Below, in pieces: positions 1 to 64,000 of a stretch of DNA of 64,000 nt. The stretch is from Bdellovibrionia bacterium (GTDB taxonomy: Bacteria; Bdellovibrionota; Bdellovibrionia; Bdellovibrionales; JAGQZY01): contig JAUICP010000003.1 of the NCBI GenBank assembly GCA_030427805.1, positions 515,758-579,757 on the forward strand, read 5' to 3'. Within the stretch, counting starts at the first letter, position 1; the number at the start of each line of letters is the position of its first letter. The position numbers were made by a program, and so were the translations under genes. The notes under the pieces were generated by a model that was not told where the DNA came from, searched no databases, and saw nothing but the letters and a program-made list of their open reading frames with translations.

Positions 1-1
1 T

Positions 2-739
2 TTAGGGCGAGCTTCATATAGACTAGGAAATTATCAGCAGTCCGCCGATGCCTTTGCTCGACTCGATGAAACTCCTGAACTTCTCGAGGGTGGTCTCTTA
101 GAATATGGATTGAGTTTAGAACAACTTGGCCAGCTGGAGAAGTCCACTCAAGTTTTGTATAGAGCTCTCAGCGGAAACGAAAATAACGAGTTAGTCGTCG
201 AAAGTCTCGTTCGAGTTCTTAGCGCACAAAATAAGATGACCGATGCCATTAGCGTTATCGGAACTTACCTATTTCGATTTCCCGCCGAAGAAAAAAAGTG
301 GAAAAGTCGAGTGGATCAACTTTTTGCCGAAGCTGAAAAAACAGAGCCGCTTTACAACTCATCACAAATTTACCTGGCTGGCTTTAACAAGAAATACCAC
401 ATTCCGGTTGAGTTTCCACAAATCAGCAAGACAGAGCTCTTTCTGATTTCTTCTAAGTCAGAATTTATGACTCTGAGCACTCAGTTTGTAAAAGAAAATG
501 GATTGAAGATTTCAAGACGTCTTGGAAGAGTCAAAATGAACACTTCTATGAATAGAGAGATCATTGGGGAAAAGGTCATTCTTGGTCAAATGAGAATGGG
601 ACCTTGGCTCCTACGAAATGTTCAAGCTGTCATCTGCAAGGACTGCGCATCAGTTGTTGGCCGTTCCGTGCTAAAAACTTTTAAGACAGAAGAGTCAAAG
701 CTTTCGAATACAGATTTGATGGCTCTCAATATCCGCTAA
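2..739 (+). CDS. TPR-repeat protein, 5' end outside window
   Basis: Frame 2 is open from nt 2 (LGRASYRLGNYQQSADAFARLDETPELLEGG...) into track ORF 110..739. The N-part has TPR-like helix spacing. The C-terminal ~110 aa (YHIPVEF..LFLISSKSEFMTLS..VILGQMRMGPWLLRNVQAVIC) has a retropepsin-like strand pattern, but no DTG/DSG motif is present. Confidence 0.55.
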   Translation, partial: LGRASYRLGNYQQSADAFARLDETPELLEGGLLEYGLSLEQLGQLEKSTQVLYRALSGNENNELVVESLVRVLSAQNKMTDAISVIGTYLFRFPAEEKKWKSRVDQLFAEAEKTEPLYNSSQIYLAGFNKKYHIPVEFPQISKTELFLISSKSEFMTLSTQFVKENGLKISRRLGRVKMNTSMNREIIGEKVILGQMRMGPWLLRNVQAVICKDCASVVGRSVLKTFKTEESKLSNTDLMALNIR

Positions 740-829
740 ACTAGTCTATGTTCTGGGTCTCATGCATTTAGATCCAGTTCCCTGAAAATTCGATTACTCT
801 GCGGCTTCATCCTGCTAAAGTACTAAGAT

Positions 830-1945
830 ATGGATCAATCAGATTTAGCGATCGTACTTACAGGTGGGGGCTCAAGGGGTGCCTATCAAGCAGGTGTTGT
901 CAGAGCACTCTGTGATATTCAAACGGCCAACAAAGCGCAATTCGCTCCCAAAATAATAACCGGTTTAAGTGCTGGCGGCATTAACGCCGTTTTTCTCGCA
1001 AGCCAAGCGCACAATTGGAAACGAGGGGCGCAACGGCTCAGCGCCCTTTGGACGCGTCTACGATTTCAAAGGGTCTTTAGAACTGACCCCTTTTCGTTCG
1101 GGCAAATTGGAATGAAGTGGATCAGAGATACCACCATGGGAGCTTTTGTCAGTCGGAAGTACGCACAGTCACTGCTTGAGACCGGCCCCCTTAAAGAATA
1201 TTTGCGAATCGGCCTCCCCTTCCACCTCATAGATAGTCATATCGCTAATTCCTATTTAAAGGCCGTTTCTGTCACGAGCTTTTGCTATACAAATAGCCAA
1301 TCCACAAGTTTTTATATGGGTTCTCCGGATCTCAATGACTGGAAAGCGGGCCCTCGAATCGGAGTTCGTGAGCGCCTAGAAATCGAGCACCTCATGGCTT
1401 CATCGGCCATTCCCATTCTCTTCCCACCCATTCAAATTGGTCATCGCTTTTTTGGCGACGGCTGCTTGCGAAACGACTCTCCCCTGAGCCCGGCCATTAA
1501 CCTGGGGGCTAATCGAATTATTGTTATCGGGGTTTCCCAGTCGCAAATGGAAAAGAATAATATTGAAGATCGCTTTGAACCCTCAATTGCCCGGGTCTTC
1601 GGAATGATTCTCAACGACCTGATGCTCGACTCCGTGGATACGGATATTTCAAAAGCGATGCGAATTAACGATGCCTTGGATAAGAAAAGCAGTGATGATC
1701 TTCGACATTTAGATATCCTCTGGCTTCGGCCCAAGCAAAACATTGCACAAATTGCCGAAAAGCACTTTAAAGAGCTTCCCAATATCGTTCAATACCTTCT
1801 CAAAGGGCTCGGTTCTTCCCATGAGGCCTCTGAAATAGCGAGCTATATTCTTTTTTGTTCTGGTTTTTTACGTGAAATCATTGAGCTCGGATATAAGGAA
1901 ACTATGGCCCGAAAAGAAGAAGTGGCCGAATTTCTAAAAGAATAG
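830..1945 (+). CDS. patatin-like phospholipase
   Basis: Three patatin-family motifs: GGGSRGAYQAGV (GGxRG oxyanion motif), GLSAGG (GxSxG nucleophile) and FGDGCL (catalytic Asp DG motif). Confidence 0.88.
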   Translation: MDQSDLAIVLTGGGSRGAYQAGVVRALCDIQTANKAQFAPKIITGLSAGGINAVFLASQAHNWKRGAQRLSALWTRLRFQRVFRTDPFSFGQIGMKWIRDTTMGAFVSRKYAQSLLETGPLKEYLRIGLPFHLIDSHIANSYLKAVSVTSFCYTNSQSTSFYMGSPDLNDWKAGPRIGVRERLEIEHLMASSAIPILFPPIQIGHRFFGDGCLRNDSPLSPAINLGANRIIVIGVSQSQMEKNNIEDRFEPSIARVFGMILNDLMLDSVDTDISKAMRINDALDKKSSDDLRHLDILWLRPKQNIAQIAEKHFKELPNIVQYLLKGLGSSHEASEIASYILFCSGFLREIIELGYKETMARKEEVAEFLKE

Positions 1946-2073
1946 GCATTAACGCGCAAAGCTATAGGTCAATCCAGCACTTTTCTTTCATTTTGCGCGA
2001 GTTAAACATGACAGTTGATTCATGTTTCCCTAAAATCTCGATACGGAATATATAAAACGCTAAAGGATTTCAT

Positions 2074-3306
2074 TTGGAATTACTTCCTAGCTTACTCTTT
2101 CTCATTGTCATGTCTCGCCTTCTCGGAAGGTTAGCTAAATCTCTTGGACAAAATGAGATTATTGGAGAAATTGCCGCCGGCTGTATCTTGGGGCCCATGA
2201 TTTTTGGCCTCGTTTCAATTACACCCGAACTTAAAGGTGTTGTTGAATTGGGGATATTCCTTTTGATTTTCAATGCCGGACTTGAAATCGAATTCCACGA
2301 AATTGTCGATGCCATTAAAGGAAAAGCCATTGGTTCGGCCATTGTCGGTTTTCTTGTACCACTTGTTTCTGGAATATTTCTTTGTTTGCAGTTCGATATG
2401 AGCCTGGCTTCGTCCACTGTGGTTGGACTTTGTTTGGCTATTACAGCACTGCCAGTGGTCATCCGCCTCCTATCGGCAAATAATCTCATAGACACTAAAT
2501 TCGGCCACAATGTTCTTGGGGCGGCAGTGATTATCGATATTCTCGCACTTCTCGTTCTCGGTGTGGTTTTTGAGTTGGGTGATGAAGTCGATTTTATGGG
2601 AATTCTCACAACTGTGGGAGTCACCGGAGCAAAAATTATCGGTTTCTTTATTGTGGTATTGATTGTGAATCGCTTTCTTCGAAAAGAGATTACAACGATC
2701 GAAAGGACCCGAAATATCGTCGATAAAATGTTTAAACTCTTGGGTGAGGAAGCTGTTTTTGGTATCGCAGTCCTCTTTGTCTTGCTCTTCAGCACGGTGA
2801 CAGAACATTTAGGACTTCACTTTATCATCGGCGCTTTCTTTGGCGGACTCTTGCTCAATAAAGATATTATTGGGGACGAGTTCTTCCCCCCACTCACTCG
2901 AACCGTCGACTCGGTGAGCTCAGGCTTTCTAACACCCGTATTTTTTGCCTTTATCGGTCTTCAATTAAGTACGGAAGCCTTCAATAATTTGAGCTTTCTC
3001 GCAGCTGTTTTTGCCCTAGCCTTCATCTCTAAGTTCGTTGGTGGCTACATTGGCACGCGAATTATGGGAGTGAGTCACCGAGCTAGTAAAAAAATGGGAA
3101 TCTTCCTCAATGCCCGAGGGGTTCTCGATCTCGTTATTGCCGACATCGCATTTGACCGAGGCTACATCGAAAGAGATGTATTCTCTATACTTGTAATCAT
3201 TGGTATCTCATCAACAATACTCACACCATTGTTTTACAAAATGTTATCTCGCGATAATGAGCCGATTGATACCGCAGACTCCGGCCCTGCTGTTACAAAT
3301 TCATAA
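2074..3306 (+). CDS. cation:proton antiporter (Na+/H+ exchanger, Kef-like family)
   Basis: 410 aa polytopic membrane protein. The N-terminus LLGRLAKSLGQNEIIGEIAAGCILGP is typical of the Na_H exchanger family. TTG start with AAGGA 6 nt upstream. Confidence 0.87.
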   Translation: MELLPSLLFLIVMSRLLGRLAKSLGQNEIIGEIAAGCILGPMIFGLVSITPELKGVVELGIFLLIFNAGLEIEFHEIVDAIKGKAIGSAIVGFLVPLVSGIFLCLQFDMSLASSTVVGLCLAITALPVVIRLLSANNLIDTKFGHNVLGAAVIIDILALLVLGVVFELGDEVDFMGILTTVGVTGAKIIGFFIVVLIVNRFLRKEITTIERTRNIVDKMFKLLGEEAVFGIAVLFVLLFSTVTEHLGLHFIIGAFFGGLLLNKDIIGDEFFPPLTRTVDSVSSGFLTPVFFAFIGLQLSTEAFNNLSFLAAVFALAFISKFVGGYIGTRIMGVSHRASKKMGIFLNARGVLDLVIADIAFDRGYIERDVFSILVIIGISSTILTPLFYKMLSRDNEPIDTADSGPAVTNS

Positions 3307-3336
3307 TTACCACGCTCACTCTTAGAAAAGGCTTCA

Positions 3337-4614
3337 ATGAATCAAGATATTCATCTCGTCATTGATTTTGGTACTACAAACTCTCTTGTCGCCTATGCCG
3401 ACTCTAAGGGAGCCCATGAACCCATTCATATCCCCGGACAAACAGAAGGCACACCCGTCGTTCGCAGTCTTCTCTATTTTCAAGAAGATCATGAGCCGGT
3501 CTTTGGCATCGAGGCACAGAGGCTATTTGTAGCTAACAATTACGAGGGGAGACTTCTTCGTTCGGTTAAAAAGTTTCTCGCCCAAGAGAGCTTCAAAGGA
3601 ACTCAAATTGGTCAAAAGTTTTATCGCGTCGAAGACATCCTTGGTGCCTTTTTAAAATACCTTAAAACAGGCGCTGAAAAGGTCTTAGAGAAAAGTGTCG
3701 ACCAGGTGGTTCTCGGGCGACCAGCCCGATTTTCTCCCAGCGAAAAAGGGGACCAATTAGCCCACGACAGACTTTTAAAGGCTGCTCAATTCGCTGGTTT
3801 TAAAGAAATTGATTTCTTACAAGAACCTCTCGCTGCGGCTCAAAACTACAAAAAACAGCTCAATGGTGAAAAATTAGTAGCCGTGGTTGACCTCGGTGGT
3901 GGTACTTCTGATTTTACAATCATCAAGCTTTCTGGAAAAACCTTTAAGGCAGAAGATGTTTTAGCGGTAAACGGAATTAATATCGCTGGGGATGTTCTCG
4001 ACGGTAGTATTATGAAAAACCTAGTGGCGCCCGAGTTTGGGAGTGAGGTCACTTATAAACTCCCCATGTCAGATAATATTTTACAGATGCCTCCATTGGT
4101 AAAAGATAAACTTCTCTCTCCACCTGATATTGCTTTTCTTAAAGCTTCTGACATTCAGGATTTTATTGATTCCATTGAACGTTCACTCACCGACGAACGG
4201 GAGCAGAAGAAACTCGACCGACTGAGAGTTCTCGTTGAGGACAATCTCGGTTTTGATCTTTTCGAGCGAATCGAAAAATCGAAGGTCGATGTCTGTGTCA
4301 ATAACCAAGCCCAATTTCAATTTGACTATCCGGAGCTGGAAATGAAAAAAGACTACGCCCTTTCGCAATTCGAAGACTGGTCAAAAAACAAAGTGGACCA
4401 GATCTTTGCTTGTTTTGATGAGACTTTTAGAATGGCCGGCGTTTCTAACTCCGATATTGAGGAGGTCTGCATCACCGGAGGTACCAGCCAGGTTCCCATT
4501 TTTAAAAAGCGCCTCTCCCAGTTATTTGCCGAAGATGTTCTTAATACCAACGAACACTTCCAATCGGTCACCCGAGGGATCGCCGTCTATGCCCATGAAA
4601 AGTATTACGCTTAG
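3337..4614 (+). CDS. Hsp70-family actin-like ATPase lacking a substrate-binding domain (YegD-like)
   Basis: IDFGTTNS phosphate-1 motif, DLGGGTSDFT phosphate-2 motif, GGTSQVP adenosine motif. At 425 aa it covers only the nucleotide-binding domain. Confidence 0.85.
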   Translation: MNQDIHLVIDFGTTNSLVAYADSKGAHEPIHIPGQTEGTPVVRSLLYFQEDHEPVFGIEAQRLFVANNYEGRLLRSVKKFLAQESFKGTQIGQKFYRVEDILGAFLKYLKTGAEKVLEKSVDQVVLGRPARFSPSEKGDQLAHDRLLKAAQFAGFKEIDFLQEPLAAAQNYKKQLNGEKLVAVVDLGGGTSDFTIIKLSGKTFKAEDVLAVNGINIAGDVLDGSIMKNLVAPEFGSEVTYKLPMSDNILQMPPLVKDKLLSPPDIAFLKASDIQDFIDSIERSLTDEREQKKLDRLRVLVEDNLGFDLFERIEKSKVDVCVNNQAQFQFDYPELEMKKDYALSQFEDWSKNKVDQIFACFDETFRMAGVSNSDIEEVCITGGTSQVPIFKKRLSQLFAEDVLNTNEHFQSVTRGIAVYAHEKYYA

Positions 4615-4690
4615 GACTCCAGCACCTTTAAGGCTCTTTAAACTACTAATTTTACTTGTGTATTGGGCCTTGTTTCAGACCTTACCTTCT

Positions 4691-4704
4691 TATATAATTA
4701 TATA
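4691..4704. promoter_or_regulatory. perfect 14-bp palindrome TATATAATTATATA, candidate operator or -10 region for the RHH gene
   Basis: Read directly from the sequence, 46 nt upstream of the ATG at 4750. RHH proteins usually autoregulate through inverted repeats. It could also just be AT-rich promoter DNA. Confidence 0.3.
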
Positions 4705-4749
4705 TAATTTTGGATATTGATTTACAGCGATATATAAATCGAGGGCCCT

Positions 4750-5034
4750 ATGAAGACGAAACGAATCAGCTTAATGATTGGCGAAGATCAACATGAACGC
4801 CTCCTGCAATCGGGAGCTAATGTCAGTGGCCTGATTCGGGACCTCATAGAGGACCACCTCAGCGACCATAAAATCACACTTGCAGTCAGTGAAGAGACCG
4901 CAGATATCTACAATCGCATTGTTTCAAATACTGGGAGTACAGACGAAGATATTGAACCTTACCTGAAAAGAAGTCTCAAAGAGATGCTTGGCGATCGAAT
5001 CAAAGCCATGACTAAACTGCACAAATCTCTTTAG
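4750..5034 (+). CDS. ribbon-helix-helix (CopG/Arc-like) DNA-binding protein
   Basis: N-terminal KRISLMIGEDQHERLLQSGANVSGLIRDLIEDHL fits a beta-strand then helix-helix RHH pattern. GAGGG RBS lies 6 nt upstream of the ATG. Confidence 0.55.
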   Translation: MKTKRISLMIGEDQHERLLQSGANVSGLIRDLIEDHLSDHKITLAVSEETADIYNRIVSNTGSTDEDIEPYLKRSLKEMLGDRIKAMTKLHKSL

Positions 5035-5125
5035 TTATATAAGCGAGTCTTTCGACTAATCCTCCCCCATTAGAAAAATACTAATGAACATTCCAATTGA
5101 TATTCGATAAAATAGTCTAGGAACT

Positions 5126-6883
5126 ATGGATTCAAAGCGCTACATACAGCTATTAAAAAAATTTGATGGATTAGACGCGGACACTGAGGGAGAGAACACC
5201 AGGTCGTCCGTGAGCTATGCTATTCTTTCGAATTCCGAAACCAATCAACTACAGAAGTGCCTTGGCGCGAGACTCTTTGAGCAAGGTTTTCAACCAAAAC
5301 TCATCAAGACTGAATTTAACAATTTTGCAACGGATAGCCTCGACACTGAAGGAGAACTCTTTCAAAGTGATCTCGATTTTGTATTCTTCGTTTTATCTCC
5401 AATGGGACTCAAAGAAACAATTCCCAGTGAACTCAATGAGCGGAGTCAATTTGCCAGTTCTTTTTTAAGTGAACTCGAAATGTTTGTTAAAAATTTTAGC
5501 AATAAGGGTGTGAAGGTATTTTTGGCCAATATACCGGAAACCTCCGAGAGAGTTTTTGGAAACATGAGTCGGATTTACCCTGCAAGCTTTCTCTACCAAA
5601 TTCAAGCCATCAATGCCGGAATCAATAATTTGGTCGCCAAATCCCAAGGCCTCTATCTTGTCGACCTTGCCTCGAAAGCAAATTACTACGGACTCAGCGA
5701 ATGGCACGATAACGGCCTTTGGCTGCAAGGGAAGTACCCTTGCCACCCGCGCTTCTTTCCTACGATATGTGATGAGGTCTCAGCCATATTTAGTAGTCTT
5801 GTTGGAAAAATTCAAAAATGCTTAGTGCTCGACTTGGACAATACACTTTGGGGTGGCGTCGCCGGAGACGATGGAATCGATGGCGTTAAAATTGGTGATG
5901 GAATTGTCGGCGAGGCCCATGTTCAATTCCAAAAGTACGTACTCGACCTTAAAAATAGGGGTGTCGTACTTACAATTGCCAGTAAAAACTACGAAGACGT
6001 CGCCATAGATATCATCGAAAACCATCCACGAATGATTCTACGAAAAAATGATTTCGCGGTTATAAAAGCGAATTGGGAAGATAAGGCCAGCAATATTCAA
6101 GAAATTGCTGCCGAGTTAAATATTGGCTTAGACTCGCTGGTGTTTCTCGACGACAACCCTTTTGAAAGAGGGATTGTTAGAGATCATCTCCCGCAAGTCT
6201 GCGTTCCAGAGCTTCCTGAGGACCCTACTGAGTTTGTGGACTTCCTGACTCAACTCAACCTCTTTGAGACAACACAGTTTTCTGACGAGGATTTATCTCG
6301 GTCTGAATTCTACTATTCGGAATCCGAAAGAAAGAGTTTGCAAAAAAATGCGGTCGATCTAAAAAACTATTTATCGATGCTCAACATGGAAGCCTGTGTA
6401 AAGCCCATCGACGAAAAAAGTCTTCCCCGATCGGTGCAACTCTCGCAAAGAAGTAATCAGTTCAATTTAAGAACCCAAAGAATCGATGAAATGACTTGCG
6501 AAAAGTATATTAAAGAGCCCGACAAATTCTGTTTCACCGTCGACCTTACCGATAAGTATGGGGCCTTAGGCATCATTAGTTGTGTTTTCATGAGCCTAAA
6601 AAAAGATCATTTGTACATTGATGAATTTATAATGAGCTGTCGAGTTCTCAAAAGAACTGTCGAAAGTCTTATTTTTAATGAAATTCTTAACATCGCTAAA
6701 GAAAATAAAGCTAAGTTTGTCGTAGGCGAATACATACGAACCAAGAAAAACAAGCTCGTTGAAAACCTATATCAAGATTACGGCTTCGAAAACACTGAAA
6801 GAAGTGACGAAGGTAGTCTTTGGAGGATCGAAGTGAGCGGATTTTCTGATTTAGACACCAGCATAAAAGTAAAGAGGAGTTAA
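5126..6883 (+). CDS. FkbH-like HAD-IIIC family protein (carrier-protein loader)
   Basis: CLVLDLDNTLWGGVAGDDGIDGVKIG carries the HAD motif I DxDxT at aa 236-240, codons 5831..5845. ASKN and LDDNP motifs follow. The C-terminal FIMSCRVLKRTVE block is typical of the FkbH family. Its stop is 2 nt from the ACP start. Confidence 0.82.
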   Translation: MDSKRYIQLLKKFDGLDADTEGENTRSSVSYAILSNSETNQLQKCLGARLFEQGFQPKLIKTEFNNFATDSLDTEGELFQSDLDFVFFVLSPMGLKETIPSELNERSQFASSFLSELEMFVKNFSNKGVKVFLANIPETSERVFGNMSRIYPASFLYQIQAINAGINNLVAKSQGLYLVDLASKANYYGLSEWHDNGLWLQGKYPCHPRFFPTICDEVSAIFSSLVGKIQKCLVLDLDNTLWGGVAGDDGIDGVKIGDGIVGEAHVQFQKYVLDLKNRGVVLTIASKNYEDVAIDIIENHPRMILRKNDFAVIKANWEDKASNIQEIAAELNIGLDSLVFLDDNPFERGIVRDHLPQVCVPELPEDPTEFVDFLTQLNLFETTQFSDEDLSRSEFYYSESERKSLQKNAVDLKNYLSMLNMEACVKPIDEKSLPRSVQLSQRSNQFNLRTQRIDEMTCEKYIKEPDKFCFTVDLTDKYGALGIISCVFMSLKKDHLYIDEFIMSCRVLKRTVESLIFNEILNIAKENKAKFVVGEYIRTKKNKLVENLYQDYGFENTERSDEGSLWRIEVSGFSDLDTSIKVKRS

Positions 6884-6885
6884 AA

Positions 6886-7128
6886 TTGACGAAACAAGAG
6901 GTTATACAAAAGCTACAGCCTATTTTTCGAGAAGTCTTTATGGACGAATCACTCAATATTTCTGAGGACCTGACTGCCGAAAATGTCGAAGCCTGGGACT
7001 CCCTATCTCACATAGACATGATTATTCGAGTCGAAGAAGAATTTCAGATTAAGATACCAACCTTAAAGGCCGCTAGTATGAAAAATACGGGTGAGCTTAT
7101 TACTTTGATTTCAGAAAGTCAGAATTAG
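6886..7128 (+). CDS. acyl/peptidyl carrier protein (DltC/ACP-like)
   Basis: 80 aa. VEAWDSLSHIDMIIRVEEEFQIKIP contains the phosphopantetheine-attachment DSL motif (Ser39, codon 7000..7002). TTG start with AGAGGAG RBS. Confidence 0.85.
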   Translation: MTKQEVIQKLQPIFREVFMDESLNISEDLTAENVEAWDSLSHIDMIIRVEEEFQIKIPTLKAASMKNTGELITLISESQN

Positions 7129-7157
7129 ATTTAAAAAAAGCACTCTACGAAAACGTC

Positions 7158-7568
7158 TTATTGAGTCTCAAGCAACTCTATTAAGCCAAAACCCAAGACA
7201 TAATAAAAACTAACTGGGTTTCCCGAAAAAAGAGGAGCCGGAGTCGAATCGGAGACCATCTGATAGCGAATACCTTGCTCCTCAAAAGATTTTAAAACTC
7301 CGGCAACATCTTGAGTTTCCCAGCATGTGTGATAGATGAGGCCATCACCTCTTTTTAGAATATTATCGATTGGCGATGGATGAGTGGCTGGCCAAATCAA
7401 CTCGACCCTGGGATGCTCGACATGATCAGCCTCGCAGACAAAAACTTTTTGACTCTCATCCTCCACATCGGGTCCCAGCTTATAACCCATTTTCTCTAAG
7501 AAGAACTTAGCAGAGTCCGGTTTTTTCAATGCCAATCCAAAATGTCTAAACTTCATTAAATCGATCAC
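7158..7568 (-). CDS. VOC/glyoxalase-fold protein (epimerase-like)
   Basis: 136 aa. FRHFGLAL...VELIWP...IYHTCWE...GFGLIELLE resembles the paired beta-alpha-beta-beta-beta VOC pattern with H/E metal ligands. It overlaps the upstream methyltransferase gene by 4 nt. Confidence 0.6.
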   Translation of the reverse strand: MIDLMKFRHFGLALKKPDSAKFFLEKMGYKLGPDVEDESQKVFVCEADHVEHPRVELIWPATHPSPIDNILKRGDGLIYHTCWETQDVAGVLKSFEEQGIRYQMVSDSTPAPLFSGNPVSFYYVLGFGLIELLETQ

Positions 7569-8458
7569 TTTAAAACCATAGCAAGGTTAATAGGCAGTTG
7601 TCTCTTCTCGGAATCCTCAAGACTCGTACCTGGATGGGGAGCATAAAATTCGCGCTCAACTTCAAAACCTGCAGACTCGCAAAGACTGCGAACTTCACCG
7701 ATTGTATTGAAAAGGTAAATATGATCGACAGCCGGAGCATTGCAACAGGTCGTTATAAATACTTTTGCCCCTGGATTGGATAGCGACTTGAGCTTTTTCA
7801 GAAATTCGAGGGGTTCCTCAACATGCTCTAAAACCTCACCCATAACTAAAAAATCAAAGCCTTGATCAACTTCCATCTCTAGAAAGTTTTGTTTTTTAAC
7901 GTGAACTTCCTTATCGGTACCCAGGGAACTCACTGCCTCTTTAGTTAGACGTATACTGGTATCGCTTAAATCCACTGCTAAAAAATGTTCAAACTTTGAA
8001 TGAGAAATGGCGTAGGTAAAATGCAATCCATGGCCAGGGCCCACCTCTAAATAGGATCCCTTTCTCTCTTTGGGGAGTATCTCGGTAAAGAACTCAAACA
8101 ACTGGCGATGATTACTCCAGAGAAACTGAGTTAAAGCTAAGCCGAGCATATAAAAGTTCATATACTCATCATTAAAATAAACCGCATCGGCTACCTCGTC
8201 GAAACGGCTAAATCGATATTTCTTATTCTTTCTAAAGTAGATTTGCTCTCCAAGAGTATCATTGACGATTTTATTGTAGGACTCTGCCAACTCGGCAATC
8301 CCCCGCCCTTCGTCGAGCTTGTTTTGAATATACTCTTTAAGCATGTTTTTTTCGTCTGAGGGAATCGTCTTAAGCGACTCCTCAAGAAAACTCTTTTGCC
8401 GAGGATTTTCGCTAATGATTGTGTCTACGAGTTGCTCAATAACATCTGAAGAATTCAT
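7565..8458 (-). CDS. class I SAM-dependent methyltransferase
   Basis: YLEVGPGHG (motif I, GxGxG), AVDLS (motif II acidic residue), FDFLVMGEVLEHV (motif III region). Confidence 0.8.
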   Translation of the reverse strand: MNSSDVIEQLVDTIISENPRQKSFLEESLKTIPSDEKNMLKEYIQNKLDEGRGIAELAESYNKIVNDTLGEQIYFRKNKKYRFSRFDEVADAVYFNDEYMNFYMLGLALTQFLWSNHRQLFEFFTEILPKERKGSYLEVGPGHGLHFTYAISHSKFEHFLAVDLSDTSIRLTKEAVSSLGTDKEVHVKKQNFLEMEVDQGFDFLVMGEVLEHVEEPLEFLKKLKSLSNPGAKVFITTCCNAPAVDHIYLFNTIGEVRSLCESAGFEVEREFYAPHPGTSLEDSEKRQLPINLAMVLK

Positions 8459-8538
8459 GGCAATCCAAAGAAAGGGTATTAAAAATTTTTAACCTATATT
8501 AGTATGTCTTAGTAGAAATCGAAATTGTAGGCCAGTTT

Positions 8539-9594
8539 ATGATATCGAGTGGGTTCAACTCAAGACGGCGATTTTTCGCTTTTATATTTATACTCATTTT
8601 GCCCTTAATCCTTCCCTGGGTAATAGAGCTACTCTACCTTGGCAACTTGAGATCCAGCTATGTTCAATTTTCAAATTTTTCCGGATCCTATAATGTCTAC
8701 CATCAAGTAATAGAGTCGCCAAAGAAGAGTCAAATTCTCATATTTGGCAATTCCGGTGGACTCTCTGCCATAGATCCAATCTACTTAGAACCTCTCTTCA
8801 AAAACGATTTAAATGAAGATGTCGAAGTAAGAAATATTTCCGTAACTGGAGATTCAGTAGCCCTTCCCTACCTCATCCTGGAAGATCTCATAAAAAAAAA
8901 CAAGAAACCCGAGTTGTTTATCTACCAGTTACCTGGCAATGAATCTCAATTCTATCATCCCTCTTCTAGGATATTATTCAAATTAACAGAGCACTACCGT
9001 CTCCTCTTGGAGGGTACAATTGACCTACAAACATTCGCTAAATTTTATGCGGTTAAAGCACTCGATTCAATGAGTGCTCTCCTCCATTTAATTCTCAATT
9101 GGGACGTCAGACTCACCAAAGAATTTATACAAGATTCGAAGACTAATAATGGAGCCAAATTCTACAAGGAAGTTCCACTCACAGAAAGCAATTACGACGT
9201 GGCCCCTAATGACCAGTATCCAGATCGTTCCCTTCTTTTTAAGGCTGCTTATAAATATACAAATGATCAACTGATTTGGTACAAGCTTCTTGAAAAATTG
9301 GCCGCAGAAAACCAGGTCCGCCTTGTTTACATGCTTTTTCCGTACAAGAGAAAAGGCTACCAAGAAAACAAATTTAACATCGCTCTCAATTTTGACTCTG
9401 TATTCAAAGAAAATATTCACCTTATGGGAATTACACGAAGTCAATTCGAATCGAGCCTTACGAAAGAGCAAATTAAAGATTTCGACGGTGATCCACACCA
9501 TTTTGGCCGAGATATTTCAATTCTACACTCTAAATGGCTTTACCCACAGATGCTACGACATCTAAAAGAGACTAGAGGCAAAAATGAAGAATAA
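8539..9594 (+). CDS. N-terminally membrane-anchored SGNH/DltD/AlgJ-like putative extracytoplasmic acyltransferase
   Basis: One N-terminal TM helix (FFAFIFILILPLILPWVIELL). ILIFGNSGG gives a GxS block with Ser72. The C-terminal FDGDPHHF gives Asp318-x-His320, like SGNH block V. It sits directly upstream of the microprotein and MBOAT genes. The fold assignment is not verified. Confidence 0.5.
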   Translation: MISSGFNSRRRFFAFIFILILPLILPWVIELLYLGNLRSSYVQFSNFSGSYNVYHQVIESPKKSQILIFGNSGGLSAIDPIYLEPLFKNDLNEDVEVRNISVTGDSVALPYLILEDLIKKNKKPELFIYQLPGNESQFYHPSSRILFKLTEHYRLLLEGTIDLQTFAKFYAVKALDSMSALLHLILNWDVRLTKEFIQDSKTNNGAKFYKEVPLTESNYDVAPNDQYPDRSLLFKAAYKYTNDQLIWYKLLEKLAAENQVRLVYMLFPYKRKGYQENKFNIALNFDSVFKENIHLMGITRSQFESSLTKEQIKDFDGDPHHFGRDISILHSKWLYPQMLRHLKETRGKNEE

Positions 9595-9715
9595 CTTTAG
9601 AATGGATCCAAAACTCTTTTTGATTCTATTGAGCCTATCGCTCATTATTCTCTTTTTACTTATGCAAATGGAACCTTACCATTTTCAACCCAAGTTCATT
9701 TACGAGAGGTTCTAA
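9584..9715 (+). CDS. DltX-like transmembrane microprotein with C-terminal FIYERF acyl-shuttle-type motif (not in ORF track)
   Basis: My translation is MKNNFRMDPKLFLILLSLSLIILFLLMQMEPYHFQPKFIYERF*. It has a basic N-terminus, one TM helix and a C-terminal hexapeptide F-I-Y-E-R-F. The ATG overlaps the upstream gene by 11 nt. The TAA at 9713..9715 directly abuts the MBOAT TTG start at 9716. Confidence 0.6.
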   Translation: MKNNFRMDPKLFLILLSLSLIILFLLMQMEPYHFQPKFIYERF

Positions 9716-10918
9716 TTGCTGAGCACTCAAACCTTCATTTATCTGGGCTTTTATGGAATTTTCTTTATTTATTTGAGGAATTTCCACCCAAAGCTTAAGA
9801 GCATCTGGTGGGCCCTCATCAACTTGAGCTTTGTTATCTTTTGCTTCTCGAATATCGTGGTCACTCAATTTGAAAACCTGCATCTCGAAATAATAACGGC
9901 CTTAATTACCGACACGAGTTTTCACATTTTCTTTTTTGTGTTGTTTATTTCTTACTTGCTCATTTGGCTCGATGAGAAGTTCAGAAAGGATTTAGGCTTA
10001 GCCTATATAGCTCCAATACTCTTTCTAGTTATTGCTAAAACCTTACCAGAGTTTGCAATCGTTGGTGCCTCATACCTCAGTTTTAGGCTCCTTTACCTGC
10101 GATATGAGATCAGACATAAAGGCACGCCATTCCCCTCGCCTTCACAGTTTATTGAGTTCACATGTTTTCCTCTGACTTTTCCCATGGGCCCTATCTCGCC
10201 ATTGAGAGATCATTTAAATAACCACGAGAAAGATGAGGTAAAAAGCTCTACTTTTAATATATTAACTCGATTCCTATCGGGCTGTCTCAAACTCTTCTAT
10301 TTGAGCTTCATCCCCCTAATGGCCAGGTACCACCTCTATCCCGAGGGGATTCACTCTATATTTGGAATTGAAGACATTCTGCTCTATGGCTTTCTTTATT
10401 ATCTATACGTTTATATTAACTTTAGTGGCGCCGCCGATGCAATTATAGCGATCTCCCAACTCGGTCGCCTGAGAGTCGCTGAAAATTTTAACAATCCTCT
10501 TTCGGCATCAAATATTCAAGATTTCTGGATGAAATGGCATATGAGTTTAACAAACATAATTAGAGAACTCGTCTTTTCACCCCTTTACCTTGTACTAAAA
10601 CGAAAGGCTCCAAAGGCCAAATGGACGGCCTTATTTATTTCGAGCCTTCTACTTTTTTTGGCCGTTGGACTCTGGCATGGCATAAGCATTCCTTTTATAT
10701 TACTAGGCATTTACCATGGAATCGGTGTTTGCTTTTACTTTTTATACAAAGATTGGGCGAGCCGAAAAATTAAATTAGCTCGTAATAAAACTTACTACAA
10801 AATTTTGGCGATCCTAATTACACAGGCCTTTGTATCTTTTAGCTTTATATTTTTTGAAGCGAGCACCAATGATTTAAAGGTTCTATTTTATCGAATCTTT
10901 CTGGGGATAGAGCTTTAG
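9716..10918 (+). CDS. MBOAT family membrane-bound O-acyltransferase (DltB/AlgI-like)
   Basis: Polytopic protein. IQDFWMKWHMSLTNIIRELVFSPLY matches FWRRWHISLS-type motifs, and AVGLWHGISIPF carries the conserved catalytic His. TTG start. Confidence 0.88.
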   Translation: MLSTQTFIYLGFYGIFFIYLRNFHPKLKSIWWALINLSFVIFCFSNIVVTQFENLHLEIITALITDTSFHIFFFVLFISYLLIWLDEKFRKDLGLAYIAPILFLVIAKTLPEFAIVGASYLSFRLLYLRYEIRHKGTPFPSPSQFIEFTCFPLTFPMGPISPLRDHLNNHEKDEVKSSTFNILTRFLSGCLKLFYLSFIPLMARYHLYPEGIHSIFGIEDILLYGFLYYLYVYINFSGAADAIIAISQLGRLRVAENFNNPLSASNIQDFWMKWHMSLTNIIRELVFSPLYLVLKRKAPKAKWTALFISSLLLFLAVGLWHGISIPFILLGIYHGIGVCFYFLYKDWASRKIKLARNKTYYKILAILITQAFVSFSFIFFEASTNDLKVLFYRIFLGIEL

Positions 10919-10938
10919 ATCTTTCTTAAGCATTCAAT

Positions 10939-11787
10939 TTAATTTTCCTTAGATTCACTTTCCAATAGAAATTGAAATACACTCTCCCAGTAGAGTTTTT
11001 GTTCGACTTGAATGTCATTGTGACCTTTATCAAACTCTACGAACTTTTTGGGTCCACGAAGTGCGGCGAATAACTTCTTACCGTGATGAATCGGTATGAG
11101 CTGGTCTCGCTTTCCGTGCATTATAAGGGCTGGCTGGTCATAGGACTTTAAGGTCTCTTCGGACCTGTATTTGTTTTCGATGAGAAATTCAGGCACACGA
11201 AACAATTCATAGGCTCTTTCTACTAAGCTAGAAAACGAAGATTCAATGATCAAGTGAGTGGATTTGCGAAATTGGGAGAGGTGGATTATAACTCCACCTC
11301 CGATCGATCGCCCGTGAAAAACGATGCGATCCTGTTCCCCTTTGACCTTAATCAATTTATCGTAGAAATACTTGAAGTCTTCACTTAGGTTCTCTTGACT
11401 CGGAGTCCCCCGTGACCTTCCATAACCACGGTATTCAACCAATAAGACATTTAAATTGAGATCCTTATAATAGGGAGAAAATGCGATCAGCCAGTCATCG
11501 ATAATTTCATTATTGCCGTGGGCAAAAATGACAGTTCCCCTGGATTCAGCTTCTTTCCTTGCCGGAATAAAAATAGCTTCGACGACCATTTCTCCGTCGA
11601 GGGGCTTTTCCCAGATTTCAAAGTTGATCTCTGCTTGTATTTGGTTGAGCTGAGTCTCACTCAATGCTATTCGCTGCCACACGCCTGGGTATACAAATCG
11701 GCTCTCAAAAAACATCATTCCTCCAAATACTGAAAGAAAGGCAACCAGTATAAGAACCAAAAGGGCAATTACGATCTTCTTTTTCAT
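10939..11787 (-). CDS. alpha/beta hydrolase, membrane anchored
   Basis: N-terminal TM helix, HGNNE oxyanion region, HGRSIGGG (GxSxG) nucleophile, C-terminal GHND His. Confidence 0.8.
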   Translation of the reverse strand: MKKKIVIALLVLILVAFLSVFGGMMFFESRFVYPGVWQRIALSETQLNQIQAEINFEIWEKPLDGEMVVEAIFIPARKEAESRGTVIFAHGNNEIIDDWLIAFSPYYKDLNLNVLLVEYRGYGRSRGTPSQENLSEDFKYFYDKLIKVKGEQDRIVFHGRSIGGGVIIHLSQFRKSTHLIIESSFSSLVERAYELFRVPEFLIENKYRSEETLKSYDQPALIMHGKRDQLIPIHHGKKLFAALRGPKKFVEFDKGHNDIQVEQKLYWESVFQFLLESESKEN

Positions 11788-12653
11788 TGTAATGCTTTTG
11801 CCGGACTTGCGATTTCAATTTCTCGGTAAATTTTGTCGTACTCATTAAAGAAGTTTTCAATAAGGTCCTTTTCAACAATGGATTTTTTCTCAAAAGGAAC
11901 GAGCATCCGAACGTGAAACTCGAGACTTTTAGAATCAAGAATTTCGTAGAATACTTTGGGCTCCATTTGTGGAATTCCCACACCCTCCTTGCGAAAAATT
12001 CGCTCCAACTGATTTTTAGCTTTCTCAAAATAGGGCTGACAGACAACGCGAGCGACTTCTTGTAGGAGTTCCTCAACTCTTCCAATTTGATGGGTCATTG
12101 GTAGCGGGATCTTAAAGACCATTAAATTGTACTCGTCATCTTTAGATTCAAGAATGACCGACTCGGTGAGATAGAGACTATTGGGCAGCTTTAAGACACG
12201 TCCAGTAAACTGATTTGATTTTTGACCAGGGCCGATTTCGAGAAGGGTCGTAATCAAAAAGTTATGGTCTGTTACCTTTCCTCTGAGACCGGCAATTTCA
12301 ATTCGATCGCCAATGACGAATAGCTTCGTACTGTACTTGAGCATTCCCCCCATAATACAGAGTATGAGTTCCTTGGTGGCGATGACAAAGGCCGCAAGGG
12401 CTGCAACGATAGAAAGAGCAAAAGCTCTCAGTTCTGATCCCCAAATAAAGACGAGCCCGAGCAGTAAAGTGAGTGTTAATACATTTTTTAGACCAACAAC
12501 ACGTTTTCTTCTGTCATCGGCATCGCGAAAGGTCCAACGACCCACAATTTTTAAAAGAATTCCCCGAATAATGAGAATACTTAGAATCAAAATGACCGTA
12601 GAAAGCAAATTCTGATAGTCGACCTGTAGATTTTCAAAATTAAATGAACCCAT
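11784..12653 (-). CDS. mechanosensitive ion channel (MscS family)
   Basis: Three N-terminal TM helices followed by FVIGDRIEIAGLRGKVTDHNFLITTLLE, the MscS beta-domain signature. Confidence 0.85.
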   Translation of the reverse strand: MGSFNFENLQVDYQNLLSTVILILSILIIRGILLKIVGRWTFRDADDRRKRVVGLKNVLTLTLLLGLVFIWGSELRAFALSIVAALAAFVIATKELILCIMGGMLKYSTKLFVIGDRIEIAGLRGKVTDHNFLITTLLEIGPGQKSNQFTGRVLKLPNSLYLTESVILESKDDEYNLMVFKIPLPMTHQIGRVEELLQEVARVVCQPYFEKAKNQLERIFRKEGVGIPQMEPKVFYEILDSKSLEFHVRMLVPFEKKSIVEKDLIENFFNEYDKIYREIEIASPAKALQ

Positions 12654-12665
12654 GGCCTATTTTAT

Positions 12666-12700
12666 TAGGTAGAAACTTCCTTTTGGTAGCGCACACGCGT
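12666..12700. repeat. left copy of a 35-bp inverted repeat pair
   Basis: taggtagaaacttccttttggtagcgcacacgcgt matches the reverse complement of 14104..14138 at 32 of 35 positions (hand alignment). Confidence 0.85.
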
Positions 12701-12707
12701 TAGTCAC

Positions 12708-13496
12708 TTACCTGATCGGGTTTTTTCCGCCGTAGAGAGAATACAAGAAGAAATGGTCACCGATTGACATGACATCGGTTTGGCGGATGTAACCCGTTTT
12801 GGGTGTAAATCCCTTTTTGTACATAACGACCTGACCGTTTCTAGAGCCGGACCGGGAGTCATAATGCATAATTGATTCGTAGTCGTAATAACTCAGCATA
12901 TGGCTGGTCGCCGAATTAGAAACTTTGACATAGGAGAATCGAGAAAGGAACTTCAGATTATTCCATAGTATGGCAATATGGTCATCACGATCGGGTCGAT
13001 TGTGATGGTGGGAAACCCCAAAAGCATGCATGAGTTCGTGCTGAATGGTCCGCTTTCTCCAGCACCGAATACTAAGAGTTTGTCTTCCTCCTTCTCGTCC
13101 CAATAGGGATGAACCGCAGGAACGACTATCAACAGATTTAAGAAAGACATAGTCTTTGTGGCTCGAGTTTTTTTCGACACACTGAATGTCAGCGAACTCC
13201 CCCATTTCCACACAAGCATCAACGACCATTTGCTCTTGCTGGGGTGTTAAGTCCTTTGAAAATTGGATAGGGAGAATTCCGTTGGGCCACAACTCCACGC
13301 GCTTTTCTTTAAATCCTTTTACTGTGGAGCCATTGTCGTTGAGAATATTTTCTTCTGGAAGGATCATATCTCCCACTAAAACATAGCCCCTTGGAATTTC
13401 TAGATTTTGATCGGAGGCACCCAATGCTGAGTCTGATTGAAGGGCGACCGAATAACTCGCGCTGAATAATATGAGTAGAAATGCCCACTTGATCAT
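12708..13496 (-). CDS. secreted astacin-family zinc metalloprotease (M12A)
   Basis: Signal peptide. HELMHAFGVSHHHNRPDRD matches the astacin signature HExxHxxGxxHxxxRxDRD, and SIMHY is the Met-turn. Confidence 0.9.
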   Translation of the reverse strand: MIKWAFLLILFSASYSVALQSDSALGASDQNLEIPRGYVLVGDMILPEENILNDNGSTVKGFKEKRVELWPNGILPIQFSKDLTPQQEQMVVDACVEMGEFADIQCVEKNSSHKDYVFLKSVDSRSCGSSLLGREGGRQTLSIRCWRKRTIQHELMHAFGVSHHHNRPDRDDHIAILWNNLKFLSRFSYVKVSNSATSHMLSYYDYESIMHYDSRSGSRNGQVVMYKKGFTPKTGYIRQTDVMSIGDHFFLYSLYGGKNPIR

Positions 13497-13600
13497 GACT
13501 AGCCCCCTCTTGGTTTATTAAAGACTACAAACCTGAAGGAGTGGCGCCACGACTGAACCTTTGCTTCTAGACCTATTCAGGACCGAGGGCGAGTAAGCTT

Positions 13601-13978
13601 TTACTGATTGCGGTAGCTGATTTTACAAGCGGTGAATGTGATGCGGTTGCCGTCTTCGTAGAAGAAACGAAGGCGCTTTTTACCGAGGCGAACACTAAAA
13701 AACTGCTTAATATCGGTGACACCCATGTCATAACCGTCGAGTTGAAATACAACGGAACTTGCACCCATCGAGATGAATCCCGTCGAATGCCCATGGTTTT
13801 CTCCAGAACGGTTTCCTACAGTCCAAGTGCTTACATCGAGTCCACCGTCGGCCGACTGAGTGATTTTGTAAGCTTCCGTGAAGTCATCGTACCTCTTACA
13901 CCAATCCCCAACAAATGAGTTTGAGGCAAAAGTTACTTGGCTGAATGATAAAACTAAAAAGAGCAATGAAACACGCAT
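13601..13978 (-). CDS. small secreted protein, unknown function
   Basis: The internal Met gives a signal peptide MRVSLLFLVLSFSQVTFA. I moved the start from 14014 to 13978. No recognisable motif. Confidence 0.5.
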   Translation of the reverse strand: MRVSLLFLVLSFSQVTFASNSFVGDWCKRYDDFTEAYKITQSADGGLDVSTWTVGNRSGENHGHSTGFISMGASSVVFQLDGYDMGVTDIKQFFSVRLGKKRLRFFYEDGNRITFTACKISYRNQ

Positions 13979-14103
13979 GACTCCGGTCCTTTCTGAAAGA
14001 ACGGAGATTACCACAATGGATTCCGATTGTCTGAGGTCAGGTAAAATAGGAAAGTTTTTTCTTAAACTCCAGTGAAATAAAGTAGGCCTGGCGGCAGATT
14101 TAG

Positions 14104-14138
14104 ACGCGGGAGCGCTACCAAAAGGAAGCTTCTACCTA
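14104..14138. repeat. right copy of the 35-bp inverted repeat pair
   Basis: acgcgggagcgctaccaaaaggaagcttctaccta. It overlaps the histidine kinase stop codon at 14136..14138. Confidence 0.85.
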
Positions 14139-15560
14139 GCCGGAGAGGGCGAAGGTGACTGAGCCTTCGAGATAGCGGGGTAAGCTCAGTTCAAAGACCG
14201 TATTTTCTGGTGATGAATCAAAGACCTTCACGTCGCCACCCAAGACACGGGCGTACTTTCTACAAAAGGAGAGGCCGAGGCCCGTTCCTCCGACCAGCTG
14301 ATCGGTGCGACTCCCCTGCACGAAGGGTTCAAATATTTTATCGAGCTCACCTTGATCGATACCCGGCCCTTTATTTGAGATTCTCACTCGGATATCCTCA
14401 GCCGTTAGTTCACACAAAACTTTTACTTTTGAATCCGGCTCAGCAAATTTAACAGCATTCCCCATAAGGTTTTTTAGAATTTGCTCACAAAGGGCTTTAT
14501 CCTGGACACAAATTTGATTTTCAAGATTTTCAGCCGGCACTTCAAGTTGAATGTTCTTCTCTTTTGCATCACTCAGAAACTCGTGACTCGATGATTGTAT
14601 AACATCGTTAAAAGAAAACTCGGCGGCTTGTGACTTGAAATCACCCTTTTGAATTTTAGTTAAATCAAGAAGACGATTGATGAGACTTGAGAGACGATCG
14701 TTAGCCTCTCTCATCAATCCTACGTTTTTTAAAAGTCGAGTCTTACTCGCCGGAATCGCATCGGGTTTTAACTTATTAATTCTCACCTCCATTAATTGGA
14801 GATGCCCTTTAATACCTTGCACCGGAGTTCGCAGCTCATGGGAAGTATTGGCAAAGAATTGGTTTTTGAGCACACTGGCCTGCTCGACCTCTTCTTTAGC
14901 AAGGAACAATTCATGGGTTCTCTCTTTAACCTTGGCCTCTAGGGTTTCATTAAACTCTTCGAGTTGCTGACTGTACTGTTCACTGAGGTTTTTCTGCATA
15001 AAAACGAGAATTGCAACGCCGACGGGCATTAGAATTCCATCTATAAGACGAATGGAATATTCCCATTCAATGTCGAGTAATGGAAACACCCCAGTATGTA
15101 CGAGATAATCCCCAATGGGATATCCTGCTAAGGTCATGGCTAGAGTTCCCCATCTCAGTTTTTTTTGGTCTTTTCTAAAACAAATTATGCTAAGTACAAC
15201 TCCAATAAAAAAGACTAAGTGAACATTAATAGTTCGGGCTGCTATAGCGTAGCCACGAATTCCAATAACGACAGTTGTTAGAATCGTAAAGAAGCGCGCA
15301 AATGTGTGTTTCTTTTTATAGTTCGCGAGTAGAACAATGGGACTCATCAAATAGACATCTGCCAAGACGAGGCCGATGGTCAGCCAGGAGTAGCCGAGTT
15401 CAATAAAATTGAAGATGTGAGATGTGCCCGCAAGTATTGCAAATAGGGCCAGGGAATTTGTGATCAATGTCAGTTGATTCTGATGGTGCAGGCGTTCGCC
15501 CTCGAAACCAATTCGAAAGGGAGTCGCAATGAATTTTAAGACTTTCCTGATATTGAACAT
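14136..15560 (-). CDS. membrane sensor histidine kinase
   Basis: About 6 N-terminal TM helices, a coiled-coil linker, H-box SHELRTPV, N-box LMGNAVKF, G-boxes NKGPGI and GGTGLGLS. Confidence 0.9.
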   Translation of the reverse strand: MFNIRKVLKFIATPFRIGFEGERLHHQNQLTLITNSLALFAILAGTSHIFNFIELGYSWLTIGLVLADVYLMSPIVLLANYKKKHTFARFFTILTTVVIGIRGYAIAARTINVHLVFFIGVVLSIICFRKDQKKLRWGTLAMTLAGYPIGDYLVHTGVFPLLDIEWEYSIRLIDGILMPVGVAILVFMQKNLSEQYSQQLEEFNETLEAKVKERTHELFLAKEEVEQASVLKNQFFANTSHELRTPVQGIKGHLQLMEVRINKLKPDAIPASKTRLLKNVGLMREANDRLSSLINRLLDLTKIQKGDFKSQAAEFSFNDVIQSSSHEFLSDAKEKNIQLEVPAENLENQICVQDKALCEQILKNLMGNAVKFAEPDSKVKVLCELTAEDIRVRISNKGPGIDQGELDKIFEPFVQGSRTDQLVGGTGLGLSFCRKYARVLGGDVKVFDSSPENTVFELSLPRYLEGSVTFALSG

Positions 15561-15782
15561 TCTTTCCTTCTAGTGCAAACGAACAACCTCTCTATATCGG
15601 CAATTACCCCCCATATATTGACATCTCCTAGACCCGATCTCGTTTCAAAATTAGACTTTAAAAGATTTCTCCCGCAAGCCATCCATCATCAGGTGAACCA
15701 AACTAGATTTCTTCCGCAAATTATTCAGATTTAAAAATCCAAGAGTCGAGAGCCGAATATTTTCAAAGAGAATATGTCATTC

Positions 15783-15895
15783 CGACGGTCTCGCTGGAGC
15801 CTCGCCCCTCGCCATCCATGGCTGCGAGGCTCTCCAGCTCGTGAACCCGCGGCTAGCGAAGTCCTCTTCGCGCTTACCCTCAAGCCCCTTCGTCG
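15783..15895. other. GC-rich structured element (candidate ncRNA or cis-regulatory RNA), strand unresolved
   Basis: Hand count gives 79 of 120 G+C over 15781..15900, with AT-rich flanks. A closing helix pairs CGACG (15783-87) with CGTCG (15891-95). A 13-bp bulged stem pairs 15793-15805 with 15824-15838. A 6-bp hairpin is GCGAAG-tcct-CTTCGC at 15856-15871. Confidence 0.35.
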
Positions 15896-15902
15896 ACTCA
15901 AA

Positions 15903-16027
15903 TTTTTCGAATCGATTTTCCCCTACAATGAGGCGACAAGGATTGAGCGACTGAGGCGTATAAGTGATACGTCGAAATGAGCGAAAGACGCAGTTAACGA
16001 AATTGTAGGGGAAAAGCGATCGAAAAA
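15903..16027. repeat. 125-nt long-stem hairpin / MITE-like element abutting the tRNA-His 3' end
   Basis: The arms are tttttcgaatcgattttcccctacaat (15903-15929) and attgtaggggaaaagcgatcgaaaaa (16002-16027). They are reverse complements apart from 1 indel and 1 mismatch. The spacer is 72 nt. Confidence 0.8.
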
Positions 16028-16104
16028 TGGGGCGACCGACGGGGCTTGAACCCGCGACAACCGGAATCACAATCCGGGGCTCTACCAACTGAGCTACGGC
16101 CGCC
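16028..16104 (-). tRNA. tRNA-His (GTG anticodon), CCA encoded
   Basis: The reverse complement is GGCGGCCGTAGCTCAGTTGGTAGAGCCCCGGATTGTGATTCCGGTTGTCGCGGGTTCAAGCCCCGTCGGTCGCCCCA. It shows a cloverleaf, anticodon loop TTGTGAT, T-loop TTCAAGC, and the extra 5' G(-1) opposite C73 that is diagnostic of tRNA-His. Confidence 0.95.
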
Positions 16105-16121
16105 ACAAACAAGAAAGCACT

Positions 16122-16150
16122 GTTATAAAGGCTTTAGGCGCAATTGACAA
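16122..16150 (-). promoter_or_regulatory. sigma-70-type promoter for tRNA-His
   Basis: The minus strand reads TTGTCA-N17-TATAAC. The -10 element ends 17 nt before the tRNA 5' end. Confidence 0.5.
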
Positions 16151-16190
16151 GCATCGACTTAATTCTTTTTTTGCTAGTATTTTCAGCATT

Positions 16191-17420
16191 TTATGGATCG
16201 CATGGAGCGATTTTTGGCCCGACGACGGAGCAGAGTACCTGGGTCGGGTCATTAAAGGGGGTGGGCTCGGCCCACTCACCGTTGGCGTTGCAGACTCTGC
16301 GAATGCAATTCACAGATTTCAACTCCGTAGAGCACCCCTTACCACCTGACGAGGCAGGTGCTCCCTCACAGGTCCACAGGCATTGTTTGAATTCACCGGG
16401 AGGATTCATACAAATCTTTTCGTTCTTCTTTTGCGCTTGCTCCGAGGCAAGGCTCCTTTTTACTTGGTTTGTGGAACTGGTTTCCCATTCAAGTTTATTG
16501 ATTTCGTCACTGCTCATTTTATAAACCGGAGTTAAGTAACCCTTCTCGGCCATCTCTTTGTATTCAGCCTCGGTAAAACCCGATTTTTTCAATGGCTTTG
16601 GCACGATAAAGGAAGCCTTCTCTCCTTTTTTAACAAAGCGGCCTTCTACTTGGGACAGTCCCGAAAGCTTCACATTTCCACGAATCGTCTTGACCGTAAA
16701 CTTCCACTCCTCATCGCCAGGGTAAAACTCGGTCACAAAATCGGTTCCCCGAACTCCGGCGACAGCGGCACCGGCTTTGACTTTAAATGAAGCTCCCTTA
16801 CTCCGATCATAGCCATCCACTTGTGAGCGCAAGCGCCCATACCACAGCATTAGGAGGGTCTTCTTTTCTTCCTCACCAGCATCGTGCCTAACAAATGTTA
16901 GTCTTGAATTCTGCGATAGAACGAGTTTGTTCTCCTTACTCTGAGAGGATGGCCCCCTCAAACTCAAGGCCCTGGTGTTCTTTGACAAGAGGACAACTGC
17001 CTTTGAATTTTTACCCGTGACAACAAGATCACCCTCTAAGAGACGAGTGCCCCGACGAATGCGATGGTCTCCATCAGAACGCTTCAATTGAACTTTTCCC
17101 CGAACGAGAAGAACTTTTCCGATGGGTCTAAAGCTTGATTTTTTGTTTTGTGCGACGATTTGCTGGGACTGCCTCGGCAGCTTTTTTTGAAACTGCGCCA
17201 TGCACTGCTTGTAATTTTTAACTTCGACGCATTGATATTTTTTGCAAGACTTTACGCGACGTCCACCATCACAGGGGGCTGTATAGAAGTCATAGTCCAC
17301 AGCCTGCTCACAAGGTTCACATACGATTTGTTCACAATCGCAAGATTGGGCTGAGGCTGAATTTGAAACGAGGCTCAAACCCAGTAGGACTAGTCCAATG
17401 ATGAAAAATCGAATAGACAC
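16191..17420 (-). CDS. secreted Cys-rich FecR-domain protein
   Basis: Signal peptide. GKVLLVRGKVQLKRSDGDHRIRRGTRLLEGDLVVTGKNSKAVVLL fits the FecR-domain pattern. Cys clusters sit at both ends. GTG start with AAGGAG 8 nt upstream. Confidence 0.7.
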   Translation of the reverse strand: MSIRFFIIGLVLLGLSLVSNSASAQSCDCEQIVCEPCEQAVDYDFYTAPCDGGRRVKSCKKYQCVEVKNYKQCMAQFQKKLPRQSQQIVAQNKKSSFRPIGKVLLVRGKVQLKRSDGDHRIRRGTRLLEGDLVVTGKNSKAVVLLSKNTRALSLRGPSSQSKENKLVLSQNSRLTFVRHDAGEEEKKTLLMLWYGRLRSQVDGYDRSKGASFKVKAGAAVAGVRGTDFVTEFYPGDEEWKFTVKTIRGNVKLSGLSQVEGRFVKKGEKASFIVPKPLKKSGFTEAEYKEMAEKGYLTPVYKMSSDEINKLEWETSSTNQVKRSLASEQAQKKNEKICMNPPGEFKQCLWTCEGAPASSGGKGCSTELKSVNCIRRVCNANGEWAEPTPFNDPTQVLCSVVGPKIAPCDP

Positions 17421-17487
17421 GCTAAGAACTCCTTAGGTTCTTATCGACTATTTACCTAATAAAATTATGTTTATTAGTTCCCTTGTT

Positions 17488-18279
17488 TCATTTTGAAATT
17501 GAATTAATCATTTCTTTATTTTGCTGATCCCAAATATCTTTGTGACCAAGCTCCCAAAGCTTCGCCCACTTTAAGAACACTGAGTATGAGGCTCCCACAC
17601 TGATAATGAATCCAGGGAGTCCATCCATAAAACCTCTCTTCCAAATATAGGTCTCGATGAATTTCGAAATGGGTTTGGTGATGAGTTTAAATCGACTGAA
17701 TGACTTTCCCTTTTTTTGCAGCTCTTCAGACTGCAAGTTAGAGTAACGATTATTTGTATGAATTTGAGAAAAGATATTTTCAAATGGAAAGTGAAGAATA
17801 TCCTTTGGGATTCTTAGTTTTCTTTCGGCCTCGACTCGTTCGTGAATAGTGGCATCGGACCAATTCGCCTTTTTTCGATTGAAAAATCGAAGCTGCCAAT
17901 CGGGATACCAACCTCCGTGGGAGATTTTTCTGCCCAAATAATAGGAGATCCGTGAGAACTCATAGGCCTCCATATCTTCAGATTGATTGGCGACCAAATC
18001 TTTGAGGTATTTCGAAAGTGGTGCTGAAAGACACTCATCAGCATCGAGTGAAAGAATCCAGTCATTCGAGCAAAGTTCAACTGCTCTTTTTTTCTGGGGA
18101 CCAAAGCCTCTCCACTCCTCATTAAAGACTCGCGCCCCTTCGGCTTCGGCCAGTTCTCGCGTTCGATCAGTACTTCCACTATCGAGAACGACAACCTCGT
18201 CCACCCAACTCGCCGAGCGAATACAATTTACAATATGGGACTCTTCGTTAAGACAAATTATGGCAAGACTGACCTTCAT
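17488..18279 (-). CDS. family 2 glycosyltransferase (LPS-core type)
   Basis: VSLAIICLNEE...VVVLDSGSTDRT...SLDADE are GT-A fold motifs including DxD. I moved the start to the internal Met at 18279, which has a GGGGAG RBS. Confidence 0.8.
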   Translation of the reverse strand: MKVSLAIICLNEESHIVNCIRSASWVDEVVVLDSGSTDRTRELAEAEGARVFNEEWRGFGPQKKRAVELCSNDWILSLDADECLSAPLSKYLKDLVANQSEDMEAYEFSRISYYLGRKISHGGWYPDWQLRFFNRKKANWSDATIHERVEAERKLRIPKDILHFPFENIFSQIHTNNRYSNLQSEELQKKGKSFSRFKLITKPISKFIETYIWKRGFMDGLPGFIISVGASYSVFLKWAKLWELGHKDIWDQQNKEMINSISK

Positions 18280-18390
18280 AGGGCTATACTCCCCGTTTCG
18301 CCATAGACTGTCAATTTCCAAGGGTAAAATGCAGCGTAAATCACTGGACCGCCAAGCTGATATTAGATAAGAAAATGAGTAGGGAGCACT

Positions 18391-19032
18391 ATGAAGAATC
18401 TAAATAGAGTTTTTAAACGCACTTGTATCACAATCGCCTTTTCCCTCGTCTTGGGTAGCACGGGAATGGCTTTTCAGAGCTTTGTCGACAGTGGCGAAAT
18501 TCTACCGCAGGGTCAATTTGAACTGACAGCTGCCGGACAAGCGGCCTTCTCTGACTTTGAGGGCTTTAATATGGCAACGAGGCTTTCGCGCTCCTTCAGC
18601 CCGGATTTCGAAGGACAGATTGAGTTGGGATTTGGTGCCTTCGAATTTCAAACGACAGCCCTTCTTAAGTATACGGCCTTTCCCGATAACGAAAACCAAC
18701 CAGCGATTGGGGCCAAGTTGGGTGCTTCTTACTCGCGATTTGAAGGGATCTCCATCTACGCCTTCCACTTAATCCCCTTCGTTAGCAAACGATTTATAAC
18801 AGAGTACGGAGACTTTGTGCCCTACGGTGCCTTCAACCTCAGCTTTCAAAGCGTTGAAGAAACCACGAATCTCCCATTGCAACTTCAGCTTGGTACCGGA
18901 TGGAAACCTAAAGACTACAAGCACATTCACTTCTACGGTGAATTGGGTATGAACCTCTCAAAGGCTTATAACTATATTAGTCTAGGTATGAGTATCGATT
19001 TCGACTCTTTCTCAAATATCCAATTTAATTAG
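18391..19032 (+). CDS. putative outer-membrane beta-barrel protein
   Basis: Signal peptide, alternating hydrophobic beta-strand pattern, aromatic-rich C-terminus (NIQFN). Confidence 0.5.
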   Translation: MKNLNRVFKRTCITIAFSLVLGSTGMAFQSFVDSGEILPQGQFELTAAGQAAFSDFEGFNMATRLSRSFSPDFEGQIELGFGAFEFQTTALLKYTAFPDNENQPAIGAKLGASYSRFEGISIYAFHLIPFVSKRFITEYGDFVPYGAFNLSFQSVEETTNLPLQLQLGTGWKPKDYKHIHFYGELGMNLSKAYNYISLGMSIDFDSFSNIQFN

Positions 19033-19140
19033 GTCTCTTTATGGAACGCTCTCCTCTCTATAGGTAGAGCTTTATTCTTTAAATTCTTCGGAATCCCGCC
19101 CTAGGTCCGGCTAAAGAGGTCTTGTATTTCATTCCAGCCT

Positions 19141-19167
19141 TAAATTCATATCGCAAATAGCCGTTAT
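19141..19167 (+). promoter_or_regulatory. sigma-28 (FliA)-type promoter upstream of motA
   Basis: TAAA-N15-GCCGTTAT against the consensus TAAA-N15-GCCGATAA. It ends 22 nt upstream of the motA ATG. Confidence 0.5.
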
Positions 19168-19188
19168 AACTAGTGTAGGAAAGCAATT

Positions 19189-19956
19189 ATGGATATAGCT
19201 ACATTAGTCGGATTTATAGGTTCTTTTGCCGTTGTCGTCATGGCCATCATCGTTGGTGGTAGTGCGGGAATGTTTATTAACATTCCGTCGATTCTCATCG
19301 TTGTCGTTGGAACCATTATGGTTGTCGCCATGAAGTTCTCACTTCAACTCTTTTTAAAATCCGTCAATATCGCGATGAAGGCTTTCATCTTTAAGATCGA
19401 CGACTCCCAAGAACTCATCGAAACTTGCTTTAAGCTCGCTGACGAAGCTAAAAAAGGTGGAGTTCTCGCTCTTGAAAAAATTAAAATTGAAAACACCTTC
19501 CTTAAAAGAGGTGTTGATATGAGTGTGGATGGCATTAAGCCTGAAATCATTCTACAAAACCTTAAGACCGAAAAGAATCAAATGATTTCTCGTCACGAAG
19601 AAGGGCAAAGAATCTTCAAAGCGATGGAAGCTGTTGGTCCTGCAATGGGTATGATTGGTACTCTTATTGGTCTCGTACAGATGCTTTCAAACATGGAAGA
19701 TCCCAAGTCGATTGGTCCTGCCATGGCCGTCGCCCTCCTCACTACACTCTATGGTGCGATTATCGCCAACATGGTAGCTGGCCCTATCGCCGACAAATTG
19801 GCGATGAGAAGCGGTGAAGAAGAAATCAACTGTAATATCATTATTGACGCCATTGAAGGGATCAATGCCGGAATCAATGCTCGCGTCGTTAGGGATACTC
19901 TCCAGAACTATCTACCACCAAGCCAGCGAGTCTTCGAAGAGAAAGACGCGGCTTAG
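19189..19956 (+). CDS. motA: flagellar stator protein MotA/PomA
   Basis: 255 aa with 4 TM helices. The MotA/TolQ/ExbB C-terminal channel motif is GPAMGMIGTLIGLVQM...ALLTTLYGAIIAN. It is followed by motB. Confidence 0.85.
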   Translation: MDIATLVGFIGSFAVVVMAIIVGGSAGMFINIPSILIVVVGTIMVVAMKFSLQLFLKSVNIAMKAFIFKIDDSQELIETCFKLADEAKKGGVLALEKIKIENTFLKRGVDMSVDGIKPEIILQNLKTEKNQMISRHEEGQRIFKAMEAVGPAMGMIGTLIGLVQMLSNMEDPKSIGPAMAVALLTTLYGAIIANMVAGPIADKLAMRSGEEEINCNIIIDAIEGINAGINARVVRDTLQNYLPPSQRVFEEKDAA

Positions 19957-19964
19957 GAGAGATC

Positions 19965-20897
19965 ATGGCTGATGAAGAAGAAAGAAAAAAACCGGACGCC
20001 CCAGAAGGTGCACCCGCGTGGATGGCGACCTTTGCCGATATGGCAACGCTCCTTCTTTGTTTCTTCGTCTTAATTTTATCGTTCTCAGACATCAACCAGA
20101 AAAAGTTCAAACAGGTTACTGCAACCTTGAAAATGGCCTTTGGAGCGCAGAGGCTCGACCCCTTTGAACAGATACCTATTGCCAACAGTATTACTATGGA
20201 TGCCTATTCTTCGGCCCGTGACTCTTTGATTAAACTCGATCACCCTAAAGTGCAATTCGATATGGAACTTCCAATTATTGAGGAACTCCTCAATGAACAG
20301 CAGAAAAAAGAAGAGAAAGAAAAGTCGGAGCAATTCGAAAACAACTATAAGGCGGCAAAAGAGCTTCTCGAGGACGATAAAAATGCCGGAAAACTAGAAC
20401 TTGAAGTTAAAGGCAAGACAGTCATTATTAGAGTCAAAGAAAATGTTTCGTTTCCGAGTGGTTCAGACATTCTCGAGGGAAGCTTTCAACGGACTCTTAA
20501 GCGCATCTCTCAGGTCGTTAAAAAATCTAAGGGAACTATACAAGTTTCAGGTCATACCGATAACATCCCAATTCGCACGGCTCGCTTTAGAAATAATTGG
20601 GACCTGTCGGCCGCCAGAGCCTCAACAATTGGTACCAAAATTATCTCTAAGGCTCAGGTTAACCCCAATCGTCTGGTCATACAGGGGTATGCAGATACCC
20701 GGCCTCTTGTAAAAAACAGCTCCCAAGAAAATCGGGCAAAGAATCGACGTGTCGAAATTGCTCTTATTCCAGAGGTTAAGAGAAAGCCAGCTTCCGCTCA
20801 AATAAAGGAGCTGAAAAAAAGGCTCGATGAGCGCAATTACGAACTCCCCGACTCACTTAAAAAATCGATCGGTATCGACAAGACAAAAGGTCAATAG
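19965..20897 (+). CDS. motB: flagellar stator protein MotB/PomB (OmpA-like C-terminal domain)
   Basis: APAWMATFADMATLLLCFFVLILS is the MotB plug/TM segment with the conserved Asp. The C-terminal OmpA-like peptidoglycan-binding motif is NWDLSAARA...NRRVEI. Confidence 0.85.
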   Translation: MADEEERKKPDAPEGAPAWMATFADMATLLLCFFVLILSFSDINQKKFKQVTATLKMAFGAQRLDPFEQIPIANSITMDAYSSARDSLIKLDHPKVQFDMELPIIEELLNEQQKKEEKEKSEQFENNYKAAKELLEDDKNAGKLELEVKGKTVIIRVKENVSFPSGSDILEGSFQRTLKRISQVVKKSKGTIQVSGHTDNIPIRTARFRNNWDLSAARASTIGTKIISKAQVNPNRLVIQGYADTRPLVKNSSQENRAKNRRVEIALIPEVKRKPASAQIKELKKRLDERNYELPDSLKKSIGIDKTKGQ

Positions 20898-20923
20898 ACA
20901 GACTGGCCACGACTCAGCGACCA

Positions 20924-23074
20924 CTAATTTCTCTTTTTAGAGGCGCGTACCTTCATCATTGGAATTTCTTTGATCGATTGCTTCTTACCTTCAATTGGCT
21001 TTCCATTATCGGTAATCACAACAGCTTGTTCTGCATCAGAAACAGAACTCAGCTCCCTTTGAATGACATGACTCCTCTTCAATTGAGGATTTCTGGTAAA
21101 AGAAAAACGAATAATCGAGTTCTTCGACTTGTATATGGGAAGATCGCGAAAGGGCATTTTAAATTGTTTAAGAGTCATACTCTCAGGGTCGTTAATGAGC
21201 CATCGAAACTGACCCAGGTAAAAAGCGAGGACTTCTGTTTCTTTATCAAATACAAAGTCTGACTTTTTGAGATCATCGCGACGGAAAAGGTCTGTCATTC
21301 TAAAGTTAGGCCTAAAAACTGTTGTATGATCATTTCGGCCAAGTAACATATCTTTGAAATATTCGTCGTCAAACTGAACCCTAAAGGCCACGCGCAGATA
21401 ATAAGGAATTCCGTTTTTAAGGGCTTCCTCTAAGTAAGTTCTCGCCAAGGCCCTTCTTAGTAACTCGTTTTTAGGCAAAGCAAACATATCGCTCGGGTCG
21501 GTCGAAAACCCTTCGTAGGCCTCGAAGTGCTGAATAAAGCGGGCTTCAAACTTTTCGGGATTTTTAATTGGCGCCTCTTGGGATAGCCAAGAAATAAAAA
21601 CAATATTAACCATTAAAAATGGCAGCGAGGTTTTTAAAATCACATTTCTAAAGAGTCCAGCCGAACTCAAAGCCAAACCAAGGTACGCCCCGACAAATAG
21701 CTCAAATCGAAGTTCGTGGTAAAAAGGTTTTTCAAAAAACGCATAGAGAAACCCAATACAAACGAGGATGGCGAGAAGGGCTATTGATTGGGTCATACCC
21801 CAGCCTTTTTCGATGACACCACTATTCTGACTATTCTGCTTTGCTTCCGTCATTGCGGTTTTACTACGAGTTGCAAAAATTCCGCTGGTTCGAGATCGAC
21901 CGACCTTAGAGAGTAAAGAAGTTTTTTTCTTTTCTTTCTCCTGCTGCTTCTTTGCATCTTGATGCTCTTTTACAACCTTTTCTAGTAAATCATTTGGAAT
22001 AGAAATGGGGCCCGATACCGCCTCATTCGCTTCGCTTAAGGGAATTGTCGCATCCTCGTCAACGACTCCTCCGACAGAGACCTGTAACTTAAGAGCCTCT
22101 TCAGCGGCGCGGTCCAGTAATTTCTGCGCCTCCCTGCGACTAAAACCTTTCTGCATAAGTTTTAGTTGCAAAGCTGGCTCATTAACAATGTCGTAGTTTC
22201 TTATGATTTCTTCTGGTCGCTCTCCTTCGAGCTGTGACAGAGGCAGCTCATCGAGCAGACTTAATATTTCTTCACAGCTTGAGAAACGATCTTCTGGAGA
22301 TTTCTCTAGCATTTTACAAACAATATCAATAAAGAGAGAGGGTATTCTCTCATGCTCTTCTTCTGTAAATTCAACGGGCTGGTTTCTAATTGCATCGAGT
22401 AAAGCCATTTGATTTTTACCGTTAAAGGGCAGTCTTCCCGTTAACATATAGTAGAAAGTAATACCCGTCGCAAAGATATCGGACTGACTCGAAGGCTCCG
22501 CACCTTTTATAATTTCCGGCGCCAGATAAGTCGGAGTTCCAATAATAATATTCTCTTGCGTGAGCTGCATTCTCTTCGCAGAGTCCAGTGATTTGGCAAT
22601 ACCGAAATCGACGATCTTAACTGTACCATCTGTTTTAACTAAAATATTCTGTGGCTTAATATCTCGGTGAATGACACCTTGTTCGTGACAAGCCGTTAGA
22701 CCGCGACAGATCTGAATGAGATATTCTACAGCTTCTCTGACGCCGATCTTTCTCTCTTTGATAATATCGTAAAGAGGCTGACCTTCTATGTATTCAATGA
22801 CGAGGTAGAAACTGACCCCTCTTCGCCCCAAGGAATAAAGTCTGACGACATTTTGATGATCAATACCGGCAATGGTTCTTGCCTCTAAAATAAAGCGATC
22901 GATTAATTCCTGACTATCAGATTTATTGGGAATAACGAGTTTAAGAGCAACTTTTCGACGAAGTTGATTGTCATGGGCGAGGTAAACCTCTCCCATTCCA
23001 CCTTCGCCTATTCGTTGTAAAATCTCAAAATGGTCGACTAATTCTCCGACCTTGAGTGGTCCCACCGCTGACAT
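20924..23074 (-). CDS. membrane-spanning Ser/Thr protein kinase with ~200-aa C-terminal domain of unknown function
   Basis: GEGGMGEVY (P-loop), VALK, HRDIKPQNIL, DFG, PTYLAPE. Hydrophobic helices lie near aa 430-510. Confidence 0.9.
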   Translation of the reverse strand: MSAVGPLKVGELVDHFEILQRIGEGGMGEVYLAHDNQLRRKVALKLVIPNKSDSQELIDRFILEARTIAGIDHQNVVRLYSLGRRGVSFYLVIEYIEGQPLYDIIKERKIGVREAVEYLIQICRGLTACHEQGVIHRDIKPQNILVKTDGTVKIVDFGIAKSLDSAKRMQLTQENIIIGTPTYLAPEIIKGAEPSSQSDIFATGITFYYMLTGRLPFNGKNQMALLDAIRNQPVEFTEEEHERIPSLFIDIVCKMLEKSPEDRFSSCEEILSLLDELPLSQLEGERPEEIIRNYDIVNEPALQLKLMQKGFSRREAQKLLDRAAEEALKLQVSVGGVVDEDATIPLSEANEAVSGPISIPNDLLEKVVKEHQDAKKQQEKEKKKTSLLSKVGRSRTSGIFATRSKTAMTEAKQNSQNSGVIEKGWGMTQSIALLAILVCIGFLYAFFEKPFYHELRFELFVGAYLGLALSSAGLFRNVILKTSLPFLMVNIVFISWLSQEAPIKNPEKFEARFIQHFEAYEGFSTDPSDMFALPKNELLRRALARTYLEEALKNGIPYYLRVAFRVQFDDEYFKDMLLGRNDHTTVFRPNFRMTDLFRRDDLKKSDFVFDKETEVLAFYLGQFRWLINDPESMTLKQFKMPFRDLPIYKSKNSIIRFSFTRNPQLKRSHVIQRELSSVSDAEQAVVITDNGKPIEGKKQSIKEIPMMKVRASKKRN

Positions 23075-23139
23075 ACCAAAAGTTTAACACTTAAAAGAAG
23101 AAACCACCTTCTAATTAGGATATTAGTCCTATTTACAAA

Positions 23140-23172
23140 CAAAAAAAGGGAGGCAAAAACCTCCCTCTTTTT
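23140..23172 (-). terminator. rho-independent terminator after dnaK
   Basis: AGGGAGG-caaaaa-CCTCCCT stem-loop, followed on the minus strand by a T7 run. Confidence 0.75.
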
Positions 23173-23202
23173 GAGACTGCGCAAATTATTACACGAAGTT
23201 GA

Positions 23203-25122
23203 TTAATTGACGTCTTTAAACTCGGCGTCAATTACATCATCGTCTCCATCTGATCCACCACTTGAATCAGTAGCGCCGGCTGAATCACCAGCGGCATCAG
23301 AGCCCGATTGCTCAGTTTTATAGAGCTCTGCAGACATCTTCTGAAGAAGAGTTTGCAAAATTCCATACTGACTTTTCATATCGTCAAAACTGGCGGCATC
23401 GCCTTGCATGAGAAGCTTCTTAGAGTTCTCTACGGCATCTTTCGCCGACTGAACTTCGTCATTACTAAATTTAGTTTCGTTGTCAGTAATCAACTTATTC
23501 ATCTGATAGACAAGACCGTCGAGATCGTTACGCAAAGTAACTTTCTCTTTCTTCTTTCTATCGACTTCAGTATTTTCCTCGGCTTCTTTAACCATGCGAT
23601 CGATCTCTTGATCCGAAAGACCTGACTTAGCCTTGATCTGAATCGCAGTTTCTTTACCGGTTCCTACATCTTTCGCATTAACATTGAGGATACCGTTGGC
23701 ATCAATATCAAAAGTGACTTCAATTTGTGGAACACCACGAGCCGCAGGAGGAATTCCAACAAGTTCAAATCGGCCGAGGGACTTATTATCAACGGCCATC
23801 TCTCGCTCCCCTTGAAGAACGTGAATTTCAACCTTGGTTTGATTGTCTTCTGCCGTCGAAAAAGTTTGGGACTTTTTCACTGGGATCGTCGTATTTCGAT
23901 CGATCAAGGCCGTGAAAACACCGCCAAGAGTTTCGATACCAAGTGAAAGTGGTGTTACATCTAAAAGTAGAACATCTTTTACGTCTCCTGAGAGAACTCC
24001 ACCTTGAATGGCAGCACCAATCGCCACAACTTCATCAGGATTCACTGACTTGTTTGGCTCTTTATTGAAAAAACGTTTTACCGCATCTTGGATGGCAGGA
24101 ATTCGCGTTGATCCACCGACAAGTACAACCTCATCGATATCTCCAATACTCCAACCAGCATCTTCAAGAGCTTTTTTACAAGGAATTAATGAACCTTCGA
24201 CTAAGTCTTCTGTCAGTTGATTAAACTTAGATCGTGATAGTTTCATTTGTAAGTGTTTAGGACCAGACTGATCTGCAGTGATAAATGGTAGGTTGATTTC
24301 AGTTTCTTGCGAAGTACTGAGCTCAATCTTTGCTTTTTCAGCAGCTTCTTTAAGACGCTGAAGGGCCATCTTATCAGACTGAAGGTCAATGCCTTGGTCT
24401 TTTTTAAATTCATCAATCAACCAATGAAGAACCTTTTCATCAAAGTTATCTCCACCAAGCTGAGTGTCACCATTGGTCGCTTTTACTTCAACAACGTTGT
24501 CACCGACCTCGAGAACAGAGATATCAAAAGTACCACCACCTAAATCGTAAACGGCAATTTTTTGATCTGTCTTTTTATCAAAGCCGTAGGCCAATGCTGC
24601 TGCGGTAGGCTCGTTGATGATTCTTTCAACTTCGAGGCCCGCAATTTTTCCGGCATCCTTAGTTGCCTGTCTTTGAGCATCGTTAAAGTAAGCGGGTACG
24701 GTAATAACCGCACGCTTTACTTCACTGCCCAAATAATCTTCGGCGACTTTTTTAAGCTTGCCGAGAATACTGGCTGAAATCTCTTCCGGAGAAACCTGCT
24801 TTTCACCTTCGTTCGTTTTAACAACAAAAGCACAGTCATTACCTTTTTGCACGATGCCATAAGGAACAACGCTAATTTCATTTTGAACTTCTTCAAAGCG
24901 ACGTCCAATGTATCGCTTTGCTGAGAAAATTGTATTTTCAGGGTTGGTAACAGCCTGTCTTTTAGCAACCTGACCAACCAGTTTTTCACCATCTTTAAAT
25001 GCAACAATGGAAGGGGTAGTGCGTGCACCCTCTTCGTTCACAAGAACTTTTGGAGATCCGCCTTCCATAATAGAAACAACCGAGTTCGTCGTTCCTAAAT
25101 CAATTCCGATAATTTTGCTCAT
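23203..25122 (-). CDS. dnaK: chaperone DnaK (Hsp70)
   Basis: [22 protein letters not shown], full NBD plus SBD, acidic C-terminus. Start set at Met15 of the track ORF (AAGGGAG RBS upstream). Confidence 0.98.
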
Positions 25123-25163
25123 TTGAGGACTCCCTTCTCTGATAAATCCTTCATACGTGTCCA

Positions 25164-25191
25164 ATATGGGGTCTTATTCGTACTCGTCAAG
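25164..25191 (-). promoter_or_regulatory. sigma-32-type heat-shock promoter for dnaK
   Basis: The minus strand reads CTTGAC-N14-CCCCATAT against the consensus CTTGAA-N13-15-CCCCATNT. It lies in the dnaJ-dnaK spacer. Confidence 0.65.
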
Positions 25192-25210
25192 AAACCCAGA
25201 CGATTTAATT

Positions 25211-26317
25211 TCATATTCCAAAAAAACTCTTACTCTTGGTCTCGCTGACTGATTCTCCACGAATCTTGGCGATCTCGCGCAAAAGTTTTTCTTCTTCTTT
25301 CTTCAATTTTTTAGGGATATCGACCTGGACCTCTAAAATAAAGTCTCCTCGACCTCGACCCCTGATATCCGGGAAGCCCTCTCCTCGAACCCTCAGATGC
25401 TGACCGGTTGAGACGCCCTGGGGGACATCGACAACATGTTTTTTATCAATTCCTTGAACTTCTACTTCTGAACCGAGAAGCGCTTGAATATATGAGAGCT
25501 TGAGGGGCGCATAACAGTCCTGTCCACTACGAACCATGTTCTCTTCTTCGCGAACTCGAATCTCAACATAGAGGTCGCCCCGTGGTCCACCGCGATATCC
25601 ACCTTCGCCTTCACCAGAAACTCGAAGTCTCGTTCCATTATCGACTCCAGCGGGGATGGTCACTAAAATCTTTCTCTTTTGCAGTTCGCGTCCTTTACCG
25701 TGGCAGCTCTTACACGGACTTTTAATCACCTTACCCGCTCCCTGACAATTGGGACAGGTGGTAGCAACTTGAAAAAAGCCCTGGGATGTTACGATTTGCC
25801 CTTTTCCTTGGCACCGTTCACAGGTTTCAGCATCAGTGCCGGGTTCTGCTCCTGAGCCCGTACATGTTTCACAGGACTCTTCGGCTTCGAACTCGATTTC
25901 TTTTTCTAATCCCGAGAGGACTTCTTTGAAGCTCACTTCACACATATAGCGTAGGTCTGAACCCCTGCGAGGTCCGGTCCGAGATCTTCGACCTCTTCCG
26001 CCAAAGCCTCCCATACCAAAAAAGTCAGAAAAAATGTCGCCGAAGCTGTCGAAAATATCATCGACGTTGTGAAAACCTCCACCTTGACCGTTAACACCCT
26101 GGTGACCAAAGCGATCATAGCGAGCCCGCTTATCGGGATCGCTTAAAACACTGTAGGCCGCTGAAGCTTCTTTAAATTTATCTTCAGCCTCTTTGTCTCC
26201 AGGATTTTTATCGGGATGGAATTTCATGGCGAGCTTGCGATAGGCCTTTTTTATGGCATCTTGCTCGGCATCCTTTTGAACTCCTAAAACTTCATAATAA
26301 TCACGTTCTTGCGACAT
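25211..26317 (-). CDS. dnaJ: co-chaperone DnaJ
   Basis: J-domain with HPD (KFHPDKNP), a G/F-rich region, and four CxxCxGxG zinc-finger repeats. Confidence 0.97.
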
Positions 26318-26336
26318 TCATCACCCTTTTTTGCAA

Positions 26337-26364
26337 ATATGATTCGGCTTTGGCAATGGTCAAG
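26337..26364 (-). promoter_or_regulatory. weaker sigma-32-like promoter upstream of dnaJ
   Basis: The minus strand reads CTTGAC-N14-AATCATAT. The -35 element and spacing match the dnaK promoter, but the -10 is degenerate. Confidence 0.35.
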
Positions 26365-26444
26365 GTGGAGAGGTCAATTATTAGATATTTTTTGAGGCAC
26401 GCAAACGGACCCAAAAAGCCAAGTTATTCCAGGCACTTATAAGG

Positions 26445-27389
26445 CTATTTTTCAGCGTTTTCGCGGGCCTTATTCTTCTTTTTTGACTCTTCAATGAGGA
26501 TCAGGGTTTCTTCAATATAGGGTTGAATATCTGGTGGAGGCCCCACCAGGGGCAAGCCTTGTTTTTTTCTCTCGGCATTGAGGGCATCGTAAAGCGAGAG
26601 AAGGCGCCTTACAATTCGATCTTGGCCAAGCCCCCTTCTACCGCTGCGAATGGCCCCTTCGAGAACCGAAATTCCCAATTCCGAGCGACCCGAAACTGAG
26701 TAGAGTTTTGCCGACAGGGAGTGAACCCAAGTTGGAGCCCCCTTCTTTCCGGCTTGATCAAGAAGGTAGGCGGCTCTGCGAGGCTCTTGTAACTCGTAAA
26801 GGTAGTGATAGGCCGCTCGATAAGCCATGGTCCAATCATTAGGAAATTGCTTAACCCCTTTATCGAAAAGCCTGCGCGCGCCCTCGCGATCGTCGACTAC
26901 AATACTTAAAAAAGTAGCGCCAGAGATGAATGCAATATCAAACTTAGGTGATAGGTCGGTGATTCGATCGAGCATGTGATAGACCCAGCCCAAGCGACAC
27001 CGTGAAGGCTTAAGTTTTTTCCCCAAGACTTCATCGACATTGTCTTTCAATTCATTGCTAGATCCACTCTTCTGGTCTTCGTCCTTTTCTGCTGAAGGAT
27101 TTTCAGGTTCTTTTTTTTTGGCGACGCGATTGGTGTCAATTCTGAAGTCACTCGAAATCGTTTTTTGCTCACAGAGATCCAGGTTTTGCACAACCCGTAG
27201 CCAAAGTGAGTCGGCCAAAAATTCTTTGTAGCCAAAGTGAAAATGAACAATGTCTTTAGGGGGAATTAAGTATATATCCGAAGATTTGCGCGAGTCTTTA
27301 TGTAAAAACTGCTTTGAGATTGTGATACCAGAAGCACCCAAAACAAATAGCATTAGCAATAATATTACGGTTTTCTTCTGACCCTTCAT
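26445..27389 (-). CDS. membrane-anchored protein with TPR-like helical repeats, unknown function
   Basis: N-terminal signal anchor and a helical repeat-like C-terminal half. No catalytic motif seen. Confidence 0.5.
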   Translation of the reverse strand: MKGQKKTVILLLMLFVLGASGITISKQFLHKDSRKSSDIYLIPPKDIVHFHFGYKEFLADSLWLRVVQNLDLCEQKTISSDFRIDTNRVAKKKEPENPSAEKDEDQKSGSSNELKDNVDEVLGKKLKPSRCRLGWVYHMLDRITDLSPKFDIAFISGATFLSIVVDDREGARRLFDKGVKQFPNDWTMAYRAAYHYLYELQEPRRAAYLLDQAGKKGAPTWVHSLSAKLYSVSGRSELGISVLEGAIRSGRRGLGQDRIVRRLLSLYDALNAERKKQGLPLVGPPPDIQPYIEETLILIEESKKKNKARENAEK

Positions 27390-27449
27390 TAAGCTTGAGC
27401 TTACAAAATGGGTTTCACCGAAGCAAGATCAAAACGGGGTTTCAAAAGT

Positions 27450-27478
27450 AAAAACCCCCAAGCATGGAACTTGGGGGT
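27450..27478 (-). terminator. rho-independent terminator after the pilin gene
   Basis: The minus strand reads CCCCCAAG-ttccatg-CTTGGGGG followed by TTTTT. Confidence 0.75.
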
Positions 27479-27510
27479 TGAATTACACTAATTTGATTAA
27501 ATCGGTCTGA

Positions 27511-28050
27511 TTAAGGGAGACCGTTTGATACGACCGCAAAAGCTTTGTTTTGGTCAATACTCCACTCATCGGCAGCAGCACCGTTCAAATCAGCTGCGGC
27601 ATGAGCTAAGAAGGCATTTCTAGTCGTGGTCGATGAACCCGTCGGAGCTGATACAGAAAGACCTTCAGTCCAACCAGAATATCCAGCTGTGGCACAAGCA
27701 ACGTTAGTTGCGATACAAGCAGCTTCAGTCGTCATACCAACTGCTGCAGGAGCAGAACCATCGTTGGCACCAACTAAACGGTAGGCCACTTCACCTTCAG
27801 GCTTGTACCCGATCGATACAAAGTCACCGTAATAGTAAGTAAACTCTGCATGGGTTGCTTTCATCGCCTGATAGTAACCAGAAAGAAGTGCTTGTCCTGC
27901 TTTTTGACGAGCTCTTGCCTGGAAACGCTGAAAGTTTGGAATCGCAATTGTTGCTAGAATTCCGAGGATCGCCACAACCACCATCAACTCGATGAGTGAG
28001 AAACCTTCTTCATTCTTAGCTTGCTGAAAACGTTCAAAAAACTTCTTCAT
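27511..28050 (-). CDS. pilA: type IV pilin (PilA-like)
   Basis: The leader ends in G followed by FSLIELMVVVAILGILATIAIPNF, the class III signal with Glu5. Start set at the internal Met (GGGGGA RBS). Confidence 0.9.
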   Translation of the reverse strand: MKKFFERFQQAKNEEGFSLIELMVVVAILGILATIAIPNFQRFQARARQKAGQALLSGYYQAMKATHAEFTYYYGDFVSIGYKPEGEVAYRLVGANDGSAPAAVGMTTEAACIATNVACATAGYSGWTEGLSVSAPTGSSTTTRNAFLAHAAADLNGAAADEWSIDQNKAFAVVSNGLP

Positions 28051-28115
28051 TTTTCCCCCTATGGAAAACATAGATTATTAAGTTATCTATCGTATCGTAG
28101 ACAAATAAAGTTTAG

Positions 28116-28131
28116 AGCAAAGTGATTGCCA
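28116..28131 (-). promoter_or_regulatory. sigma-54 (-24/-12) promoter upstream of pilA
   Basis: The minus strand reads TGGCAATCACTTTGCT, which has exact consensus spacing for TGGCAC-N5-TTGCW. It lies 65 nt upstream of the pilA ATG. Confidence 0.6.
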
Positions 28132-28615
28132 AACTTTCGTTTCAGGTCGATACAAACTACAACTCCATTGTTTATGAATTCGGGAAAAACGGAACTCATT
28201 TGGCAAAAACTAGACTCAATCTGAATCACTATGAAACGCGCTCCCCGTAACGTTTTAAGCCGTCAAAAAGTTCGCCAGCAGCAAAGTATTTAATTTCTAT
28301 AAAGAAACTCCAAATGGAACTTAAAATGTCAGGCTTTCTCCACAGAAAAGGACCATTTCTGTCACTCGACCAAAGCTATACCGGTCTGAACTCGAATGTG
28401 AATTTGAAAAATGACTCAGTCTCTCAGCAAATCCTGGATATTCTTGGTTTGAGACACCTCAACCCGGCTATCAGTTTCGTAAATTTCGAGTCTTATCAAT
28501 TACGTGATCGCTCCCCGAATTAGCAGAATTACGCAGAAGCCCTAGACTAGACCAAAGGGACATTGCTTTTTACTATAGAGACACCATATTGTGATTAGGA
28601 GGGCTTGAAACAGCC

Positions 28616-29011
28616 ATGGAAGATGTGAATAGACTCGAAGAATTGTTAATTCAAAACTCTATTAAACCAGTGACGAACTCTTCAATTTTGCGGGGAGAAT
28701 CGGACCAGGATCCAGATAGTCAAACCGGAACCGGAGTACTCACTCGTCCTACTACAAAACAGCCCAAGCAATATAAAGTTCTATTGCTTAACGATGATTA
28801 CACACCCATGGATTTTGTCGTCTACATCATAAAAAAATATTTTAAGAAGTCGACGACCGAAGCCACACAAATCATGATGGATGTTCATCAAAAGGGCTCT
28901 GGAGTGGCTGGAACCTATAGTTTTGAAATTGCTGAGATGAAATCGTTTCAGGTTAATCAAGATGCAAAAAGAAACAAGCACCCTCTTAAATCTGTTATTG
29001 AAGAAGCTTAG
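28616..29011 (+). CDS. clpS: ATP-dependent Clp protease adaptor ClpS (with ~40-aa N-terminal extension)
   Basis: YKVLLLNDDYTPMDFVVYIIKKYF...ATQIMMDVHQKGSGVAG is the ClpS core. It lies directly upstream of clpA. Confidence 0.9.
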   Translation: MEDVNRLEELLIQNSIKPVTNSSILRGESDQDPDSQTGTGVLTRPTTKQPKQYKVLLLNDDYTPMDFVVYIIKKYFKKSTTEATQIMMDVHQKGSGVAGTYSFEIAEMKSFQVNQDAKRNKHPLKSVIEEA

Positions 29012-29020
29012 GAGATACTA

Positions 29021-31309
29021 ATGCTCAGTTCTAACTTAGAAAAAAGACTCAATGCTGCCGCTGACTTTGCGAAGACCAGTGGACATGAATTCGTGAGTCT
29101 CGAACATATATTGAGATTTCTACTCGATGATGCTGAGGCCATCGAGATCCTCGCTCACTGCGGCGCGAACATCGACGAGTTAAAGACTAAGCTCGATAAA
29201 TTCATTGATGAAAACTGTCCTCTGATCGATGAAAGCGGAGATGATTACTCCGATGATTGGAAGCCGGAGTTTACCCTTGCCTGCCATCGACTTTTACAAC
29301 GAGCGGTCATTCAAGTTCAGAGTGCCGGAAGAGATATGGTCACTATTGGGCACATTCTCGTAGCCCTTTTTGACGAAAGAGAAAGCCACGCCGTTTTCTT
29401 TTTAGAAGAACAAGGCGTTAACCAATTTGATATTATCAACTTCATTTCCCACGGAGTAAAACGACTTCAGCACAGCGTTCAAAGTCGTCCCGGAGATGAG
29501 TCTTCTGAATCTTCAGGAACTATGGGTAAATCGGCCCTAGAAGCCTATTGCGTAAACTTGAACGAAAAGGCCATCGAAGGAAAAACCGACCCCCTCATCG
29601 GTCGCGATGAGGTTATCGAGCGCATGATTCAAGTTCTCTGTCGACGCACTAAGAATAATCCTCTGCTTATTGGAGAGCCTGGTGTTGGTAAAACGGCCAT
29701 TGCCGACGGCTTAGCCCAAAGAATCGTCGATCGCGAAGTTCCCGAAAGACTCTACAATGCAGAAATATTCGCTCTCGATATGGGTTTAGTCCTTGCGGGA
29801 ACAAAGTTTCGCGGTGACTTTGAAGAACGTCTCAAAGGAATTTTGGCCGAACTCAAAGAAAGAGAAAACGGTATTATTTTTATCGATGAAATCCACACTC
29901 TGATTGGTGCAGGAGCCACGAGTGGTGGATCCATGGACGCATCTAACCTACTGAAACCCGGTCTTGCCAGTGGAGAATTGAGTTGTATCGGCTCGACAAC
30001 CTACAAAGAATACCGTCAGTACTTCGAAAAAGATCGAGCACTGACTCGACGTTTTCAAAAAATCGACATCAAAGAACCAACCCAAGAAGAAGCCATTGAT
30101 ATTTTAAAGGGACTTAAACCCAGATACGAAAAATTTCACAATGTTCGCTATTCTGAAGAAGCCCTCGAGAAGGCTGTAGAACTCTCGGCACGATATATTC
30201 CCGCTCGTTTCTTACCCGACAAAGCCATTGATGTTATGGACGAAGTCGGAGCTCAAGCATCAATTAAGAATAGTGGTAACGAAGATCCCGTTGAGATCAA
30301 CCTGCAGGATATTGAGAAAGTCATCTCTTCAATCGCCCAAGTTCCCACTCAAAGTGTTTCTTCAAACGATAAGGATCGCCTCAGACAACTCAGCTTTAGT
30401 TTGAAGTCACTGATTTTTGGACAAGACAAGGCTATAGATGCTCTCGCTGCTTCAATCAAGGCGTCGCGCTCTGGTTTGGGACGAGAAGATAAACCCATTG
30501 GTTCGTTTCTCTTCGCTGGACCAACGGGAGTGGGAAAAACTGAAGTTACAAAACAACTGGCCAAATACTTGGGCAATAAATTGATCCGCTTTGACATGTC
30601 AGAATACATGGAAAAGCATGCTGTTTCTCGCCTGGTCGGAGCGCCTCCGGGATATGTGGGTTATGAAGAAGGCGGATTGTTGACCGAAGAAGTTGTAAAA
30701 AACCCTTACTCGGTTGTTTTACTGGATGAAATTGAAAAGGCCCACCCCGACCTCATCAATATTCTTCTCCAAGTTCTGGATAATGGAAGTTTAACTGATC
30801 CTCACGGTAAGGTCGCTGACTTCAGAAATACAATTATCATTATGACCACCAATGCGGGAGCCCGCGAAGCCGCCAAATCTGGAATTGGTATTAATCCACC
30901 AAGCCCTGAAGGCATCTCGGATGAGGCTATTAAACGAGTCTTTGCTCCCGAGTTTATCAATCGACTCGACTCCATCATTCACTTTGGACCACTCACAGAA
31001 GACGTCGTTTTAAGGGTTGTCGACAAATTCATACTCGAACTTGGAACACAGCTAGCGAAGCAAAATGTAGATATTGTCGTTTCTGAAAAGGCGAGAACGT
31101 GGCTTGTCGAAAAAGGTTATGATCCCGTTTATGGTGCTCGTCCCATGGCACGAGCCATCGACAAACACCTTAAGACTCCGCTCATTGACGAGATCCTTTT
31201 TGGTAAGCTCGAAAAAGGCGGAAAGGTGAGTGTCGATCTCGTTAAGGGAGATTTGAAATTTAAGTTTGAAACCCGTGAGAAAAAGAAGGAGGAGGCGAAG
31301 GTTAAGTAA
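29021..31309 (+). CDS. clpA: ATP-dependent Clp protease ATP-binding subunit ClpA
   Basis: Clp N-domain and two AAA+ modules: GEPGVGKT with IIFIDEIH, and GPTGVGKT with [11 protein letters not shown]. No middle (M) domain, so ClpA rather than ClpB. Confidence 0.97.
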
Positions 31310-31334
31310 ACTGAGCTCAATCCAAATTAAAAAC

Positions 31335-31370
31335 AAAAAAGCCTTTGGTTTGAACCAAAGGCTTTTTTTA
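31335..31370. terminator. bidirectional rho-independent terminator between convergent clpA and the gliding-type operon
   Basis: AAAAAA-GCCTTTGG-tttgaa-CCAAAGGC-TTTTTTT. Confidence 0.8.
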
Positions 31371-31394
31371 TTTATGGCACTTTAAGCTTTGCGA

Positions 31395-32522
31395 TCAAAG
31401 GCGATTGGCTCGGCCATTTCCTAAGTTCGTTAAATCAACAGGCTTGTAAGTAATATTAATTTTAGCACCGTCTTCTTGTTTCAAGTCAGTACCACCATTA
31501 ATAATAATCGCCACTTGATCAGGGTCATAGGTCCAACCGACATTGTCATCCGCTGGAATGAGCTGCTGACCGTAGCGCACTTCAATAGTCTCAAATTCAG
31601 GTCTGTGCTGTAGCGGAATGACCTTACGAGTCGCTTTCTTCAATATCTCGATACCAAAGTCAGCCAATCGGTCACCATAATTTGTTTCACAAAGACTCAG
31701 GATTCGACCATTGGTTTCATGAAGAAACTCTTCAATCGCAATCGGATCCCCCGACGGGTCTTTGGCACAACCAGAGTCGGTCGGAGAAATAACTCCATAG
31801 GTTGAAAACCGTTCCATCGCAGGGTCATCTTTTAAACTTCTCAAAAATTGAGCCACCTGCTGAGGAGTAAAATTGGGACTTAAATCGTTCGCATCCGTAA
31901 TTAATACGATCGCTAAGTGTGCTTCTGGTCGATAAAAACCAGCATTCGGCCCCATCAGCATACTTTCTGAAAAAGCAGAAACGATCGGAGAAAGAGATTC
32001 TTCAAATTCGGGTCCCCCCTCAACAAGGGGCTGTACACCGAGCTTAAGCGAAGATCTCAATACTCCGAGGTAGTCACTATCTCCTCGAGACAAATATGGA
32101 GGACGATCGAGTAGAACACCCTGCCCATCCTCTGTTTTCAAGGGGCGCAATTGCCCATTGGGGTACCGATTATTTTGTTCGTCATACTCGGTCAATATGC
32201 CGAAGCGCTGGGTATCATAGACCGATGTAATACCAATATGAAAATCAAGGACTTCATTTTGGGCAAAACCAGCCACAAAGCGATCAATATTTTGACTCAA
32301 CTTCACTTGGTCATCATCCATAGACATCGAATTATCAATAATGAAAAGGATGTCGACCTGGGGGTTGTACTCGATCTCGAGTCCAGAATCCTGAAGTTTC
32401 ACCACCGAAATTTCTTGCGGAGGTGCCATGAGCTCGGGCGATTCGTTACTACAAGCCACAAGCCCGAGTAAGAAAAAAGTGAATATAAATTTTGAAACTG
32501 TAGACTTCATTGGATTTCTCAT
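31395..32522 (-). CDS. lipoprotein with von Willebrand factor A-like domain
   Basis: Lipobox LVAC. DILFIIDNSMSMDDD carries the MIDAS motif DxSxS. Confidence 0.7.
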   Translation of the reverse strand: MRNPMKSTVSKFIFTFFLLGLVACSNESPELMAPPQEISVVKLQDSGLEIEYNPQVDILFIIDNSMSMDDDQVKLSQNIDRFVAGFAQNEVLDFHIGITSVYDTQRFGILTEYDEQNNRYPNGQLRPLKTEDGQGVLLDRPPYLSRGDSDYLGVLRSSLKLGVQPLVEGGPEFEESLSPIVSAFSESMLMGPNAGFYRPEAHLAIVLITDANDLSPNFTPQQVAQFLRSLKDDPAMERFSTYGVISPTDSGCAKDPSGDPIAIEEFLHETNGRILSLCETNYGDRLADFGIEILKKATRKVIPLQHRPEFETIEVRYGQQLIPADDNVGWTYDPDQVAIIINGGTDLKQEDGAKINITYKPVDLTNLGNGRANRL

Positions 32523-34012
32523 CTGCGGACCTCCCTAGCCGTCGGACAAGACTGAAGATTCACTTGATAGTTATCAAGCTCATCAAGCCAAACTTCTTCG
32601 TTGGCTGGAAAGGTCAAAACCTCTCCTTCAACCTTGTGATCTTCGAACTGACCCTTCATTGGTGCAGACTCCAATTGGTGAGCATACAATCTTTGAATCG
32701 TTTCAGCTTCGACAAGATGAAGTTTTTGCAACATGCGATTCATTTCACTGAGATCGCGCTTTGCAAGTAATTGAATTCTTCGAACAGCCTTCTGGCTGAG
32801 TGTCGAAGACATTTGCGCTTGGTTACTCGATATAGCGGACATTTCCGTATTCAGAAATGGGCCGGCCGGACTTGTCTGAATAATACCCATCGCTACTTTT
32901 GCTTCTAGACGTCTTTGTCCCGCCTCTTTAAGGGACGCGAGAAACTGCGCATCTCTATAAAACAAACGAGGAAGGTACTTCAAGTCACTTCCAACGACAC
33001 GCCAATCGAGACGACCTCTGATAAAATCATTAAGAGCTTTGATCGATTTCTCTGAGCGGCCATTTTGTGCAAGCTCTTGAATGATCTTAACTCGTGAACC
33101 AAAGGTCTTTTTGAAATCAGAAATCGACTTATAAACTTGCTTAAAGTCACAAAGTTTTAAGTTGATAAAAGTCTCTAAGAAAAAAGGCTCTGGTCCAACC
33201 GCAGGTGAAAACACAGGAGATGTTACCGTGCGCAACTTGCTGAGACTTCTATTGGGAAGTTTCAACTTTGCATAGGTCCACGCCGACTCTTCAACTGCTT
33301 CTAACCAGTAATCTGAGTCTTTGTCGACTCTCTCGTATATTCTCGCGGCTTCGGCATGACGACCCTGTTGATAGAGTCCTCGTCCCCAAGCTAGGTAAAT
33401 ACGATCTCCCGGAACGACGGCTTGGCCAGATGTAATGAGACTTTCAGCTAAGCGATGTCCCGCTTCATTTCTATCTTTCAAATAATTCCACAACATCAAT
33501 TGATATTGATACTGGGCTTTAAAGTTCTTGTCTGGAATTCTACGAATGATCCCAGCTACTTGGTTGGCTTCTCTTTGTGAGCCAATTCCGCGACCGTTAA
33601 GGGAGATCAGTTTTTGAATGTATGAAATCGGAAAAATCGAATTGAACTTATTCTTACCACGTAGATTAACCATCTCCCAAGTCCAGTGGTAAGGAGGCAT
33701 TGTCTTATAAACTTCTTTCTTTAGCGGAGCATCAATGAGATTCGGTCGACGAATCTTTAGAACCTGCTCAAGTCCCGCCAATGGCATTCCAGCTTTGAAG
33801 GTTAAAATTCCAAAAAGCGCTCGACCCGACGGCGACGTCGCGTAACGAGTTCCCGCATAATCAGAGTCCCAAGCTTGGAGCGCAGAGGTATATCGTGAGG
33901 CGGCCACTTGCTTCTTTACCATTCCTGTTTTTCCAACAGGAACTAAATCAGCTTTTAGGCCATACGCCGTTGAGCAAAAACTGAGGAGTAAAACAAGAGC
34001 CAAATTCTTCAT
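32519..34012 (-). CDS. secreted helical-repeat protein (GltC-like position), unknown function
   Basis: Signal peptide and TPR-like segments (GRHAEAARIYERV..). 4-nt overlaps with both neighbouring genes. Confidence 0.55.
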   Translation of the reverse strand: MKNLALVLLLSFCSTAYGLKADLVPVGKTGMVKKQVAASRYTSALQAWDSDYAGTRYATSPSGRALFGILTFKAGMPLAGLEQVLKIRRPNLIDAPLKKEVYKTMPPYHWTWEMVNLRGKNKFNSIFPISYIQKLISLNGRGIGSQREANQVAGIIRRIPDKNFKAQYQYQLMLWNYLKDRNEAGHRLAESLITSGQAVVPGDRIYLAWGRGLYQQGRHAEAARIYERVDKDSDYWLEAVEESAWTYAKLKLPNRSLSKLRTVTSPVFSPAVGPEPFFLETFINLKLCDFKQVYKSISDFKKTFGSRVKIIQELAQNGRSEKSIKALNDFIRGRLDWRVVGSDLKYLPRLFYRDAQFLASLKEAGQRRLEAKVAMGIIQTSPAGPFLNTEMSAISSNQAQMSSTLSQKAVRRIQLLAKRDLSEMNRMLQKLHLVEAETIQRLYAHQLESAPMKGQFEDHKVEGEVLTFPANEEVWLDELDNYQVNLQSCPTAREVRR

Positions 34013-34725
34013 AACATAAACCCTATTGAAGCAGAGGCAGTGGTCAAATTGAGATCGCGACTACCGGTAAAAACTTGGTCCTGGTAATTTTCCCAGCGAA
34101 GTTCAAACCGAGCACTAAAGTGCTGAGCGAGCCACAAACCAATTCCGCCGCCAGCAGTGATTGTTGGAGATGTTCCTGACTCGAGTTTAGTCTGGCCATA
34201 TCCGGCAAGACCATAAACGTCGAACTGAGCAACACCCATATCAAACATATTCACTTTTCCATAAAGTGGGTAAAAAGAAATAACAGCCAACGTCGTATTT
34301 AAAGGAACATCCACATCGGGAACATCAAAATTGTTGTTCTGAACTCGTGCTGTATTGGCTCGAGTGAAGACATCTTTTCCCTCTGCAGTTAGGCTATTAT
34401 AGTTTTCGTTATAACGAGCACCAATTGAAACTCTTGGTGTAATATGTAGGTCGATTAATCCACCAATGTGCTCTGTTTCTAAGTAAGCATTTCCGCCGGC
34501 AACGAGTCCACCCGTGATACCGAACTCAAGACGCCAGTTGCGGTCAACTGTTCTTCGCTGAACAATTCGTACCTTGCGATTTGAATTATAAGCTTTAGCT
34601 CGCTTAACAAGCTTCTTATTAGAACCCAATGATTCAAAATCATTAGATATATCCGCCTTCGCAAAACTAACGAAAGAAAGTAGTACGAATACTAGGTTAA
34701 TAGATACTAGAGTTGACCTCATCAC
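34009..34725 (-). CDS. outer-membrane beta-barrel protein (GltA/GltB-like)
   Basis: Signal peptide, amphipathic beta-strand alternation, C-terminal ...SASIGFML. Confidence 0.6.
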   Translation of the reverse strand: MMRSTLVSINLVFVLLSFVSFAKADISNDFESLGSNKKLVKRAKAYNSNRKVRIVQRRTVDRNWRLEFGITGGLVAGGNAYLETEHIGGLIDLHITPRVSIGARYNENYNSLTAEGKDVFTRANTARVQNNNFDVPDVDVPLNTTLAVISFYPLYGKVNMFDMGVAQFDVYGLAGYGQTKLESGTSPTITAGGGIGLWLAQHFSARFELRWENYQDQVFTGSRDLNLTTASASIGFML

Positions 34726-35681
34726 TCCGCTCCTTCAGTACACTGGGGTTGTGCAATAGCATTGTAATTAACAGTAATTACATGTTTCATTTCGGGAGAA
34801 GCCACGCCCGTAGGCCCGTAAGCTTTAAAGTTCATTCGAACTGGAAGGCTTCCCGCTTCATAAGGGTTTCCACCCTGGTTTCTATCTACAAAAACATTAT
34901 TTTTCAGATCGAGGGTGAAGAAGAATCTCCAAACATTGTTACCAATGCTTTCTGGCACTTGATTTTCAGTCGATCTTCTTACGAAAACAGCACCGTTACC
35001 TTCATATTTCTCTTTAGAATTTCCTGTACCGTTGAAATAGACATCTAATCGAGGAAGATTTCCGGCATGGGCTCCTGGAACACTGACATCAACAGTAAAT
35101 GCTTGCTGCTGACCTTCAGAAATTGAATCAGTGAGACCTGAAATCGCAATAACCTGAGGTGGCTCATAGGTCTTTCTGACCTTAAAGCTAAAATCAAAAC
35201 TCTTATTTAACTGAGACAATAGGTTTTCGTTTCGATCTCCTCCAAAATCAGTAATATCGATGGCCAAAGAGTAATAAACTTCTTTTTCAATTTGGTTATT
35301 CGTTGTGAAGCCTAAAGGTGGCTGCCAAGAAAGAATCCAAGTATTAGCCTCAGTATCACTTTTAGCCAGACTTGCGCCGTTTGGCAGGTCAGTGGCGACT
35401 AAATTATATTGAACTCCGGCTTGAAGGACTCGGGCCGTAATTTTAAAATCTGAACGAACACCTTCGACAAAGTTGATATCTTTTTCGGGAGAAATAACAA
35501 TGATTTCGCTCCCAACAAAATCTTGGGTTTCTAATTTTTGTTCGTGAGGAGGAACCGCTTCGTCACGAAGTTCTTCGAATTCGTCAAGAGGGTTCTGCTT
35601 TTTTCCCGAACAGGCCGACAATAAAAGAGCACAGCTCAATGCAAATGTTAATAATCCTTTAAACATACATACACTCCTCAT
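34722..35681 (-). CDS. lipoprotein, unknown function
   Basis: Lipobox LLSAC. Beta-rich sequence. Translationally coupled to its neighbours. Confidence 0.55.
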   Translation of the reverse strand: MRSVCMFKGLLTFALSCALLLSACSGKKQNPLDEFEELRDEAVPPHEQKLETQDFVGSEIIVISPEKDINFVEGVRSDFKITARVLQAGVQYNLVATDLPNGASLAKSDTEANTWILSWQPPLGFTTNNQIEKEVYYSLAIDITDFGGDRNENLLSQLNKSFDFSFKVRKTYEPPQVIAISGLTDSISEGQQQAFTVDVSVPGAHAGNLPRLDVYFNGTGNSKEKYEGNGAVFVRRSTENQVPESIGNNVWRFFFTLDLKNNVFVDRNQGGNPYEAGSLPVRMNFKAYGPTGVASPEMKHVITVNYNAIAQPQCTEGAE

Positions 35682-36961
35682 TAATTCAACCTTCTAAGAA
35701 CAAAAGGATAAGCAACTTTTACGTCAACATTTCCTTTTGGACGTGGGAACTGCCAAGTCTTCAAACGACTTACCATACAGTTCTCAACAGTTCGGTTTCT
35801 TAGACTGGTTTGCGCGACTCGAGCAGTTGTCACTCGACCCCGACCACCGATAACAAACTTCATACCTACTCGGCCACTAAGACCGGGCTTTCGTTGAAGT
35901 CCTTTTTCGTAACAATAAACAATTTCACCCATATGTTTTTCAATAACGGCAGCAATCTGGGATCGAGACAATCCACCTTCGACGACAGCTTCCGATGTGA
36001 CTGGTCTCGAAAAAGCCGCTGAAACACCAGATAGGTCTTTCTTTCCGTAACCATTTCTTCCGCCACCCTTACCACGGGTATTATAAGATCCGCCGCCACG
36101 GGCACCAGAACCAGAACCGATCCCGCCACCGGAGCGAACAGCTACAAGACCTTTATTATAAACAGCTCGAGATACTCCACCTCTCGCTCCTGCACCCAGT
36201 CCGGCAACACTACCAGACTTCAAGCGCCCAATATCCATTCCCGATTTTCCTCTAGCATTTGAATTGGGTCCACCCAAGACACCAAGGGCACCCATTTGAC
36301 CAAGACTGCGTTTTCTCGTTTTACTGCGACGCTTGGCTTGCGGACGAACATTTCTTTTTGTATTTTTAGCAATTGTACTTCTTTGCTTGCGTGCTTTCTT
36401 CGCCACAAGAGCTCGAGATTTCTTAACTCGCTTCTTCTTTTTAACAGTTTTCGCGTAACGACGTGCTTTTTTGATTTTCTTTTTGGCAGGCGCTACGACT
36501 CGACGACGTCTTTCTTTTTTAATTTGTTTAGGCTGCTTGAAAACTTCGACGATAACCTCTTCAGGCTCATCTTTAATTAATTCGGCAACACCCGTCGAGA
36601 GAAGAATTAAAACGACCAAACCAATGTGAACAATGGCCGACCACTTAAACAGGTGAGAGAATTGGTTGTTATTATCCTGTTGAAATGCATAGATCGGAGA
36701 TGTGTCTTCAACTTCAGTGACAACCTCTAGGGTTCCTAAACCAGTTAAGGCGTAGGGTCTGCGCACAACAGAGCTCAGAAGAACTTTGGGAACAAGAACA
36801 AAGTAATGATCTTCAAGTTTACCAGTAGCTGGTAGAAGTTCAATCCGCTTAGTTTCAAGATTTTTGGCGATTCTAAACGAACTGCCTTCTAAATTGAAAT
36901 AGCGAACAACTTGTCCATCCTTATTTTTTAAAACGAGTTTGGTTCCCTGAGCTAATCCCAT
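35681..36961 (-). CDS. TonB-like / AgmX-PglI C-terminal-domain protein (GltG/GltJ-like)
   Basis: Single TM helix, a long K/R-rich tract, then a G-rich tract. The C-terminal block is GGLSRSQIAAVIEKHMGEIVYCYEKGLQRKPGLSGRVGMKFVIGGRGRV...CMVSRLKTWQFPRP. Confidence 0.65.
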   Translation of the reverse strand: MGLAQGTKLVLKNKDGQVVRYFNLEGSSFRIAKNLETKRIELLPATGKLEDHYFVLVPKVLLSSVVRRPYALTGLGTLEVVTEVEDTSPIYAFQQDNNNQFSHLFKWSAIVHIGLVVLILLSTGVAELIKDEPEEVIVEVFKQPKQIKKERRRRVVAPAKKKIKKARRYAKTVKKKKRVKKSRALVAKKARKQRSTIAKNTKRNVRPQAKRRSKTRKRSLGQMGALGVLGGPNSNARGKSGMDIGRLKSGSVAGLGAGARGGVSRAVYNKGLVAVRSGGGIGSGSGARGGGSYNTRGKGGGRNGYGKKDLSGVSAAFSRPVTSEAVVEGGLSRSQIAAVIEKHMGEIVYCYEKGLQRKPGLSGRVGMKFVIGGRGRVTTARVAQTSLRNRTVENCMVSRLKTWQFPRPKGNVDVKVAYPFVLRRLN

Positions 36962-36970
36962 TACAACACC

Positions 36971-37234
36971 CTATTGTCTTCTTTGTTCCTGTCTAATTCG
37001 GTCTTTAAAGTCTGATCTCAACACCAAGATGTCTTTAAGGACTTTTTCGTCTTCGACAGTGACGACAGCTTCACCTGCCAACTGATACTTACCATTAACA
37101 TCGATCGCACTGAAGCGAACATCGCGACTGAGTTTTTCTTTCACAGCCCCGTGACTTTTTTTGCGCGCCTCTGCTTGAGCTAAGGCAAAAAACAAGATGA
37201 CAACTGTAAATGCGAGCTTCAAACTTCTTATCAT
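36971..37234 (-). CDS. small secreted protein
   Basis: Signal peptide ...ALAQAEA. 4-nt overlap with the upstream TPR gene. Confidence 0.5.
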   Translation of the reverse strand: MIRSLKLAFTVVILFFALAQAEARKKSHGAVKEKLSRDVRFSAIDVNGKYQLAGEAVVTVEDEKVLKDILVLRSDFKDRIRQEQRRQ

Positions 37235-40209
37235 CTTCCACCTCTTTTCAACTCAGCTCTTCGTGAGTCGAGAAAAGCAACCATTAATTCTCCACCGGCT
37301 TTTTCTTCAAGCTCCCTGAGGTCCGCCATTCGAGAGCGACTGAAGGGATCATTCTTGAGACGATTTCTGGCAGCGAGGATTTCCCGGCGACGAGGAACGT
37401 CCTCTTTTGAAGAAATAACTCGGTTAATCTTAAATCTCTTCCAACGGCTCGCATAGGAAGCCAGCTCTTTGAGCTCTTGAGCGACAAGACCACGAACTGG
37501 TTGCTCTAGCTTTCGATAATTATCATAGAATCGCTCTTGAACCGCTGACTGCCCCCAAAATTCATCCAGCTTCTTTTTAGAAACATCGGCCACCTTTTTG
37601 TATTGAGCAGCTCTTTGATTAAGGAGAGCTTTATACTGTTGTCTTTGCGCCTGATTGAGGCCAGCTGGCGTCGGAAGTCTTAGCAATTCGGCATAGAGTC
37701 TTTCATTCTGCTGGGCAATTACTGAGAGGGTCATGATCTGGAGACTCCAGTCATTCATACGACTCGCCTTCAGCAAGTATTGCTCCGCCTCTCCTAAAAG
37801 ACCAATTCGTTTCTGTAATGAGTTTTGCAAAAGGCGGTCACTCTGAGAGCGAATTCTATGTTTTGCAAGGCGCGATCTAAAGCTTCTAAAATCTCTAAGA
37901 AAAAGTTGCTTATTTAAAACTTTTCCTGCAGGAGTCTTTGCCACATTCCAAGACTTCAAAACCTTCTCTGCCCGGCCATAATTTTTATACTTAGAAAAGG
38001 TCCAAAGTGCAATCTCGCCAAGTAAGTCCGGAGTCGATCTTAGCTTACTCATTTCTTTGTCGATACCCGCCCACGGATAACGAGATTGCTTAATAAGTTT
38101 GATGCGAATTTCGTTGGCTCTTCTACGGCTATTGGTTGCATCGATAAATTCTTCGTAGTGACGACGAGATGGCTTACCCGAGAGTTCAGCGTACATCGCC
38201 ATCTTAAGAGCCTTTTGATCTTTCTTAAGTCTTCTCAAATCCATTTTTTTAAGAAGATTGTAGGCAGTGCCGAAATCAAGCTTCATTTCGGCAACAAATA
38301 ATTGCCTCCCGAGAGCAAACTGAACGTCGGGTGCAGAAACACCCTTCAGATTGATAATCGCTTGGGCCGAACGCCAAATTTCATTGAGATCCTCGAGTCG
38401 CTCGGCCAAAATAATTCTATTTTTGTATATGGCAACTTGCTCTTCGTGGCTCGACTTAACGAGCGGAATGGCCTTTAGCTTTTTCAACTGCTTGCGGTAC
38501 TCTGAATCATCTTTCTTTGAAATGGTTTTCTTACTTTGGTTGAGCACCGAAGTACGAGCAATTTTCGCATATTCTGCTCGACGAGAGGGAAGAGCCGCTG
38601 AAAATTGAATGGACCATTTCTCAATGTTTTCGTGATCCTTCATTAAAACAAGAGAATCAAGAGCCAAATCCGCTGACTTTTCACGTGTTGACTTATTCAC
38701 TCTCTTATCGAGAGCTAAAAATCTGAAGAGTTCAGCCGACATTTTATAAGACTTCTGTTCATAGAAGACCATGGCTTTTTGATACTTCACATCGTTAACT
38801 GTCGACCCTCTAGGGTTGTAAGTTAGATAATGATCGTATGCTTTGAGACGAAGCTTAGGGTTCTTAGTTCCTTCAGCCATTTCGATCTCACCCAGAAGAG
38901 CTCCTTCAAAAATAGTACGGAGTACTTTTGAGTTTTTACTATCACCCGCTTTTAGTTGTTTATAGGCTTCAACCGAACTCTGTCGATAAAGAGAGTAACC
39001 GGCATCAAATTGATTGAGATCTCTGGCAACTAAAGCTCCCCAGTAAACCATTTCAACATCGCGAGGAAAAGTTGTTATATAAGCCTGGTAAGCTCTCAAT
39101 AAGTTGAGACTTACTTTTTTCTTCTCTATTTGGTTCCAGTCAGTCACCATTTTGCGGTAACGCTTTCTAATCAGGTCGCACTCCGCCGCCTCTTTACAGC
39201 CGTGAGATTTCCACTGAGCTAAACCTTTACCCATTTCTTTGACGGCACTCGACTTTCTGTTCGTATCCAAAAGAAGTCTTGCAAGGCGTGCATGTCCGTC
39301 AAGACGGGTTTGATGGGGGATTTTATTACTTAAAAGAACTGTCCAAACGCTGATCGCGGCGTACTTCTTACCGAGTCGATCTACTTCGACGGCTAGGTAA
39401 TTGAGGTTTTCTAATTGATTTCTTCGAGGACTGTACTCGGAGAGAATTTGGATTTCTGACTGTCCGACTCTTCCCTTAGCTAAAAAAGTGGCTAGGTCTC
39501 TGGCCACATCCTCATGGAAAGAAGCATCGATAGCTCCTGAACCATCAAGATCTAAATAGGACGGATTTCTAAGAATAGAAATCAGTCTTTGTTTAGCAGG
39601 TCTGAGTCGACCAAGGTTAAATAAACACCACGCGCTTCGGTAGTGAGAGTATCCCTTCCTGGGAAGAACTGGATATTTTAAACTTTGTGTATAGTGATTG
39701 AGAGCCTGAGAAAAACTTCTTTGCTGAAATTTTAGATCTCCGAGCGCCACATGAGTTCGTGCAACGAGTAGTTTTCCGTGACGACGGACGCCTTGCTTAA
39801 CAAGACGCTTGTACAGCGCTTCACCTGATCGCAATCGACCGACTGCAATGTTGAGGTGAGCCATTTGAAGCAGGATTTTTCCTTCTAAGTTTCTATTTGA
39901 TCCCCGATACGCTTTTTCATAGTAAGATAAAGCCTTTAATCGATCTGCTTTAACTCCACCACAATTTTTACAGCCCTTTTCATGCTGTCTTATTATCTTT
40001 AATCGAGCTCGCTCGGCATAAAGGTCACCAAGCCTGAGAGTAATCGCCGAGACTTTGATGTCACTGGCCGATTTCTCACTGAGCACTCCTTCTAACTTTC
40101 GAATAACGATTGTCGTTGTATCGATATCCATTTTCTCTGCAAGCGCATTTTGCGAGGCAAAGATTTGGAGTGTTATTAGAATGACGAGGCTTAGTATCCA
40201 CTTTTTCAT
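37231..40209 (-). CDS. large periplasmic TPR-repeat protein (GltD/GltE-like)
   Basis: 992 aa with a signal peptide and many TPR-like repeats (e.g. ALSYYEKAYRGS, ALNHYTQSLKY). Confidence 0.65.
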   Translation of the reverse strand: MKKWILSLVILITLQIFASQNALAEKMDIDTTTIVIRKLEGVLSEKSASDIKVSAITLRLGDLYAERARLKIIRQHEKGCKNCGGVKADRLKALSYYEKAYRGSNRNLEGKILLQMAHLNIAVGRLRSGEALYKRLVKQGVRRHGKLLVARTHVALGDLKFQQRSFSQALNHYTQSLKYPVLPRKGYSHYRSAWCLFNLGRLRPAKQRLISILRNPSYLDLDGSGAIDASFHEDVARDLATFLAKGRVGQSEIQILSEYSPRRNQLENLNYLAVEVDRLGKKYAAISVWTVLLSNKIPHQTRLDGHARLARLLLDTNRKSSAVKEMGKGLAQWKSHGCKEAAECDLIRKRYRKMVTDWNQIEKKKVSLNLLRAYQAYITTFPRDVEMVYWGALVARDLNQFDAGYSLYRQSSVEAYKQLKAGDSKNSKVLRTIFEGALLGEIEMAEGTKNPKLRLKAYDHYLTYNPRGSTVNDVKYQKAMVFYEQKSYKMSAELFRFLALDKRVNKSTREKSADLALDSLVLMKDHENIEKWSIQFSAALPSRRAEYAKIARTSVLNQSKKTISKKDDSEYRKQLKKLKAIPLVKSSHEEQVAIYKNRIILAERLEDLNEIWRSAQAIINLKGVSAPDVQFALGRQLFVAEMKLDFGTAYNLLKKMDLRRLKKDQKALKMAMYAELSGKPSRRHYEEFIDATNSRRRANEIRIKLIKQSRYPWAGIDKEMSKLRSTPDLLGEIALWTFSKYKNYGRAEKVLKSWNVAKTPAGKVLNKQLFLRDFRSFRSRLAKHRIRSQSDRLLQNSLQKRIGLLGEAEQYLLKASRMNDWSLQIMTLSVIAQQNERLYAELLRLPTPAGLNQAQRQQYKALLNQRAAQYKKVADVSKKKLDEFWGQSAVQERFYDNYRKLEQPVRGLVAQELKELASYASRWKRFKINRVISSKEDVPRRREILAARNRLKNDPFSRSRMADLRELEEKAGGELMVAFLDSRRAELKRGGR

Positions 40210-40700
40210 AGTCCTTCACCACTTTGAATGACTGCAAATTTAAATTTATTAAAACCAGCTTGAGTCGCCGCCAAAATAATGGGGTTGATCGCGGGGTAAG
40301 TCATTTTGCGATCCGCTTGAATAACAAGAGGCTTTGTCTTTTCGCTCTCGTCAAGTCCCTCGGCGATGGTCTCAAACTCTTTTTGAAGTTGGCGTCGATC
40401 AATCTCTTTGTCCGCGACAAAGACCTTCGACTTTTCAATTCGAACTGTGGTCGCTGGTTTCAGAGAAATACTCTGACTGGCCTTTGGCAACTCCATATTG
40501 TGAATATTGAGAGTCTCAGGATTGTTACTCGTATTCAACAAAAGGTAAATCACGAGAATCGAGAACGCATCAACCAATGATGTTAGTGTCAAAGTCATCG
40601 CTAAATTCTTTTTGAAAGAACGGGACTTCGACTTAATCATGGACTGACTACTCGTCAGCTTCTCCATCAACCCAGAATCTATATATCTACTTTTAAACAC
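40206..40700 (-). CDS. ExbD/TolR-family protein (AglQ/AglS-like)
   Basis: N-terminal TM segment LTSLVDAFSILVIYLLL with the conserved Asp. Periplasmic domain ...PLVIQADRKMTYPAINPIILAATQAGF. Confidence 0.8.
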   Translation of the reverse strand: MFKSRYIDSGLMEKLTSSQSMIKSKSRSFKKNLAMTLTLTSLVDAFSILVIYLLLNTSNNPETLNIHNMELPKASQSISLKPATTVRIEKSKVFVADKEIDRRQLQKEFETIAEGLDESEKTKPLVIQADRKMTYPAINPIILAATQAGFNKFKFAVIQSGEGL

Positions 40701-40722
40701 CCTAGACTCCCTTTTTTAGCCT

Positions 40723-41181
40723 CTAAAGCGGGGCTATCCCTATATTCTTTAGACCCGTTCCCTTGAGTCCATCCATCATTTTGATCATCTGTTCGTAGGA
40801 AGTTAACTTCCCTGGCAAAATCAAAGCTGTTTCTATCTGTGGGTAACTTTCTTTAATCTGTGCCACATAACTCGCAATTCGCTCCCACTGGGGCTCATTG
40901 CGATCAGCTAAGAAGTTTACTTCCCGCAAACGAGAAGGCACACCGTCGATGTCTTTAAGCATGATTCGAACCTCACCACGAGATTCAAACTTGGCCCATA
41001 TCGTTGGTGGATTTTCTTTTCCATTTTGCGTTTCATTACCTAGAGCTTGATCAACATCCATCGTTCCGATGTTAATCCAAACTGCTGTTAGGAGCAGAAA
41101 AGAGATAAGTACTGCTAAAAGCGAAATTACTGGTAGCAAATTGACTTCAAAATTCAGTTCTTTTTCTTGATCATTATTCAT
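40723..41181 (-). CDS. ExbD/TolR-family protein (AglQ/AglS-like)
   Basis: The TM segment VNLLPVISLLAVLISFLLL has no Asp, unlike the paralogue. C-terminal ALILPGKLTSYEQMIKMMDGLKGTG. Confidence 0.78.
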   Translation of the reverse strand: MNNDQEKELNFEVNLLPVISLLAVLISFLLLTAVWINIGTMDVDQALGNETQNGKENPPTIWAKFESRGEVRIMLKDIDGVPSRLREVNFLADRNEPQWERIASYVAQIKESYPQIETALILPGKLTSYEQMIKMMDGLKGTGLKNIGIAPL

Positions 41182-41212
41182 GATTCCTCCCTACTCCTAT
41201 AACAATCAGCTA

Positions 41213-41896
41213 CTAGGCTTTTTTCTTGCTCATAGGAACAACATTGTCATAACGGAAGCTCAACCAATTATAGAGGCGAAGCGCACCCTGACCGAGATCT
41301 TCTAAAAGCGTATTCGTACGATTTTGAAGAACTGAGTACATAAACAAAGTTGGGATGGCCATGATAAGACCATAAGCAGTTGTGTACATAGCCATTGAGA
41401 TACCACTAGTTAGAGCGGCAGCTTTCTCAATAGGATCAAGACCAGCAACAGAACCGAAAGCCTGAATAAGACCAACAATTGTTCCGAGAAGACCTAGAAG
41501 TGTACCAACGTTACCAAGCATAGCGAGAAAACCAGTTCGCTTCTCAAGAGCTACTTTTTCGTCGAGAAGTACTTCGTCGATTCGAACTTGAATTTCTTCT
41601 TTGCCGCCAAGGTCTTTAGCTGCTTGTGATCCAGCTAAGGCGATTTGTGAAATTGGATTTGATTGACCAATTGAATGAGCTCGAGATTGAACGGCATCCA
41701 AACGACCATTTTTAATATCAGCTTCAAAAGCATGAGCTAATCGTTTTTGCCCTACTTTTTTAACTCCATATAAATAAACAACTCTTTCGATAATGATTGC
41801 AGTGGCCATGATCTGAACACCTAAAATTGCCCACATCCAAATTCCCCCTTGGGAGAAAGCCTCTGAAAAACTTGAAAAGAAACCCACAGATTCCAT
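41213..41896 (-). CDS. MotA/TolQ/ExbB-family proton channel (AglR-like)
   Basis: Three TM helices. LGNVGTLLGLLGTIVGLIQAF and TTAYGLIMAIP are channel motifs. Start moved to Met36 (GGAG RBS). Confidence 0.85.
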   Translation of the reverse strand: MESVGFFSSFSEAFSQGGIWMWAILGVQIMATAIIIERVVYLYGVKKVGQKRLAHAFEADIKNGRLDAVQSRAHSIGQSNPISQIALAGSQAAKDLGGKEEIQVRIDEVLLDEKVALEKRTGFLAMLGNVGTLLGLLGTIVGLIQAFGSVAGLDPIEKAAALTSGISMAMYTTAYGLIMAIPTLFMYSVLQNRTNTLLEDLGQGALRLYNWLSFRYDNVVPMSKKKA

Positions 41897-42193
41897 AACA
41901 CGCTCCAATGATTTTTTAATAACCCTAATAAAACTAATCAGTCTTAAGTGACCGAACAGCTGGACTGTATCGCAAGCTATGTGCCAGGGCTCTCGGGCCA
42001 CTCATTTGTAAACAAGCAAAGGTTCAATAAAATTTTTTCACTAAGGGAGCCCCTCAGGGTTCATATATTGGGGGGTGACAAACTTGCGCATAGCGTTTTG
42101 TAAGAAGTGCAATTTGACTGTTTAGTTATTACCTAAGGCTCAAATTGATTGGGTTCGTTCTCGACACTTAAGAAGATAAAATCCGTCTTCAAT

Positions 42194-43816
42194 TTACTGG
42201 TCGAGGGACTCGAGTTCTTGAATCGAAGGAGGCCCAAATCGTTCGGGCAATGCAAGACGGTAATCTTTTCTAAGCTCTACTGGCCACTTATACATGTTAG
42301 TTAAGTCCAAGAAAAAATTAGGTTTTAAAGGCGGATAGATTTCTGAGAAATTCATTATCGTTCCTCGGTCCATCCGGCGCTTAATATCGCCCCTTTGCAG
42401 CTGGCCAGGAGAGCTGTACCCCATTGAACCTAAAAGCTCAGCAAAAGCCGTTACGATTTCTTTTTGATATTTGGCCACTCTCTTGCTCTTATCTTCGACA
42501 TTTAATCCGCGAACCAAACTCTCTTTTGTTGTGGCTACCCCGACGGGACAAGCATTGGTATTACAGCGTAAGGCCTGAATGCAACCGAGGGCTAACATCA
42601 TTCCTCTGGCGGAAACACAGATATCAGCACCCAAGGCTAACTTAGTTACGATATCGAACCCATTAAAAATCTTGCCCGAAGCAATGATTTTGATGTCATC
42701 TCTAATTCCAAAGCCAACGAGGGCATCGTGAACGAAGGCAATAGCGTCATTCAGAGGCATTCCAACGAAGTTTGTAAACTCTAAGGGCGCAGCCCCCGTC
42801 CCACCTTCGGCACCATCGACAGTGATAAAATCAGGACGAATTGCCGTTCTCACCATGGCCTTGCAAAGGGCAAAGAAGTCACTCCTTGCGCCAATACATA
42901 GTTTGATGCCCACGGGCTTTCCCCCAGATAGCTTTCTTAGAAGACGAACAAACTTTAAAAGTTCAATGGGAGTGTCAAAAGCAGTGTGGGCCGAAGGAGA
43001 GAGTACGTCTTTTCCCTTGGGAACTTCTCGAATCCTAGCGATTTCATCGGTGACTTTTGCTGCGGGCAAAATACCGCCGTGTCCGGGCTTTGCCCCTTGA
43101 CTGAGTTTAACCTCAATCATTTTTACGGCGTCTTTTTTGGCCTTGGATTCAAAGAGATCGGGGTTAAACCGCCCCTCCTCATCGCGACAGCCAAAGTAGC
43201 CCGTGCCTATTTGCCAAACGAGATCGCCACCCTGTTCGTGGTAGGGCGATATCCCTCCCTCTCCAGTATTGTGAAAAAAACCACCTTCTTTTGCCCCTTT
43301 GTTCAGGGCCATAACAGCATTTTTCGAAAGAGACCCGTAAGACATGGCAGAGATGTTAAAAACTGAAGAGGAATAGGTCTGCAAAGTGTCTTTGCCACCG
43401 ATCGTGACCCGCAAAATTCGCGGGTCTATGTGTTGGGGTTTGAGCGAGTGGTAGACCCACTCTTTTCCATTTTCACTGAGATCGTGAAGAGTCCCAAAGG
43501 GTACCGTTTGTAAATCCCCTTTTGCCCTTTGATAAATACTTGATCTCGTTTCTCTTGAAATTGGTTTTCCATCTGTATCTGACTCGACAAAATATTGCTG
43601 AATTTCTGGTCGAACCATTTCAAAAAGAAACCTAAAGTGTCCAATCACAGGAAAGTTTCTTGTGACCGCATGATTTTTTTGACTCAAATCGTGAACGCCC
43701 AGTGAAAATAAAAAGAGCACAAATATACCGACGGGCCAGCTGACGAGGTCGAGAAATATGGCCCCTGCAGTGAGCAATAGGATGACAGTCGAGATGATGA
43801 AAAACTCTTTGCGCAT
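42194..43816 (-). CDS. membrane-anchored FMN-binding glutamate synthase-family protein (GltB domain-2-like)
   Basis: N-terminal TM helices. ISAMSYGSLS, NTGEGG, KLSQGAKPGHGGILP, DGAEGGTGAAP. Confidence 0.85.
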   Translation of the reverse strand: MRKEFFIISTVILLLTAGAIFLDLVSWPVGIFVLFLFSLGVHDLSQKNHAVTRNFPVIGHFRFLFEMVRPEIQQYFVESDTDGKPISRETRSSIYQRAKGDLQTVPFGTLHDLSENGKEWVYHSLKPQHIDPRILRVTIGGKDTLQTYSSSVFNISAMSYGSLSKNAVMALNKGAKEGGFFHNTGEGGISPYHEQGGDLVWQIGTGYFGCRDEEGRFNPDLFESKAKKDAVKMIEVKLSQGAKPGHGGILPAAKVTDEIARIREVPKGKDVLSPSAHTAFDTPIELLKFVRLLRKLSGGKPVGIKLCIGARSDFFALCKAMVRTAIRPDFITVDGAEGGTGAAPLEFTNFVGMPLNDAIAFVHDALVGFGIRDDIKIIASGKIFNGFDIVTKLALGADICVSARGMMLALGCIQALRCNTNACPVGVATTKESLVRGLNVEDKSKRVAKYQKEIVTAFAELLGSMGYSSPGQLQRGDIKRRMDRGTIMNFSEIYPPLKPNFFLDLTNMYKWPVELRKDYRLALPERFGPPSIQELESLDQ

Positions 43817-43888
43817 AGATAATTTATCGGAATTATTGAAAAAGAGTTCATCAAAAATGACTTCGTAGACATCAAATTTTACTTTAGT

Positions 43889-44971
43889 CTATTCGATTTC
43901 GAACTTGAGTTGGGACCGCCTGATTTCATAGTCCTCGATACTCATTAAACGGACACCAATTCCTATGAGGCGAAAGGACCTCTCGCCCCGGGCGTAGGCG
44001 TGCTCTAGTAAGTCTTGATACGACTTTAGGCTCGGTAGCTCAGCGTTTTTTTCTTCGTGGGTGGTCGTTTGAAAATCATGAAACTTGAGCTTTACGAACT
44101 GTCCCGAAATTCGATTTTTAACTCCAGATTTTTCGAGGCGCCTCAGAAATTCCTCATAAATCTTAGGTAGCTCTTCTTTGACATCACTCAAAGTCCCTTT
44201 ATCTTCAAAAAAAGTGCGCTCCACCGATAGGGACTTTCTTTCGGAACTCGTTTCTACAGGACGGTTATCGACTCCTCGGGCATAATTATATAGAGCGGCA
44301 CCCCATTTTCCAAACCTCCGCACAAGTTCTTCTTTTTCAAACCCCTGCAAATCACCACATGTTTTTATACCCAAATCTTTGAGGCGTCCCTCCATGACTT
44401 TTCCAACCCCAGAAATCTTTTTTACAGGAAGGGAGACCACAAAATCGCTCACTTGGTCGGGAGTAATCACCATGAGACCATTGGGTTTCCTCCAATCACT
44501 AGCTACTTTCGCTAAGAACTTATTGGGCGCGACCCCCGCAGAAGCGGTCAGCTGGGTCTCTTCATAGATTCTTTGTTTTATTTCTTTTGCAATGAGGGTC
44601 GCACTTCCTGAATGAAGACTGAGTCCAGTAACATCGAGATAGGCTTCATCCAAAGAAAGGGGTTGGATGACCTCCGTATACTCTCTAAAAATACTTCGAA
44701 TCTTCTGGCTTTCTTCTTTGTACCTCTCGAAATGCGGCTTAACGATAATTAAATCTTTACAAAGTTCAAGGGCCCTGTGAGTCGGCATCGCCGAGCGCAC
44801 TCCAAACTTTCTGGCTTCGTAGGATGCCGTGGTTAAAACTCCCCGTCCTGAGGTTCCACCCACAGCAATAGGTAATCCCTTCAAGCTCGGGTCGTCTTTT
44901 ACCTCAACTGCTGCATAAAAGCAGTCCATGTCTATGTGAATGATTTTTCTAGGCAGATTTTGTGAACTCAT
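43889..44971 (-). CDS. dinB: DNA polymerase IV
   Basis: IIHIDMDCFYAAVE, SLDEAYLDVT, the Y-family palm motifs. Confidence 0.95.
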   Translation of the reverse strand: MSSQNLPRKIIHIDMDCFYAAVEVKDDPSLKGLPIAVGGTSGRGVLTTASYEARKFGVRSAMPTHRALELCKDLIIVKPHFERYKEESQKIRSIFREYTEVIQPLSLDEAYLDVTGLSLHSGSATLIAKEIKQRIYEETQLTASAGVAPNKFLAKVASDWRKPNGLMVITPDQVSDFVVSLPVKKISGVGKVMEGRLKDLGIKTCGDLQGFEKEELVRRFGKWGAALYNYARGVDNRPVETSSERKSLSVERTFFEDKGTLSDVKEELPKIYEEFLRRLEKSGVKNRISGQFVKLKFHDFQTTTHEEKNAELPSLKSYQDLLEHAYARGERSFRLIGIGVRLMSIEDYEIRRSQLKFEIE

Positions 44972-44985
44972 GTAAGTTGACCCCG

Positions 44986-45942
44986 ATGAAATTTCACCAA
45001 AGACTGTTTGAGCGCTTTACCGAAAAGCAATTGGGCATTTTAGCCGCTGCGACGACCGCATTCTGCTGGTCATTCCTTGCTATTATTCTCAAGGTAGCGC
45101 TTAATTTCACAGACTCTTATACCATCGTTTTCTATAGAATGGCATTTGCAGCCCTTTTTATGCTCATGATTGGATTTTTTTGGCAACGAGATTTGTTGAA
45201 AATTCTAAAACATTGGCCAAAGTGGGTCATTGTTGCCGGCTTGGGGCTCGGCGGAAATTATCTCGGTTACATGAAAGGAGTGGAACTCACTTCTCCGAGC
45301 AACGCTCAGGTTTTTATCCAATTGGCCCCCCTATCTCTATTAATTAGTGGAATTCTCTTTTTTAAAGAAAGACCCCTCTGGCATCAGTACATCGGAATTC
45401 TCGTGACCGTATTCGGGTTCTCTTTGTTTTTTAAGGATCAGGCTGGCAACGGATCCAATGAATGGGACGCTTATATCTCGGGCCAAACTTGGATATTCTT
45501 TGCGGCCATCACTTGGGCTCTGTTCGCCAGTATTCAAAAGTTCGAAAGCAAGAGGTGGACCTTAGGCCAGCTCAATTTAATGATTTGGCTCGTTGCAAGT
45601 TTACTCCTCTCACCCGGGGTTTCTTGGGTGCCTTTGACTGAGATCTCTTTGACGGGCCATCTTGTTCTCGCTTTTTTAGGTCTTAATACAATTATTGCCT
45701 ACGGTTGTTTTTCATATGCCCTTAAAACTCTTCCCGCGACCCAGGTGTCGCCGATTATTACTCTGAATCCACTACTAACCCTTCTGTTCATGAACGTACT
45801 CAGCCTGTTTGAGTTCTCTTGGCTTGCTCCAGAAAAGGTCACATTTCTTGGGTATTTTGGCGCTCTTTTAGTCGTTTCAGGTGTAATCCTAGCAGTTCGC
45901 TCTAGACCCCTATCTTTTAGTCTAAAAAAGACTTCAACTTGA
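44986..45942 (+). CDS. EamA/DMT-family transporter
   Basis: About 10 TM helices in two EamA-like halves. I prefer the ATG at 44986 over the GTG at 44962, which would overlap the divergent dinB start. Confidence 0.75.
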   Translation: MKFHQRLFERFTEKQLGILAAATTAFCWSFLAIILKVALNFTDSYTIVFYRMAFAALFMLMIGFFWQRDLLKILKHWPKWVIVAGLGLGGNYLGYMKGVELTSPSNAQVFIQLAPLSLLISGILFFKERPLWHQYIGILVTVFGFSLFFKDQAGNGSNEWDAYISGQTWIFFAAITWALFASIQKFESKRWTLGQLNLMIWLVASLLLSPGVSWVPLTEISLTGHLVLAFLGLNTIIAYGCFSYALKTLPATQVSPIITLNPLLTLLFMNVLSLFEFSWLAPEKVTFLGYFGALLVVSGVILAVRSRPLSFSLKKTST

Positions 45943-45973
45943 GTCGTAAAAAGAGATTCTATATACTTTAGTT

Positions 45974-48112
45974 ATGGGTGTTTTCGTAAGAATTCTAATT
46001 TTATGGACTTTGGTTTCATGTACAAGTAATCCGGTTGATCAGCAACTCGATCAAATCCGCCATCTTCAGTCAGGCCACAAACATCAAACGTATCAAAATG
46101 AGATGGCTCGAGTTTGGTTCGACAACTACACAAAAGCTCTTGAATTGGTGGATTCCAATAGAACCCAGAGCTGTAGCCTCTTTTCGGGCCTCGCCCTCGA
46201 TAGAAAATTCCCACTCAATAAAGTTGCAAGCCTTAGACTCCTCGAAAACTGCCCAGGTCCCCACCCAAAACAAGTTTCCCTTGTGGCAAAAAAGGTAGAC
46301 CAAGACTGGCTCGAAAAATTAAAAATAAATGCACTCCTTGTCGACGCCCACAGAAACAAAGACGTTCGAGACATTATGGACTGGAGTTTCGAAAAGTCCA
46401 AAGTGTTGACCGATCAAGAAGAAAAACTCAATTATACCTTTGAGGCACTCAAGGCAGCAAAACGAGTTCGCGATAAAAAGAAAATCGAAACGCTCCAAGC
46501 TCGCGTATACAAACTTGCACCGAGACTCATCCAACGACCGAAGCGTTCAGAGTATTTAAAGGTCGCCGCGGACTTTAAGAAAAATCGAGATTTTAAACTA
46601 GCGCTTAGATATTATTTTAAGGTGGTTAAATATCGCAAGAGTTCTTGGGAGGATAAGTATCAAGCACTTCGAGGAATTCGTTCAGTTTTTAGATTGCAAC
46701 GAACCTCAAAAATGGGTGAATACATCCAGGCAACGAAGGATCTGGCGCAATTTACCGAAAGACGTTTTAACAACTGGAGAACTCGAAGATATTGGACGAG
46801 TCGCTATCACGACAACCAAGTCCTCTATGCGCGGACGCTCTGGAGTTATAAGAGTCGAAACAGTGCCATTCGAGTATTGCAAAGGACCCAGGTTAAATTA
46901 AAAGGCAAACACAGCCTTGCCCAAGTCTATTGGTTGAGAGCCCGCATGGCGGAAGAAGCTAAGAATTACAACGAGTCAATCGCTTGGCTCGAAAAGGCCG
47001 CCGATGAGCCGCGTATGGGCCCTAATATGGACGACGAAATTCGATGGCACCTGGCTTGGAATTACAACAAGAAGGGCCAATTCAAAAAAGCGATTGAGCA
47101 GTTCGATGAGTCTATTAAGTTAACTACTAACATCTTTCTAAAGCACAAACTCTATTTTTGGAAAGCGAAGGTCCTACAAAAAGATGGTCAAGGAGATCTC
47201 GCTCAAAAAACCTTTAATGAACTCATCGAATTAGATCCAATTGGGTACTATGGAATTTTAGCTTACCGACAATTAGATCAAGCCATACCGGCAGTACGAT
47301 CACTCGCTTCTACCAACAAACTAGCAAATCTTGAAGAAATCATCGGCAAAACAGACTTGGTGACTCTCGAGTGGCTCATCGCCGTCAAAGAAAAGGATCT
47401 CTCTCGAAAGTTTCTCGATTCACTTTCTGAGAAAAAGTTGGTTTCAAATACAAAAAATTCAACTGAAGTATGGACTCAGTTTTTAAAGTACTACGCCCGA
47501 GCGGGAGATTACCTGGGACTGTTTATGCAGCTTGGTAATATCGACTCTGAGCTTCGCGATCAGATCTTTCAGAAAAACCCACAACTTCTCTTTCCTGAAC
47601 CTTTTAAGGATCATGTCACCGAAGCAGCCGAACATTTCGAAGTGAATCCTAATCTCATCTATTCGATCATGCGTCAGGAGTCGGCTTTCAATCCCAAAGC
47701 TAGGTCCCATGCCGATGCCTTTGGACTCATGCAGTTAATTCCAGAAATGGCAAAGCGAGCCGCTCGCTATGCTAATATTCGCTTTCAAAGGCACCGGGAA
47801 CTCTACGACCCCGAAACCAATATCATGCTCGGTAGTGCTTTTTTGAAAAACCTTTTAGGCAAAAACAATAACAACTTTTTGGTCACAGTGGCTTCTTACA
47901 ATGCCAGTGAGAAAGCCATTAAGAATTGGGTACAAACCCGATATACGGGTGACCCCTTAGAGTTTATTGAGGACATTCCCTACTCTGAAACCCAGGGATA
48001 TATAAAACTCGTTTTGAGAAACTTAGTTTTCTATCAAAGACTGAACTCAGACGGTGAAGCCATCTACTTTCCCGAGTGGTGTCTACAGTCTTTACAGGAC
48101 TTCAAATCATAG
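45974..48112 (+). CDS. soluble lytic murein transglycosylase (Slt70-like)
   Basis: Long superhelical N-terminal region. The C-terminal SLT domain reads IMRQESAFNPKARSHADAFGLMQL ... YNAS. Confidence 0.88.
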   Translation: MGVFVRILILWTLVSCTSNPVDQQLDQIRHLQSGHKHQTYQNEMARVWFDNYTKALELVDSNRTQSCSLFSGLALDRKFPLNKVASLRLLENCPGPHPKQVSLVAKKVDQDWLEKLKINALLVDAHRNKDVRDIMDWSFEKSKVLTDQEEKLNYTFEALKAAKRVRDKKKIETLQARVYKLAPRLIQRPKRSEYLKVAADFKKNRDFKLALRYYFKVVKYRKSSWEDKYQALRGIRSVFRLQRTSKMGEYIQATKDLAQFTERRFNNWRTRRYWTSRYHDNQVLYARTLWSYKSRNSAIRVLQRTQVKLKGKHSLAQVYWLRARMAEEAKNYNESIAWLEKAADEPRMGPNMDDEIRWHLAWNYNKKGQFKKAIEQFDESIKLTTNIFLKHKLYFWKAKVLQKDGQGDLAQKTFNELIELDPIGYYGILAYRQLDQAIPAVRSLASTNKLANLEEIIGKTDLVTLEWLIAVKEKDLSRKFLDSLSEKKLVSNTKNSTEVWTQFLKYYARAGDYLGLFMQLGNIDSELRDQIFQKNPQLLFPEPFKDHVTEAAEHFEVNPNLIYSIMRQESAFNPKARSHADAFGLMQLIPEMAKRAARYANIRFQRHRELYDPETNIMLGSAFLKNLLGKNNNNFLVTVASYNASEKAIKNWVQTRYTGDPLEFIEDIPYSETQGYIKLVLRNLVFYQRLNSDGEAIYFPEWCLQSLQDFKS

Positions 48113-48226
48113 CCAAATGATTAAATAGTCTCGTTTTAAGCCTTAATGATTTCAATAATTTAGAGCCCAAATCTCGGCACCTGTATTGCTGTATATATTA
48201 TTATCAAATCGTTACAGGGATAGAGA

Positions 48227-49558
48227 ATGATATCAAGAGCCATAAATTTAGTACTTTTCATCGCTTTACTCGGAATAGCCTACATCGTTTGGGAAGGCCT
48301 CGGATTGATGTCTGATAAGACGATCGCATCTGTACCTGAAACAGAAGTTGAGCACAAGCCAACTCGAGACATGGAACTCGGAACAGCTACAAAGCAAAAA
48401 TCAAAACGAATCGAATCAAAGGTGATTATGAATGACCCCGCTATGTCACAAAAGTGGGGACTTCAGAAGATGCAAGCCAAGAAAGCCTGGGACGTTTCTC
48501 AGGGAAGTAAAGAGATCATCATCGCCGTCATCGATACAGGAATTGATATCAATCACAAAGACCTCAAAGCAAACCTTTGGGTGAATACCGGCGAAACAGG
48601 AATTGATCCCATCACAAAAAAGGATCGCTCTAAAGATGGGATCGATAACGATCGCAATGGCTGTATTGATGACGTTCACGGTTGTAACTTTATCACGGGA
48701 ACTGGGGACCTTACTGATAATCACGGTCACGGAACCCATATCGCAGGAATTATCGGTGCCGAAGGCGGAAACGGTTTTGGTATTAGTGGTGTCGCGCCTA
48801 AAATTAGTTTAATGATTCTCAAATACTACGATCCAAAAGCTTCTGGCGTGAACAACCTTAAAAACACGATTCGATCCATTCAGTACGCCGTCGATAAAAA
48901 GGCTCACATTATTAACTACTCTGGTGGTGGACTCGAATTTAGCCAAGAAGAATTCGACGCTGTTCAACTTGCGGCTCAAAACAAAGTACTCTTTGTGGCT
49001 GCTGCTGGTAACGAACGCTCAAACTCTGACCAAGCTAAATACTATCCGGCAGATTACGAGCTATCGAATATTATTTCGGTGACAGCCGTTGATCCAAAAA
49101 CACAAGTTCTAGCCACGAGTAACTATGGAGTTTCTACCGTGGATATCGCAGCCCCAGGGCAAGATATCTTTTCGACACTGCCCGGAAACTCTTTTGGCTT
49201 AATGACAGGAACCTCACAAGCAACAGCCTTTGTGAGTGGCGTTGCCGCCCTCGTTATGGCCAGTAACCGCGAATACTCAGCTGCCGATGTCAAACGCTAC
49301 ATCTTAAAGACCGGTGATGAGTACCCATGGTTGCGCTCGAAAACGGGAACCTCAAAAAAGCTGAATATCTATAAGGCTCTAACAACACTCGATTCGGGAG
49401 TTTCCGCAACAGGTGTTATTGCCTCGAATGTTCACAATATGAAGTCTGACCAATTTGTATCGGACCCCAATGTGAAACTTCAAACTGGCGACGCCGCTCG
49501 CGACATTGCCAACTTCGGCAAAATGCTTATGGAGTCAATGAGCAACCAGAAAAAGTAA
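48227..49558 (+). CDS. subtilisin-like serine protease (S8)
   Basis: VIDTGID (Asp), HGTHIAGIIGA (His), GTSQATAFVSGV (Ser). N-terminal signal anchor. Confidence 0.92.
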   Translation: MISRAINLVLFIALLGIAYIVWEGLGLMSDKTIASVPETEVEHKPTRDMELGTATKQKSKRIESKVIMNDPAMSQKWGLQKMQAKKAWDVSQGSKEIIIAVIDTGIDINHKDLKANLWVNTGETGIDPITKKDRSKDGIDNDRNGCIDDVHGCNFITGTGDLTDNHGHGTHIAGIIGAEGGNGFGISGVAPKISLMILKYYDPKASGVNNLKNTIRSIQYAVDKKAHIINYSGGGLEFSQEEFDAVQLAAQNKVLFVAAAGNERSNSDQAKYYPADYELSNIISVTAVDPKTQVLATSNYGVSTVDIAAPGQDIFSTLPGNSFGLMTGTSQATAFVSGVAALVMASNREYSAADVKRYILKTGDEYPWLRSKTGTSKKLNIYKALTTLDSGVSATGVIASNVHNMKSDQFVSDPNVKLQTGDAARDIANFGKMLMESMSNQKK

Positions 49559-49560
49559 GT

Positions 49561-50004
49561 CCCCACTTTGTAATTTCTCTCCAAACTTCCTTACTAAAAA
49601 CTGATAGGGACTTTGAGCCTTCCCGTGGGGCCCCCAGATTCATCCGCTCTCCTTCTTCATACAAGTCCTCAACTTCAGGGTAAGCGCTTCATTTTAGGTA
49701 TTTGTCTCTGCTTAATTGAAGTCTTAAACTCTATAATTTTCGAGTTCCGCAGGCTCTATTAACAGCTGAGTTAATTTTCCTTTTCTAGTTTGATAATGAG
49801 GCGGCCCTGTGCCGAGGACTGTTTGAGAATAATTATAGAGTTTAAGACTTCAAATAAGTGGAGACTCAAATAATCTACCTAAAATGAAGCGCTTACGCTG
49901 AAGTCTGCGGAACTTGAAGGAGAGGGCGAATCTGGGGGCCCCACAGAAAGCAAAGGTCCTATCAGTTTTTAGCCAGGAAGTTTGGAGTGTAAAAGGAAGT
50001 GGGG
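49561..50004. repeat. 444-bp mosaic imperfect palindrome filling the gap between convergent genes
   Basis: Reverse-complementary blocks: 49561-68/49997-50004, 49579-90/49976-87, 49594-608/49958-72, 49625-41/49928-44, 49647-55/49916-24, 49672-700/49876-904, 49716-38/49831-53. They are separated by non-matching blocks. The centre spans 49739-49830. Confidence 0.85.
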
Positions 50005-50020
50005 GGTGCTTTTTTGGGGG

Positions 50021-50218
50021 TTATTGGCTTGGGATTGGTTTTTCGCGGTCATAGCATTGGCAGTTTCCACTTTGAAACTCCCCGATTTTGCCAAACCGGG
50101 CACACATGCTTCGACACTGCATTGGATCCGTAGGGGCCGAAGGCATTCTAAAGGAACTACAACTGAGAAGAAAAAGAACACTCAAAAGCCAAGAAAGACT
50201 TTTTAAAAAGATTCCCAT
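50021..50218 (-). CDS. putative 65-aa Cys-containing lipoprotein
   Basis: The internal Met of track ORF 50021..50296 gives MGIFLKSLSWLLSVLFLLSCSS (lipobox LLSC). The mature part carries CxxxC and CxC. It starts 7 nt after the upstream stop. No clear RBS. Confidence 0.4.
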   Translation of the reverse strand: MGIFLKSLSWLLSVLFLLSCSSFRMPSAPTDPMQCRSMCARFGKIGEFQSGNCQCYDREKPIPSQ

Positions 50219-50225
50219 AACTCGA

Positions 50226-51155
50226 CTATTTTTTTGAATCCAAAAAGGATTTCGTTTCAGCATTGGCGCGGAAGAGCCAGCGAACACCAAGAACAAGTGC
50301 GAGAAGGGCTGCGCCTAAACCGACAAGATTTTTCATTTCGGGCTGAAGAAGGCCAAAAGAAATCATGGCTAAGGAAAGAACAATGGCAATCCAAGAAAGG
50401 CCATAATCCTTCACTTTCACTCGTGTCGGTGATTTCTCTTCCGTTTTTTCCGAAAGCATATTCTGCTCAACTAAAGCTTGAATCTTCTTTTTAGAGGGTC
50501 GAGCGAAGGCATCTAATGGGTTCATACTTAATATTCGACCATATTTATGGGCTGCAAAACTCAGCTCAGAGGCTTCATGACACTCATCGATAAATTCCTG
50601 ATGGAGGTCCCGGTCATTCCAGTTGTTGACCACATGCTGCCATTTCGCCTGAAGCTCCGGAGTTCCGTGAATTATAGGGACCTCGGACTCCTCCTCCTGA
50701 GGATTTTCGCGAAGGGTCTTTAAGTCCGCCTTGCAGTTGTAACACTGGTCCATGGTGCTCAGAACCTCGGTATGACATACAGGGCAATCTTCTTTCTCCT
50801 CGATCTCAAGAGGCTCTGGTTCTTTCTTAGCCTTTACAGGGGCAGGTTCTACAGCTCCCGTGGGAATCTCCTTAAGAGGAATATCCTCTGGAATTCCAGG
50901 TTCAAGTGGCTCTCTCTGAGTGATTGATTCGGGGCTCTGACTTAGAGTATTATCTAAACCGGCGCTTACAAAGGGATAGGCTTGGATTTCGATATCCAAA
51001 AAAGGCTGGGGCCACGCGAAGAAAAATCGCTCATCACAGGCCTTGCACTGGAAAACAGGCTTGTTATTTTGGATAACGTAAGCATCGACCGAGTAGGGAG
51101 TAAAACATTGGGGACATCGTGTTCGAACAACTAGATTTTCGCGATTTTTATCCAA
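50226..51155 (-). CDS. zinc-ribbon membrane protein, unknown function
   Basis: CPQC...CKAC and CPVC...CYNC zinc-ribbon pairs, with two C-terminal TM helices. Confidence 0.6.
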   Translation of the reverse strand: MDKNRENLVVRTRCPQCFTPYSVDAYVIQNNKPVFQCKACDERFFFAWPQPFLDIEIQAYPFVSAGLDNTLSQSPESITQREPLEPGIPEDIPLKEIPTGAVEPAPVKAKKEPEPLEIEEKEDCPVCHTEVLSTMDQCYNCKADLKTLRENPQEEESEVPIIHGTPELQAKWQHVVNNWNDRDLHQEFIDECHEASELSFAAHKYGRILSMNPLDAFARPSKKKIQALVEQNMLSEKTEEKSPTRVKVKDYGLSWIAIVLSLAMISFGLLQPEMKNLVGLGAALLALVLGVRWLFRANAETKSFLDSKK

Positions 51156-51189
51156 TGTTTTCTCCAGTTCAACTTGATAGGCTTATTAT

Positions 51190-52749
51190 ATGAAAATTAA
51201 AAATTGGTTCAAGTTCTATTCTCTCCCATTGTTATCCGGTTTTCTAATTGGAACAAGCTATATTCCGTTCCCGCCATGGGCTTTATTTTTCTGCCTCATC
51301 CCCCTTTTTCTTTTCATAGAGAAAACAGAGAGTCTAAAGAAGGTATTCTTTGGTGCTTGGATGACCCAATACATTTTAAATTTAATTGGCTTTCATTGGA
51401 TTGCCCACACCGCTGCCGAATTTGGTCACCTTCACTGGACTCTTTCTACTTTAGTTCTCCTGGCTTTTTGTAGTTTCGCCCATTTGCAGTTCCCACTGTC
51501 AGCCCTTCTTTTTGTGTGGCTCAAGAAAAAAGCGAAGCTTCCGGAATACTCTCACCTGTGGATCATCGCTCTTTGCTTTTTGGCCGTTGATAGTGTTTGG
51601 CCCATGATCTTTCGATGGCATCTGGGCTACCCATGGATCTGGGCTGGCGTTCCCGCTATCCACTTCACCGAATTCATTGGCTTTATCGGGCTTCACGTCT
51701 ATACAGTTTTTTTCAACGTGACCTTGATTTATATTTGGCGCCATCGAAAAGAAAACCGAAAGAAGATGAAACTTGCGACTGGTGCTCTCTTCTCGATTCT
51801 TATTTTTATGAATATTGTCGGAATTTTGCGAAAAGACCACTGGTCGAAAACTGATGCCGAAGTAAAGTTCTTAATGGTCCAAGGTAACATTGGTAATGTC
51901 GAAAAAGTCGCCGCGGAAGTGCAAGGAGATTTTATTGGCCACATTACTGACACCTATTACAATATCACCCGTGAGGGATTGGCGAAGTATCCCGACACCG
52001 AAATTGTAGTCTGGCCCGAGACTGCTTTTCCTGAGTACCTCAACACCTATTATCACCGCAGGACAACCGTTCGCCGGTTGAAGGATTTTTTAAGAGAACA
52101 AAATGTTTATCTGATGACGGGAGCTTACACTAGAGATCGCCAGACGAAACAAATTTACAACTCACTCTATTCCCTTAAACCCAATGGTGACTTTGCCGAT
52201 GAGGCTTACCACAAAACGATTCTTTTAGCATTTGGTGAGTACCTGCCTTTGGGAAATGTCTTTCCTGAGCTCAAAAAAATGGTCCCCTTTGTTTCTGATT
52301 TCGGAAGAGGAAAAGGGCCCACCAATTTGGAAGTCGGCCAGTGGAACTTTGGTCCGCAGATTTGTTACGAAGGACTCTTTCCTTCTTTTTCGGCAAGCCT
52401 TGCTCACCAAGGGGCTGAAATTTTGGTCAACATCACTAATGACTCTTGGTTTGGTTATCCATTTGAGCCCTATCAGCACCTATATATGACGTTTGCAAGG
52501 GCTCTTGAATTTGGTCGCCCCCTCGTTCGTGGCACTAACACGGGGCTAACAACAGGTATTTTAGCCGACGGTACAATTATCCCGCCCGGACCGAGAAATA
52601 CTGAACTCGCAAAGCAAGTTGTCATTAAGTACAAGAAGAATCCACCGCAAACTTTTTACTCTTACTTTGCTGGCTATTGGTTTTTAATTTTAATTTTATC
52701 CCTTCTAATAACAGTAGGAATTTACTTTGTCAGATCTCGCAAACATTGA
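51190..52749 (+). CDS. lnt: apolipoprotein N-acyltransferase
   Basis: N-terminal polytopic domain plus a CN-hydrolase domain: VVWPETAFP (Glu), YHKTILLAFGEYLP (Lys), QICYEG (Cys). Confidence 0.93.
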   Translation: MKIKNWFKFYSLPLLSGFLIGTSYIPFPPWALFFCLIPLFLFIEKTESLKKVFFGAWMTQYILNLIGFHWIAHTAAEFGHLHWTLSTLVLLAFCSFAHLQFPLSALLFVWLKKKAKLPEYSHLWIIALCFLAVDSVWPMIFRWHLGYPWIWAGVPAIHFTEFIGFIGLHVYTVFFNVTLIYIWRHRKENRKKMKLATGALFSILIFMNIVGILRKDHWSKTDAEVKFLMVQGNIGNVEKVAAEVQGDFIGHITDTYYNITREGLAKYPDTEIVVWPETAFPEYLNTYYHRRTTVRRLKDFLREQNVYLMTGAYTRDRQTKQIYNSLYSLKPNGDFADEAYHKTILLAFGEYLPLGNVFPELKKMVPFVSDFGRGKGPTNLEVGQWNFGPQICYEGLFPSFSASLAHQGAEILVNITNDSWFGYPFEPYQHLYMTFARALEFGRPLVRGTNTGLTTGILADGTIIPPGPRNTELAKQVVIKYKKNPPQTFYSYFAGYWFLILILSLLITVGIYFVRSRKH

Positions 52750-55063
52750 TTGGTTTCATATTCTTGATCGGTTAAAAAACTATGCAACGAGTGAAGTTGG
52801 TCGTGCTGAGCTCGCTGAAATTTCTCCATTGAGCTCAGAGGAGTCCGCTTACCGTGGGTTTAAAACGGTGGAAGAGTGTCAGAGAGTTCTTTTGCAAGGG
52901 GAGCGCCCCTTTATGGAAAGTCTCGACTTGTTTTCGACGTGGATTTCTCGTCTCGAAAAAGGGGCCACATTAAAAACGATCGAACTCAAGGATGTTCGCC
53001 ATTTTTCAATTGAAGTTATTGCCCTGACCGAGGTTTTAAGTGTTCACGAAACCGAGTGGGTCTCCATGCAAAAACGGCAACTCATGGACGGAACGGGCCC
53101 ATTGTCGGCAATCGACCATATTATGACTCCCGCCGGTGAAATCCGAACGGATGCCAGTGAAACATTATACAACCTCTATCGAGAACGAAATCAACAGAGT
53201 AAATCTGTGCAACAGATCTTAGATAAACTCATTAAAAAACATGAACTCGAAAGTGTTCTTCAAGACAAATACGTAACTAATAGAGAAGGACGGATGGTCA
53301 TCCCCATTAAGAGTGGAATGCGCCACCAATTTGAGGGAATTATTCATGCCGCAAGTTCCTCTAAGCAAACCGTATTTATGGAGCCAGAAGAAATCATTCC
53401 TCTCAATAATCGAATTCGACAGATCGACTCGGATATCGAGGCCGAAATCGAAAGGCTCCTCACTGAACTTTCCCAATATCTAGCAAGTCTCAGTAATGAT
53501 TTTAATTCCAGTTTTGAAATCCTAAAAACTTTGGATATGGAACTCTCTAAAGCACAGTTATCAAATGCGTTAAATGCTGTTCCGATTCAATTCGATCAAG
53601 CGACGATCGATCTCAAAGAACTCCGGCACCCAGTCCTCGTCCTATCGAGCGAGAATGTCGTCGAAAACAATGTGAAGCTAGAAAAAGAAAAGCGAATTCT
53701 CTTGCTTTCGGGACCCAACGCCGGAGGAAAAACGGTCCTCCTTAAAGCGGTGGGCCTTGCGGCTCATATGGCAGCTTGCGGTCTTCCCGTCTGCGCCACC
53801 GAAAACTCAAAGCTTCCTTTTTTCAAAGAAATCGTTGTTGCCGTTGGTGACTCACAGAGTGTTGATGAACATCTCAGTACCTTTGCTGCCCACGTAAAAA
53901 TCCTCAACGAGTCCACTCTCCATAAATCTTCAGACTGCCTCCTTCTCATTGATGAGATCTGTGGGTCAACAGATCCCGAAGAGGGCTCTGCTCTAGCCCG
54001 TGCCTTTATCGAAAATTACGCCGAAAACAATGTGTTCGGAGTGATCACTTCGCACTTGGGGCCCCTCAAATTGGGCTGGGATGAAAATTCAGGTGTGATC
54101 AATGGCTCCATGGAATACTCCGACAAAACGGGACAGCCTACCTACCAATTTATTATGGGTTTAGCCGGACAATCTCTCGCCATCCGAACAGCCGAAAAGG
54201 TAGGGGTTCATCCAGACATTATTAAAAAATCTCTTGAATACCTGACCCCTGAATCAAAAACCCAAGAAGAGGCGAGAAGAGATTTAGATAAGCAAAAAGA
54301 GGAACTCCGTGAAGTTCGAAAAAATCTACAAGAACAAATTCGTGAAAGCCGCGACACCAAGGCGAAATATGAAAAGTTGATGCAAGAGTATCGCAAAGAA
54401 AAAAGTCAAATGCTCGACCGGGCCCTCAAGCGTGCCGAAAAGAAACTCGATGACATGGTCGAAAAGGCCAAGGTTAAAGATATTTTTAGCAAGCACGACG
54501 AAGTTAATCGCATTAAAAAAGAAATGCCCGAAGTCGTTAAAGCCAAGGATGCTGATAAATCAAATAATAAAATTTCTAGTCTTGAGGATTTCGAAAAAGC
54601 CTACCCTCCTGGCTCACAGGTTTATATCGCGAACCTACAAAAAGATGCCGTCATTCAAGGGGGAGCTAATGGAAAAGGAGAGATCCCAGTCCTTTCCAAT
54701 TCCATGCGCCTTTTTGTTCACTGGGAACAACTACGCCCTCCTCAGAATGCAGCCAATCCAACGCAAAATATTATTCGTCGATCCAGTGCCGGCGTGAATG
54801 TGATGATAAGCGAGAGTTATCGCACTGTGGATGTTCGTGGACAAACCATCGATGATTCGGTGAGCACACTGGAATTGCAAATGGATGCAGCCATGGCCAA
54901 TGGTGAAGAGCGAGTAAAAATTGTTCACGGCCATGGAACTGAGGCCCTTAAAAAAGCAGTTCGTGCCCACCTATCGCGATCCATCTATGTCCGTGGCTGG
55001 CGCGCTGGCACTAAAGATACCGGTGGCGATGGCGTAACTTGGGTCGACTTAGATAAGAGCTAG
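52727..55063 (+). CDS. mutS2: endonuclease MutS2 (MutS domain plus C-terminal Smr)
   Basis: LSGPNAGGKTVLLK Walker A, LIDEICGSTDPEEG, C-terminal Smr VDVRGQTIDD...KIVHGHGTEALKKAV. TTG start overlaps lnt by 23 nt. Confidence 0.95.
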   Translation: MSDLANIDWFHILDRLKNYATSEVGRAELAEISPLSSEESAYRGFKTVEECQRVLLQGERPFMESLDLFSTWISRLEKGATLKTIELKDVRHFSIEVIALTEVLSVHETEWVSMQKRQLMDGTGPLSAIDHIMTPAGEIRTDASETLYNLYRERNQQSKSVQQILDKLIKKHELESVLQDKYVTNREGRMVIPIKSGMRHQFEGIIHAASSSKQTVFMEPEEIIPLNNRIRQIDSDIEAEIERLLTELSQYLASLSNDFNSSFEILKTLDMELSKAQLSNALNAVPIQFDQATIDLKELRHPVLVLSSENVVENNVKLEKEKRILLLSGPNAGGKTVLLKAVGLAAHMAACGLPVCATENSKLPFFKEIVVAVGDSQSVDEHLSTFAAHVKILNESTLHKSSDCLLLIDEICGSTDPEEGSALARAFIENYAENNVFGVITSHLGPLKLGWDENSGVINGSMEYSDKTGQPTYQFIMGLAGQSLAIRTAEKVGVHPDIIKKSLEYLTPESKTQEEARRDLDKQKEELREVRKNLQEQIRESRDTKAKYEKLMQEYRKEKSQMLDRALKRAEKKLDDMVEKAKVKDIFSKHDEVNRIKKEMPEVVKAKDADKSNNKISSLEDFEKAYPPGSQVYIANLQKDAVIQGGANGKGEIPVLSNSMRLFVHWEQLRPPQNAANPTQNIIRRSSAGVNVMISESYRTVDVRGQTIDDSVSTLELQMDAAMANGEERVKIVHGHGTEALKKAVRAHLSRSIYVRGWRAGTKDTGGDGVTWVDLDKS

Positions 55064-55073
55064 CCCGAGGCTT

Positions 55074-55889
55074 TTACAAAACACCACATTTGATTTTGTC
55101 ATTGATGGCTTCAATTTCGGGAACAACCAATTTGAAGCCCACGCAACTCTTAACATCTTGAACTAATTTTTCGCTATCTATACTTTCGGTCGCCTGAAAG
55201 TGCCCCCACAACACCGAGGATCGAGTGAGGTCAAAAAGAATTTTCCCTTTGTGAAAGACATTATACTTGGCAGTTTTATCTTTCAATCGTGGTATGACCT
55301 TGGCTTCAATACCGATTTCCACGCACTCATGATTCTTTTTACAGCGATACACGCGCTCCAATTTAAACTTTGACTCAAGCTTAAATGGGGTCTCTCCCAT
55401 TTTCCAAGTCGTCGTGTAGTCCCATGTACTACCCGGCTTTACTTTACCTTCAGGAAAGACCATATAGGGGACCATGTAAAAAGAGTCTTTTGGGAAATTT
55501 CCGGCCGATAGAATATTTCCACGCCAATCATAAACCCTTTCAAAGGCCTCACCGATATCCGGCAAACCAAAAACCTCCAACGGGACCAAGCCATCTTTTT
55601 TAACGGTCGTCTCCAGATATTTGAAGGTCTTCTTTTTTTCATCAAGAGTCTTCGCAACCTGGACGAGCTCGAAATCTACCACTTGGTCCCTCTGATGGCG
55701 AAGTGCCCCATCCTCCATGGTTTTGGTTCTCGATTCACTAAGGTATCTAAAGTGCTCTTTACGATTGAGCTTTGGCCTAAACTGCAGCGTAACCTCTTTG
55801 TTCAACTCTACTTCCGGCCCTTTTGAAGGTGACTGGCAAGCCACTACAAAAAGAATTAAGGTCAACGGCAATATATTTAATAGTCTCAA
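55074..55889 (-). CDS. lipoprotein, unknown function
   Basis: Lipobox FVVAC. Confidence 0.55.
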   Translation of the reverse strand: MRLLNILPLTLILFVVACQSPSKGPEVELNKEVTLQFRPKLNRKEHFRYLSESRTKTMEDGALRHQRDQVVDFELVQVAKTLDEKKKTFKYLETTVKKDGLVPLEVFGLPDIGEAFERVYDWRGNILSAGNFPKDSFYMVPYMVFPEGKVKPGSTWDYTTTWKMGETPFKLESKFKLERVYRCKKNHECVEIGIEAKVIPRLKDKTAKYNVFHKGKILFDLTRSSVLWGHFQATESIDSEKLVQDVKSCVGFKLVVPEIEAINDKIKCGVL

Positions 55890-56033
55890 CGAAGGCTCCC
55901 CTGGGCGGCTGCTTGAGCCTTTGACAGCCTCAAGACAATTTTTGGCGAATTGGATCTATGCTTTAACTCTGTCTCATAATGATACAATTTTCCAGCTCTA
56001 AATCACTAAAAACAGGGGTAAAAACTGAAAACT

Positions 56034-56049
56034 TTGGCATTTCACTTGC
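56034..56049 (+). promoter_or_regulatory. sigma-54 (-24/-12) promoter upstream of a lipoprotein gene
   Basis: TGGCATTTCACTTGCT with exact GG-N10-GC spacing, 30 nt upstream of the ATG at 56080. Confidence 0.55.
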
Positions 56050-56079
56050 TCTATTAAAAGACAAAGTAGCGAGGTAGAA

Positions 56080-56808
56080 ATGAGGCGAGGAAAAGCTTTG
56101 TTCAACATTTTAGTATTATTAGTGGCGGGTCTCTTACTGAGTTCCTGTGGGGTTCAATCTACGGGCCGCAATAGAACCTTAAATACGGTCGATCTCGGTT
56201 CACAGTCGATCGCAGCCGAGTGCAATACTTTTTCGGCTTCGGGCTTACAAATGCTCGGACGCATAAAAACCTATACCGATAATAATGGCAATAACGCTGA
56301 GGATGTTCATCAGCTCGTTTTTTCAGATGTTCCCAATAGTTTTCTTGAGAGCTCTTCCCAAGCGATCCGCTTTTTTCGCTGGAAAGCCATGGGTACAGCA
56401 ACAGAATTAGATCCTGAAGCCCTAGATTTTAGAATTGAAGTCGACAATGGCTTTGGTACTTACATCCCAGTCACCGGCTACACTGATTACTTTACTAAAG
56501 ATGACCTTATTAAGATCAACTCGGATTACGCTCTTGGCGAAACTGATTATATTGCCGTATTGAGGCGACTTCGATTTGCGATCTTTGGCACCGACTTTTC
56601 TTATCAAGCACTGCAAGCCGTTCTTTATAACGAAGGTAGCATTGTAGGAAAGGCCGACATGTTACTTCCCCTCTTTGATGCCGATCCTGTGAGCTATGGA
56701 CTCACTCATGCGGATGTGCTGACTCAGCTTCACCCGCTTTATGGGCGCAACGATTTATCGCAAGAACAGATACTGGCTGCCGCCCAAGCTCTTTGCTCCG
56801 GCTTTTAA
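56080..56808 (+). CDS. lipoprotein, unknown function
   Basis: Lipobox LLSSC. Confidence 0.55.
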   Translation: MRRGKALFNILVLLVAGLLLSSCGVQSTGRNRTLNTVDLGSQSIAAECNTFSASGLQMLGRIKTYTDNNGNNAEDVHQLVFSDVPNSFLESSSQAIRFFRWKAMGTATELDPEALDFRIEVDNGFGTYIPVTGYTDYFTKDDLIKINSDYALGETDYIAVLRRLRFAIFGTDFSYQALQAVLYNEGSIVGKADMLLPLFDADPVSYGLTHADVLTQLHPLYGRNDLSQEQILAAAQALCSGF

Positions 56809-56825
56809 ACTTAATCCAATTTTTC

Positions 56826-57686
56826 TTAGTGGGAGGATTCTTTAATGACTTCCTCTGCTTGCAAATTCTCACCATGCCGATAGCGATCGACAAGTCCAGG
56901 ATCCGTGGTTGGAAAAGAAAATAACAAGACCTGACTATTAGGACTCTCTTCGACCGTAACGACGATGTACCATACATCACCAGGGTGATCTTCGAGATCG
57001 TTGTATTCGCGAATGAAATTCACCAAGACTTGCCCCGAATAATCGGCACTTCGCCAAATTTCATCCGCTTCATGAATGGCTTCTTCGCGAAGACTCGAAA
57101 ACTCATTAAACTGATTTTCAGGAATATCGTCAGTGCCTCGAAGTTTTAGCATGGCTTTATACAAGCCTACTGCTAAATCATCGCCCTCGCCGAGGGCATC
57201 CCCTTCGATCGCCCCGTACTCGACTTCCTTGATAATTCGATCATAAACTAAATCACCGCGACGATAGCGGTCGGCCACTCGATCAAGGCGCGTTGGAAAA
57301 TGTAAATAAATGAAAGTCGGCATATTTTCTGCCGTATAAGTTACCGCCACATAAAAAAGCGGCTGGTTGTTAATTTCAAAGTACTTCAAATAGTGATAGA
57401 TGGTCTTTCCAGGGATGCTTTTTTTGTCTTCCCAAATCTCGTCGGGCTGCTCGAGAGTGTCATCCAGGCAGGGAACAAAAAGCTCAGAATCTTCGTCACT
57501 GAAGTCGTCGTCCGGGCGCATTTTAATAAATTCTGACTCAAAAACCTCTACTTCCTTTTCAAAATACTGGTAGAGTTCTTCTTCATTGGCGAAAACAAGA
57601 CCACTGGCTTCATCTATCACTATTGATCTCCCCGGTTCAGAGTCTGTTAATGGTTTAAGAAGTTTCTTATTTTTTGGATCTTTCAA
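56826..57686 (-). CDS. acidic cytoplasmic protein, unknown function
   Basis: Long uninterrupted ORF, very D/E-rich, no signal peptide and no recognised motif. Confidence 0.5.
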   Translation of the reverse strand: MKDPKNKKLLKPLTDSEPGRSIVIDEASGLVFANEEELYQYFEKEVEVFESEFIKMRPDDDFSDEDSELFVPCLDDTLEQPDEIWEDKKSIPGKTIYHYLKYFEINNQPLFYVAVTYTAENMPTFIYLHFPTRLDRVADRYRRGDLVYDRIIKEVEYGAIEGDALGEGDDLAVGLYKAMLKLRGTDDIPENQFNEFSSLREEAIHEADEIWRSADYSGQVLVNFIREYNDLEDHPGDVWYIVVTVEESPNSQVLLFSFPTTDPGLVDRYRHGENLQAEEVIKESSH

Positions 57687-58054
57687 TAGACCTCACTTTT
57701 ACTGTGGTACAAACTAGCAAAACTGACAAGTCCCGCTTAGGGACATTATTTCAGAGGGTATAGTTTCTTGACCTGACCTTAAAAAAGCTTATCTAAAAGG
57801 ATAATTTTATTGACCAAATATGTCAAATTTTGATCTTTTCCCTTGCCACGATCTTTTTTCAATAAAAAACTGCTAATAAGAGGGTGTACTTTAAAGGTCT
57901 CGGTCACTGAATAGAAAAGAAATTATAGAGTCGTACCCTAGGCCAACGAGCTCACTCCTTTTAGAGTTTTAAACTCGACAACGATTAAAGCCTTTGATCC
58001 TATTTATTGATCTTATCATTTGAGCGATTCATTTGATCTGGTCACTTGATTTCG

Positions 58055-58102
58055 ATCAATAGTTCTTATCTATAGACTGAATCAATAGATTTAACCTATA
58101 GA
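58055..58102 (+). promoter_or_regulatory. tandem direct repeat of a bipartite site (ATCAATAG-N7-CTATAGA) x2, 26-bp phase
   Basis: atcaatag ttcttat ctataga at 58055-58076, and atcaatag atttaac ctataga at 58081-58102. They lie 42-89 nt upstream of the TTG start at 58144. Confidence 0.35.
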
Positions 58103-58143
58103 TTTTTCAGGGGCTTTAGGAAGTCATCGCAAGGAGGCGAAGC

Positions 58144-58464
58144 TTGACTCCCATAGAAGATAAAAATCTGGATCAGATAGAGTACTTGCTACAACTATCG
58201 AGCCAAGGCCACCATTTTTTATTCGAAAAACAGGACATCGTCAAAGCATTAAAAAAATCCGTTGATGACGAAAAAGACTTCTTTGATTTCGACAATAAGA
58301 ATCGAATTCAGAACCTCTTACTCCGAGTCATTGAGAAAGACTCCTTTTCTGAAAAGCAGTGCTTTCTCGAAACTCTACAGCCAGAAGACTACGAATTGGT
58401 GATTAGAGCCTACTTCCACCTGGTTGATAATACCATTTTGCAAAAATCAAATTTGAAGCACTAA
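58144..58464 (+). CDS. hypothetical protein
   Basis: TTG start preceded by AAGGAGG at a 6-nt spacing. 106 aa, helical. Confidence 0.55.
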   Translation: MTPIEDKNLDQIEYLLQLSSQGHHFLFEKQDIVKALKKSVDDEKDFFDFDNKNRIQNLLLRVIEKDSFSEKQCFLETLQPEDYELVIRAYFHLVDNTILQKSNLKH

Positions 58465-58500
58465 CTCTACTTTCTGGGAGCTTTTACCGATAAAAGCTCT

Positions 58501-58806
58501 ATGAAGAGAGTGTTCTTTACATTGTTTATTATCTCACTATCGATACAGGCCCATGCCGAGTATCGGGTTTTCGAATTGAGAATCGTTCATGTCGACACAG
58601 AAAAAGAACGAACAACACTTTCGACTTTAGACCAGTATCAATACCCCACATATTACCCAGTAAGCCTCAGAGAGCGGATCGATCTCGTCGACCACTGGCT
58701 GTGCCCGGAGAGAACCGATGGCATGGAGCTTTGTCCTAAGCCCATGCCCCGTTCGCCCGAAAAAGAACAGAATTCTATCGACCAGGACCTCATTCCTCAG
58801 GGGTAA
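58501..58806 (+). CDS. small secreted protein
   Basis: Signal peptide MKRVFFTLFIISLSIQAHA. Confidence 0.5.
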   Translation: MKRVFFTLFIISLSIQAHAEYRVFELRIVHVDTEKERTTLSTLDQYQYPTYYPVSLRERIDLVDHWLCPERTDGMELCPKPMPRSPEKEQNSIDQDLIPQG

Positions 58807-58888
58807 AAAATACCTCGATCCATAGTCGAATTATCGAAGTCTAGCACCAGACCTCCATTCAGCCCTGTATCAATATGATACAATTAAG

Positions 58889-60469
58889 TTGAGTGAGGAG
58901 TCGTTCGTGTCTAATAGCATTTCTAGGACCAGAGAAAGTAATAACATTAAGCTTCAAGAGCTTAATGAAGACTTTGAGGCCCAGAAGCAAAACCTAAAGC
59001 GTCGCAATGAGATGAAACTCGATCGTCTCAAGCGAGACTACGAAAACAAAGAATCCGAACTCCGTAGACAAAATGAAGCGACGATTAATCACATACGAGA
59101 AACAACAAAACGTCAGGTTTCTCAAGCCAGAAACTCACAAGACCTACAAATCGAGAATGATCAAAGAGCTTTTGAAAAGCGCTATCAGGATTTAAAGAAG
59201 AAACAACGAGAAAAGCTCGCTCGACTCGAAAGCAAAATTAACCGCGAAGAAAATTTAACTGAAAACAAAATTGATCGCCTAAGAAACAAGCAAATTGAAT
59301 TGCAAAACGAGGAATCTCGAAAGTCTCGGGAATTCGCAAAATCTCAACAAGATGAGCGAAAGAAGCTTGTACAGAAATTTCAAGCTTCAATGGAAAATGT
59401 CAAAAAAGATCAACAAGAGAAACTTCGACAAGCTCGAGGCCAGAGCCGAGAGGAACTTGAGCAACTCCAATACGAGAGTAAAATTAAGTCTGAAGATATT
59501 CGGAAAAGCCAAAAAGCTGAACTTGAGCGAGCGAAAAAAACGAATCTCTCACAACTTAAAAACATCAAAGTTGAAAACGAAAACAAGTTAAATCGCCAGC
59601 GCGAAGAGTACAACGAGAGCACCAAACTCATGACGAATCGTCACCAAAATATTCAACAAAAAGAACTCATGGATCACGAAGCTCGAATTACAAGTATGCG
59701 CGATAAGAACGAAAAAGATCTGATGCGGGCGAGAGAAATACAGCAAACTCAACAGAATAAGTTACAAACTGAAAATCAAAAAGAATTGCAAAGAATCCAG
59801 CGTGAGAAAGAATTTAAAGCCGAACAACAAGAAATCAAATTTGAGAATCTTGAGAAAAAACAAAAAACTGAACACGATCAAAAACTCGAAGAGCAAAAAA
59901 AGAATTATGTCGGAGAACGAGATAAAAGGTTTGAAACTCACCAAGTTAACCTAAAGAGAGATGATCGTATTTACCAAGATAGTCTCAACAGACAAAAAGC
60001 TGACTTTGAAACTCAGCTCGATCGAGATAAAACCTTGTACTCGGCAAAGATCAACACCCAAAGAAACCTATTTTCTCGGCAGATTGCTGAAGAACAACTC
60101 AACTTCGTCAAAGAACTCGATAGTTACACCAGCAAAAAAGGAGACCCTTTTTACAACCTGCCAGAAATCGGGGCAAGGCTTCGTGAAAATAACAACAGCT
60201 ACTTAGTTGAGGCTCGAATTCCAGAACACGAAAAAGAAAATATAAAATTAAAGGTACAAAAGGATAAAATATCAGTTCTTGGCCAAAGAGAACATAAAGA
60301 TGAAATACGAGATGACTCTAGCCTACTCAAAACTTCAAGCTTTCAATCATTCAGACAAGAATTCAAATTGGATCAACCCGCCGAAGAAAAGGTGGCAATA
60401 AAAGATTATAAAGATGGAATTCTCAGGGTTCTCGTCCCAAAAGTTGGATTTAAGCTAACTGAATCCTAA
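58889..60469 (+). CDS. long K/E/Q-rich coiled-coil protein with C-terminal Hsp20/alpha-crystallin domain
   Basis: About 420 aa of charged heptad-like low-complexity sequence. It is followed by YLVEARIPEHEKENIKLKVQKDKISVLGQRE...FRQEFKLDQP...AIKDYKDGILRVLVPK, the ACD pattern. The start could be TTG 58889 or GTG 58907. Confidence 0.75.
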   Translation: MSEESFVSNSISRTRESNNIKLQELNEDFEAQKQNLKRRNEMKLDRLKRDYENKESELRRQNEATINHIRETTKRQVSQARNSQDLQIENDQRAFEKRYQDLKKKQREKLARLESKINREENLTENKIDRLRNKQIELQNEESRKSREFAKSQQDERKKLVQKFQASMENVKKDQQEKLRQARGQSREELEQLQYESKIKSEDIRKSQKAELERAKKTNLSQLKNIKVENENKLNRQREEYNESTKLMTNRHQNIQQKELMDHEARITSMRDKNEKDLMRAREIQQTQQNKLQTENQKELQRIQREKEFKAEQQEIKFENLEKKQKTEHDQKLEEQKKNYVGERDKRFETHQVNLKRDDRIYQDSLNRQKADFETQLDRDKTLYSAKINTQRNLFSRQIAEEQLNFVKELDSYTSKKGDPFYNLPEIGARLRENNNSYLVEARIPEHEKENIKLKVQKDKISVLGQREHKDEIRDDSSLLKTSSFQSFRQEFKLDQPAEEKVAIKDYKDGILRVLVPKVGFKLTES

Positions 60470-60471
60470 TT

Positions 60472-60690
60472 TTACTTGCGAACAATAAGTGTTTTAACTT
60501 CAGACATCATAAAATCAAGGCGCGAAGTGAGGCGCTCGAGTTTATTGATATTGGCTTTGAAATCCTCAAGAACCGAGGACTGAGGAAGGGAATAAGCCTG
60601 AAGACTATTACTCACCTTAGCGATTCTATTGGAATCACGGAGAGTAAGGTTTTCTTCAATATCTTTGGCGATATTCTTTTCAAGATTCAT
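60472..60690 (-). CDS. hypothetical small helical protein
   Basis: 72-aa ORF convergent with the sHSP-fusion gene. No motif. Confidence 0.35.
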   Translation of the reverse strand: MNLEKNIAKDIEENLTLRDSNRIAKVSNSLQAYSLPQSSVLEDFKANINKLERLTSRLDFMMSEVKTLIVRK

Positions 60691-60905
60691 TCAGGTATTC
60701 TCCTTCGAGGGCCGTAAATTTCTTTATTCGACTCACTCATGGTAGCTAGAGGCCATTCAGACCAACAACTTAAATTAACTTACATTCGTCTAGCGACCTA
60801 GCGCATTGTAGCCCTCTGAAATATTTTTAGAGAACCACTACCCTTTTTATTTTCAAACATAGGGCCACTTCAAGTGAAGCGCTAATCCATTGTTTTTACT
60901 AAAGA

Positions 60906-61526
60906 TTAATATTCACAGGACAAAGATGTGAGGTCTAATTCACTGGGCTCTCGACGCAAAGTGGCGCTAGCCAAGGTTGTGACCATTACACTTCCTTGAC
61001 CTTGGGTGTGGGCTAGACCTAGAGCGTGTCCGAGTTCGTGTAATATTAAGCTCTGGAGATCAACCGAGCCTTTGACCGGATTCTCTCCATTAAAAAATTC
61101 AAAATTCTTTGCATTCACACGAATGTCAGCTTCATAAATTCGATCGCTCGACCAGTATATTGTGGTTCTCGCTTGCTCGAAGCTTCGATCCGGTTCCCAC
61201 TCTGAAAGCCAATAAATAATATTGGCATTATCTTTCTGCGGTAAATCTGTGGCATTGGTCCATCCACCAAGCTTGAGAAGGTTGCGGCCAAAGCGCGCAT
61301 TCCACTTATCAAGAGCCTGCTCGATATCATTAAAATACTCACCGGGAACTGATCTATGGATATAGAAGATAACGGGAACGTCGTTTTCCCAAGATACGCG
61401 CCTCTTCAAACTGTTTTGCACAAAATTACAGTTTTCTTGGGGCTCTGGCTTCTGGGCACAAGCTTGAAAGAAAAGCCCAAGCAAAAGCAATCCAGCAGCA
61501 ACATATCGTACAGCACTATTATTCAA
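60906..61526 (-). CDS. matrixin-like zinc metalloprotease lipoprotein (M10-type)
   Basis: HELGHALGLAHTQGQGSVM matches HExxHxxGxxH plus a Met-turn. Lipobox FFQAC. I prefer the TTG at 61526, which has GGAGG 5 nt upstream, over the track start at 61565. Confidence 0.82.
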   Translation of the reverse strand: MNNSAVRYVAAGLLLLGLFFQACAQKPEPQENCNFVQNSLKRRVSWENDVPVIFYIHRSVPGEYFNDIEQALDKWNARFGRNLLKLGGWTNATDLPQKDNANIIYWLSEWEPDRSFEQARTTIYWSSDRIYEADIRVNAKNFEFFNGENPVKGSVDLQSLILHELGHALGLAHTQGQGSVMVTTLASATLRREPSELDLTSLSCEY

Positions 61527-62077
61527 AACGACCTCCAACCAGCTAATAGGCAAAGGGAATACCAAGCTGCTGCCGAAAACACCTCTCTAAGTATAAGATA
61601 TTGCTACGAAAATTAAAGAGCCAGGAAGACCAAAGATGGGCACTGTCTAACAGCTTACGGCACGGGCCTGTTTTCTCAAAAGGACCTCAGAAACTACTAA
61701 TATTACTTATGATTTTTAAATGGCTAGATATTTTACAAAGCTCCGACCATAAAGGTCGCCGATAGTGAGAATCATGAAAAAATTTGGTGTCATAGTGGAA
61801 CCATTACTATTTAAAAAACGGGTCGGTTTTGAATACTGGGCTCAGGTCCGCTTTGAGGCCCTTTACAAGGCCATTTTGACTCTAAAACAGATGGTCCCAG
61901 CTTTGCTCTATAGAAGACTAACCGACCGGCTCTTCCACGACCGTGGGTCCGCTAGAGCTACTTTCCTGTCACGTAATCATGTCTGTATAGAGGGAGAATT
62001 CTCCTCCCTCTCCTATCGCCTTTTTTCTGCTCTTAAGATGAATTTTGGAACCAACAAGAAGTCGTTGGCGCAAAGAA

Positions 62078-62758
62078 TTAATGCTGGGGCTCTGTGTGAT
62101 AAAAACGGTAGCCGACACCGCGAACGGTTTCGATATTGCCACCAAACTCGCTGAGTTTTTTACGCAACGAAGCCATGTGCACATCTATCGTACGATCGGT
62201 CACGTTCAAGTTTCCAAGGGCTCGCTCTCGCAGTTTTTCACGAGAAAGGACCTGACCCGAACGCTTCATGAGTTCAGATAAAATTTTGAATTCAGTCAGC
62301 GTCAAAGGAACTTCTTTTCCCCCGAGGATAACCCTATGGGCAGAAAAATCGATTTCTAATCCACCGGCCACTAACTTCTTTTGATACTCTTCTTCAGAAA
62401 TACGGCGGTGCACAGCACGAATTCTCGCCGCCAACTCACGGGGGTAGGCAGGCTTCGTCACATAATCGTCCGCACCTAATTCGAGAGCTGCGACTTTATC
62501 TTCTTCACCGGTTAAACCCGTGACCATAATAATTGGAAGACGACTGACCTTAGGACTCGAACGGACTTCTTGAACAATTTCTGCACCTGATTTTCCAGGC
62601 AATACCTGATCGAGTAAAAGAACGTCTGGATTATGCACTGTTAACTGAGCTTGAAGATTCGAACCATTCTCGAGAACAACAACTTCGAACTCTTCACTTA
62701 AACTTGAGCGAAGGTGGTCTCTCATTTCTTCTTCGTCTTCGATAATCATTACCTTCAT
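62078..62758 (-). CDS. OmpR/PhoB-family response regulator
   Basis: Receiver domain (MIIEDEEE, LLLDQVLPG phospho-Asp, KP) plus a winged-helix domain (LTLTEFKILSEL...VRGVGYRF). Start set at the Met with a GGAGTGAG RBS. Confidence 0.92.
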   Translation of the reverse strand: MKVMIIEDEEEMRDHLRSSLSEEFEVVVLENGSNLQAQLTVHNPDVLLLDQVLPGKSGAEIVQEVRSSPKVSRLPIIMVTGLTGEEDKVAALELGADDYVTKPAYPRELAARIRAVHRRISEEEYQKKLVAGGLEIDFSAHRVILGGKEVPLTLTEFKILSELMKRSGQVLSREKLRERALGNLNVTDRTIDVHMASLRKKLSEFGGNIETVRGVGYRFYHTEPQH

Positions 62759-63037
62759 CAACTCACTCCAATTACTAGTATGATTCTCACTTTTGTTTGT
62801 GTTCTTATACATAACATCCTAAGCCTTGTTAAATCACTCGAATAAATTACTAAATATTATTTATTTAGTACCCATCCACCAAAGCTTGGCAAGGTCATGA
62901 CCACTATTTCAAACAAAAGTCTAAGATAGCAAAAGTTAAGAACATGTAAAGGTATCGACCCTTTTTACACTTATTTTAAACAAAAAAGGCTTTATACAAT
63001 GCTCCACCCCAAGAATCCACGACTCAAGCACATAGGT

Positions 63038-63988
63038 TTAGTGAAGATTCTCATTTTGCAAATCACGCATTATCATTTCGAGATCTTGGACTTCGATATG
63101 ATAGGCTTTGCCACACATCTGGCATTGTGACTCGATGCTTTCATTTTCTTCTATGGAGCGCTTAATTTCTTCCAACCCAAGTAGTTTCATGGACCGTAAA
63201 AGCCTCTTCTTCGTGCAGGGACAGCTGTAATGAATTGGGTGATCGTGATCGATGGCTATGATCTCCATCCCCTTGGTAAAGGCCTGGGCGACATCCAACT
63301 CACTAGCTCCCTGACTAAAGGCTTCCGAAACGATCGGCGCATCCTGCAAATTCTCTTCGAGCTGATCGATCACCTTCGGGTCAGAACCTGGCATAAGTTG
63401 AATAATAATTCCACCAGCGCCATCAACCATTCCGTATTCGGTGAGATGAACACCAAGTGAAAGTAAAGTTGGAATTTGATGGGACTGCTGAAAGTAATAG
63501 GCCAGATCTTCGGCAATCTCACCACTTCGCACTTCGACGGTTCCCCGGTAGGGCAATGCTGACTGGGGCTTAAAACTACTGACCGTCAAAAGCCCCCCAT
63601 CGACGTAAGGAGAGAGGATCAAACCTTGTTGTGGCTGCCAATCGAGCTGGGGATCACTGGCGTAGCCCCTGACTTTTCCATCGAAAGTGGCATGGGCGTA
63701 GATCCGCCCGAGGGGTCCATTCATATTAAAATCCAAAGCCACTTCTTGGTTTTCTTTAAGTTGGCTCGCCATCAGAAGCGCGCCCGTAATCGTTCTGCCC
63801 AGGGCAACTGTGGCTATGGGGTTGGTGTGCTGGATTTGTCGGACGGACTCGACGACTGAGCCCGAGTTGACCACAGAAATTCGGCAGCTGAGGTCTTTGC
63901 TCATGTAGCGATGAACTCGATGCTCTGAGGGCTCCCCAGAAGGCTTACCTGAACTACTACTGTTCGATGAATCACTTTTATCAGACAT
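63038..63988 (-). CDS. hslO: redox-regulated chaperone Hsp33
   Basis: Hsp33 core, and a C-terminal zinc centre with CPC and CQMC (CxC...CxxC). Confidence 0.92.
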   Translation of the reverse strand: MSDKSDSSNSSSSGKPSGEPSEHRVHRYMSKDLSCRISVVNSGSVVESVRQIQHTNPIATVALGRTITGALLMASQLKENQEVALDFNMNGPLGRIYAHATFDGKVRGYASDPQLDWQPQQGLILSPYVDGGLLTVSSFKPQSALPYRGTVEVRSGEIAEDLAYYFQQSHQIPTLLSLGVHLTEYGMVDGAGGIIIQLMPGSDPKVIDQLEENLQDAPIVSEAFSQGASELDVAQAFTKGMEIIAIDHDHPIHYSCPCTKKRLLRSMKLLGLEEIKRSIEENESIESQCQMCGKAYHIEVQDLEMIMRDLQNENLH

Positions 63989-64000
63989 GTTTCTCTGAAT

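Follow-up and report, generated by a model that had tools for sequence, protein, structure and literature searches.

How could a Dlt-type (D-alanylation) relay run without DltA, the adenylating ligase? The question is raised by a seven-gene module in our window (the whole 64-kb stretch of DNA that was analysed), of which a preliminary description had recognized five parts: an FkbH-like protein, a carrier protein, a 351-aa protein, a 43-aa microprotein and an MBOAT. All five lie where that description placed them and carry the motifs it listed, and profile searches assign members of the set to FkbH (TIGR01686), the carrier proteins and the DltB-like MBOATs. All the in-silico checks suggested in that description favoured its interpretation. 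DltA had been called missing, and indeed none of the ORFs in the 64-kb window contains an adenylation core motif. We consider it probable that the module makes a small hydroxyacyl group in the cytoplasm and attaches it by an ester bond to an extracytoplasmic component of the envelope, using a Dlt-type relay with an ATP-independent loader. Glyceryl loading, the Tyr relay and transfer to the acceptor are all inferred, and none of these steps has been demonstrated biochemically.

Two minus-strand genes inside 5126-10918, encoding a VOC protein and a methyltransferase, had gone unnoticed; both are co-conserved with the module. Here and in the related locus L008 the module forms three transcription units, not a single operon, and the abutting or overlapping genes are, at the level of sequence, consistent with translational coupling. 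Forty related loci, drawn from Verrucomicrobiota and Armatimonadota genomes and from soil, peat and other metagenomes, carry the MBOAT clade together with the gene for the 351-aa type of protein.

The proposed loading enzyme, its carrier and the cargo

The FkbH-like protein (5126-6883, plus strand, 585 aa) comprises FkbH_N, HAD-IIIC phosphatase and C-terminal Cys-bearing transferase domains, with DLDNT at residues 236-240 (HAD Asp236, codon at 5831-5833; this and all codons below are on the plus strand) and MSCRVLKR at 503-510 (Cys505, 6638-6640). Its proposed FkbH-like HAD-IIIC identity was borne out by a profile search, in which TIGR01686 scored 293 bits against a cut-off of 146.65; TIGR01681 and PF21211 also matched. 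DLDNT, S286, K320, DDNP and MSCRVL.R are invariant in seven orthologues of 29-35% identity. FkbH enzymes are known to convert 1,3-bisphosphoglycerate to glyceryl-ACP (see also PMC7489565, PMC3679948).

The stand-alone acyl carrier protein gene (6886-7128, plus strand, 80 aa, TTG start) begins 2 nt past the FkbH-like stop, as had been noted, with GGAG ahead of its start. WDSLSH occupies residues 37-42 and includes the phosphopantetheine-attachment Ser39 (7000-7002), again as claimed. Profile searches gave only generic ACP matches, below cut-off (NF009104, 40 bits), and the DltC model NF003464 reached 19.8 bits, under its equivalog cut-off. In most related loci, too, the ACP gene directly follows the FkbH gene.

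The VOC/glyoxalase-type enzyme (methylmalonyl-CoA-epimerase-like; 7158-7568, minus strand) matched PF13669 at 1e-11 in the profile search. In the PDB it matched, at 2e-14, two entries whose depositors named them lactoylglutathione lyase and glyoxalase-I (2QH0 and 3HDP), and methylmalonyl-CoA epimerase 1JC4 at 0.05. We propose that it is an isomerase or epimerase of an ACP-bound 2-hydroxyacyl thioester. For the class I SAM-dependent methyltransferase (7565-8458, minus strand; Methyltransf_23/31/12/11), which has an N-terminal extension of ~115 aa and weak similarity to UbiG and BioC, we propose a role as O-methylase of the cargo. Orthologues of it occur in loci L008 (52% identity), L012 (41%) and L001, and phmmer or clustering added those of L026, L030 and L031. 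A VOC gene, with or without the methyltransferase, was found in 13 loci and a MaoC dehydratase gene with an SDR gene in 12; no locus had both sets. Taken with the dehydratase and reductase that replace them elsewhere, the VOC and methyltransferase genes point to a tailored derivative, not plain glyceryl, although the cargo remains unproven. By inference, a MaoC dehydratase and a ketoreductase-type SDR are what conversion of a 2,3-dihydroxyacyl to a 2-hydroxyacyl thioester would require. Both glyceryl and lactyl groups have been found as exopolysaccharide decorations (PMC4432689).

The same relay might instead carry something else, the FkbH-like enzyme loading a non-glycerate unit from another acyl phosphate or phosphorylated acid, which would rule out glyceryl, lactyl and methylglyceryl as the cargo. 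TIGR01686 is a broad 'subfamily_domain' model with many uncharacterised members; glyceryl-ACP formation has been demonstrated for only a few, which leaves room for a different cargo. Moreover, the closest solved relative, 3SLR (BF1531 of Bacteroides fragilis, E 3e-71), is itself uncharacterised, and the VOC, methyltransferase, MaoC and SDR families are generic. This reading must, however, accommodate the invariance of every FkbH signature (DxDxT, S, K, DDNP and the MSCRV Cys) and the fit of MaoC plus SDR to a 2,3-dihydroxyacyl thioester, and we know of no FkbH-family substrate other than a glycerate-derived unit. We regard a non-glycerate cargo as unlikely, though it should be kept in mind.

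The membrane components and the acceptor

The MBOAT gene (9716-10918, plus strand, 400 aa, TTG start) abuts the microprotein stop and has GAGG ahead of its start. Its product carries FWMKWHMSL at residues 270-278, with the catalytic-type His275 (10538-10540), and GLWHG at 318-322, with His321 (10676-10678). The DltB model TIGR04091 scored 136 bits (E 1.4e-39), not reaching the equivalog cut-off of 375, and the Pfam MBOAT model scored 26.6 bits against a cut-off of 27. The only PDB matches were DltB structures 6BUG and 8JEM (E 3e-21), in alignments that cover almost the full length and superpose the WHMSL and WHG motifs, in keeping with the original assignment to the DltB/AlgI type. The protein lacks a shuttle motif at its own C-terminus, and by profile score its clade stands cleanly apart from canonical DltB.

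The microprotein ORF (9584-9715, plus strand, 43 aa) overlaps the 351-aa gene by 11 nt and encodes one TM segment (residues 11-29) and a C-terminal FIYERF followed by the stop codon, with Tyr40 at 9701-9703. The FxYxxF motif has been shown to carry an acyl-Tyr intermediate in Dlt and PatA (PMC12148441). The DltX Pfam model PF12459 did not match, whereas hhalign of the microprotein family against validated DltX gave 91% probability (E 9e-7). A counterpart ORF with the ending [VLA][VI]Yx[G]F is found immediately 5' of the MBOAT gene in 36 of the 37 loci with enough upstream sequence, against a background rate of 0.5% for such ORFs. The suggested likeness to DltX is supported in silico. These ORFs are of ~40 aa with a single TM and a Y-x-x-F-stop ending, and share only 17-47% identity, the Tyr and terminal Phe being invariant. 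The microprotein sequence was not found in a collection of 15 billion proteins and so was apparently never called as a gene there.

The 351-aa protein (8539-9594, plus strand) had been likened to SGNH/DltD/AlgJ proteins on account of the placement of its GNS block (Ser72) and C-terminal DPH. It has a single N-terminal TM (residues 14-32) preceded by RRR, and the motifs FGNSGG (Ser72, 8752-8754) and GDPHH (Asp318, 9490-9492; His321, 9499-9501). Searches against Pfam, NCBIfam and PDB sequences gave no significant match, the best PDB sequence-profile match being PatB at E 0.2; the DltD Pfam model found none of seven family members at E ≤ 10. Only 22 relatives were present among 1.84 billion representatives. 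Across 20 sequences (16-34% identity), Ser72 and His321 do not vary, while the presumed triad Asp is not conserved in the family. The AF2 model (pLDDT 81, pTM 0.86) has an SGNH fold, and its top PDB match in Foldseek was DltD 3BMA, nearly all other top matches being SGNH-type esterases or acyltransferases, although for DltD the E-value was only ~1e-3 and the TM scores 0.3-0.4. Aligned to a true DltD profile with hhalign, the family matched end to end over 317 columns at P = 7.7e-4 (negative controls, P = 0.12 and 0.28), though at a probability of only 25%; this register places Ser72 on the GSS serine and Asp318/His321 on the DltD DxxH. Model and alignments support the likeness, that is, a putative N-anchored SGNH fold of DltD-like type. 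The microprotein is predicted to lie N-in, C-out; positively charged N-termini with one TM each would put the catalytic parts of both proteins outside.

What these components act on is less clear. Our best guess for the acceptor, unproven, is lipopolysaccharide or another surface glycan, a guess that rests on LPS-type neighbours: GT9, GT4, GT2, Wzy_C/O-antigen-ligase-type and AT3 genes often flank the related loci. The preliminary description had also entertained prey peptidoglycan. That idea gains no support from the named relatives, which are Verrucomicrobiota and Armatimonadota MAGs whose loci are often flanked by such glycosyltransferase and O-antigen-ligase-type genes and which, to our knowledge, there is no reason to call predatory. 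Alternatively, the membrane half (SGNH-like protein, microprotein and MBOAT) could modify a membrane lipid or lipoprotein, or de-acylate or remodel, rather than O-acylate a polymer. With the acceptor unknown, no glycan-synthesis genes adjoining the module in the window, and the triad Asp not conserved, this has some appeal, and most characterised SGNH superfamily members are hydrolases (PMC12148441). We nevertheless find it quite improbable: the combination of loader, carrier and Tyr shuttle argues for acyl delivery, not removal, glycan genes flank the related loci repeatedly, and every bacterial MBOAT-SGNH pair characterised so far acylates an envelope polymer (PMC12148441).

Co-conservation of the module

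Co-occurrence across genomes agrees with the module having been read as one system. It spans at least two other phyla, or at least three counting the window's own lineage, and the same gene set in 40 independent loci makes the cluster more than chance. FkbH and ACP genes were found in every locus of the MBOAT clade with enough flank, and the ACP gene often overlaps the SGNH-like gene. An adenylation-motif ORF was never present in loci of this clade; in contrast, most of the ~50 canonical DltB loci from the same scan had DltA, and many the expected DltX, DltC and DltD.

This linkage bears on whether FkbH and ACP could serve a polyketide or other natural-product pathway (e.g., a tetronate or a methoxymalonate-type extender unit), with the MBOAT system an unrelated neighbour. 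In its favour, the biochemically characterised FkbH enzymes known to us all come from secondary-metabolite clusters (PMC7489565, PMC3679948). Yet FkbH-ACP accompanies the MBOAT clade in every locus with enough flank across those phyla, often with the ACP overlap, the window has neither an adenylation-type ORF nor, among its annotated ORFs, PKS or NRPS genes, and profile annotation revealed no FkbK, FkbI or FkbG-type genes in the module; we give this reading very little credence. That the resemblance is accidental, the 43-aa ORF being no gene and the 351-aa protein an unrelated membrane protein, is scarcely believable even though neither matches a curated family and the microprotein is missing from the public collection searched, given the Y-x-x-F-stop ORF at the same position in nearly all loci, the Ser72 and His321 invariant across 20 sequences, and the specific profile matches to DltX and DltD.

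Proposed pathway

In the hydroxyacyl-export reading that we prefer, the HAD domain of the FkbH-like protein would dephosphorylate a glycolytic C3 acyl phosphate (1,3-bisphosphoglycerate), and the glyceryl unit would pass to Cys505 and then to the phosphopantetheine arm on Ser39 of the carrier; family membership and invariant catalytic residues are the grounds for this step. The VOC protein and methyltransferase may then tailor the carrier thioester by C2 epimerisation or isomerisation and O-methylation, where sister loci may use MaoC dehydratase and SDR reductase to turn glyceryl into lactyl. This chemistry is speculative, the step itself being suggested by the mutually exclusive co-conservation of the accessory sets. 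By analogy with DltB and DltX, the acyl-carrier would dock on the cytoplasmic face of the MBOAT, with His275 moving the acyl group across the membrane to Tyr40 of the microprotein. The C-terminal tail of the microprotein would hand it to Ser72 of the SGNH/DltD-like protein, for predicted transfer to a hydroxyl of the envelope acceptor.

Comparison with known systems

No characterised system with this combination had been known to the preliminary description, and we likewise found no published FkbH-loaded Dlt-like cluster in the literature searched. The Dlt pathway (DltX-A-B-C-D; teichoic acid D-alanylation in Firmicutes), whose relay logic is laid out in PMC12148441, shares with the module a thioester-bearing carrier protein, a DltB-type MBOAT of ~400 aa that itself lacks the shuttle motif, a distinct single-TM microprotein with FxYxxF at its C-terminus, and an N-anchored extracytoplasmic SGNH-type transferase with Ser and DxxH at the same positions. 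The module differs in having an FkbH-like HAD and transferase enzyme in place of adenylating DltA, extra tailoring genes (VOC and methyltransferase, or MaoC and SDR), the order SGNH, microprotein, MBOAT rather than X-A-B-C-D, and all four shared components under curated Dlt family cut-offs. Its predicted cargo is a C3 hydroxyacyl, not an amino acid, and would add no positive charge. Its hosts, moreover, appear diderm, judging from Verrucomicrobiota taxonomy as generally known and from the Glt gliding-motility genes in the window, and teichoic acids are not known from diderm bacteria.

With glyceryl-ACP synthases of the FkbH/OzmB/ZmaN type the module shares the domain architecture (FkbH_N, HAD-IIIC, C-terminal Cys), the invariant motifs and a dedicated ACP gene immediately downstream; it lacks a PKS, the FkbK/FkbI dehydrogenases and an FkbG-type methyltransferase, and its acyl-ACP is predicted to feed a membrane acyltransferase for export, not a ketosynthase. 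In PatA/PatB, AlgI/AlgJ/AlgX and WssH/WssI, too, a Tyr-containing hexapeptide serves as the shuttle between an MBOAT and its periplasmic SGNH protein, and the substrates are envelope polymers of diderm bacteria. However, their donor is acetyl-CoA with no carrier protein, and the shuttle motif forms part of the MBOAT itself, carried on two additional helices (PMC12148441), whereas the module has a carrier, a short MBOAT and the motif on a separate microprotein. Finally, the Campylobacter jejuni flagellin-glycan locus also holds an FkbH-domain gene (cj1302) among surface-glycan genes, the glycan being decorated with a di-O-methylglyceroyl group (PMC3068675, PMC7099621). An MBOAT, DltX or SGNH relay has not been described for that locus, where N-linkage of the acyl group to a nucleotide-sugar precursor instead takes place in the cytoplasm.

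Module layout

Within the window the module runs from a gene for an FkbH-like protein (5126-6883; 585 aa, with DLDNT at residues 236-240 and MSCRVLKR at 503-510) and one for a carrier protein (6886-7128; 80 aa, with Ser39 in WDSLSH), through two minus-strand genes for a VOC/glyoxalase-type protein (7158-7568) and a SAM methyltransferase (7565-8458), to those for a 351-aa protein (8539-9594; Ser72 in FGNSGG, Asp318 and His321 in GDPHH), a 43-aa microprotein (9584-9715) whose C-terminus reads FIYERF before the stop, and an MBOAT protein (9716-10918; 400 aa, His275 in FWMKWHMSL and His321 in GLWHG). A preliminary description had named five of these parts as Dlt-type O-acylation machinery with an FkbH-like loader; its coordinates and motifs for all five were reproduced in our ORF list, but the VOC and methyltransferase genes inside the same interval had gone unmentioned.

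The carrier gene starts 2 nt past the FkbH stop with GGAG ahead of it, the microprotein ORF and the 351-aa gene overlap by 11 nt, and the TTG start of the MBOAT gene, preceded by GAGG, directly abuts the microprotein TAA; these junctions suggest coupled translation. A promoter and terminator scan of the window DNA gave no signal exceeding chance. GC content is 0.398 in the module (5126-10918) vs. 0.435 in the rest of the window, with the lowest values (0.33-0.39) in membrane-protein genes, a difference for which either the composition of membrane proteins or horizontal acquisition could account.

FkbH-like loader and carrier protein

The FkbH-like protein, named as such in the preliminary description, cleared the curated cutoff of TIGR01686 (293.1 bits vs. 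146.65), as well as those of TIGR01681 (63.9 vs. 35.75) and PF21211 (71.6 vs. 27). Its architecture, FkbH_N followed by HAD-IIIC and a C-terminal domain, meets the definition of the FkbH family. An uncharacterised Bacteroides fragilis structure, 3SLR, matches the N-terminal two-thirds (E 3e-71). When the window protein was aligned with six orthologues (seven sequences, 29-35% identity), DLDNT, S286, K320, DDNP and the cysteine of MSCRVL.R were invariant.

The carrier protein is an 80-aa ACP bearing the DSL serine; it drew generic ACP matches of 30-40 bits and reached only 19.8 bits against the DltC model (cutoff 68), and on these profile scores it is a generic ACP, with no standing as a DltC equivalog. 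FkbH enzymes are known to convert 1,3-bisphosphoglycerate to glyceryl-ACP (cf. PMC7489565, PMC3679948). That the present enzyme uses 1,3-bisphosphoglycerate to charge its partner ACP with glyceryl is our inference; what is observed is adjacency alone, with a gap of 2 nt in the window, and the two genes also adjoin in most loci that have FkbH.

MBOAT protein and microprotein

Sequence matches of the MBOAT protein in the PDB were confined to DltB (6BUG and 8JEM, E 3e-21), nearly full length (residues 7-387 vs. 20-410) and with WHMSL and WHG lining up with the DltB structures, in keeping with its first reading as DltB/AlgI-like. Its C-terminus lacks Y..F, so that DltB as defined by catalytic His motifs without a shuttle extension is matched; TIGR04091 (DltB), its sole NCBIfam match, was not satisfied at the equivalog level (136.4 bits, under the 375-bit cutoff).

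The Dlt acyl shuttle is an invariant Tyr in the C-terminal FXYXXF hexapeptide of DltX (PMC12148441). The microprotein meets the DltX description of a single TM segment and a C-terminal FxYxxF, and its basic N-terminus and one TM segment predict an outward-facing tail. Sequence searches with it in Pfam, NCBIfam and the PDB gave no significant match. Among 12 aligned orthologues Tyr40 and Phe43 were the sole invariant residues. None of the 12 members matched PF12459 (DltX) at E <= 10; all 12 sequences of a control DltX profile did, and in hhalign the microprotein family matched this validated DltX profile (91% probability, E 9e-7). The proposed resemblance to DltX is thus borne out by the profile-profile match and by a motif kept across loci. 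We also reject a reading of the microprotein as a chance ORF: it was found in 36 of the 37 clade loci having at least 150 nt upstream of the MBOAT gene, the lone exception being a locus with a broken MBOAT ORF, against a background of 0.5% of all ORF segments in the scanned loci passing the same filter.

The exact microprotein sequence was missing from a 15-billion-protein collection in which its same-contig neighbours were present, and has therefore apparently never been called as a gene there. Of the five distinct arrangements among related loci, four lack it in their gene calls, and locus L014 alone has it called. An unannotated protein of ~40 aa ending VYQGF or FIYxxF thus serves as a family-level marker that annotation pipelines miss.

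The 351-aa SGNH-like protein

The 351-aa protein, taken in the preliminary description for an SGNH/DltD-like transferase, had no match by sequence in Pfam, NCBIfam or the PDB (the best was non-significant), and word-indexed homologue searches with it, as a single sequence or a profile, returned almost nothing. Exhaustive HMMER search of 1.84 billion representatives found 22 relatives at E <= 1e-3. Across an alignment of 20 sequences (16-34% identity) Ser72 and His321 never vary and Gly70 hardly does, but the Asp lacks such conservation. With this alignment AlphaFold confidence rose from pLDDT 39 (single sequence) to pLDDT 81 (pTM 0.86). The model has an N-terminal helix, a large helical insert and five short parallel strands (66-69, 97-99, 126-130, 261-266 and 294-297), and Ser72 opens the helix behind strand 1, as in SGNH enzymes. 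The top Foldseek match in the PDB was the DltD structure 3BMA (E 1.1e-3, probability 1.0, TM 0.39), below which came further DltD entries along with GDSL lipases, PatB, TesA and PAF acetylhydrolase, SGNH-type enzymes almost without exception; TM values were modest, at 0.3-0.4 vs. DltD and about 0.5 when normalised to small SGNH targets.

The Pfam DltD model matched none of seven family members. We built a true DltD profile from canonical dlt operons of our metagenome scan (12 of 12 sequences match PF04914), and hhalign aligned the 351-aa family to it over 317 collinear columns (P = 7.7e-4, probability 25%), with anchor on anchor. Ser72 falls on the latter of the two serines in GSS(E), which is invariant in DltD, and Asp318-x-x-His321 on D371-x-x-H374, likewise invariant there. 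In control alignments, covering about 40 columns, P was 0.12 with the MBOAT profile and 0.28 with that of FkbH. From profile alignment and a predicted structure we take the 351-aa protein to be a genuine, if distant, DltD-like SGNH protein for which the fold evidence is moderate: the fold and the Ser/DxxH register speak for the original suggestion, the lack of Pfam DltD membership and of a family-wide Asp against it.

Recurrence of the module

Scanning representative genomes with the MBOAT protein turned up seven loci, which lie in MAGs of Verrucomicrobiota and Armatimonadota. The MBOAT gene and a microprotein ending (V/A)VY(Q/G)GF were present in all seven, a carrier protein in six, FkbH in five, and an N-anchored protein of ~360 aa in six, the remaining locus (L005) being too short to reveal one. 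From the genomic context of relatives of the 351-aa protein came L008, L012 and L013. L008 has exactly the window arrangement, divergent VOC and methyltransferase genes included, at 62% identity for FkbH, 64% for the ACP, 62% for VOC, 52% for the methyltransferase, 48% for the MBOAT protein, 47% for the microprotein and 34% for the SGNH-like protein; L012 is a rearranged module and L013 carries a fused MaoC-SDR gene. Divergence between the window and L008 is uneven, cytoplasmic parts being 52-64% identical vs. 34% for the extracytoplasmic SGNH-like protein, and by this pairwise measure the putatively surface-exposed transferase is the fastest-evolving protein of the module.

A metagenome scan with the MBOAT alignment added 80 further loci, which we scored with our own profiles. 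The MBOAT clade profile splits the clade (at least 350 bits) from canonical DltB (215 bits or less). Wherever the MBOAT protein scored at least 350 bits an SGNH-like gene was also present, and in the clade loci FkbH and ACP were present wherever the flanks allow. The low-scoring group mostly adjoins a DltA-type ORF, with the expected DltX (...FIYNEF), DltC and DltD in many loci. No ORF with the adenylation core motif was found in the 64-kb window or in the 40 clade loci. Both the absence of DltA and the recurrence of the module genes together, in genome and metagenome loci, accordingly uphold what had been put forward from the window alone. The module recurs widely in metagenomes, those from soil and peat among them.

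A divergent variant with a lower-scoring MBOAT protein, L052 (6267-12112), is ordered microprotein (...VAYQQF), SGNH-like, MBOAT, ACP, MaoC, SDR, FkbH; its 394-aa SGNH-like protein (GLSNS ... DDGHFN) was undetected by our own SGNH-like profile. The FkbH gene lies downstream rather than upstream of the MBOAT gene in L026, L028 and L038, and L026 contains a pair of FkbH-like ORF fragments, one on each strand. Three dlt-like operons with a DltA-type adenylation gene (L076 4722-7863, L086 6070-9137 and L080 408-3062) have a DltX ending PF(V/I)YQGF, closer to the VVYQGF of the FkbH clade than to FIYNEF, and in L076 and L086 the MBOAT ORF reaches an unusual length of 542 aa; the three operons are possibly intermediates, or Dlt systems of a Gram-negative type.

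Predicted cargo and acceptor

The VOC protein's best solved relatives are 2QH0 and 3HDP (E 2e-14), deposited as lactoylglutathione lyase and glyoxalase-I; methylmalonyl-CoA epimerase is a weaker match. Thirteen loci, the window counted, have a VOC gene, whether or not the methyltransferase accompanies it, and 12 have a MaoC dehydratase with an SDR/ketoreductase; the two cassettes alternate and never occur together. Glyoxalase I/epimerase-type VOC enzymes work via an enediolate beside a thioester, and the VOC enzyme could by inference epimerise or isomerise C2 of the cargo, while the methyltransferase could O-methylate a cargo hydroxyl. In the other cassette, the MaoC and SDR enzymes would dehydrate a 2,3-dihydroxyacyl thioester and reduce the resulting 2-oxoacyl thioester to lactyl-ACP, an inferred route that rests on the lactate-starter logic of FkbH-containing PKS loading modules; lactyl is the oxygen analogue of alanyl. 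Such groups occur on bacterial surfaces: exopolysaccharides can bear lactyl groups or glyceryl groups, the latter as L-glycerate in gellan (PMC4432689), the flagellin glycan of Campylobacter jejuni carries a di-O-methylglyceroyl group (PMC3068675), and its flagellin-glycan locus contains an FkbH-domain gene (PMC7099621).

Recurrent neighbours in related loci are GT9 (heptosyltransferase family), Wzy_C/O-antigen-ligase-type, GT4, GT2 and AT3 acyltransferase genes. These glycan genes point to LPS or another surface glycan as the putative acceptor, a pointer from gene neighbourhood for which there are no biochemical data. We reject the earlier suggestion of prey peptidoglycan: nothing supports it, and the relatives with a name are MAGs of Verrucomicrobiota and Armatimonadota, phyla that we know of no reason to call predatory. 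The window flanks are uninformative for the acceptor, with an Hsp70-like protein and a 94-aa ORF upstream and an alpha/beta hydrolase (10939-11787, minus strand), convergent with the MBOAT gene, downstream. The hydrolase had no tblastn match in L008 and is thus probably outside the module. In a close relative (a cluster at 90% identity or more) the hydrolase and MBOAT proteins lie on 5197-bp contigs, probably one contig.

Comparison with known systems

We propose, tentatively and with slightly less than even confidence, that the module is the founding case of a hydroxyacylation of the diderm envelope that is widespread, needs no ATP and is fed by glycolysis, and in which glyceryl, lactyl or O-methylglyceryl units are exported by a Dlt-type Tyr shuttle to LPS or other surface glycans. 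The nearest known system is Dlt itself, which has in common with the module a carrier, a short DltB-type MBOAT protein, a Tyr shuttle on a microprotein of its own and a membrane-anchored transferase, SGNH-like in the module by our reading; the module does not, however, belong to the Dlt pathway as defined, since it lacks DltA and all four shared components fall under curated family thresholds. Given the missing DltA and apparently diderm hosts, we infer that a D-alanine cargo on (lipo)teichoic acid is unlikely. O-acetyltransferases of the PatAB/AlgIJ type differ from the module: they fuse the shuttle hexapeptide to the MBOAT C-terminus and use an acyl-CoA donor without a carrier (PMC12148441), whereas the module has a short MBOAT protein, the motif on a separate microprotein and a carrier; MBOAT pathways other than Dlt have neither a carrier protein nor a DltX-like microprotein (PMC12148441). 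We reject a polyketide or other natural-product role for want of adenylation genes in the window and of PKS genes among its annotated ORFs: unlike polyketide FkbH systems, the module has no PKS or downstream oxidation genes (no FkbK or FkbI dehydrogenase, FkbG O-methyltransferase or PKS consumer was found in the module or its flanks), and its methyltransferase is a Methyltransf_23 protein, of a different class I family from FkbG.

A full-text search of a limited library for FkbH together with DltX, MBOAT, DltB, DltD or AlgI returned only aeruginosin natural-product papers, so the module is apparently undescribed in the literature searched. The Dlt relay, from carrier through MBOAT protein, microprotein Tyr and SGNH serine to polymer, was reportedly resolved only in 2023, and to our knowledge Dlt has been regarded as the single carrier-protein-dependent case among bacterial MBOAT-SGNH systems. 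The module would be a second such branch, with the microprotein kept and the loader and cargo swapped. If our proposal is true, the carrier-dependent Dlt relay is an export device of general use whose cargo can be swapped, and no Firmicute speciality; a glycolytic acyl phosphate, not ATP, is spent on neutral C3 hydroxyacyl surface esters; and the two alternative tailoring cassettes would yield lineage-specific surface chemistry. We know of no identified transferases for glyceryl and lactyl decorations of polysaccharides; the module supplies concrete candidate genes for these, would supply their enzymology if the reading holds, and gives studies of MBOAT substrate selectivity a new test bed.

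Genomic surroundings

About 500 bp upstream of the module lies a truncated YegD-type Hsp70-like gene (3337-4614, plus strand; PRK11678 162 bits, below cutoff), and 12 kb downstream a bona fide DnaK gene (23203-25164, minus strand). The interval 32519-36961 (minus strand) holds adventurous-gliding-motility-like ORFs, among them a GltC-like one (4e-12) and a GltG/GltJ-like one with an AgmX/PglI C-terminal domain (1e-41). The Glt-type genes, DnaK, ClpA (29021-31309, plus strand) and MutS2 (52727-55063, plus strand) fit a Bdellovibrionota- or Myxococcota-like diderm without proving it. The window also encodes a Ser/Thr protein kinase with a PknB-like kinase domain (20924-23074, minus strand), a large lytic transglycosylase (45974-48112, plus strand) and a single tRNA, tRNA-His (16028-16103, minus strand).

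Follow-up and report, generated by a model that had tools for sequence, protein, structure and literature searches.

The window, by which we refer to the whole stretch of 64,000 nucleotides analyzed here, contains a cluster of genes in which an FkbH-family enzyme and a discrete ACP are followed, beyond two genes on the opposite strand, by a 351-aa membrane-anchored protein, a 43-aa microprotein and an MBOAT (Table 1). Direct reading of the sequence and the list of open reading frames (ORFs) place the microprotein ORF from the ATG at 9584 to the TAA at 9713–9715, with the translation MKNNFRMDPKLFLILLSLSLIILFLLMQMEPYHFQPKFIYERF. The start is that given in an earlier, sequence-only reading of this DNA, which had carried the feature on to 9718, a position that belongs to the TTG start codon of the MBOAT. 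Residues 1–10 are basic (three K/R and one D), residues ~11–29 form a predicted TM helix, with a best 17-residue hydropathy score of 3.15, and residues 30–43 make up a tail, EPYHFQPKFIYERF, terminating in the hexapeptide F38-I-Y40-E-R-F43, in which Tyr40 is encoded at 9701–9703. The basic N-terminus, single TM helix and short FIYERF tail that had been proposed for this ORF are hence borne out by reading and hydropathy, and the same is true, from the reading and the ORF list, of its 11-nt overlap with the upstream ORF and of the in-frame TTG that directly follows its stop codon and opens the 400-aa MBOAT ORF. By analogy, FIYERF is predicted to be an acyl-accepting shuttle motif.

Table 1. Features of the gene cluster, in window coordinates.
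Feature	Position	Strand	Evidence or remark
FkbH-family loading enzyme	5126..6883	+	TIGR01686 2.5e-87; Pfam FkbH_N 1.1e-19
ACP, 80 aa	6886..7128	+	NCBIfam ACP models 2e-10
VOC/glyoxalase-fold protein, methylmalonyl-CoA-epimerase-like	7158..7568	-	Glyoxalase_4 1e-11; TIGR03081 2.9e-8, below cutoff
Class I SAM-dependent methyltransferase	7565..8458	-	Methyltransf_23 8.8e-16; L002/L006 orthologs e-107
Partner, 351 aa, membrane-anchored, SGNH-like or DltD-like by position	8539..9594	+	Alignment of 20 homologues
AGAGG, Shine-Dalgarno (SD)-like	9574..9578	+	5 nt upstream of ATG 9584; same AGAGG in L001
Microprotein gene	9584..9715	+	Direct reading; ortholog kept; pN/pS versus L001
Codons of terminal hexapeptide F38-I-Y40-E-R-F43	9695..9712	+	Direct reading; same position in relatives
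GAGAGG (Glu41-Arg42 codons), SD-like for MBOAT	9704..9709	+	6 nt upstream of TTG start
DltB-type MBOAT, 400 aa, TTG start	9716..10918	+	TIGR04091, 6BUG, AF2, Foldseek

A 97.4%-identical NCBI assembly, GCA_041259675.1 (L001), has an annotation for a 37-aa version of the microprotein that begins at Met7 (P0001), but the position of the AGAGG element favors the 43-aa start. The ORF had been described as unannotated; this does not apply to the 37-aa version, but stands for the 43-aa product, for which an exact-sequence look-up found no database record. Annotation is deficient at both genes, with the microprotein either uncalled or assigned a wrong start, and the start of the MBOAT mis-called in the sister genome. 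A promoter and terminator scan of the region found fewer promoter-like sites than in shuffled sequences and nothing informative.

The MBOAT matches the DltB model TIGR04091 (E = 1.4e-39) with 136 bits, a score far below the equivalog cutoff of 375, and aligns over residues 7–387 with DltB in the PDB (6BUG; E = 2.8e-21). Its AF2 model (pLDDT 90.3) superposes on 6BUG_C with Foldseek TM scores of 0.78/0.76, and the predicted catalytic residue, His321 (codon 10676–10678), belongs to a WHG motif whose histidine is invariant among homologues. Alignment and structural modeling show the window MBOAT to resemble DltB along its entire length. The protein ends in FLGIEL and carries no F-x-Y-x-x-F extension, which, together with its length of 400 aa, sets it apart from the fused-motif MBOATs of PatA/AlgI type. 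This complementarity extends to its relatives: short MBOATs (375–440 aa) lack the motif and are accompanied by a separate microprotein, whereas long MBOATs (469–556 aa) bear it fused at their C-terminus, as FIYFQF, FIYVRF or IVYKAF, in agreement with the published split-versus-fused logic of these systems (PMC12148441).

The 351-aa protein encoded immediately upstream had been called SGNH-like. Sequence and profile searches found no significant family match for it and no meaningful one in the PDB; a homologue search returned nothing beyond the protein itself, and the DltD family model (PF04914) matched neither the protein nor its 19 homologues. In an alignment of 20 sequences, G70-x-S72 (Ser codon 8752–8754) and D318-x-x-H321 (9490–9501) are invariant, and these residues would correspond to the block I Ser nucleophile and the block V D-x-x-H of a putative SGNH-type chemistry. 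Profile comparisons show weak similarity, with hhalign E-values of 0.11 against true DltD and of 0.02–0.04 between block I of the protein and the GDSL-like partners of related loci, and with ALGX matches at about 0.1 falling on the corresponding catalytic regions. The protein has a predicted N-terminal TM helix; its single-sequence AF2 model (pLDDT 39) was unusable for fold search, with helix 5–39 alone modeled confidently.

The FkbH-family enzyme comprises FkbH_N, a HAD-IIIC phosphatase domain with the DxDxT-type nucleophile motif DLDNT and the FkbH C-terminal domain, and scores 293 bits against TIGR01686, above the curated cutoff of 146.65. The adjacent ACP carries the phosphopantetheine site WDSLSH, with the DSL serine at Ser39 (codon 7000–7002). 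The FkbH family is known for glyceryl loading with 1,3-bisphosphoglycerate as substrate. No DltA or other AMP-binding homologue is found in the 64-kb window at E ≤ 1e-3 and the ACP is apparently loaded by FkbH, which together argue that the acyl group is not D-alanine; by analogy it is probably of the glyceryl type, an assignment that derives entirely from knowledge of the FkbH family. The order FkbH-ACP-partner-microprotein-MBOAT recurs in 26 related loci. The VOC gene is a recurrent accessory of the cassette, being syntenic in L006 and located directly after the MBOAT in loci from peat, and the methyltransferase gene is syntenic in the Bdellovibrionota-type loci only. The gene order of the proposed class can be written as FkbH, ACP, SGNH-like protein, microprotein and MBOAT, often followed by the VOC epimerase-like gene.

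The microprotein is conserved in both close and distant relatives. It differs from its counterpart in the 97.4%-identical assembly by three synonymous changes and one conservative replacement, R6K (pN/pS = 0.009/0.128). In a Pseudobdellovibrionaceae MAG (L002/L006) that shares the same seven-gene synteny and an MBOAT with 47–48% identity, the corresponding ORF also encodes 43 aa (MNKNYKSS...FQPKFIYQRF); the TM region has diverged, while the C-terminal 10 residues are retained and their codons show synonymous changes. The orthologous MBOAT is encoded in another frame, its start overlapping the microprotein stop by 1 nt (TAGTG), and in a more distant, high-GC locus (L003; 31% MBOAT identity) with an AMP-ligase and an ACP, a TM ORF ending in TFIYRNF stops 1 nt before the MBOAT ATG, so that the frame shared by microprotein and MBOAT in the window is incidental. 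When a genome collection was scanned with the MBOAT alignment, one locus was found. Among metagenomic short-MBOAT loci, a separate TM microprotein ending in Φ-Y-x-x-F/W-stop is present in ~55 of 80; L057 has a variant that ends in Y, a few short-MBOAT loci show no microprotein in the available sequence, and others encode it after the MBOAT or ~1.2 kb upstream. Both the ORF and its terminal motif, whose absence from orthologous loci had been named in advance as the outcome that would speak against the sequence-only reading, are hence kept in orthologous and distant loci alike, and another outcome so named, homologues reading through as a single MBOAT, is contradicted by the frame of the ortholog and by the 1-nt gap in L003.

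The tight translational coupling postulated from the geometry of the locus is likewise conserved, with the MBOAT starting between -1 and +5 nt relative to the stop codon of the microprotein in 24 of the 26 upstream-type loci examined (22 metagenomic loci, the window, L001, L002 and L003). These loci feature a purine-rich SD-like run within the motif codons, and the counterpart of the GAGAGG element reads CAGAGG in L002 and CAGGGG or GGAGGC in the peat loci. What constrains the x-x codons of the conserved motif may be the embedded SD and not the function of the protein. That Tyr(-4) and Phe(-1) never vary among the collected microproteins is partly circular, because both residues served as the search criterion. 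The combination of a TM segment with Φ-Y-x-x-F/W-stop gave 63 matches on both strands of 534 kb, 58 of them on the strand of the MBOAT and none obviously spurious. In the six frames of the 64-kb window, in turn, a single ORF end matches F.Y..F-stop, for 0.73 ± 0.85 expected from 100 Markov simulations; the terminal motif alone is therefore not beyond chance, and its significance stems from location and conservation.

Sequence models do not recognize the microprotein. No match was obtained at E ≤ 10 in Pfam, including DltX (PF12459), or in NCBIfam, although the PF12459 comparison is a weak one, since the microprotein of a canonical dltABCD locus (L009) itself reaches only E = 3.1. A phmmer search of the PDB gave no match, and both an exhaustive phmmer search of 1.84 billion representatives and a word-indexed search of 5.8 billion proteins found nothing but the identical 37-aa call. 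When profile HMMs of 22 or 37 metagenomic microproteins were run against all 1,431 window ORFs, the microprotein did not rise above noise, and the top match was B. thuringiensis DltX, with non-significant E-values of 0.3–0.8. Common descent with DltX is hence not demonstrated, given that neither the family models nor the metagenomic profiles retrieve the microprotein, and the resemblance between the two is one of architecture, six-residue motif and gene context. The DltX-like interpretation put forward in the sequence-only reading is supported; that reading did not anticipate that the system lies outside D-alanylation, or that the microprotein escapes DltX sequence models.

The Tyr acyl-shuttle mechanism was established only in 2023–2025. 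We propose, with a probability of roughly 0.78, that the microprotein is translated as an N-in/C-out membrane protein and that, in an MBOAT-SGNH-like pathway primed by FkbH/ACP, it shuttles acyl groups on its Tyr in the manner of DltX, as a detachable acyl-shuttle arm of the DltB-type MBOAT. In the proposed model, FkbH would draw on 1,3-bisphosphoglycerate to load Ser39 of the ACP with a glyceryl-type acyl group, which the VOC/epimerase-like protein and the methyltransferase could modify further. The acyl-ACP would then dock at the cytoplasmic face of the MBOAT, and His321 would catalyze transfer of the acyl group, through a tunnel across the membrane, to Tyr40 of the extracytoplasmic FIYERF tail. 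The acylated tail would swing to Ser72 of the membrane-anchored partner, which would finally esterify an envelope polymer. Partner, microprotein and MBOAT would be translationally coupled through the 11-nt overlap, the abutting stop and start codons and the SD that lies within the motif's Glu-Arg codons.

Other roles for the microprotein can be envisaged. It might be a purely structural or assembly subunit that bridges or stabilizes the MBOAT and its partner without ever carrying a covalent acyl group, as a TM helix and gene coupling would fit any obligate subunit, binding to both DltB and DltD is likewise reported for DltX (PMC12148441) and the covalent role of Tyr40 is assigned by analogy. 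We nonetheless consider this unlikely, because the constrained part of the protein is the predicted extracytoplasmic tail, with Tyr at -4, and not the TM helix, because the hexapeptide is a proven acyl carrier in DltX and PatA (PMC12148441), and because the long MBOATs bear this same hexapeptide fused at their C-terminus. A regulatory upstream ORF, translated merely to bring ribosomes to the TTG start of the MBOAT and yielding a functionless peptide, would account for the abutment of a weak TTG and the stop codon, for the SD within the last codons and for the conservation of this geometry. Such an ORF would not be expected to keep its amino-acid motif, its TM helix and its length in loci that differ widely in GC content and codon usage, to persist after the MBOAT or ~1.2 kb upstream of it, or to show a pN much lower than pS, and we hold this explanation to be highly improbable.

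It is equally improbable that the microprotein belongs, as an ordinary DltX, to a dlt/dra-type D-alanylation operon of a Gram-negative bacterium, even if the best family and structural matches of the MBOAT are to DltB and both dlt genes and DltX-like ORFs have been described for a few Gram-negatives (PMC5541007). An operon of this kind is rejected here by the lack of DltA, or any adenylation enzyme, in the 64 kb, by the presence of FkbH as the conserved loader and by the sub-cutoff score of the MBOAT, to which the lack of PF04914 and PF12459 matches can be added. Next to no weight, lastly, is given to the idea that the segment is an N-terminal helix of the MBOAT, whether through stop-codon readthrough, a sequencing error or a mis-split gene, or else a chance ORF. 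The TAA and the TTG do share a frame, one metagenomic contig (L049) has no stop after ...VYQGF, and 0.73 occurrences of the bare motif are expected in a window; yet the 97%-identical assembly has the same TAA, DltB homology begins at residue 7 of the TTG-initiated protein and the 400-aa model superposes on full-length DltB. Together with the frame of the ortholog and the stop-start geometry, this alignment refutes the N-terminal helix, and conservation among loci excludes a chance ORF.

The DltX-type shuttle reading places the locus at the intersection of several known systems. FkbH/ACP glyceryl-loading modules of polyketide and tetronate pathways likewise pair an FkbH enzyme above its curated cutoff with a discrete ACP, but the known modules feed polyketide synthase (PKS) extender units or the acylation of cytoplasmic nucleotide sugars, and none is reported to feed an MBOAT; our literature search found no paper linking FkbH with DltB, or with an MBOAT in an envelope context. 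The combination of FkbH/ACP, VOC and methyltransferase in the window further recalls the gene set linked to di-O-methylglyceroyl decoration at the C. jejuni flagellin-glycan locus, which includes the FkbH-domain gene cj1302 and the 'epimerase' gene cj1301 (PMC7099621; PMC3068675).

The closest parallel is with the Dlt system. The DltX of B. thuringiensis comprises an 11-aa N-terminus, a 22-aa TM segment and a 15-aa tail that ends in TFIYNEF (PMC5541007), and the Tyr of FXYXXF is described as shuttling the acyl group from DltB to DltD (PMC12148441, summarizing Schultz et al., 2023); the terminal motif and the shuttle role agree with what the sequence-only reading had stated. The microprotein shares its size (43 versus 48 aa), basic N-terminus, single TM of about 19–22 aa and, in the predicted topology, an outside tail with F-I-Y-x-x-F as its last six residues and the Tyr located 11–12 residues past the TM and 4 from the end. 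Also shared are a short DltB-type MBOAT devoid of the motif, a carrier-protein-borne acyl donor and an adjacent membrane-anchored partner enzyme. The window differs in that it lacks DltA, with an FkbH-family enzyme loading the ACP instead; in that the microprotein gene lies between partner and MBOAT rather than upstream of dltA; and in that its proteins match neither the Pfam DltX nor the DltD model. The host, furthermore, belongs to a Gram-negative-type lineage, with a Pseudobdellovibrionaceae MAG as nearest relative, and teichoic acid is hence not the expected acceptor.

The cassette is widespread and apparently undescribed. More tentatively, and with somewhat less than even confidence, we suggest that it represents an environmentally widespread class of envelope-acylation machines by which a glyceryl-type hydroxyacyl group, in the window possibly bearing O-methylation, would cross the inner membrane and be attached to a surface polymer of Gram-negative cells. 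If true, this predicted new class of envelope modification would add a new chemical decoration to the envelope. The analysis also yields a simple rule for finding such genes beside short MBOATs, namely that a TM helix precedes Φ-Y-x-x-F and a stop codon, and flags systematic annotation gaps for microprotein genes.

In the PatA/PatB, AlgI/AlgJ/AlgX and WssH systems, a terminal hexapeptide likewise receives the acyl group on its Tyr and hands it to a Ser-His-Asp partner, but the donor is acetyl-CoA, no carrier protein is involved and the motif forms part of the MBOAT itself, carried by two additional helices (PMC12148441). In the window, by contrast, the motif resides on a separate gene product and the ACP would act as donor. 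Current descriptions restrict the split design, with microprotein and carrier protein, to D-alanylation, and find the fused, acetyl-CoA-dependent design elsewhere (PMC12148441). The window and about 50 related metagenomic loci show that the split, carrier-protein-dependent design also occurs outside Dlt, wired to FkbH, and would, if the proposed pathway is correct, constitute a counter-example to the generalization that only Dlt combines a carrier protein with a separate shuttle microprotein.

The 43-codon ORF between the 351-aa partner gene and the MBOAT gene, found by direct reading and in the ORF list, encodes the microprotein MKNNFRMDPKLFLILLSLSLIILFLLMQMEPYHFQPKFIYERF. The sequence-only reading had placed it at 9584–9718; its ATG at 9584 holds, whereas the ORF stops at 9715, with 9718 belonging to the MBOAT TTG. 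The geometry it had described was read in the sequence as claimed, with an 11-nt overlap with the preceding 351-aa ORF and a TAA directly abutted by the in-frame TTG at 9716 that opens the 400-aa ORF. An AGAGG lies 5 nt 5′ of the microprotein ATG, and a further SD-like element, GAGAGG (9704–9709), made up of what are given as the last sense codons GAG AGG, sits 6 nt ahead of the MBOAT TTG. The terminal motif by itself is not improbable in the window, where one F.Y..F-stop ORF end is observed in all six frames against 0.73 ± 0.85 expected from order-2 Markov simulations, and the case for the microprotein therefore rests on position and conservation.

Features of the window around the microprotein gene, with the basis for their assignment
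Feature	Coordinates	Strand	Basis
FkbH-family protein	5126–6883	+	TIGR01686 2.5e-87, 293 bits vs cutoff 147; DLDNT HAD motif
ACP, 80 aa	6886–7128	+	WDSLSH
VOC/methylmalonyl-CoA-epimerase-like protein	7158–7568	-	Family-model search
SAM methyltransferase	7565–8458	-	Family-model search
351-aa partner	8539–9594	+	Without significant family match
Microprotein gene	9584–9715	+	43 codons, ATG to TAA
DltB-type MBOAT, 400 aa	9716–10918	+	TIGR04091, 6BUG, AF2/fold match
tRNA-His (GTG)	16028–16103	-	Sole RNA family match in the window

The MBOAT matches TIGR04091 (LTA_dltB) at 1.4e-39, under the equivalog cutoff. Its match to the sequence of DltB in crystal structure 6BUG is at 2.8e-21, in an alignment beginning at residue 7. 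Its AF2 model (30 homologues as input; pLDDT 90.3) superposes best on DltB 6BUG_C (TM 0.78/0.76), and the catalytic W-H321-G is invariant in the homologue comparison. The protein ends in FLGIEL and thus lacks the Tyr motif at its terminus. For the 351-aa partner, searches of Pfam, NCBIfam and PDB sequences gave no match, and the AF2 model is confident for the N-terminal TM helix only. G70-x-S72 and D318-x-x-H321 are strictly invariant in 20 partner homologues from related loci, weak ALGX/GDSL similarities coincide with matching catalytic regions, and "SGNH-like" is a plausible label.

In the 97.4%-identical assembly GCA_041259675.1 (L001), the microprotein differs by three synonymous changes and R6K (pN 0.009, pS 0.128). 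The NCBI annotation there calls it from Met7 (863–976, 37 aa) and starts the MBOAT 47 codons short (1118–2179, 353 aa), leaving a 141-nt gap; the 43-aa and 400-aa versions are favoured by where the SD elements lie and by DltB homology that begins at residue 7. The loci with the closest MBOATs (L002 and L006, the latter from an uncultured Pseudobdellovibrionaceae MAG; 47–48% identity) share the seven-gene arrangement of the window and encode a 43-aa ORF, MNKNYKSSILTLFILLGIGLIIFFMMVNMEAIYFQPKFIYQRF, whose TAG shares one base with the MBOAT GTG, in a different reading frame. Compared with this ortholog, the window microprotein has many substitutions in its TM segment, and the last ten residues are retained with synonymous third-base changes. 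In the distant, high-GC L003 (MBOAT 31% identical), whose neighbourhood holds an AMP-ligase, ACP, SDR and partner homologue (tblastn 2.9e-5), a TM ORF ending TFIYRNF lies 1 nt ahead of the MBOAT ATG.

A metagenome scan returned 80 MBOAT loci, about 55 of which encode a separate TM microprotein ending Φ-Y-x-x-F/W. It lies directly upstream of the MBOAT in 22 of these (…DLIYQGF, …DTVYQGF or …GAVYGGF), ends 110 nt past the MBOAT stop in a second group (…STFIYRGF) and lies about 1.2 kb upstream in a third (…VVAYQxF); further ends are FRYLEW and, in L057, AYQRY. In eight loci the MBOATs are long (469–556 aa) and themselves end in the fused hexapeptide. Tyr and Phe invariance in this collection is partly circular. 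Requiring a TM segment, the motif and a stop together gave 63 matches in 534 kb (both strands), 58 of them on the MBOAT strand, and the five opposite-strand matches are real features: three are fused MBOATs, and the other two are DUF5989 microproteins (PF19451, E 1.2e-23; L013 7245–7451 (-), L050 about 6410–6976 (-)). These DUF5989 microproteins have a single TM helix after a basic N-terminus and end in the same hexapeptide (…APFIYTLF-stop). They lie 2.3 kb from the FkbH-MBOAT cassette, flanked by genes for an SxtJ-like membrane protein and a NodU/CmcH-type carbamoyltransferase, and might be carbamoyl-Tyr shuttles. A second, long MBOAT with fused motif (…DIVYKAF, …KQFVYFAF) accompanies the split FkbH cassette in L022 (45–1496, +) and L011/L012/L044 (10982–12490, -), so that split and fused systems coexist in one genome neighbourhood. 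In L049 (1456–2388, +), …LIVDLVYQGF continues without a stop into a 310-aa ORF, which probably reflects a sequencing or assembly error, or else a pseudogene; the near-identical L025 keeps the stop.

Upstream-type geometry was examined in 26 loci: the window, L001, L002, L003 and 22 metagenomic loci. In 24 of them the distance from microprotein stop to MBOAT start codon is −1 to +5 nt, and such loci carry a purine-rich SD-like run inside the x-x codons. At abutting starts the variable codons are GAG AGG in the window and CAG AGG, CAG GGG or GGA GGC elsewhere; SD-like codons at the 9704–9709 position recur in L002 and 20+ metagenomic loci. Since these codons form an SD-like sequence for the MBOAT, the x-x residues (E-R, Q-G, G-G) may be shaped by the overlapping translational signal. 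A pure coupling uORF is unlikely, as loci with the gene downstream of the MBOAT, or at a distance upstream of it, keep the protein features. Readthrough, with the segment as an N-terminal MBOAT helix, is ruled out by the differing MBOAT frame in relatives, the conserved stop and the DltB homology from residue 7, in line with the separate microprotein that the sequence-only reading had proposed. Its expectation that related loci would retain a small ORF with the terminal motif was borne out in L002/L006, L003 and about 55 of the 80 metagenomic loci; a chance ORF is ruled out by conservation. A purely structural subunit is improbable.

An ordinary dlt operon is ruled out because signatures of DltA and DltD are absent, with no DltA or AMP-ligase anywhere in the 64-kb window. 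The order FkbH, ACP, partner, microprotein, MBOAT recurs in 26 loci (tblastn with window proteins), often with a VOC gene next. This VOC/glyoxalase-fold, methylmalonyl-CoA-epimerase-like gene, a recurrent extra cassette member, is divergent in the window; peat and soil loci have it right behind their MBOAT gene. It occupies 4968–5390 (+) in L013 and lies just past the MBOAT in L027, L035 and L039–L042. Because the conserved loader is FkbH, the window pathway is other than D-alanylation. FkbH proteins convert 1,3-bisphosphoglycerate to glyceryl-S-ACP, and by extrapolation from the family the window protein would do the same. A glyceryl-type acyl identity is tentative, at slightly less than even odds. 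The VOC/epimerase-like protein and methyltransferase suggest further tailoring of the acyl, C2 epimerisation of acyl-ACP by the former being one possibility, and the acceptor would be an envelope polymer. Glyceroyl-type surface decoration has a precedent in C. jejuni, whose flagellin-glycan locus contains an FkbH-domain gene along with an "epimerase" (PMC7099621, PMC3068675).

The microprotein mechanism is of a known kind. Non-Dlt MBOAT pathways are said to have neither a carrier protein nor a DltX-like microprotein (2025 paper, PMC12148441), and no report linking FkbH with DltB, or with an MBOAT in an envelope context, was found in the literature searched. What appears new is that an FkbH/ACP loader accompanies the microprotein in a Gram-negative-type lineage, and how widely the cassette occurs in metagenomes, with an earlier mention in Schultz et al. 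(2023) possible.

The window microprotein has no match in Pfam, NCBIfam, PDB or large databases, so that homology to DltX is not shown by sequence, and a profile of the metagenomic microproteins does not retrieve it; on both grounds it falls outside Pfam DltX, a model that barely detects a canonical dlt-locus microprotein (E = 3.1). In the canonical Firmicute dltABCD locus L009, a DltX-like ORF (…TLPTFIYNQF; 5559–5843, +) lies downstream of dltD, not upstream of dltA. The literature agrees with the DltX facts given in the earlier reading, a terminal motif whose Tyr shuttles the acyl group: DltX (<50 aa) starts with a basic segment, followed by a TM of 22 aa and, outside, a 15-aa tail whose last residues are TFIYNEF (PMC5541007), and its FXYXXF Tyr takes D-Ala from DltC via DltB and hands it to the DltD serine (PMC12148441). 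PatA and AlgI carry the same hexapeptide fused to the MBOAT on two extra helices (PMC12148441), and split-versus-fused complementarity across loci is a prediction of the Tyr-shuttle mechanism. Given this complementarity, and a match to DltX in size, architecture, Tyr spacing and partner type, the window microprotein is probably (roughly 0.78) a DltX-type acyl-shuttle subunit, with predicted translation, topology, stoichiometry and chemistry, through whose terminal Tyr the acyl group would pass as it does in DltX.

Follow-up and report, generated by a model that had tools for sequence, protein, structure and literature searches.

Inverted 35-bp repeats around an astacin gene in a Bdellovibrionia genome are probably members of a dispersed REP/RAYT-type repeat family

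A defining trait of REPs is a terminal tetranucleotide, GT(A/G)G, in the repeat unit (PMC3733652, PMC2817692). REPs headed by GTAG that supply the TAG stop codons of genes have been described (PMC3733652), and REP stems of 5 bp are known from Marinomonas (PMC8266576). A different arrangement is represented by TIRtrons, or TIRYTs, in which RAYT-like genes are located between long inverted repeats (Di Nocera et al. 2013, PMC3733652). These repeats occur in moderately abundant families and were described as unrelated to the GTAG repeats (PMC3733652). For comparison with the locus reported here, we used E. coli REP/BIME and TnpA-REP, together with the REPs and REPINs of Pseudomonas and Stenotrophomonas (PMC2817692, PMC3733652, PMC8266576, PMC5581495). 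Neither Bdellovibrio nor other Bdellovibrionia are covered in this set of REP publications.

The locus is part of a window of 64 kb, which is the whole stretch of DNA that was analyzed. The repeat units and the genes around them are as follows.

11784 to 12653, minus strand: MscS-like channel gene (Pfam MS_channel_2nd, 28 bits), directly downstream of the left repeat unit
12665 to 12702, plus strand: left repeat unit, which contains the arm first annotated at 12666 to 12700 (profile match, 46.5 bits)
12708 to 13496, minus strand: astacin-family metalloprotease gene, 262 aa (Pfam PF01400, 113.9 bits), enclosed by both units
13601 to 13978, minus strand: gene for a small signal-peptide protein, 125 aa in the public assembly (the mechanical open reading frame reaches 14014), enclosed by both units
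14102 to 14138, minus strand: right repeat unit, which contains the arm first annotated at 14104 to 14138 (profile match, 47.6 bits)
14136 to 15560, minus strand: histidine kinase gene (Pfam HisKA and HATPase_c), with a stop codon supplied by or overlapping the right unit

A repeat finder returned the arms at 12666 to 12700 and 14104 to 14138 as inverted sequences of 35 nt that are 91% complementary (32/35) and separated by a spacer of 1,403 nt. When the 64 kb were searched with a degenerate 35-mer, allowing up to 3 mismatches, only two sites were obtained, and these were the arms themselves. The same search yielded 0 matches in 100 dinucleotide-preserving shuffles, which excludes a chance origin of the match. 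The initial annotation, which had described 35-bp inverted repeats with 32 of 35 matching positions as being beyond chance, was thus confirmed by both approaches. Its account of the gene context also held. The pair encloses the astacin gene and a small secreted-protein gene, the right copy overlaps the kinase stop codon, and the left copy lies just upstream of the MscS start, at a measured distance of 12 nt.

Both units share the same internal organization. The left unit carries an outer GTAG at 12669 to 12672, a second GTAG at 12686 to 12689, a variable ACAC block at 12693 to 12696, and a GCGTTA tail at 12697 to 12702. It is antisense to the neighboring genes; 5 nt separate its tail from the astacin stop codon, and 12 nt lie between its head and the start of MscS. 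The last base of the left arm is 7 nt from the astacin stop codon, and the arm overlaps no stop codon in the window. The right unit reads TAGGTAGAAGCTTCCTTTTGGTAGCGCTCCCGCGTCT on the minus strand. Its GTAG heads are located at 14132 to 14135 and 14115 to 14118, its variable block (TCCC) is at 14108 to 14111, and the histidine kinase gene terminates at its first TAG (14136 to 14138). Of the three positions at which the arms differ (10, 28, and 30), two are inside the 4-nt block that is variable throughout the family described below. The outer flanks, ...CCTATTTTAT (...TTTTAT) and GCCGGAGAGG... (GCCGGA...), share no direct repeat, in agreement with the earlier statement that no target-site duplication is visible.

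The 21-nt core of the arms, GAARCTTCCTTTTGGTAGCGC, was used as a query in a scan of species-representative genomes. It retrieved 17 stretches, 16 of which derive from a single Bdellovibrionia MAG (JAUHWN01). This MAG contains 18 exact cores on 15 contigs and is conspecific with the window genome, as flanking genes at a housekeeping locus share 97 to 98.5% nucleotide identity. The search for other copies of the 35-mer in relatives, suggested in the initial annotation, hence led to a dispersed repeat. The remaining stretch, from a Flavobacteriaceae MAG (L005), has only the 21-mer in common and its flanks are unrelated. Two metagenome matches to a degenerate 22-mer (L019 and L020) are likewise limited to the core; their gene-end context is unclear, and they are probably due to chance or very distant.

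A repeat profile was built from the copies found in the core scan. Besides the window's own 2 copies, it detected 25 in the MAG stretches, 27 in all. The family unit is about 38 nt long and sharply bounded, and the sequences that flank its copies are unrelated. Its consensus reads (T)AGGTAGAAGCTTCCTTTTGGTAGCGC-NNNN-GCGTYA, in which four consecutive positions (NNNN) vary freely. By contrast, the TAG of the outer GTAG is invariant, its G is present in 26/27 copies, and the second, internal GTAG is also found in 26/27. Copies occur singly, as close convergent doublets, or as wider convergent pairs. In the close doublets (L002, L007, L011, and L018) the heads point outward and 12 to 80 nt separate the units, whereas the wider pairs span 1.4 kb in the window, 0.9 kb in L004, and 1.25 kb in L016. 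A tRNA-derived origin was considered for the TTGGTAGCGC part of the unit and found no support.

The repeat family is polymorphic between conspecific genomes. MAG copies located on the stop codons of an lpxH-like gene and of recN are absent from the window's own genome (L033, from the same sample). A more complex difference was observed at this same locus, which is L004 in the MAG. The gene enclosed by repeats in L004 is inverted in L033 and its product shows 49% protein identity, whereas the flanks share 97 to 98.5% nucleotide identity. The variable block at this locus coincides with the repeat-bounded block. The last approximately 10 codons of both flanking genes have diverged as well, so that import of an allele seems more likely here than a transposition or a mere flip.

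A candidate enzyme for the family was found in the same MAG. Positions 2090 to 2722 of L008 encode a 210-aa protein with an HFH (HUH) motif and a tyrosine motif, YKYLYRNP. The protein matches Pfam Y1_Tnp with 24.2 bits, against a cutoff of 23. Its sole NCBIfam match is REP_Tyr_transpos, with 66 bits, below the cutoff of 80. Among solved structures, E. coli TnpA-REP (4ER8) was aligned across the HUH and tyrosine motifs (E = 3.4e-5) and was the sole match in a single stretch. A designed repeat protein scored nominally better than 4ER8, yet no stretch of it matched on its own.

This gene is itself flanked by the repeat. In L008, inverted copies are located at 1980 to 2016 (plus strand) and 2704 to 2733 (minus strand), the contig ending inside the second. 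A second conspecific assembly, GCA_041259675.1, carries the gene at 3612 to 4244 of L027, between arms at 3500 to 3523 and 4246 to 4269 (24 nt, 96% complementary). No homologue of the transposase was detected in the 64-kb window or in L033. Homologues are common in Bdellovibrio and its relatives, with 483 proteins at E values of up to 1e-5, several of which have been named RayT by JGI. The homologue of Pseudobdellovibrio exovorus lies inside an inverted repeat of its own, 29 nt long (AGGTAGGCCGTACC...), and that of another relative inside the inverted repeat AGGTACCTTCTTC. The inverted repeats of all these transposase genes have an AGGTA(G) head in common, and the remainder of their sequences differs. 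Both arms in the window are presumably bound by one protein, the RAYT-like transposase.

The resemblance to REP/RAYT systems (REPtrons) is extensive. It includes an extragenic repeat of about 38 nt that is headed by GTAG and present in tens of copies, the common occurrence of inverted doublets, a position downstream of genes with the head providing TAG stop codons, and a Y1/HUH transposase gene between two inverted copies that aligns to TnpA-REP over the HUH and tyrosine motifs. The family differs from these systems in that the copy number is modest (18 exact cores in the MAG), the unit has two GTAG tags and a long invariant, nonpalindromic 5' arm, and the transposase scores below the NCBIfam RAYT cutoff. 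Unlike REPs, moreover, the unit is not clearly palindromic, with a stem of at most 4 to 6 bp and no covariation. A single unit folds no better than its shuffles, with z scores of 0.98 to -0.27 as DNA and 0.59 to -0.08 as RNA. The candidate 6-bp stem, GCGC-N4-GCGT, is pairable in 80% of cases, shows 0 compensatory changes, and is not above shuffles. As a single unit forms no convincing palindrome, it would fall outside the classical definition of a REP, under which each unit is an imperfect palindrome capable of a stem-loop.

In other respects the family resembles TIRtrons, because a RAYT-like gene is bordered by nonpalindromic inverted repeats of 24 to 38 nt and the same repeat is found elsewhere, in moderate numbers, as singles, dimers, and groups. 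In contrast to the repeats of TIRtrons, the one described here is headed by GTAG and, at stop codons, resembles a GTAG REP in its behavior. The family sits between classical REPs and the TIR families of RAYT-like genes and fits both about equally. IS200/IS605 elements share the Y1 HUH transposase fold family, the expected lack of a target duplication, and a tetranucleotide beside the end that serves as target or guide. Their ends, however, are hairpins on the same strand, whereas those found here are inverted repeats, and no IS608 or ISDra2 chain was among the solved-structure matches at E values of up to 1, unlike TnpA-REP. A GTAG-headed yet essentially nonpalindromic unit bridges classical REPs and RAYT-like TIR families, and the repeat and transposase pair documents such a system in relatives of predatory bacteria (Bdellovibrionia), a group outside the REP surveys cited above.

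The position of the copies relative to genes is highly nonrandom. Stop codons were scored if they belonged to a same-sense open reading frame of at least 70 codons and were located within or just before AGGTAG. The head was on or abutting such a stop codon in 16/27 copies, while the chance rate for a random position and strand is 1.26% (binomial P of approximately 5e-24). Seven of the 16 use the TAG before GTAG, another seven the TAG inside GTAG, and two a TAA just upstream. The astacin gene ends with AGG TAA in the window and with AGG TAG-AAGG... in the MAG, and the protein length is unchanged. Similarly, the lpxH-like protein has 250 aa in the window genome and in the MAG, with or without a repeat copy. 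Since protein length is kept in both comparisons of filled and unfilled sites, the TAG of the head lands on the native stop codon. Precise landing at stop codons, combined with polymorphism within a species, offers a usable natural system for the study of target choice.

We consider it probable that both arms belong to a dispersed, lineage-specific repeat of the REP/RAYT type and that they arrived by two separate insertions at gene ends. The locus is then an unremarkable example of a selfish repeat of a known type. By analogy with HUH Y1 enzymes and REPs (PMC2817692, PMC3733652, PMC8266576), the transposase would spread copies in trans, acting on single-stranded copies by cut-and-join, and insertion would leave no target duplication. 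GTAG may serve as a recognition or guide element, in which case copies would land beside short (G)TAG-like targets, and selection would retain the copies whose landing site is a stop codon or lies immediately behind one. Insertion of the right arm on the kinase stop codon and of the left arm immediately behind the astacin stop codon would represent separate events, and the other copies would be gene-less derivatives scattered at gene ends. If the arms were inserted separately, the bracket around the protease genes would be a by-product rather than a mobile or invertible unit. At L007, an ordinary terminator hairpin lies between the two units of a doublet, which suggests that some doublets, at least, arose from two separate insertions at convergent stop codons.

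The history of the locus was assessed in relatives. In GCA_041259675.1 (L021), the astacin is 97% identical and the layout of small gene, astacin, repeat, MscS, and hydrolase is as in the window. The orthologue of the left unit is found at 1235 to 1272 of L021, antisense and with an identical ACAC block. A more distant relative, sampled twice (L022 and L023), has an astacin of 61% identity. There, the product of the neighboring gene matches the small protein with 57% identity over 123 aa (E = 2e-52). The order GT2, FecR, tRNA-His, small gene, astacin, MscS, and hydrolase is kept in this relative; the kinase is absent and two unrelated genes are in its place. No repeat-profile match and no bracketing inverted repeat were detected at the L022/L023 locus, which indicates that the order of small gene, astacin, and MscS is older than the repeats. 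The arms are almost identical to the family consensus, whereas the genes have diverged to about 60% identity, so the arms were added late to a gene pair that was already in place.

In the MAG, L014 is orthologous to the kinase/astacin region. Its kinase-side copy, at 4796 to 4832, is identical to the right unit. The copy after astacin has diverged, is in direct orientation, and supplies the astacin stop codon. Homology between the window and the MAG stops exactly at this copy, and the flank downstream of it differs. Three further astacin homologues (P0003, P0004, and P0007, with 50 to 55% identity) have unrelated contexts in which the small gene is absent and are uninformative.

The proposal in the initial annotation that a cargo element, with the arms as its ends, brought in the protease does not hold in the light of these comparisons. 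The repeat is dispersed, synteny in L022/L023 is kept without it, and the MAG carries a direct copy. Both situations that the initial annotation had set against its own proposal, a dispersed 35-mer and relatives with the two genes and no repeats, were found, in the MAG and in L022/L023, respectively. Where it had pointed to possible empty sites lacking the genes, L022/L023 instead hold the cargo at the same site without arms, and L021 has the layout of the window. The proposal was right in part, in that repeats of this sort do make up the inverted ends of a transposase unit and of its gene-less copies. The astacin gene is context and no part of the repeat element. In genome annotation, the 35-mer is best labeled a dispersed repeat of the REP/RAYT type; it should not be marked as the boundary of a protease island.

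A broader form of the cargo idea holds that convergent repeat pairs delimit cassettes of genes, mostly for secreted proteins, that are exchanged, replaced, or inverted between strains, with the astacin pair being one such cassette fixed at an old site. The four wide pairs (around the transposase gene, in the window, in L004, and in L016) all have the same convergent topology, and their polarity with respect to the genes they enclose is uniform: the upstream copy is sense, and the other copy is antisense, either 5 to 8 nt past the last stop codon or overlapping it. No divergent pair within 2 kb was found among the profile matches. The three enclosed loads other than the transposase are all Pfam-less or secreted-type proteins, and the difference between the conspecific genomes at L004/L033 coincides with the repeat-bounded segment. 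The uniform topology of the wide pairs, along with a left arm that is off any stop codon, suggests that the bracket may be less accidental than assumed. This orientation bias is marginal, however (P of approximately 0.05, from three or four cases), and the diverged 3' ends of the flanking genes make the L004/L033 difference a better fit to an imported allele. In a relative that lacks the repeats, the astacin pair occupies the identical position between tRNA-His and MscS, and the MAG orthologue has a copy in direct orientation after astacin. Neither a second copy of the astacin cassette nor an empty site was found in the compared genomes, and a target duplication was not seen either. We regard exchange of such cassettes as unlikely, and reuse of the arm-gene-arm layout of the transposase for cargo, which it would entail, is improbable too. 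Were it true, RAYT-type repeats would move or flip genes, a role that to our knowledge has not been shown so far.

The same evidence separates the locus from MITEs and composite cargo transposons. Near-identical inverted sequences do border 1.4 kb, and the close doublets are MITE-like. Unlike in such elements, a target-site duplication is absent, the cargo has no further copies and is at the same site in the repeat-less relative, and the arms also occur singly. Base composition inside the bracket (GC content of 0.45 to 0.47, compared with 0.41 to 0.43 outside) is too mild a shift to argue for import.

The initial annotation had also raised a recombinase-invertible segment. If the 35-bp arms were crossover sites of an invertible switch, their inverted orientation would be as expected, and the repeat-bounded gene does have opposite orientations in L004 and L033. 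No flipped 1.4-kb segment was present, however, in the four assemblies compared (the window, L014, L021, and L022/L023), all of which show one orientation, and inversion would switch no obvious promoter. The annotation had noticed no recombinase nearby, and accordingly no invertase or tyrosine recombinase gene was found among the open reading frames of the window between 9000 and 18000, i.e., within about 5 kb. The arms are, moreover, generic members of a family found on 15 or more contigs. A recombinase-driven switch is very improbable on these grounds. Under the preferred reading of two separate insertions, the arms may have side effects, such as 35-bp pairing of RNA or DNA across 1.4 kb or a hot spot of recombination.

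In E. coli, REPs affect mRNA stability and translation near stop codons. The repeat could by the same logic be a host cis-element that acts after stop codons, as a stabilizer of mRNA 3' ends, a terminator, or a protein site, with the arms acting together, for example, by pairing in a polycistronic RNA and thereby setting the protease message apart. Placement at stop codons, mostly in sense orientation, is consistent with such a function, as are the E. coli effects. A single unit without significant structure is not, and neither is an antisense left arm. Scans for promoters and intrinsic terminators yielded none at the arms, with site numbers no higher than in shuffles. No Rfam family was detected in the window at gathering thresholds, and none at E values of up to 1 across 12500 to 14300. 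Presence and absence of copies at the same genes in conspecific genomes is unlike a required regulatory site, and the link to a transposase explains the family without a host function. We consider this explanation of the repeat quite unlikely. A cis-regulatory role in the host could exist as a secondary effect; it leaves the polymorphism and the transposase link unexplained.

The folding of the doublets is also compatible with a host cis-element. Those between convergent genes form long hairpins, for which folding energies of -29 to -33 kcal/mol and z scores of -7 to -8 were obtained. A doublet compared with RNA families gave generic hairpin matches only, far below the threshold.

Between the lpxH-like gene and recN, the window's own genome (L033 10763-11629) and a conspecific MAG (L004 5882-6733) each carry a gene, and these two genes are homologous but oppositely oriented. 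Their protein products share 49% identity, whereas nucleotide identity in the flanks is 97-98.5%. Of this pair, only the MAG version has repeats bounding the enclosed gene.

Elsewhere in the MAG, units of the repeat form doublets, lying close together and inverted with their heads outward. The doublet at L007 2919-3030, with convergent genes on either side, contains an intrinsic-terminator hairpin of ordinary type (AAAAAAAGCCTTCC...GGAAGGCTTTTTT). The arrangement suggests two separate insertions rather than that of a preformed doublet. Two further doublets (L011 908-993 and L018 2254-2336) both have an inter-unit gap of ~12 nt; despite the equal gap, their spacer sequences are unrelated.

The MAG locus orthologous to the kinase/astacin region (L014) holds a diverged copy:

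L014 6219-6255, diverged repeat copy GGTAGAAGGTTCCATTTGGTAGCACATCTGCATCA

This copy may represent a second subfamily, with CCATTTGG replacing CCTTTTGG. Its variant core was also found in two weak metagenome matches (L019 and L020).

In Pseudobdellovibrio exovorus, an inverted repeat is present on both sides of the transposase homologue:

L028 2908-2936 and 3637-3665 (CP003537.1), 29-nt inverted repeat AGGTAGGCCGTACCTTATCCGGAAATATA, 97% complementary

The head of this repeat, GTAGGCCG, is similar to heads listed for enterobacterial REPs (PMC2817692).

Other repeats were observed near astacin:

Window 13528-13563, imperfect palindrome with 22-nt arms (CAAACCTGAAGGAGTGGCGCCA / TGGCGCCACGACTGAACCTTTG), between the small gene and astacin
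L014 6280-6400, tandem duplication of ~50 nt (…CCCTCTTGAATCCCACTGAATCGGTTTCAGAAAAGATCG…), in the MAG, on the 3' side of astacin

The palindrome is mostly kept in the MAG orthologue; at the duplication, the MAG sequence has no relation to the window.

Gene content immediately 3' of tRNA-His differs among relatives (window 15561-16103; L014 1-3370; L022 2221-5000).

Window 16028-16103, tRNA-His
L014 1031-2284, tyrosine integrase (Phage_integrase, 61.9 bits)

The histidine kinase gene occupies this region in the window, and two unrelated genes take its place in the more distant relative (L022 2221-5000). In the MAG, the integrase and an HTH_17 protein are both encoded upstream of the kinase. The region downstream of tRNA-His looks like an integration hot spot.
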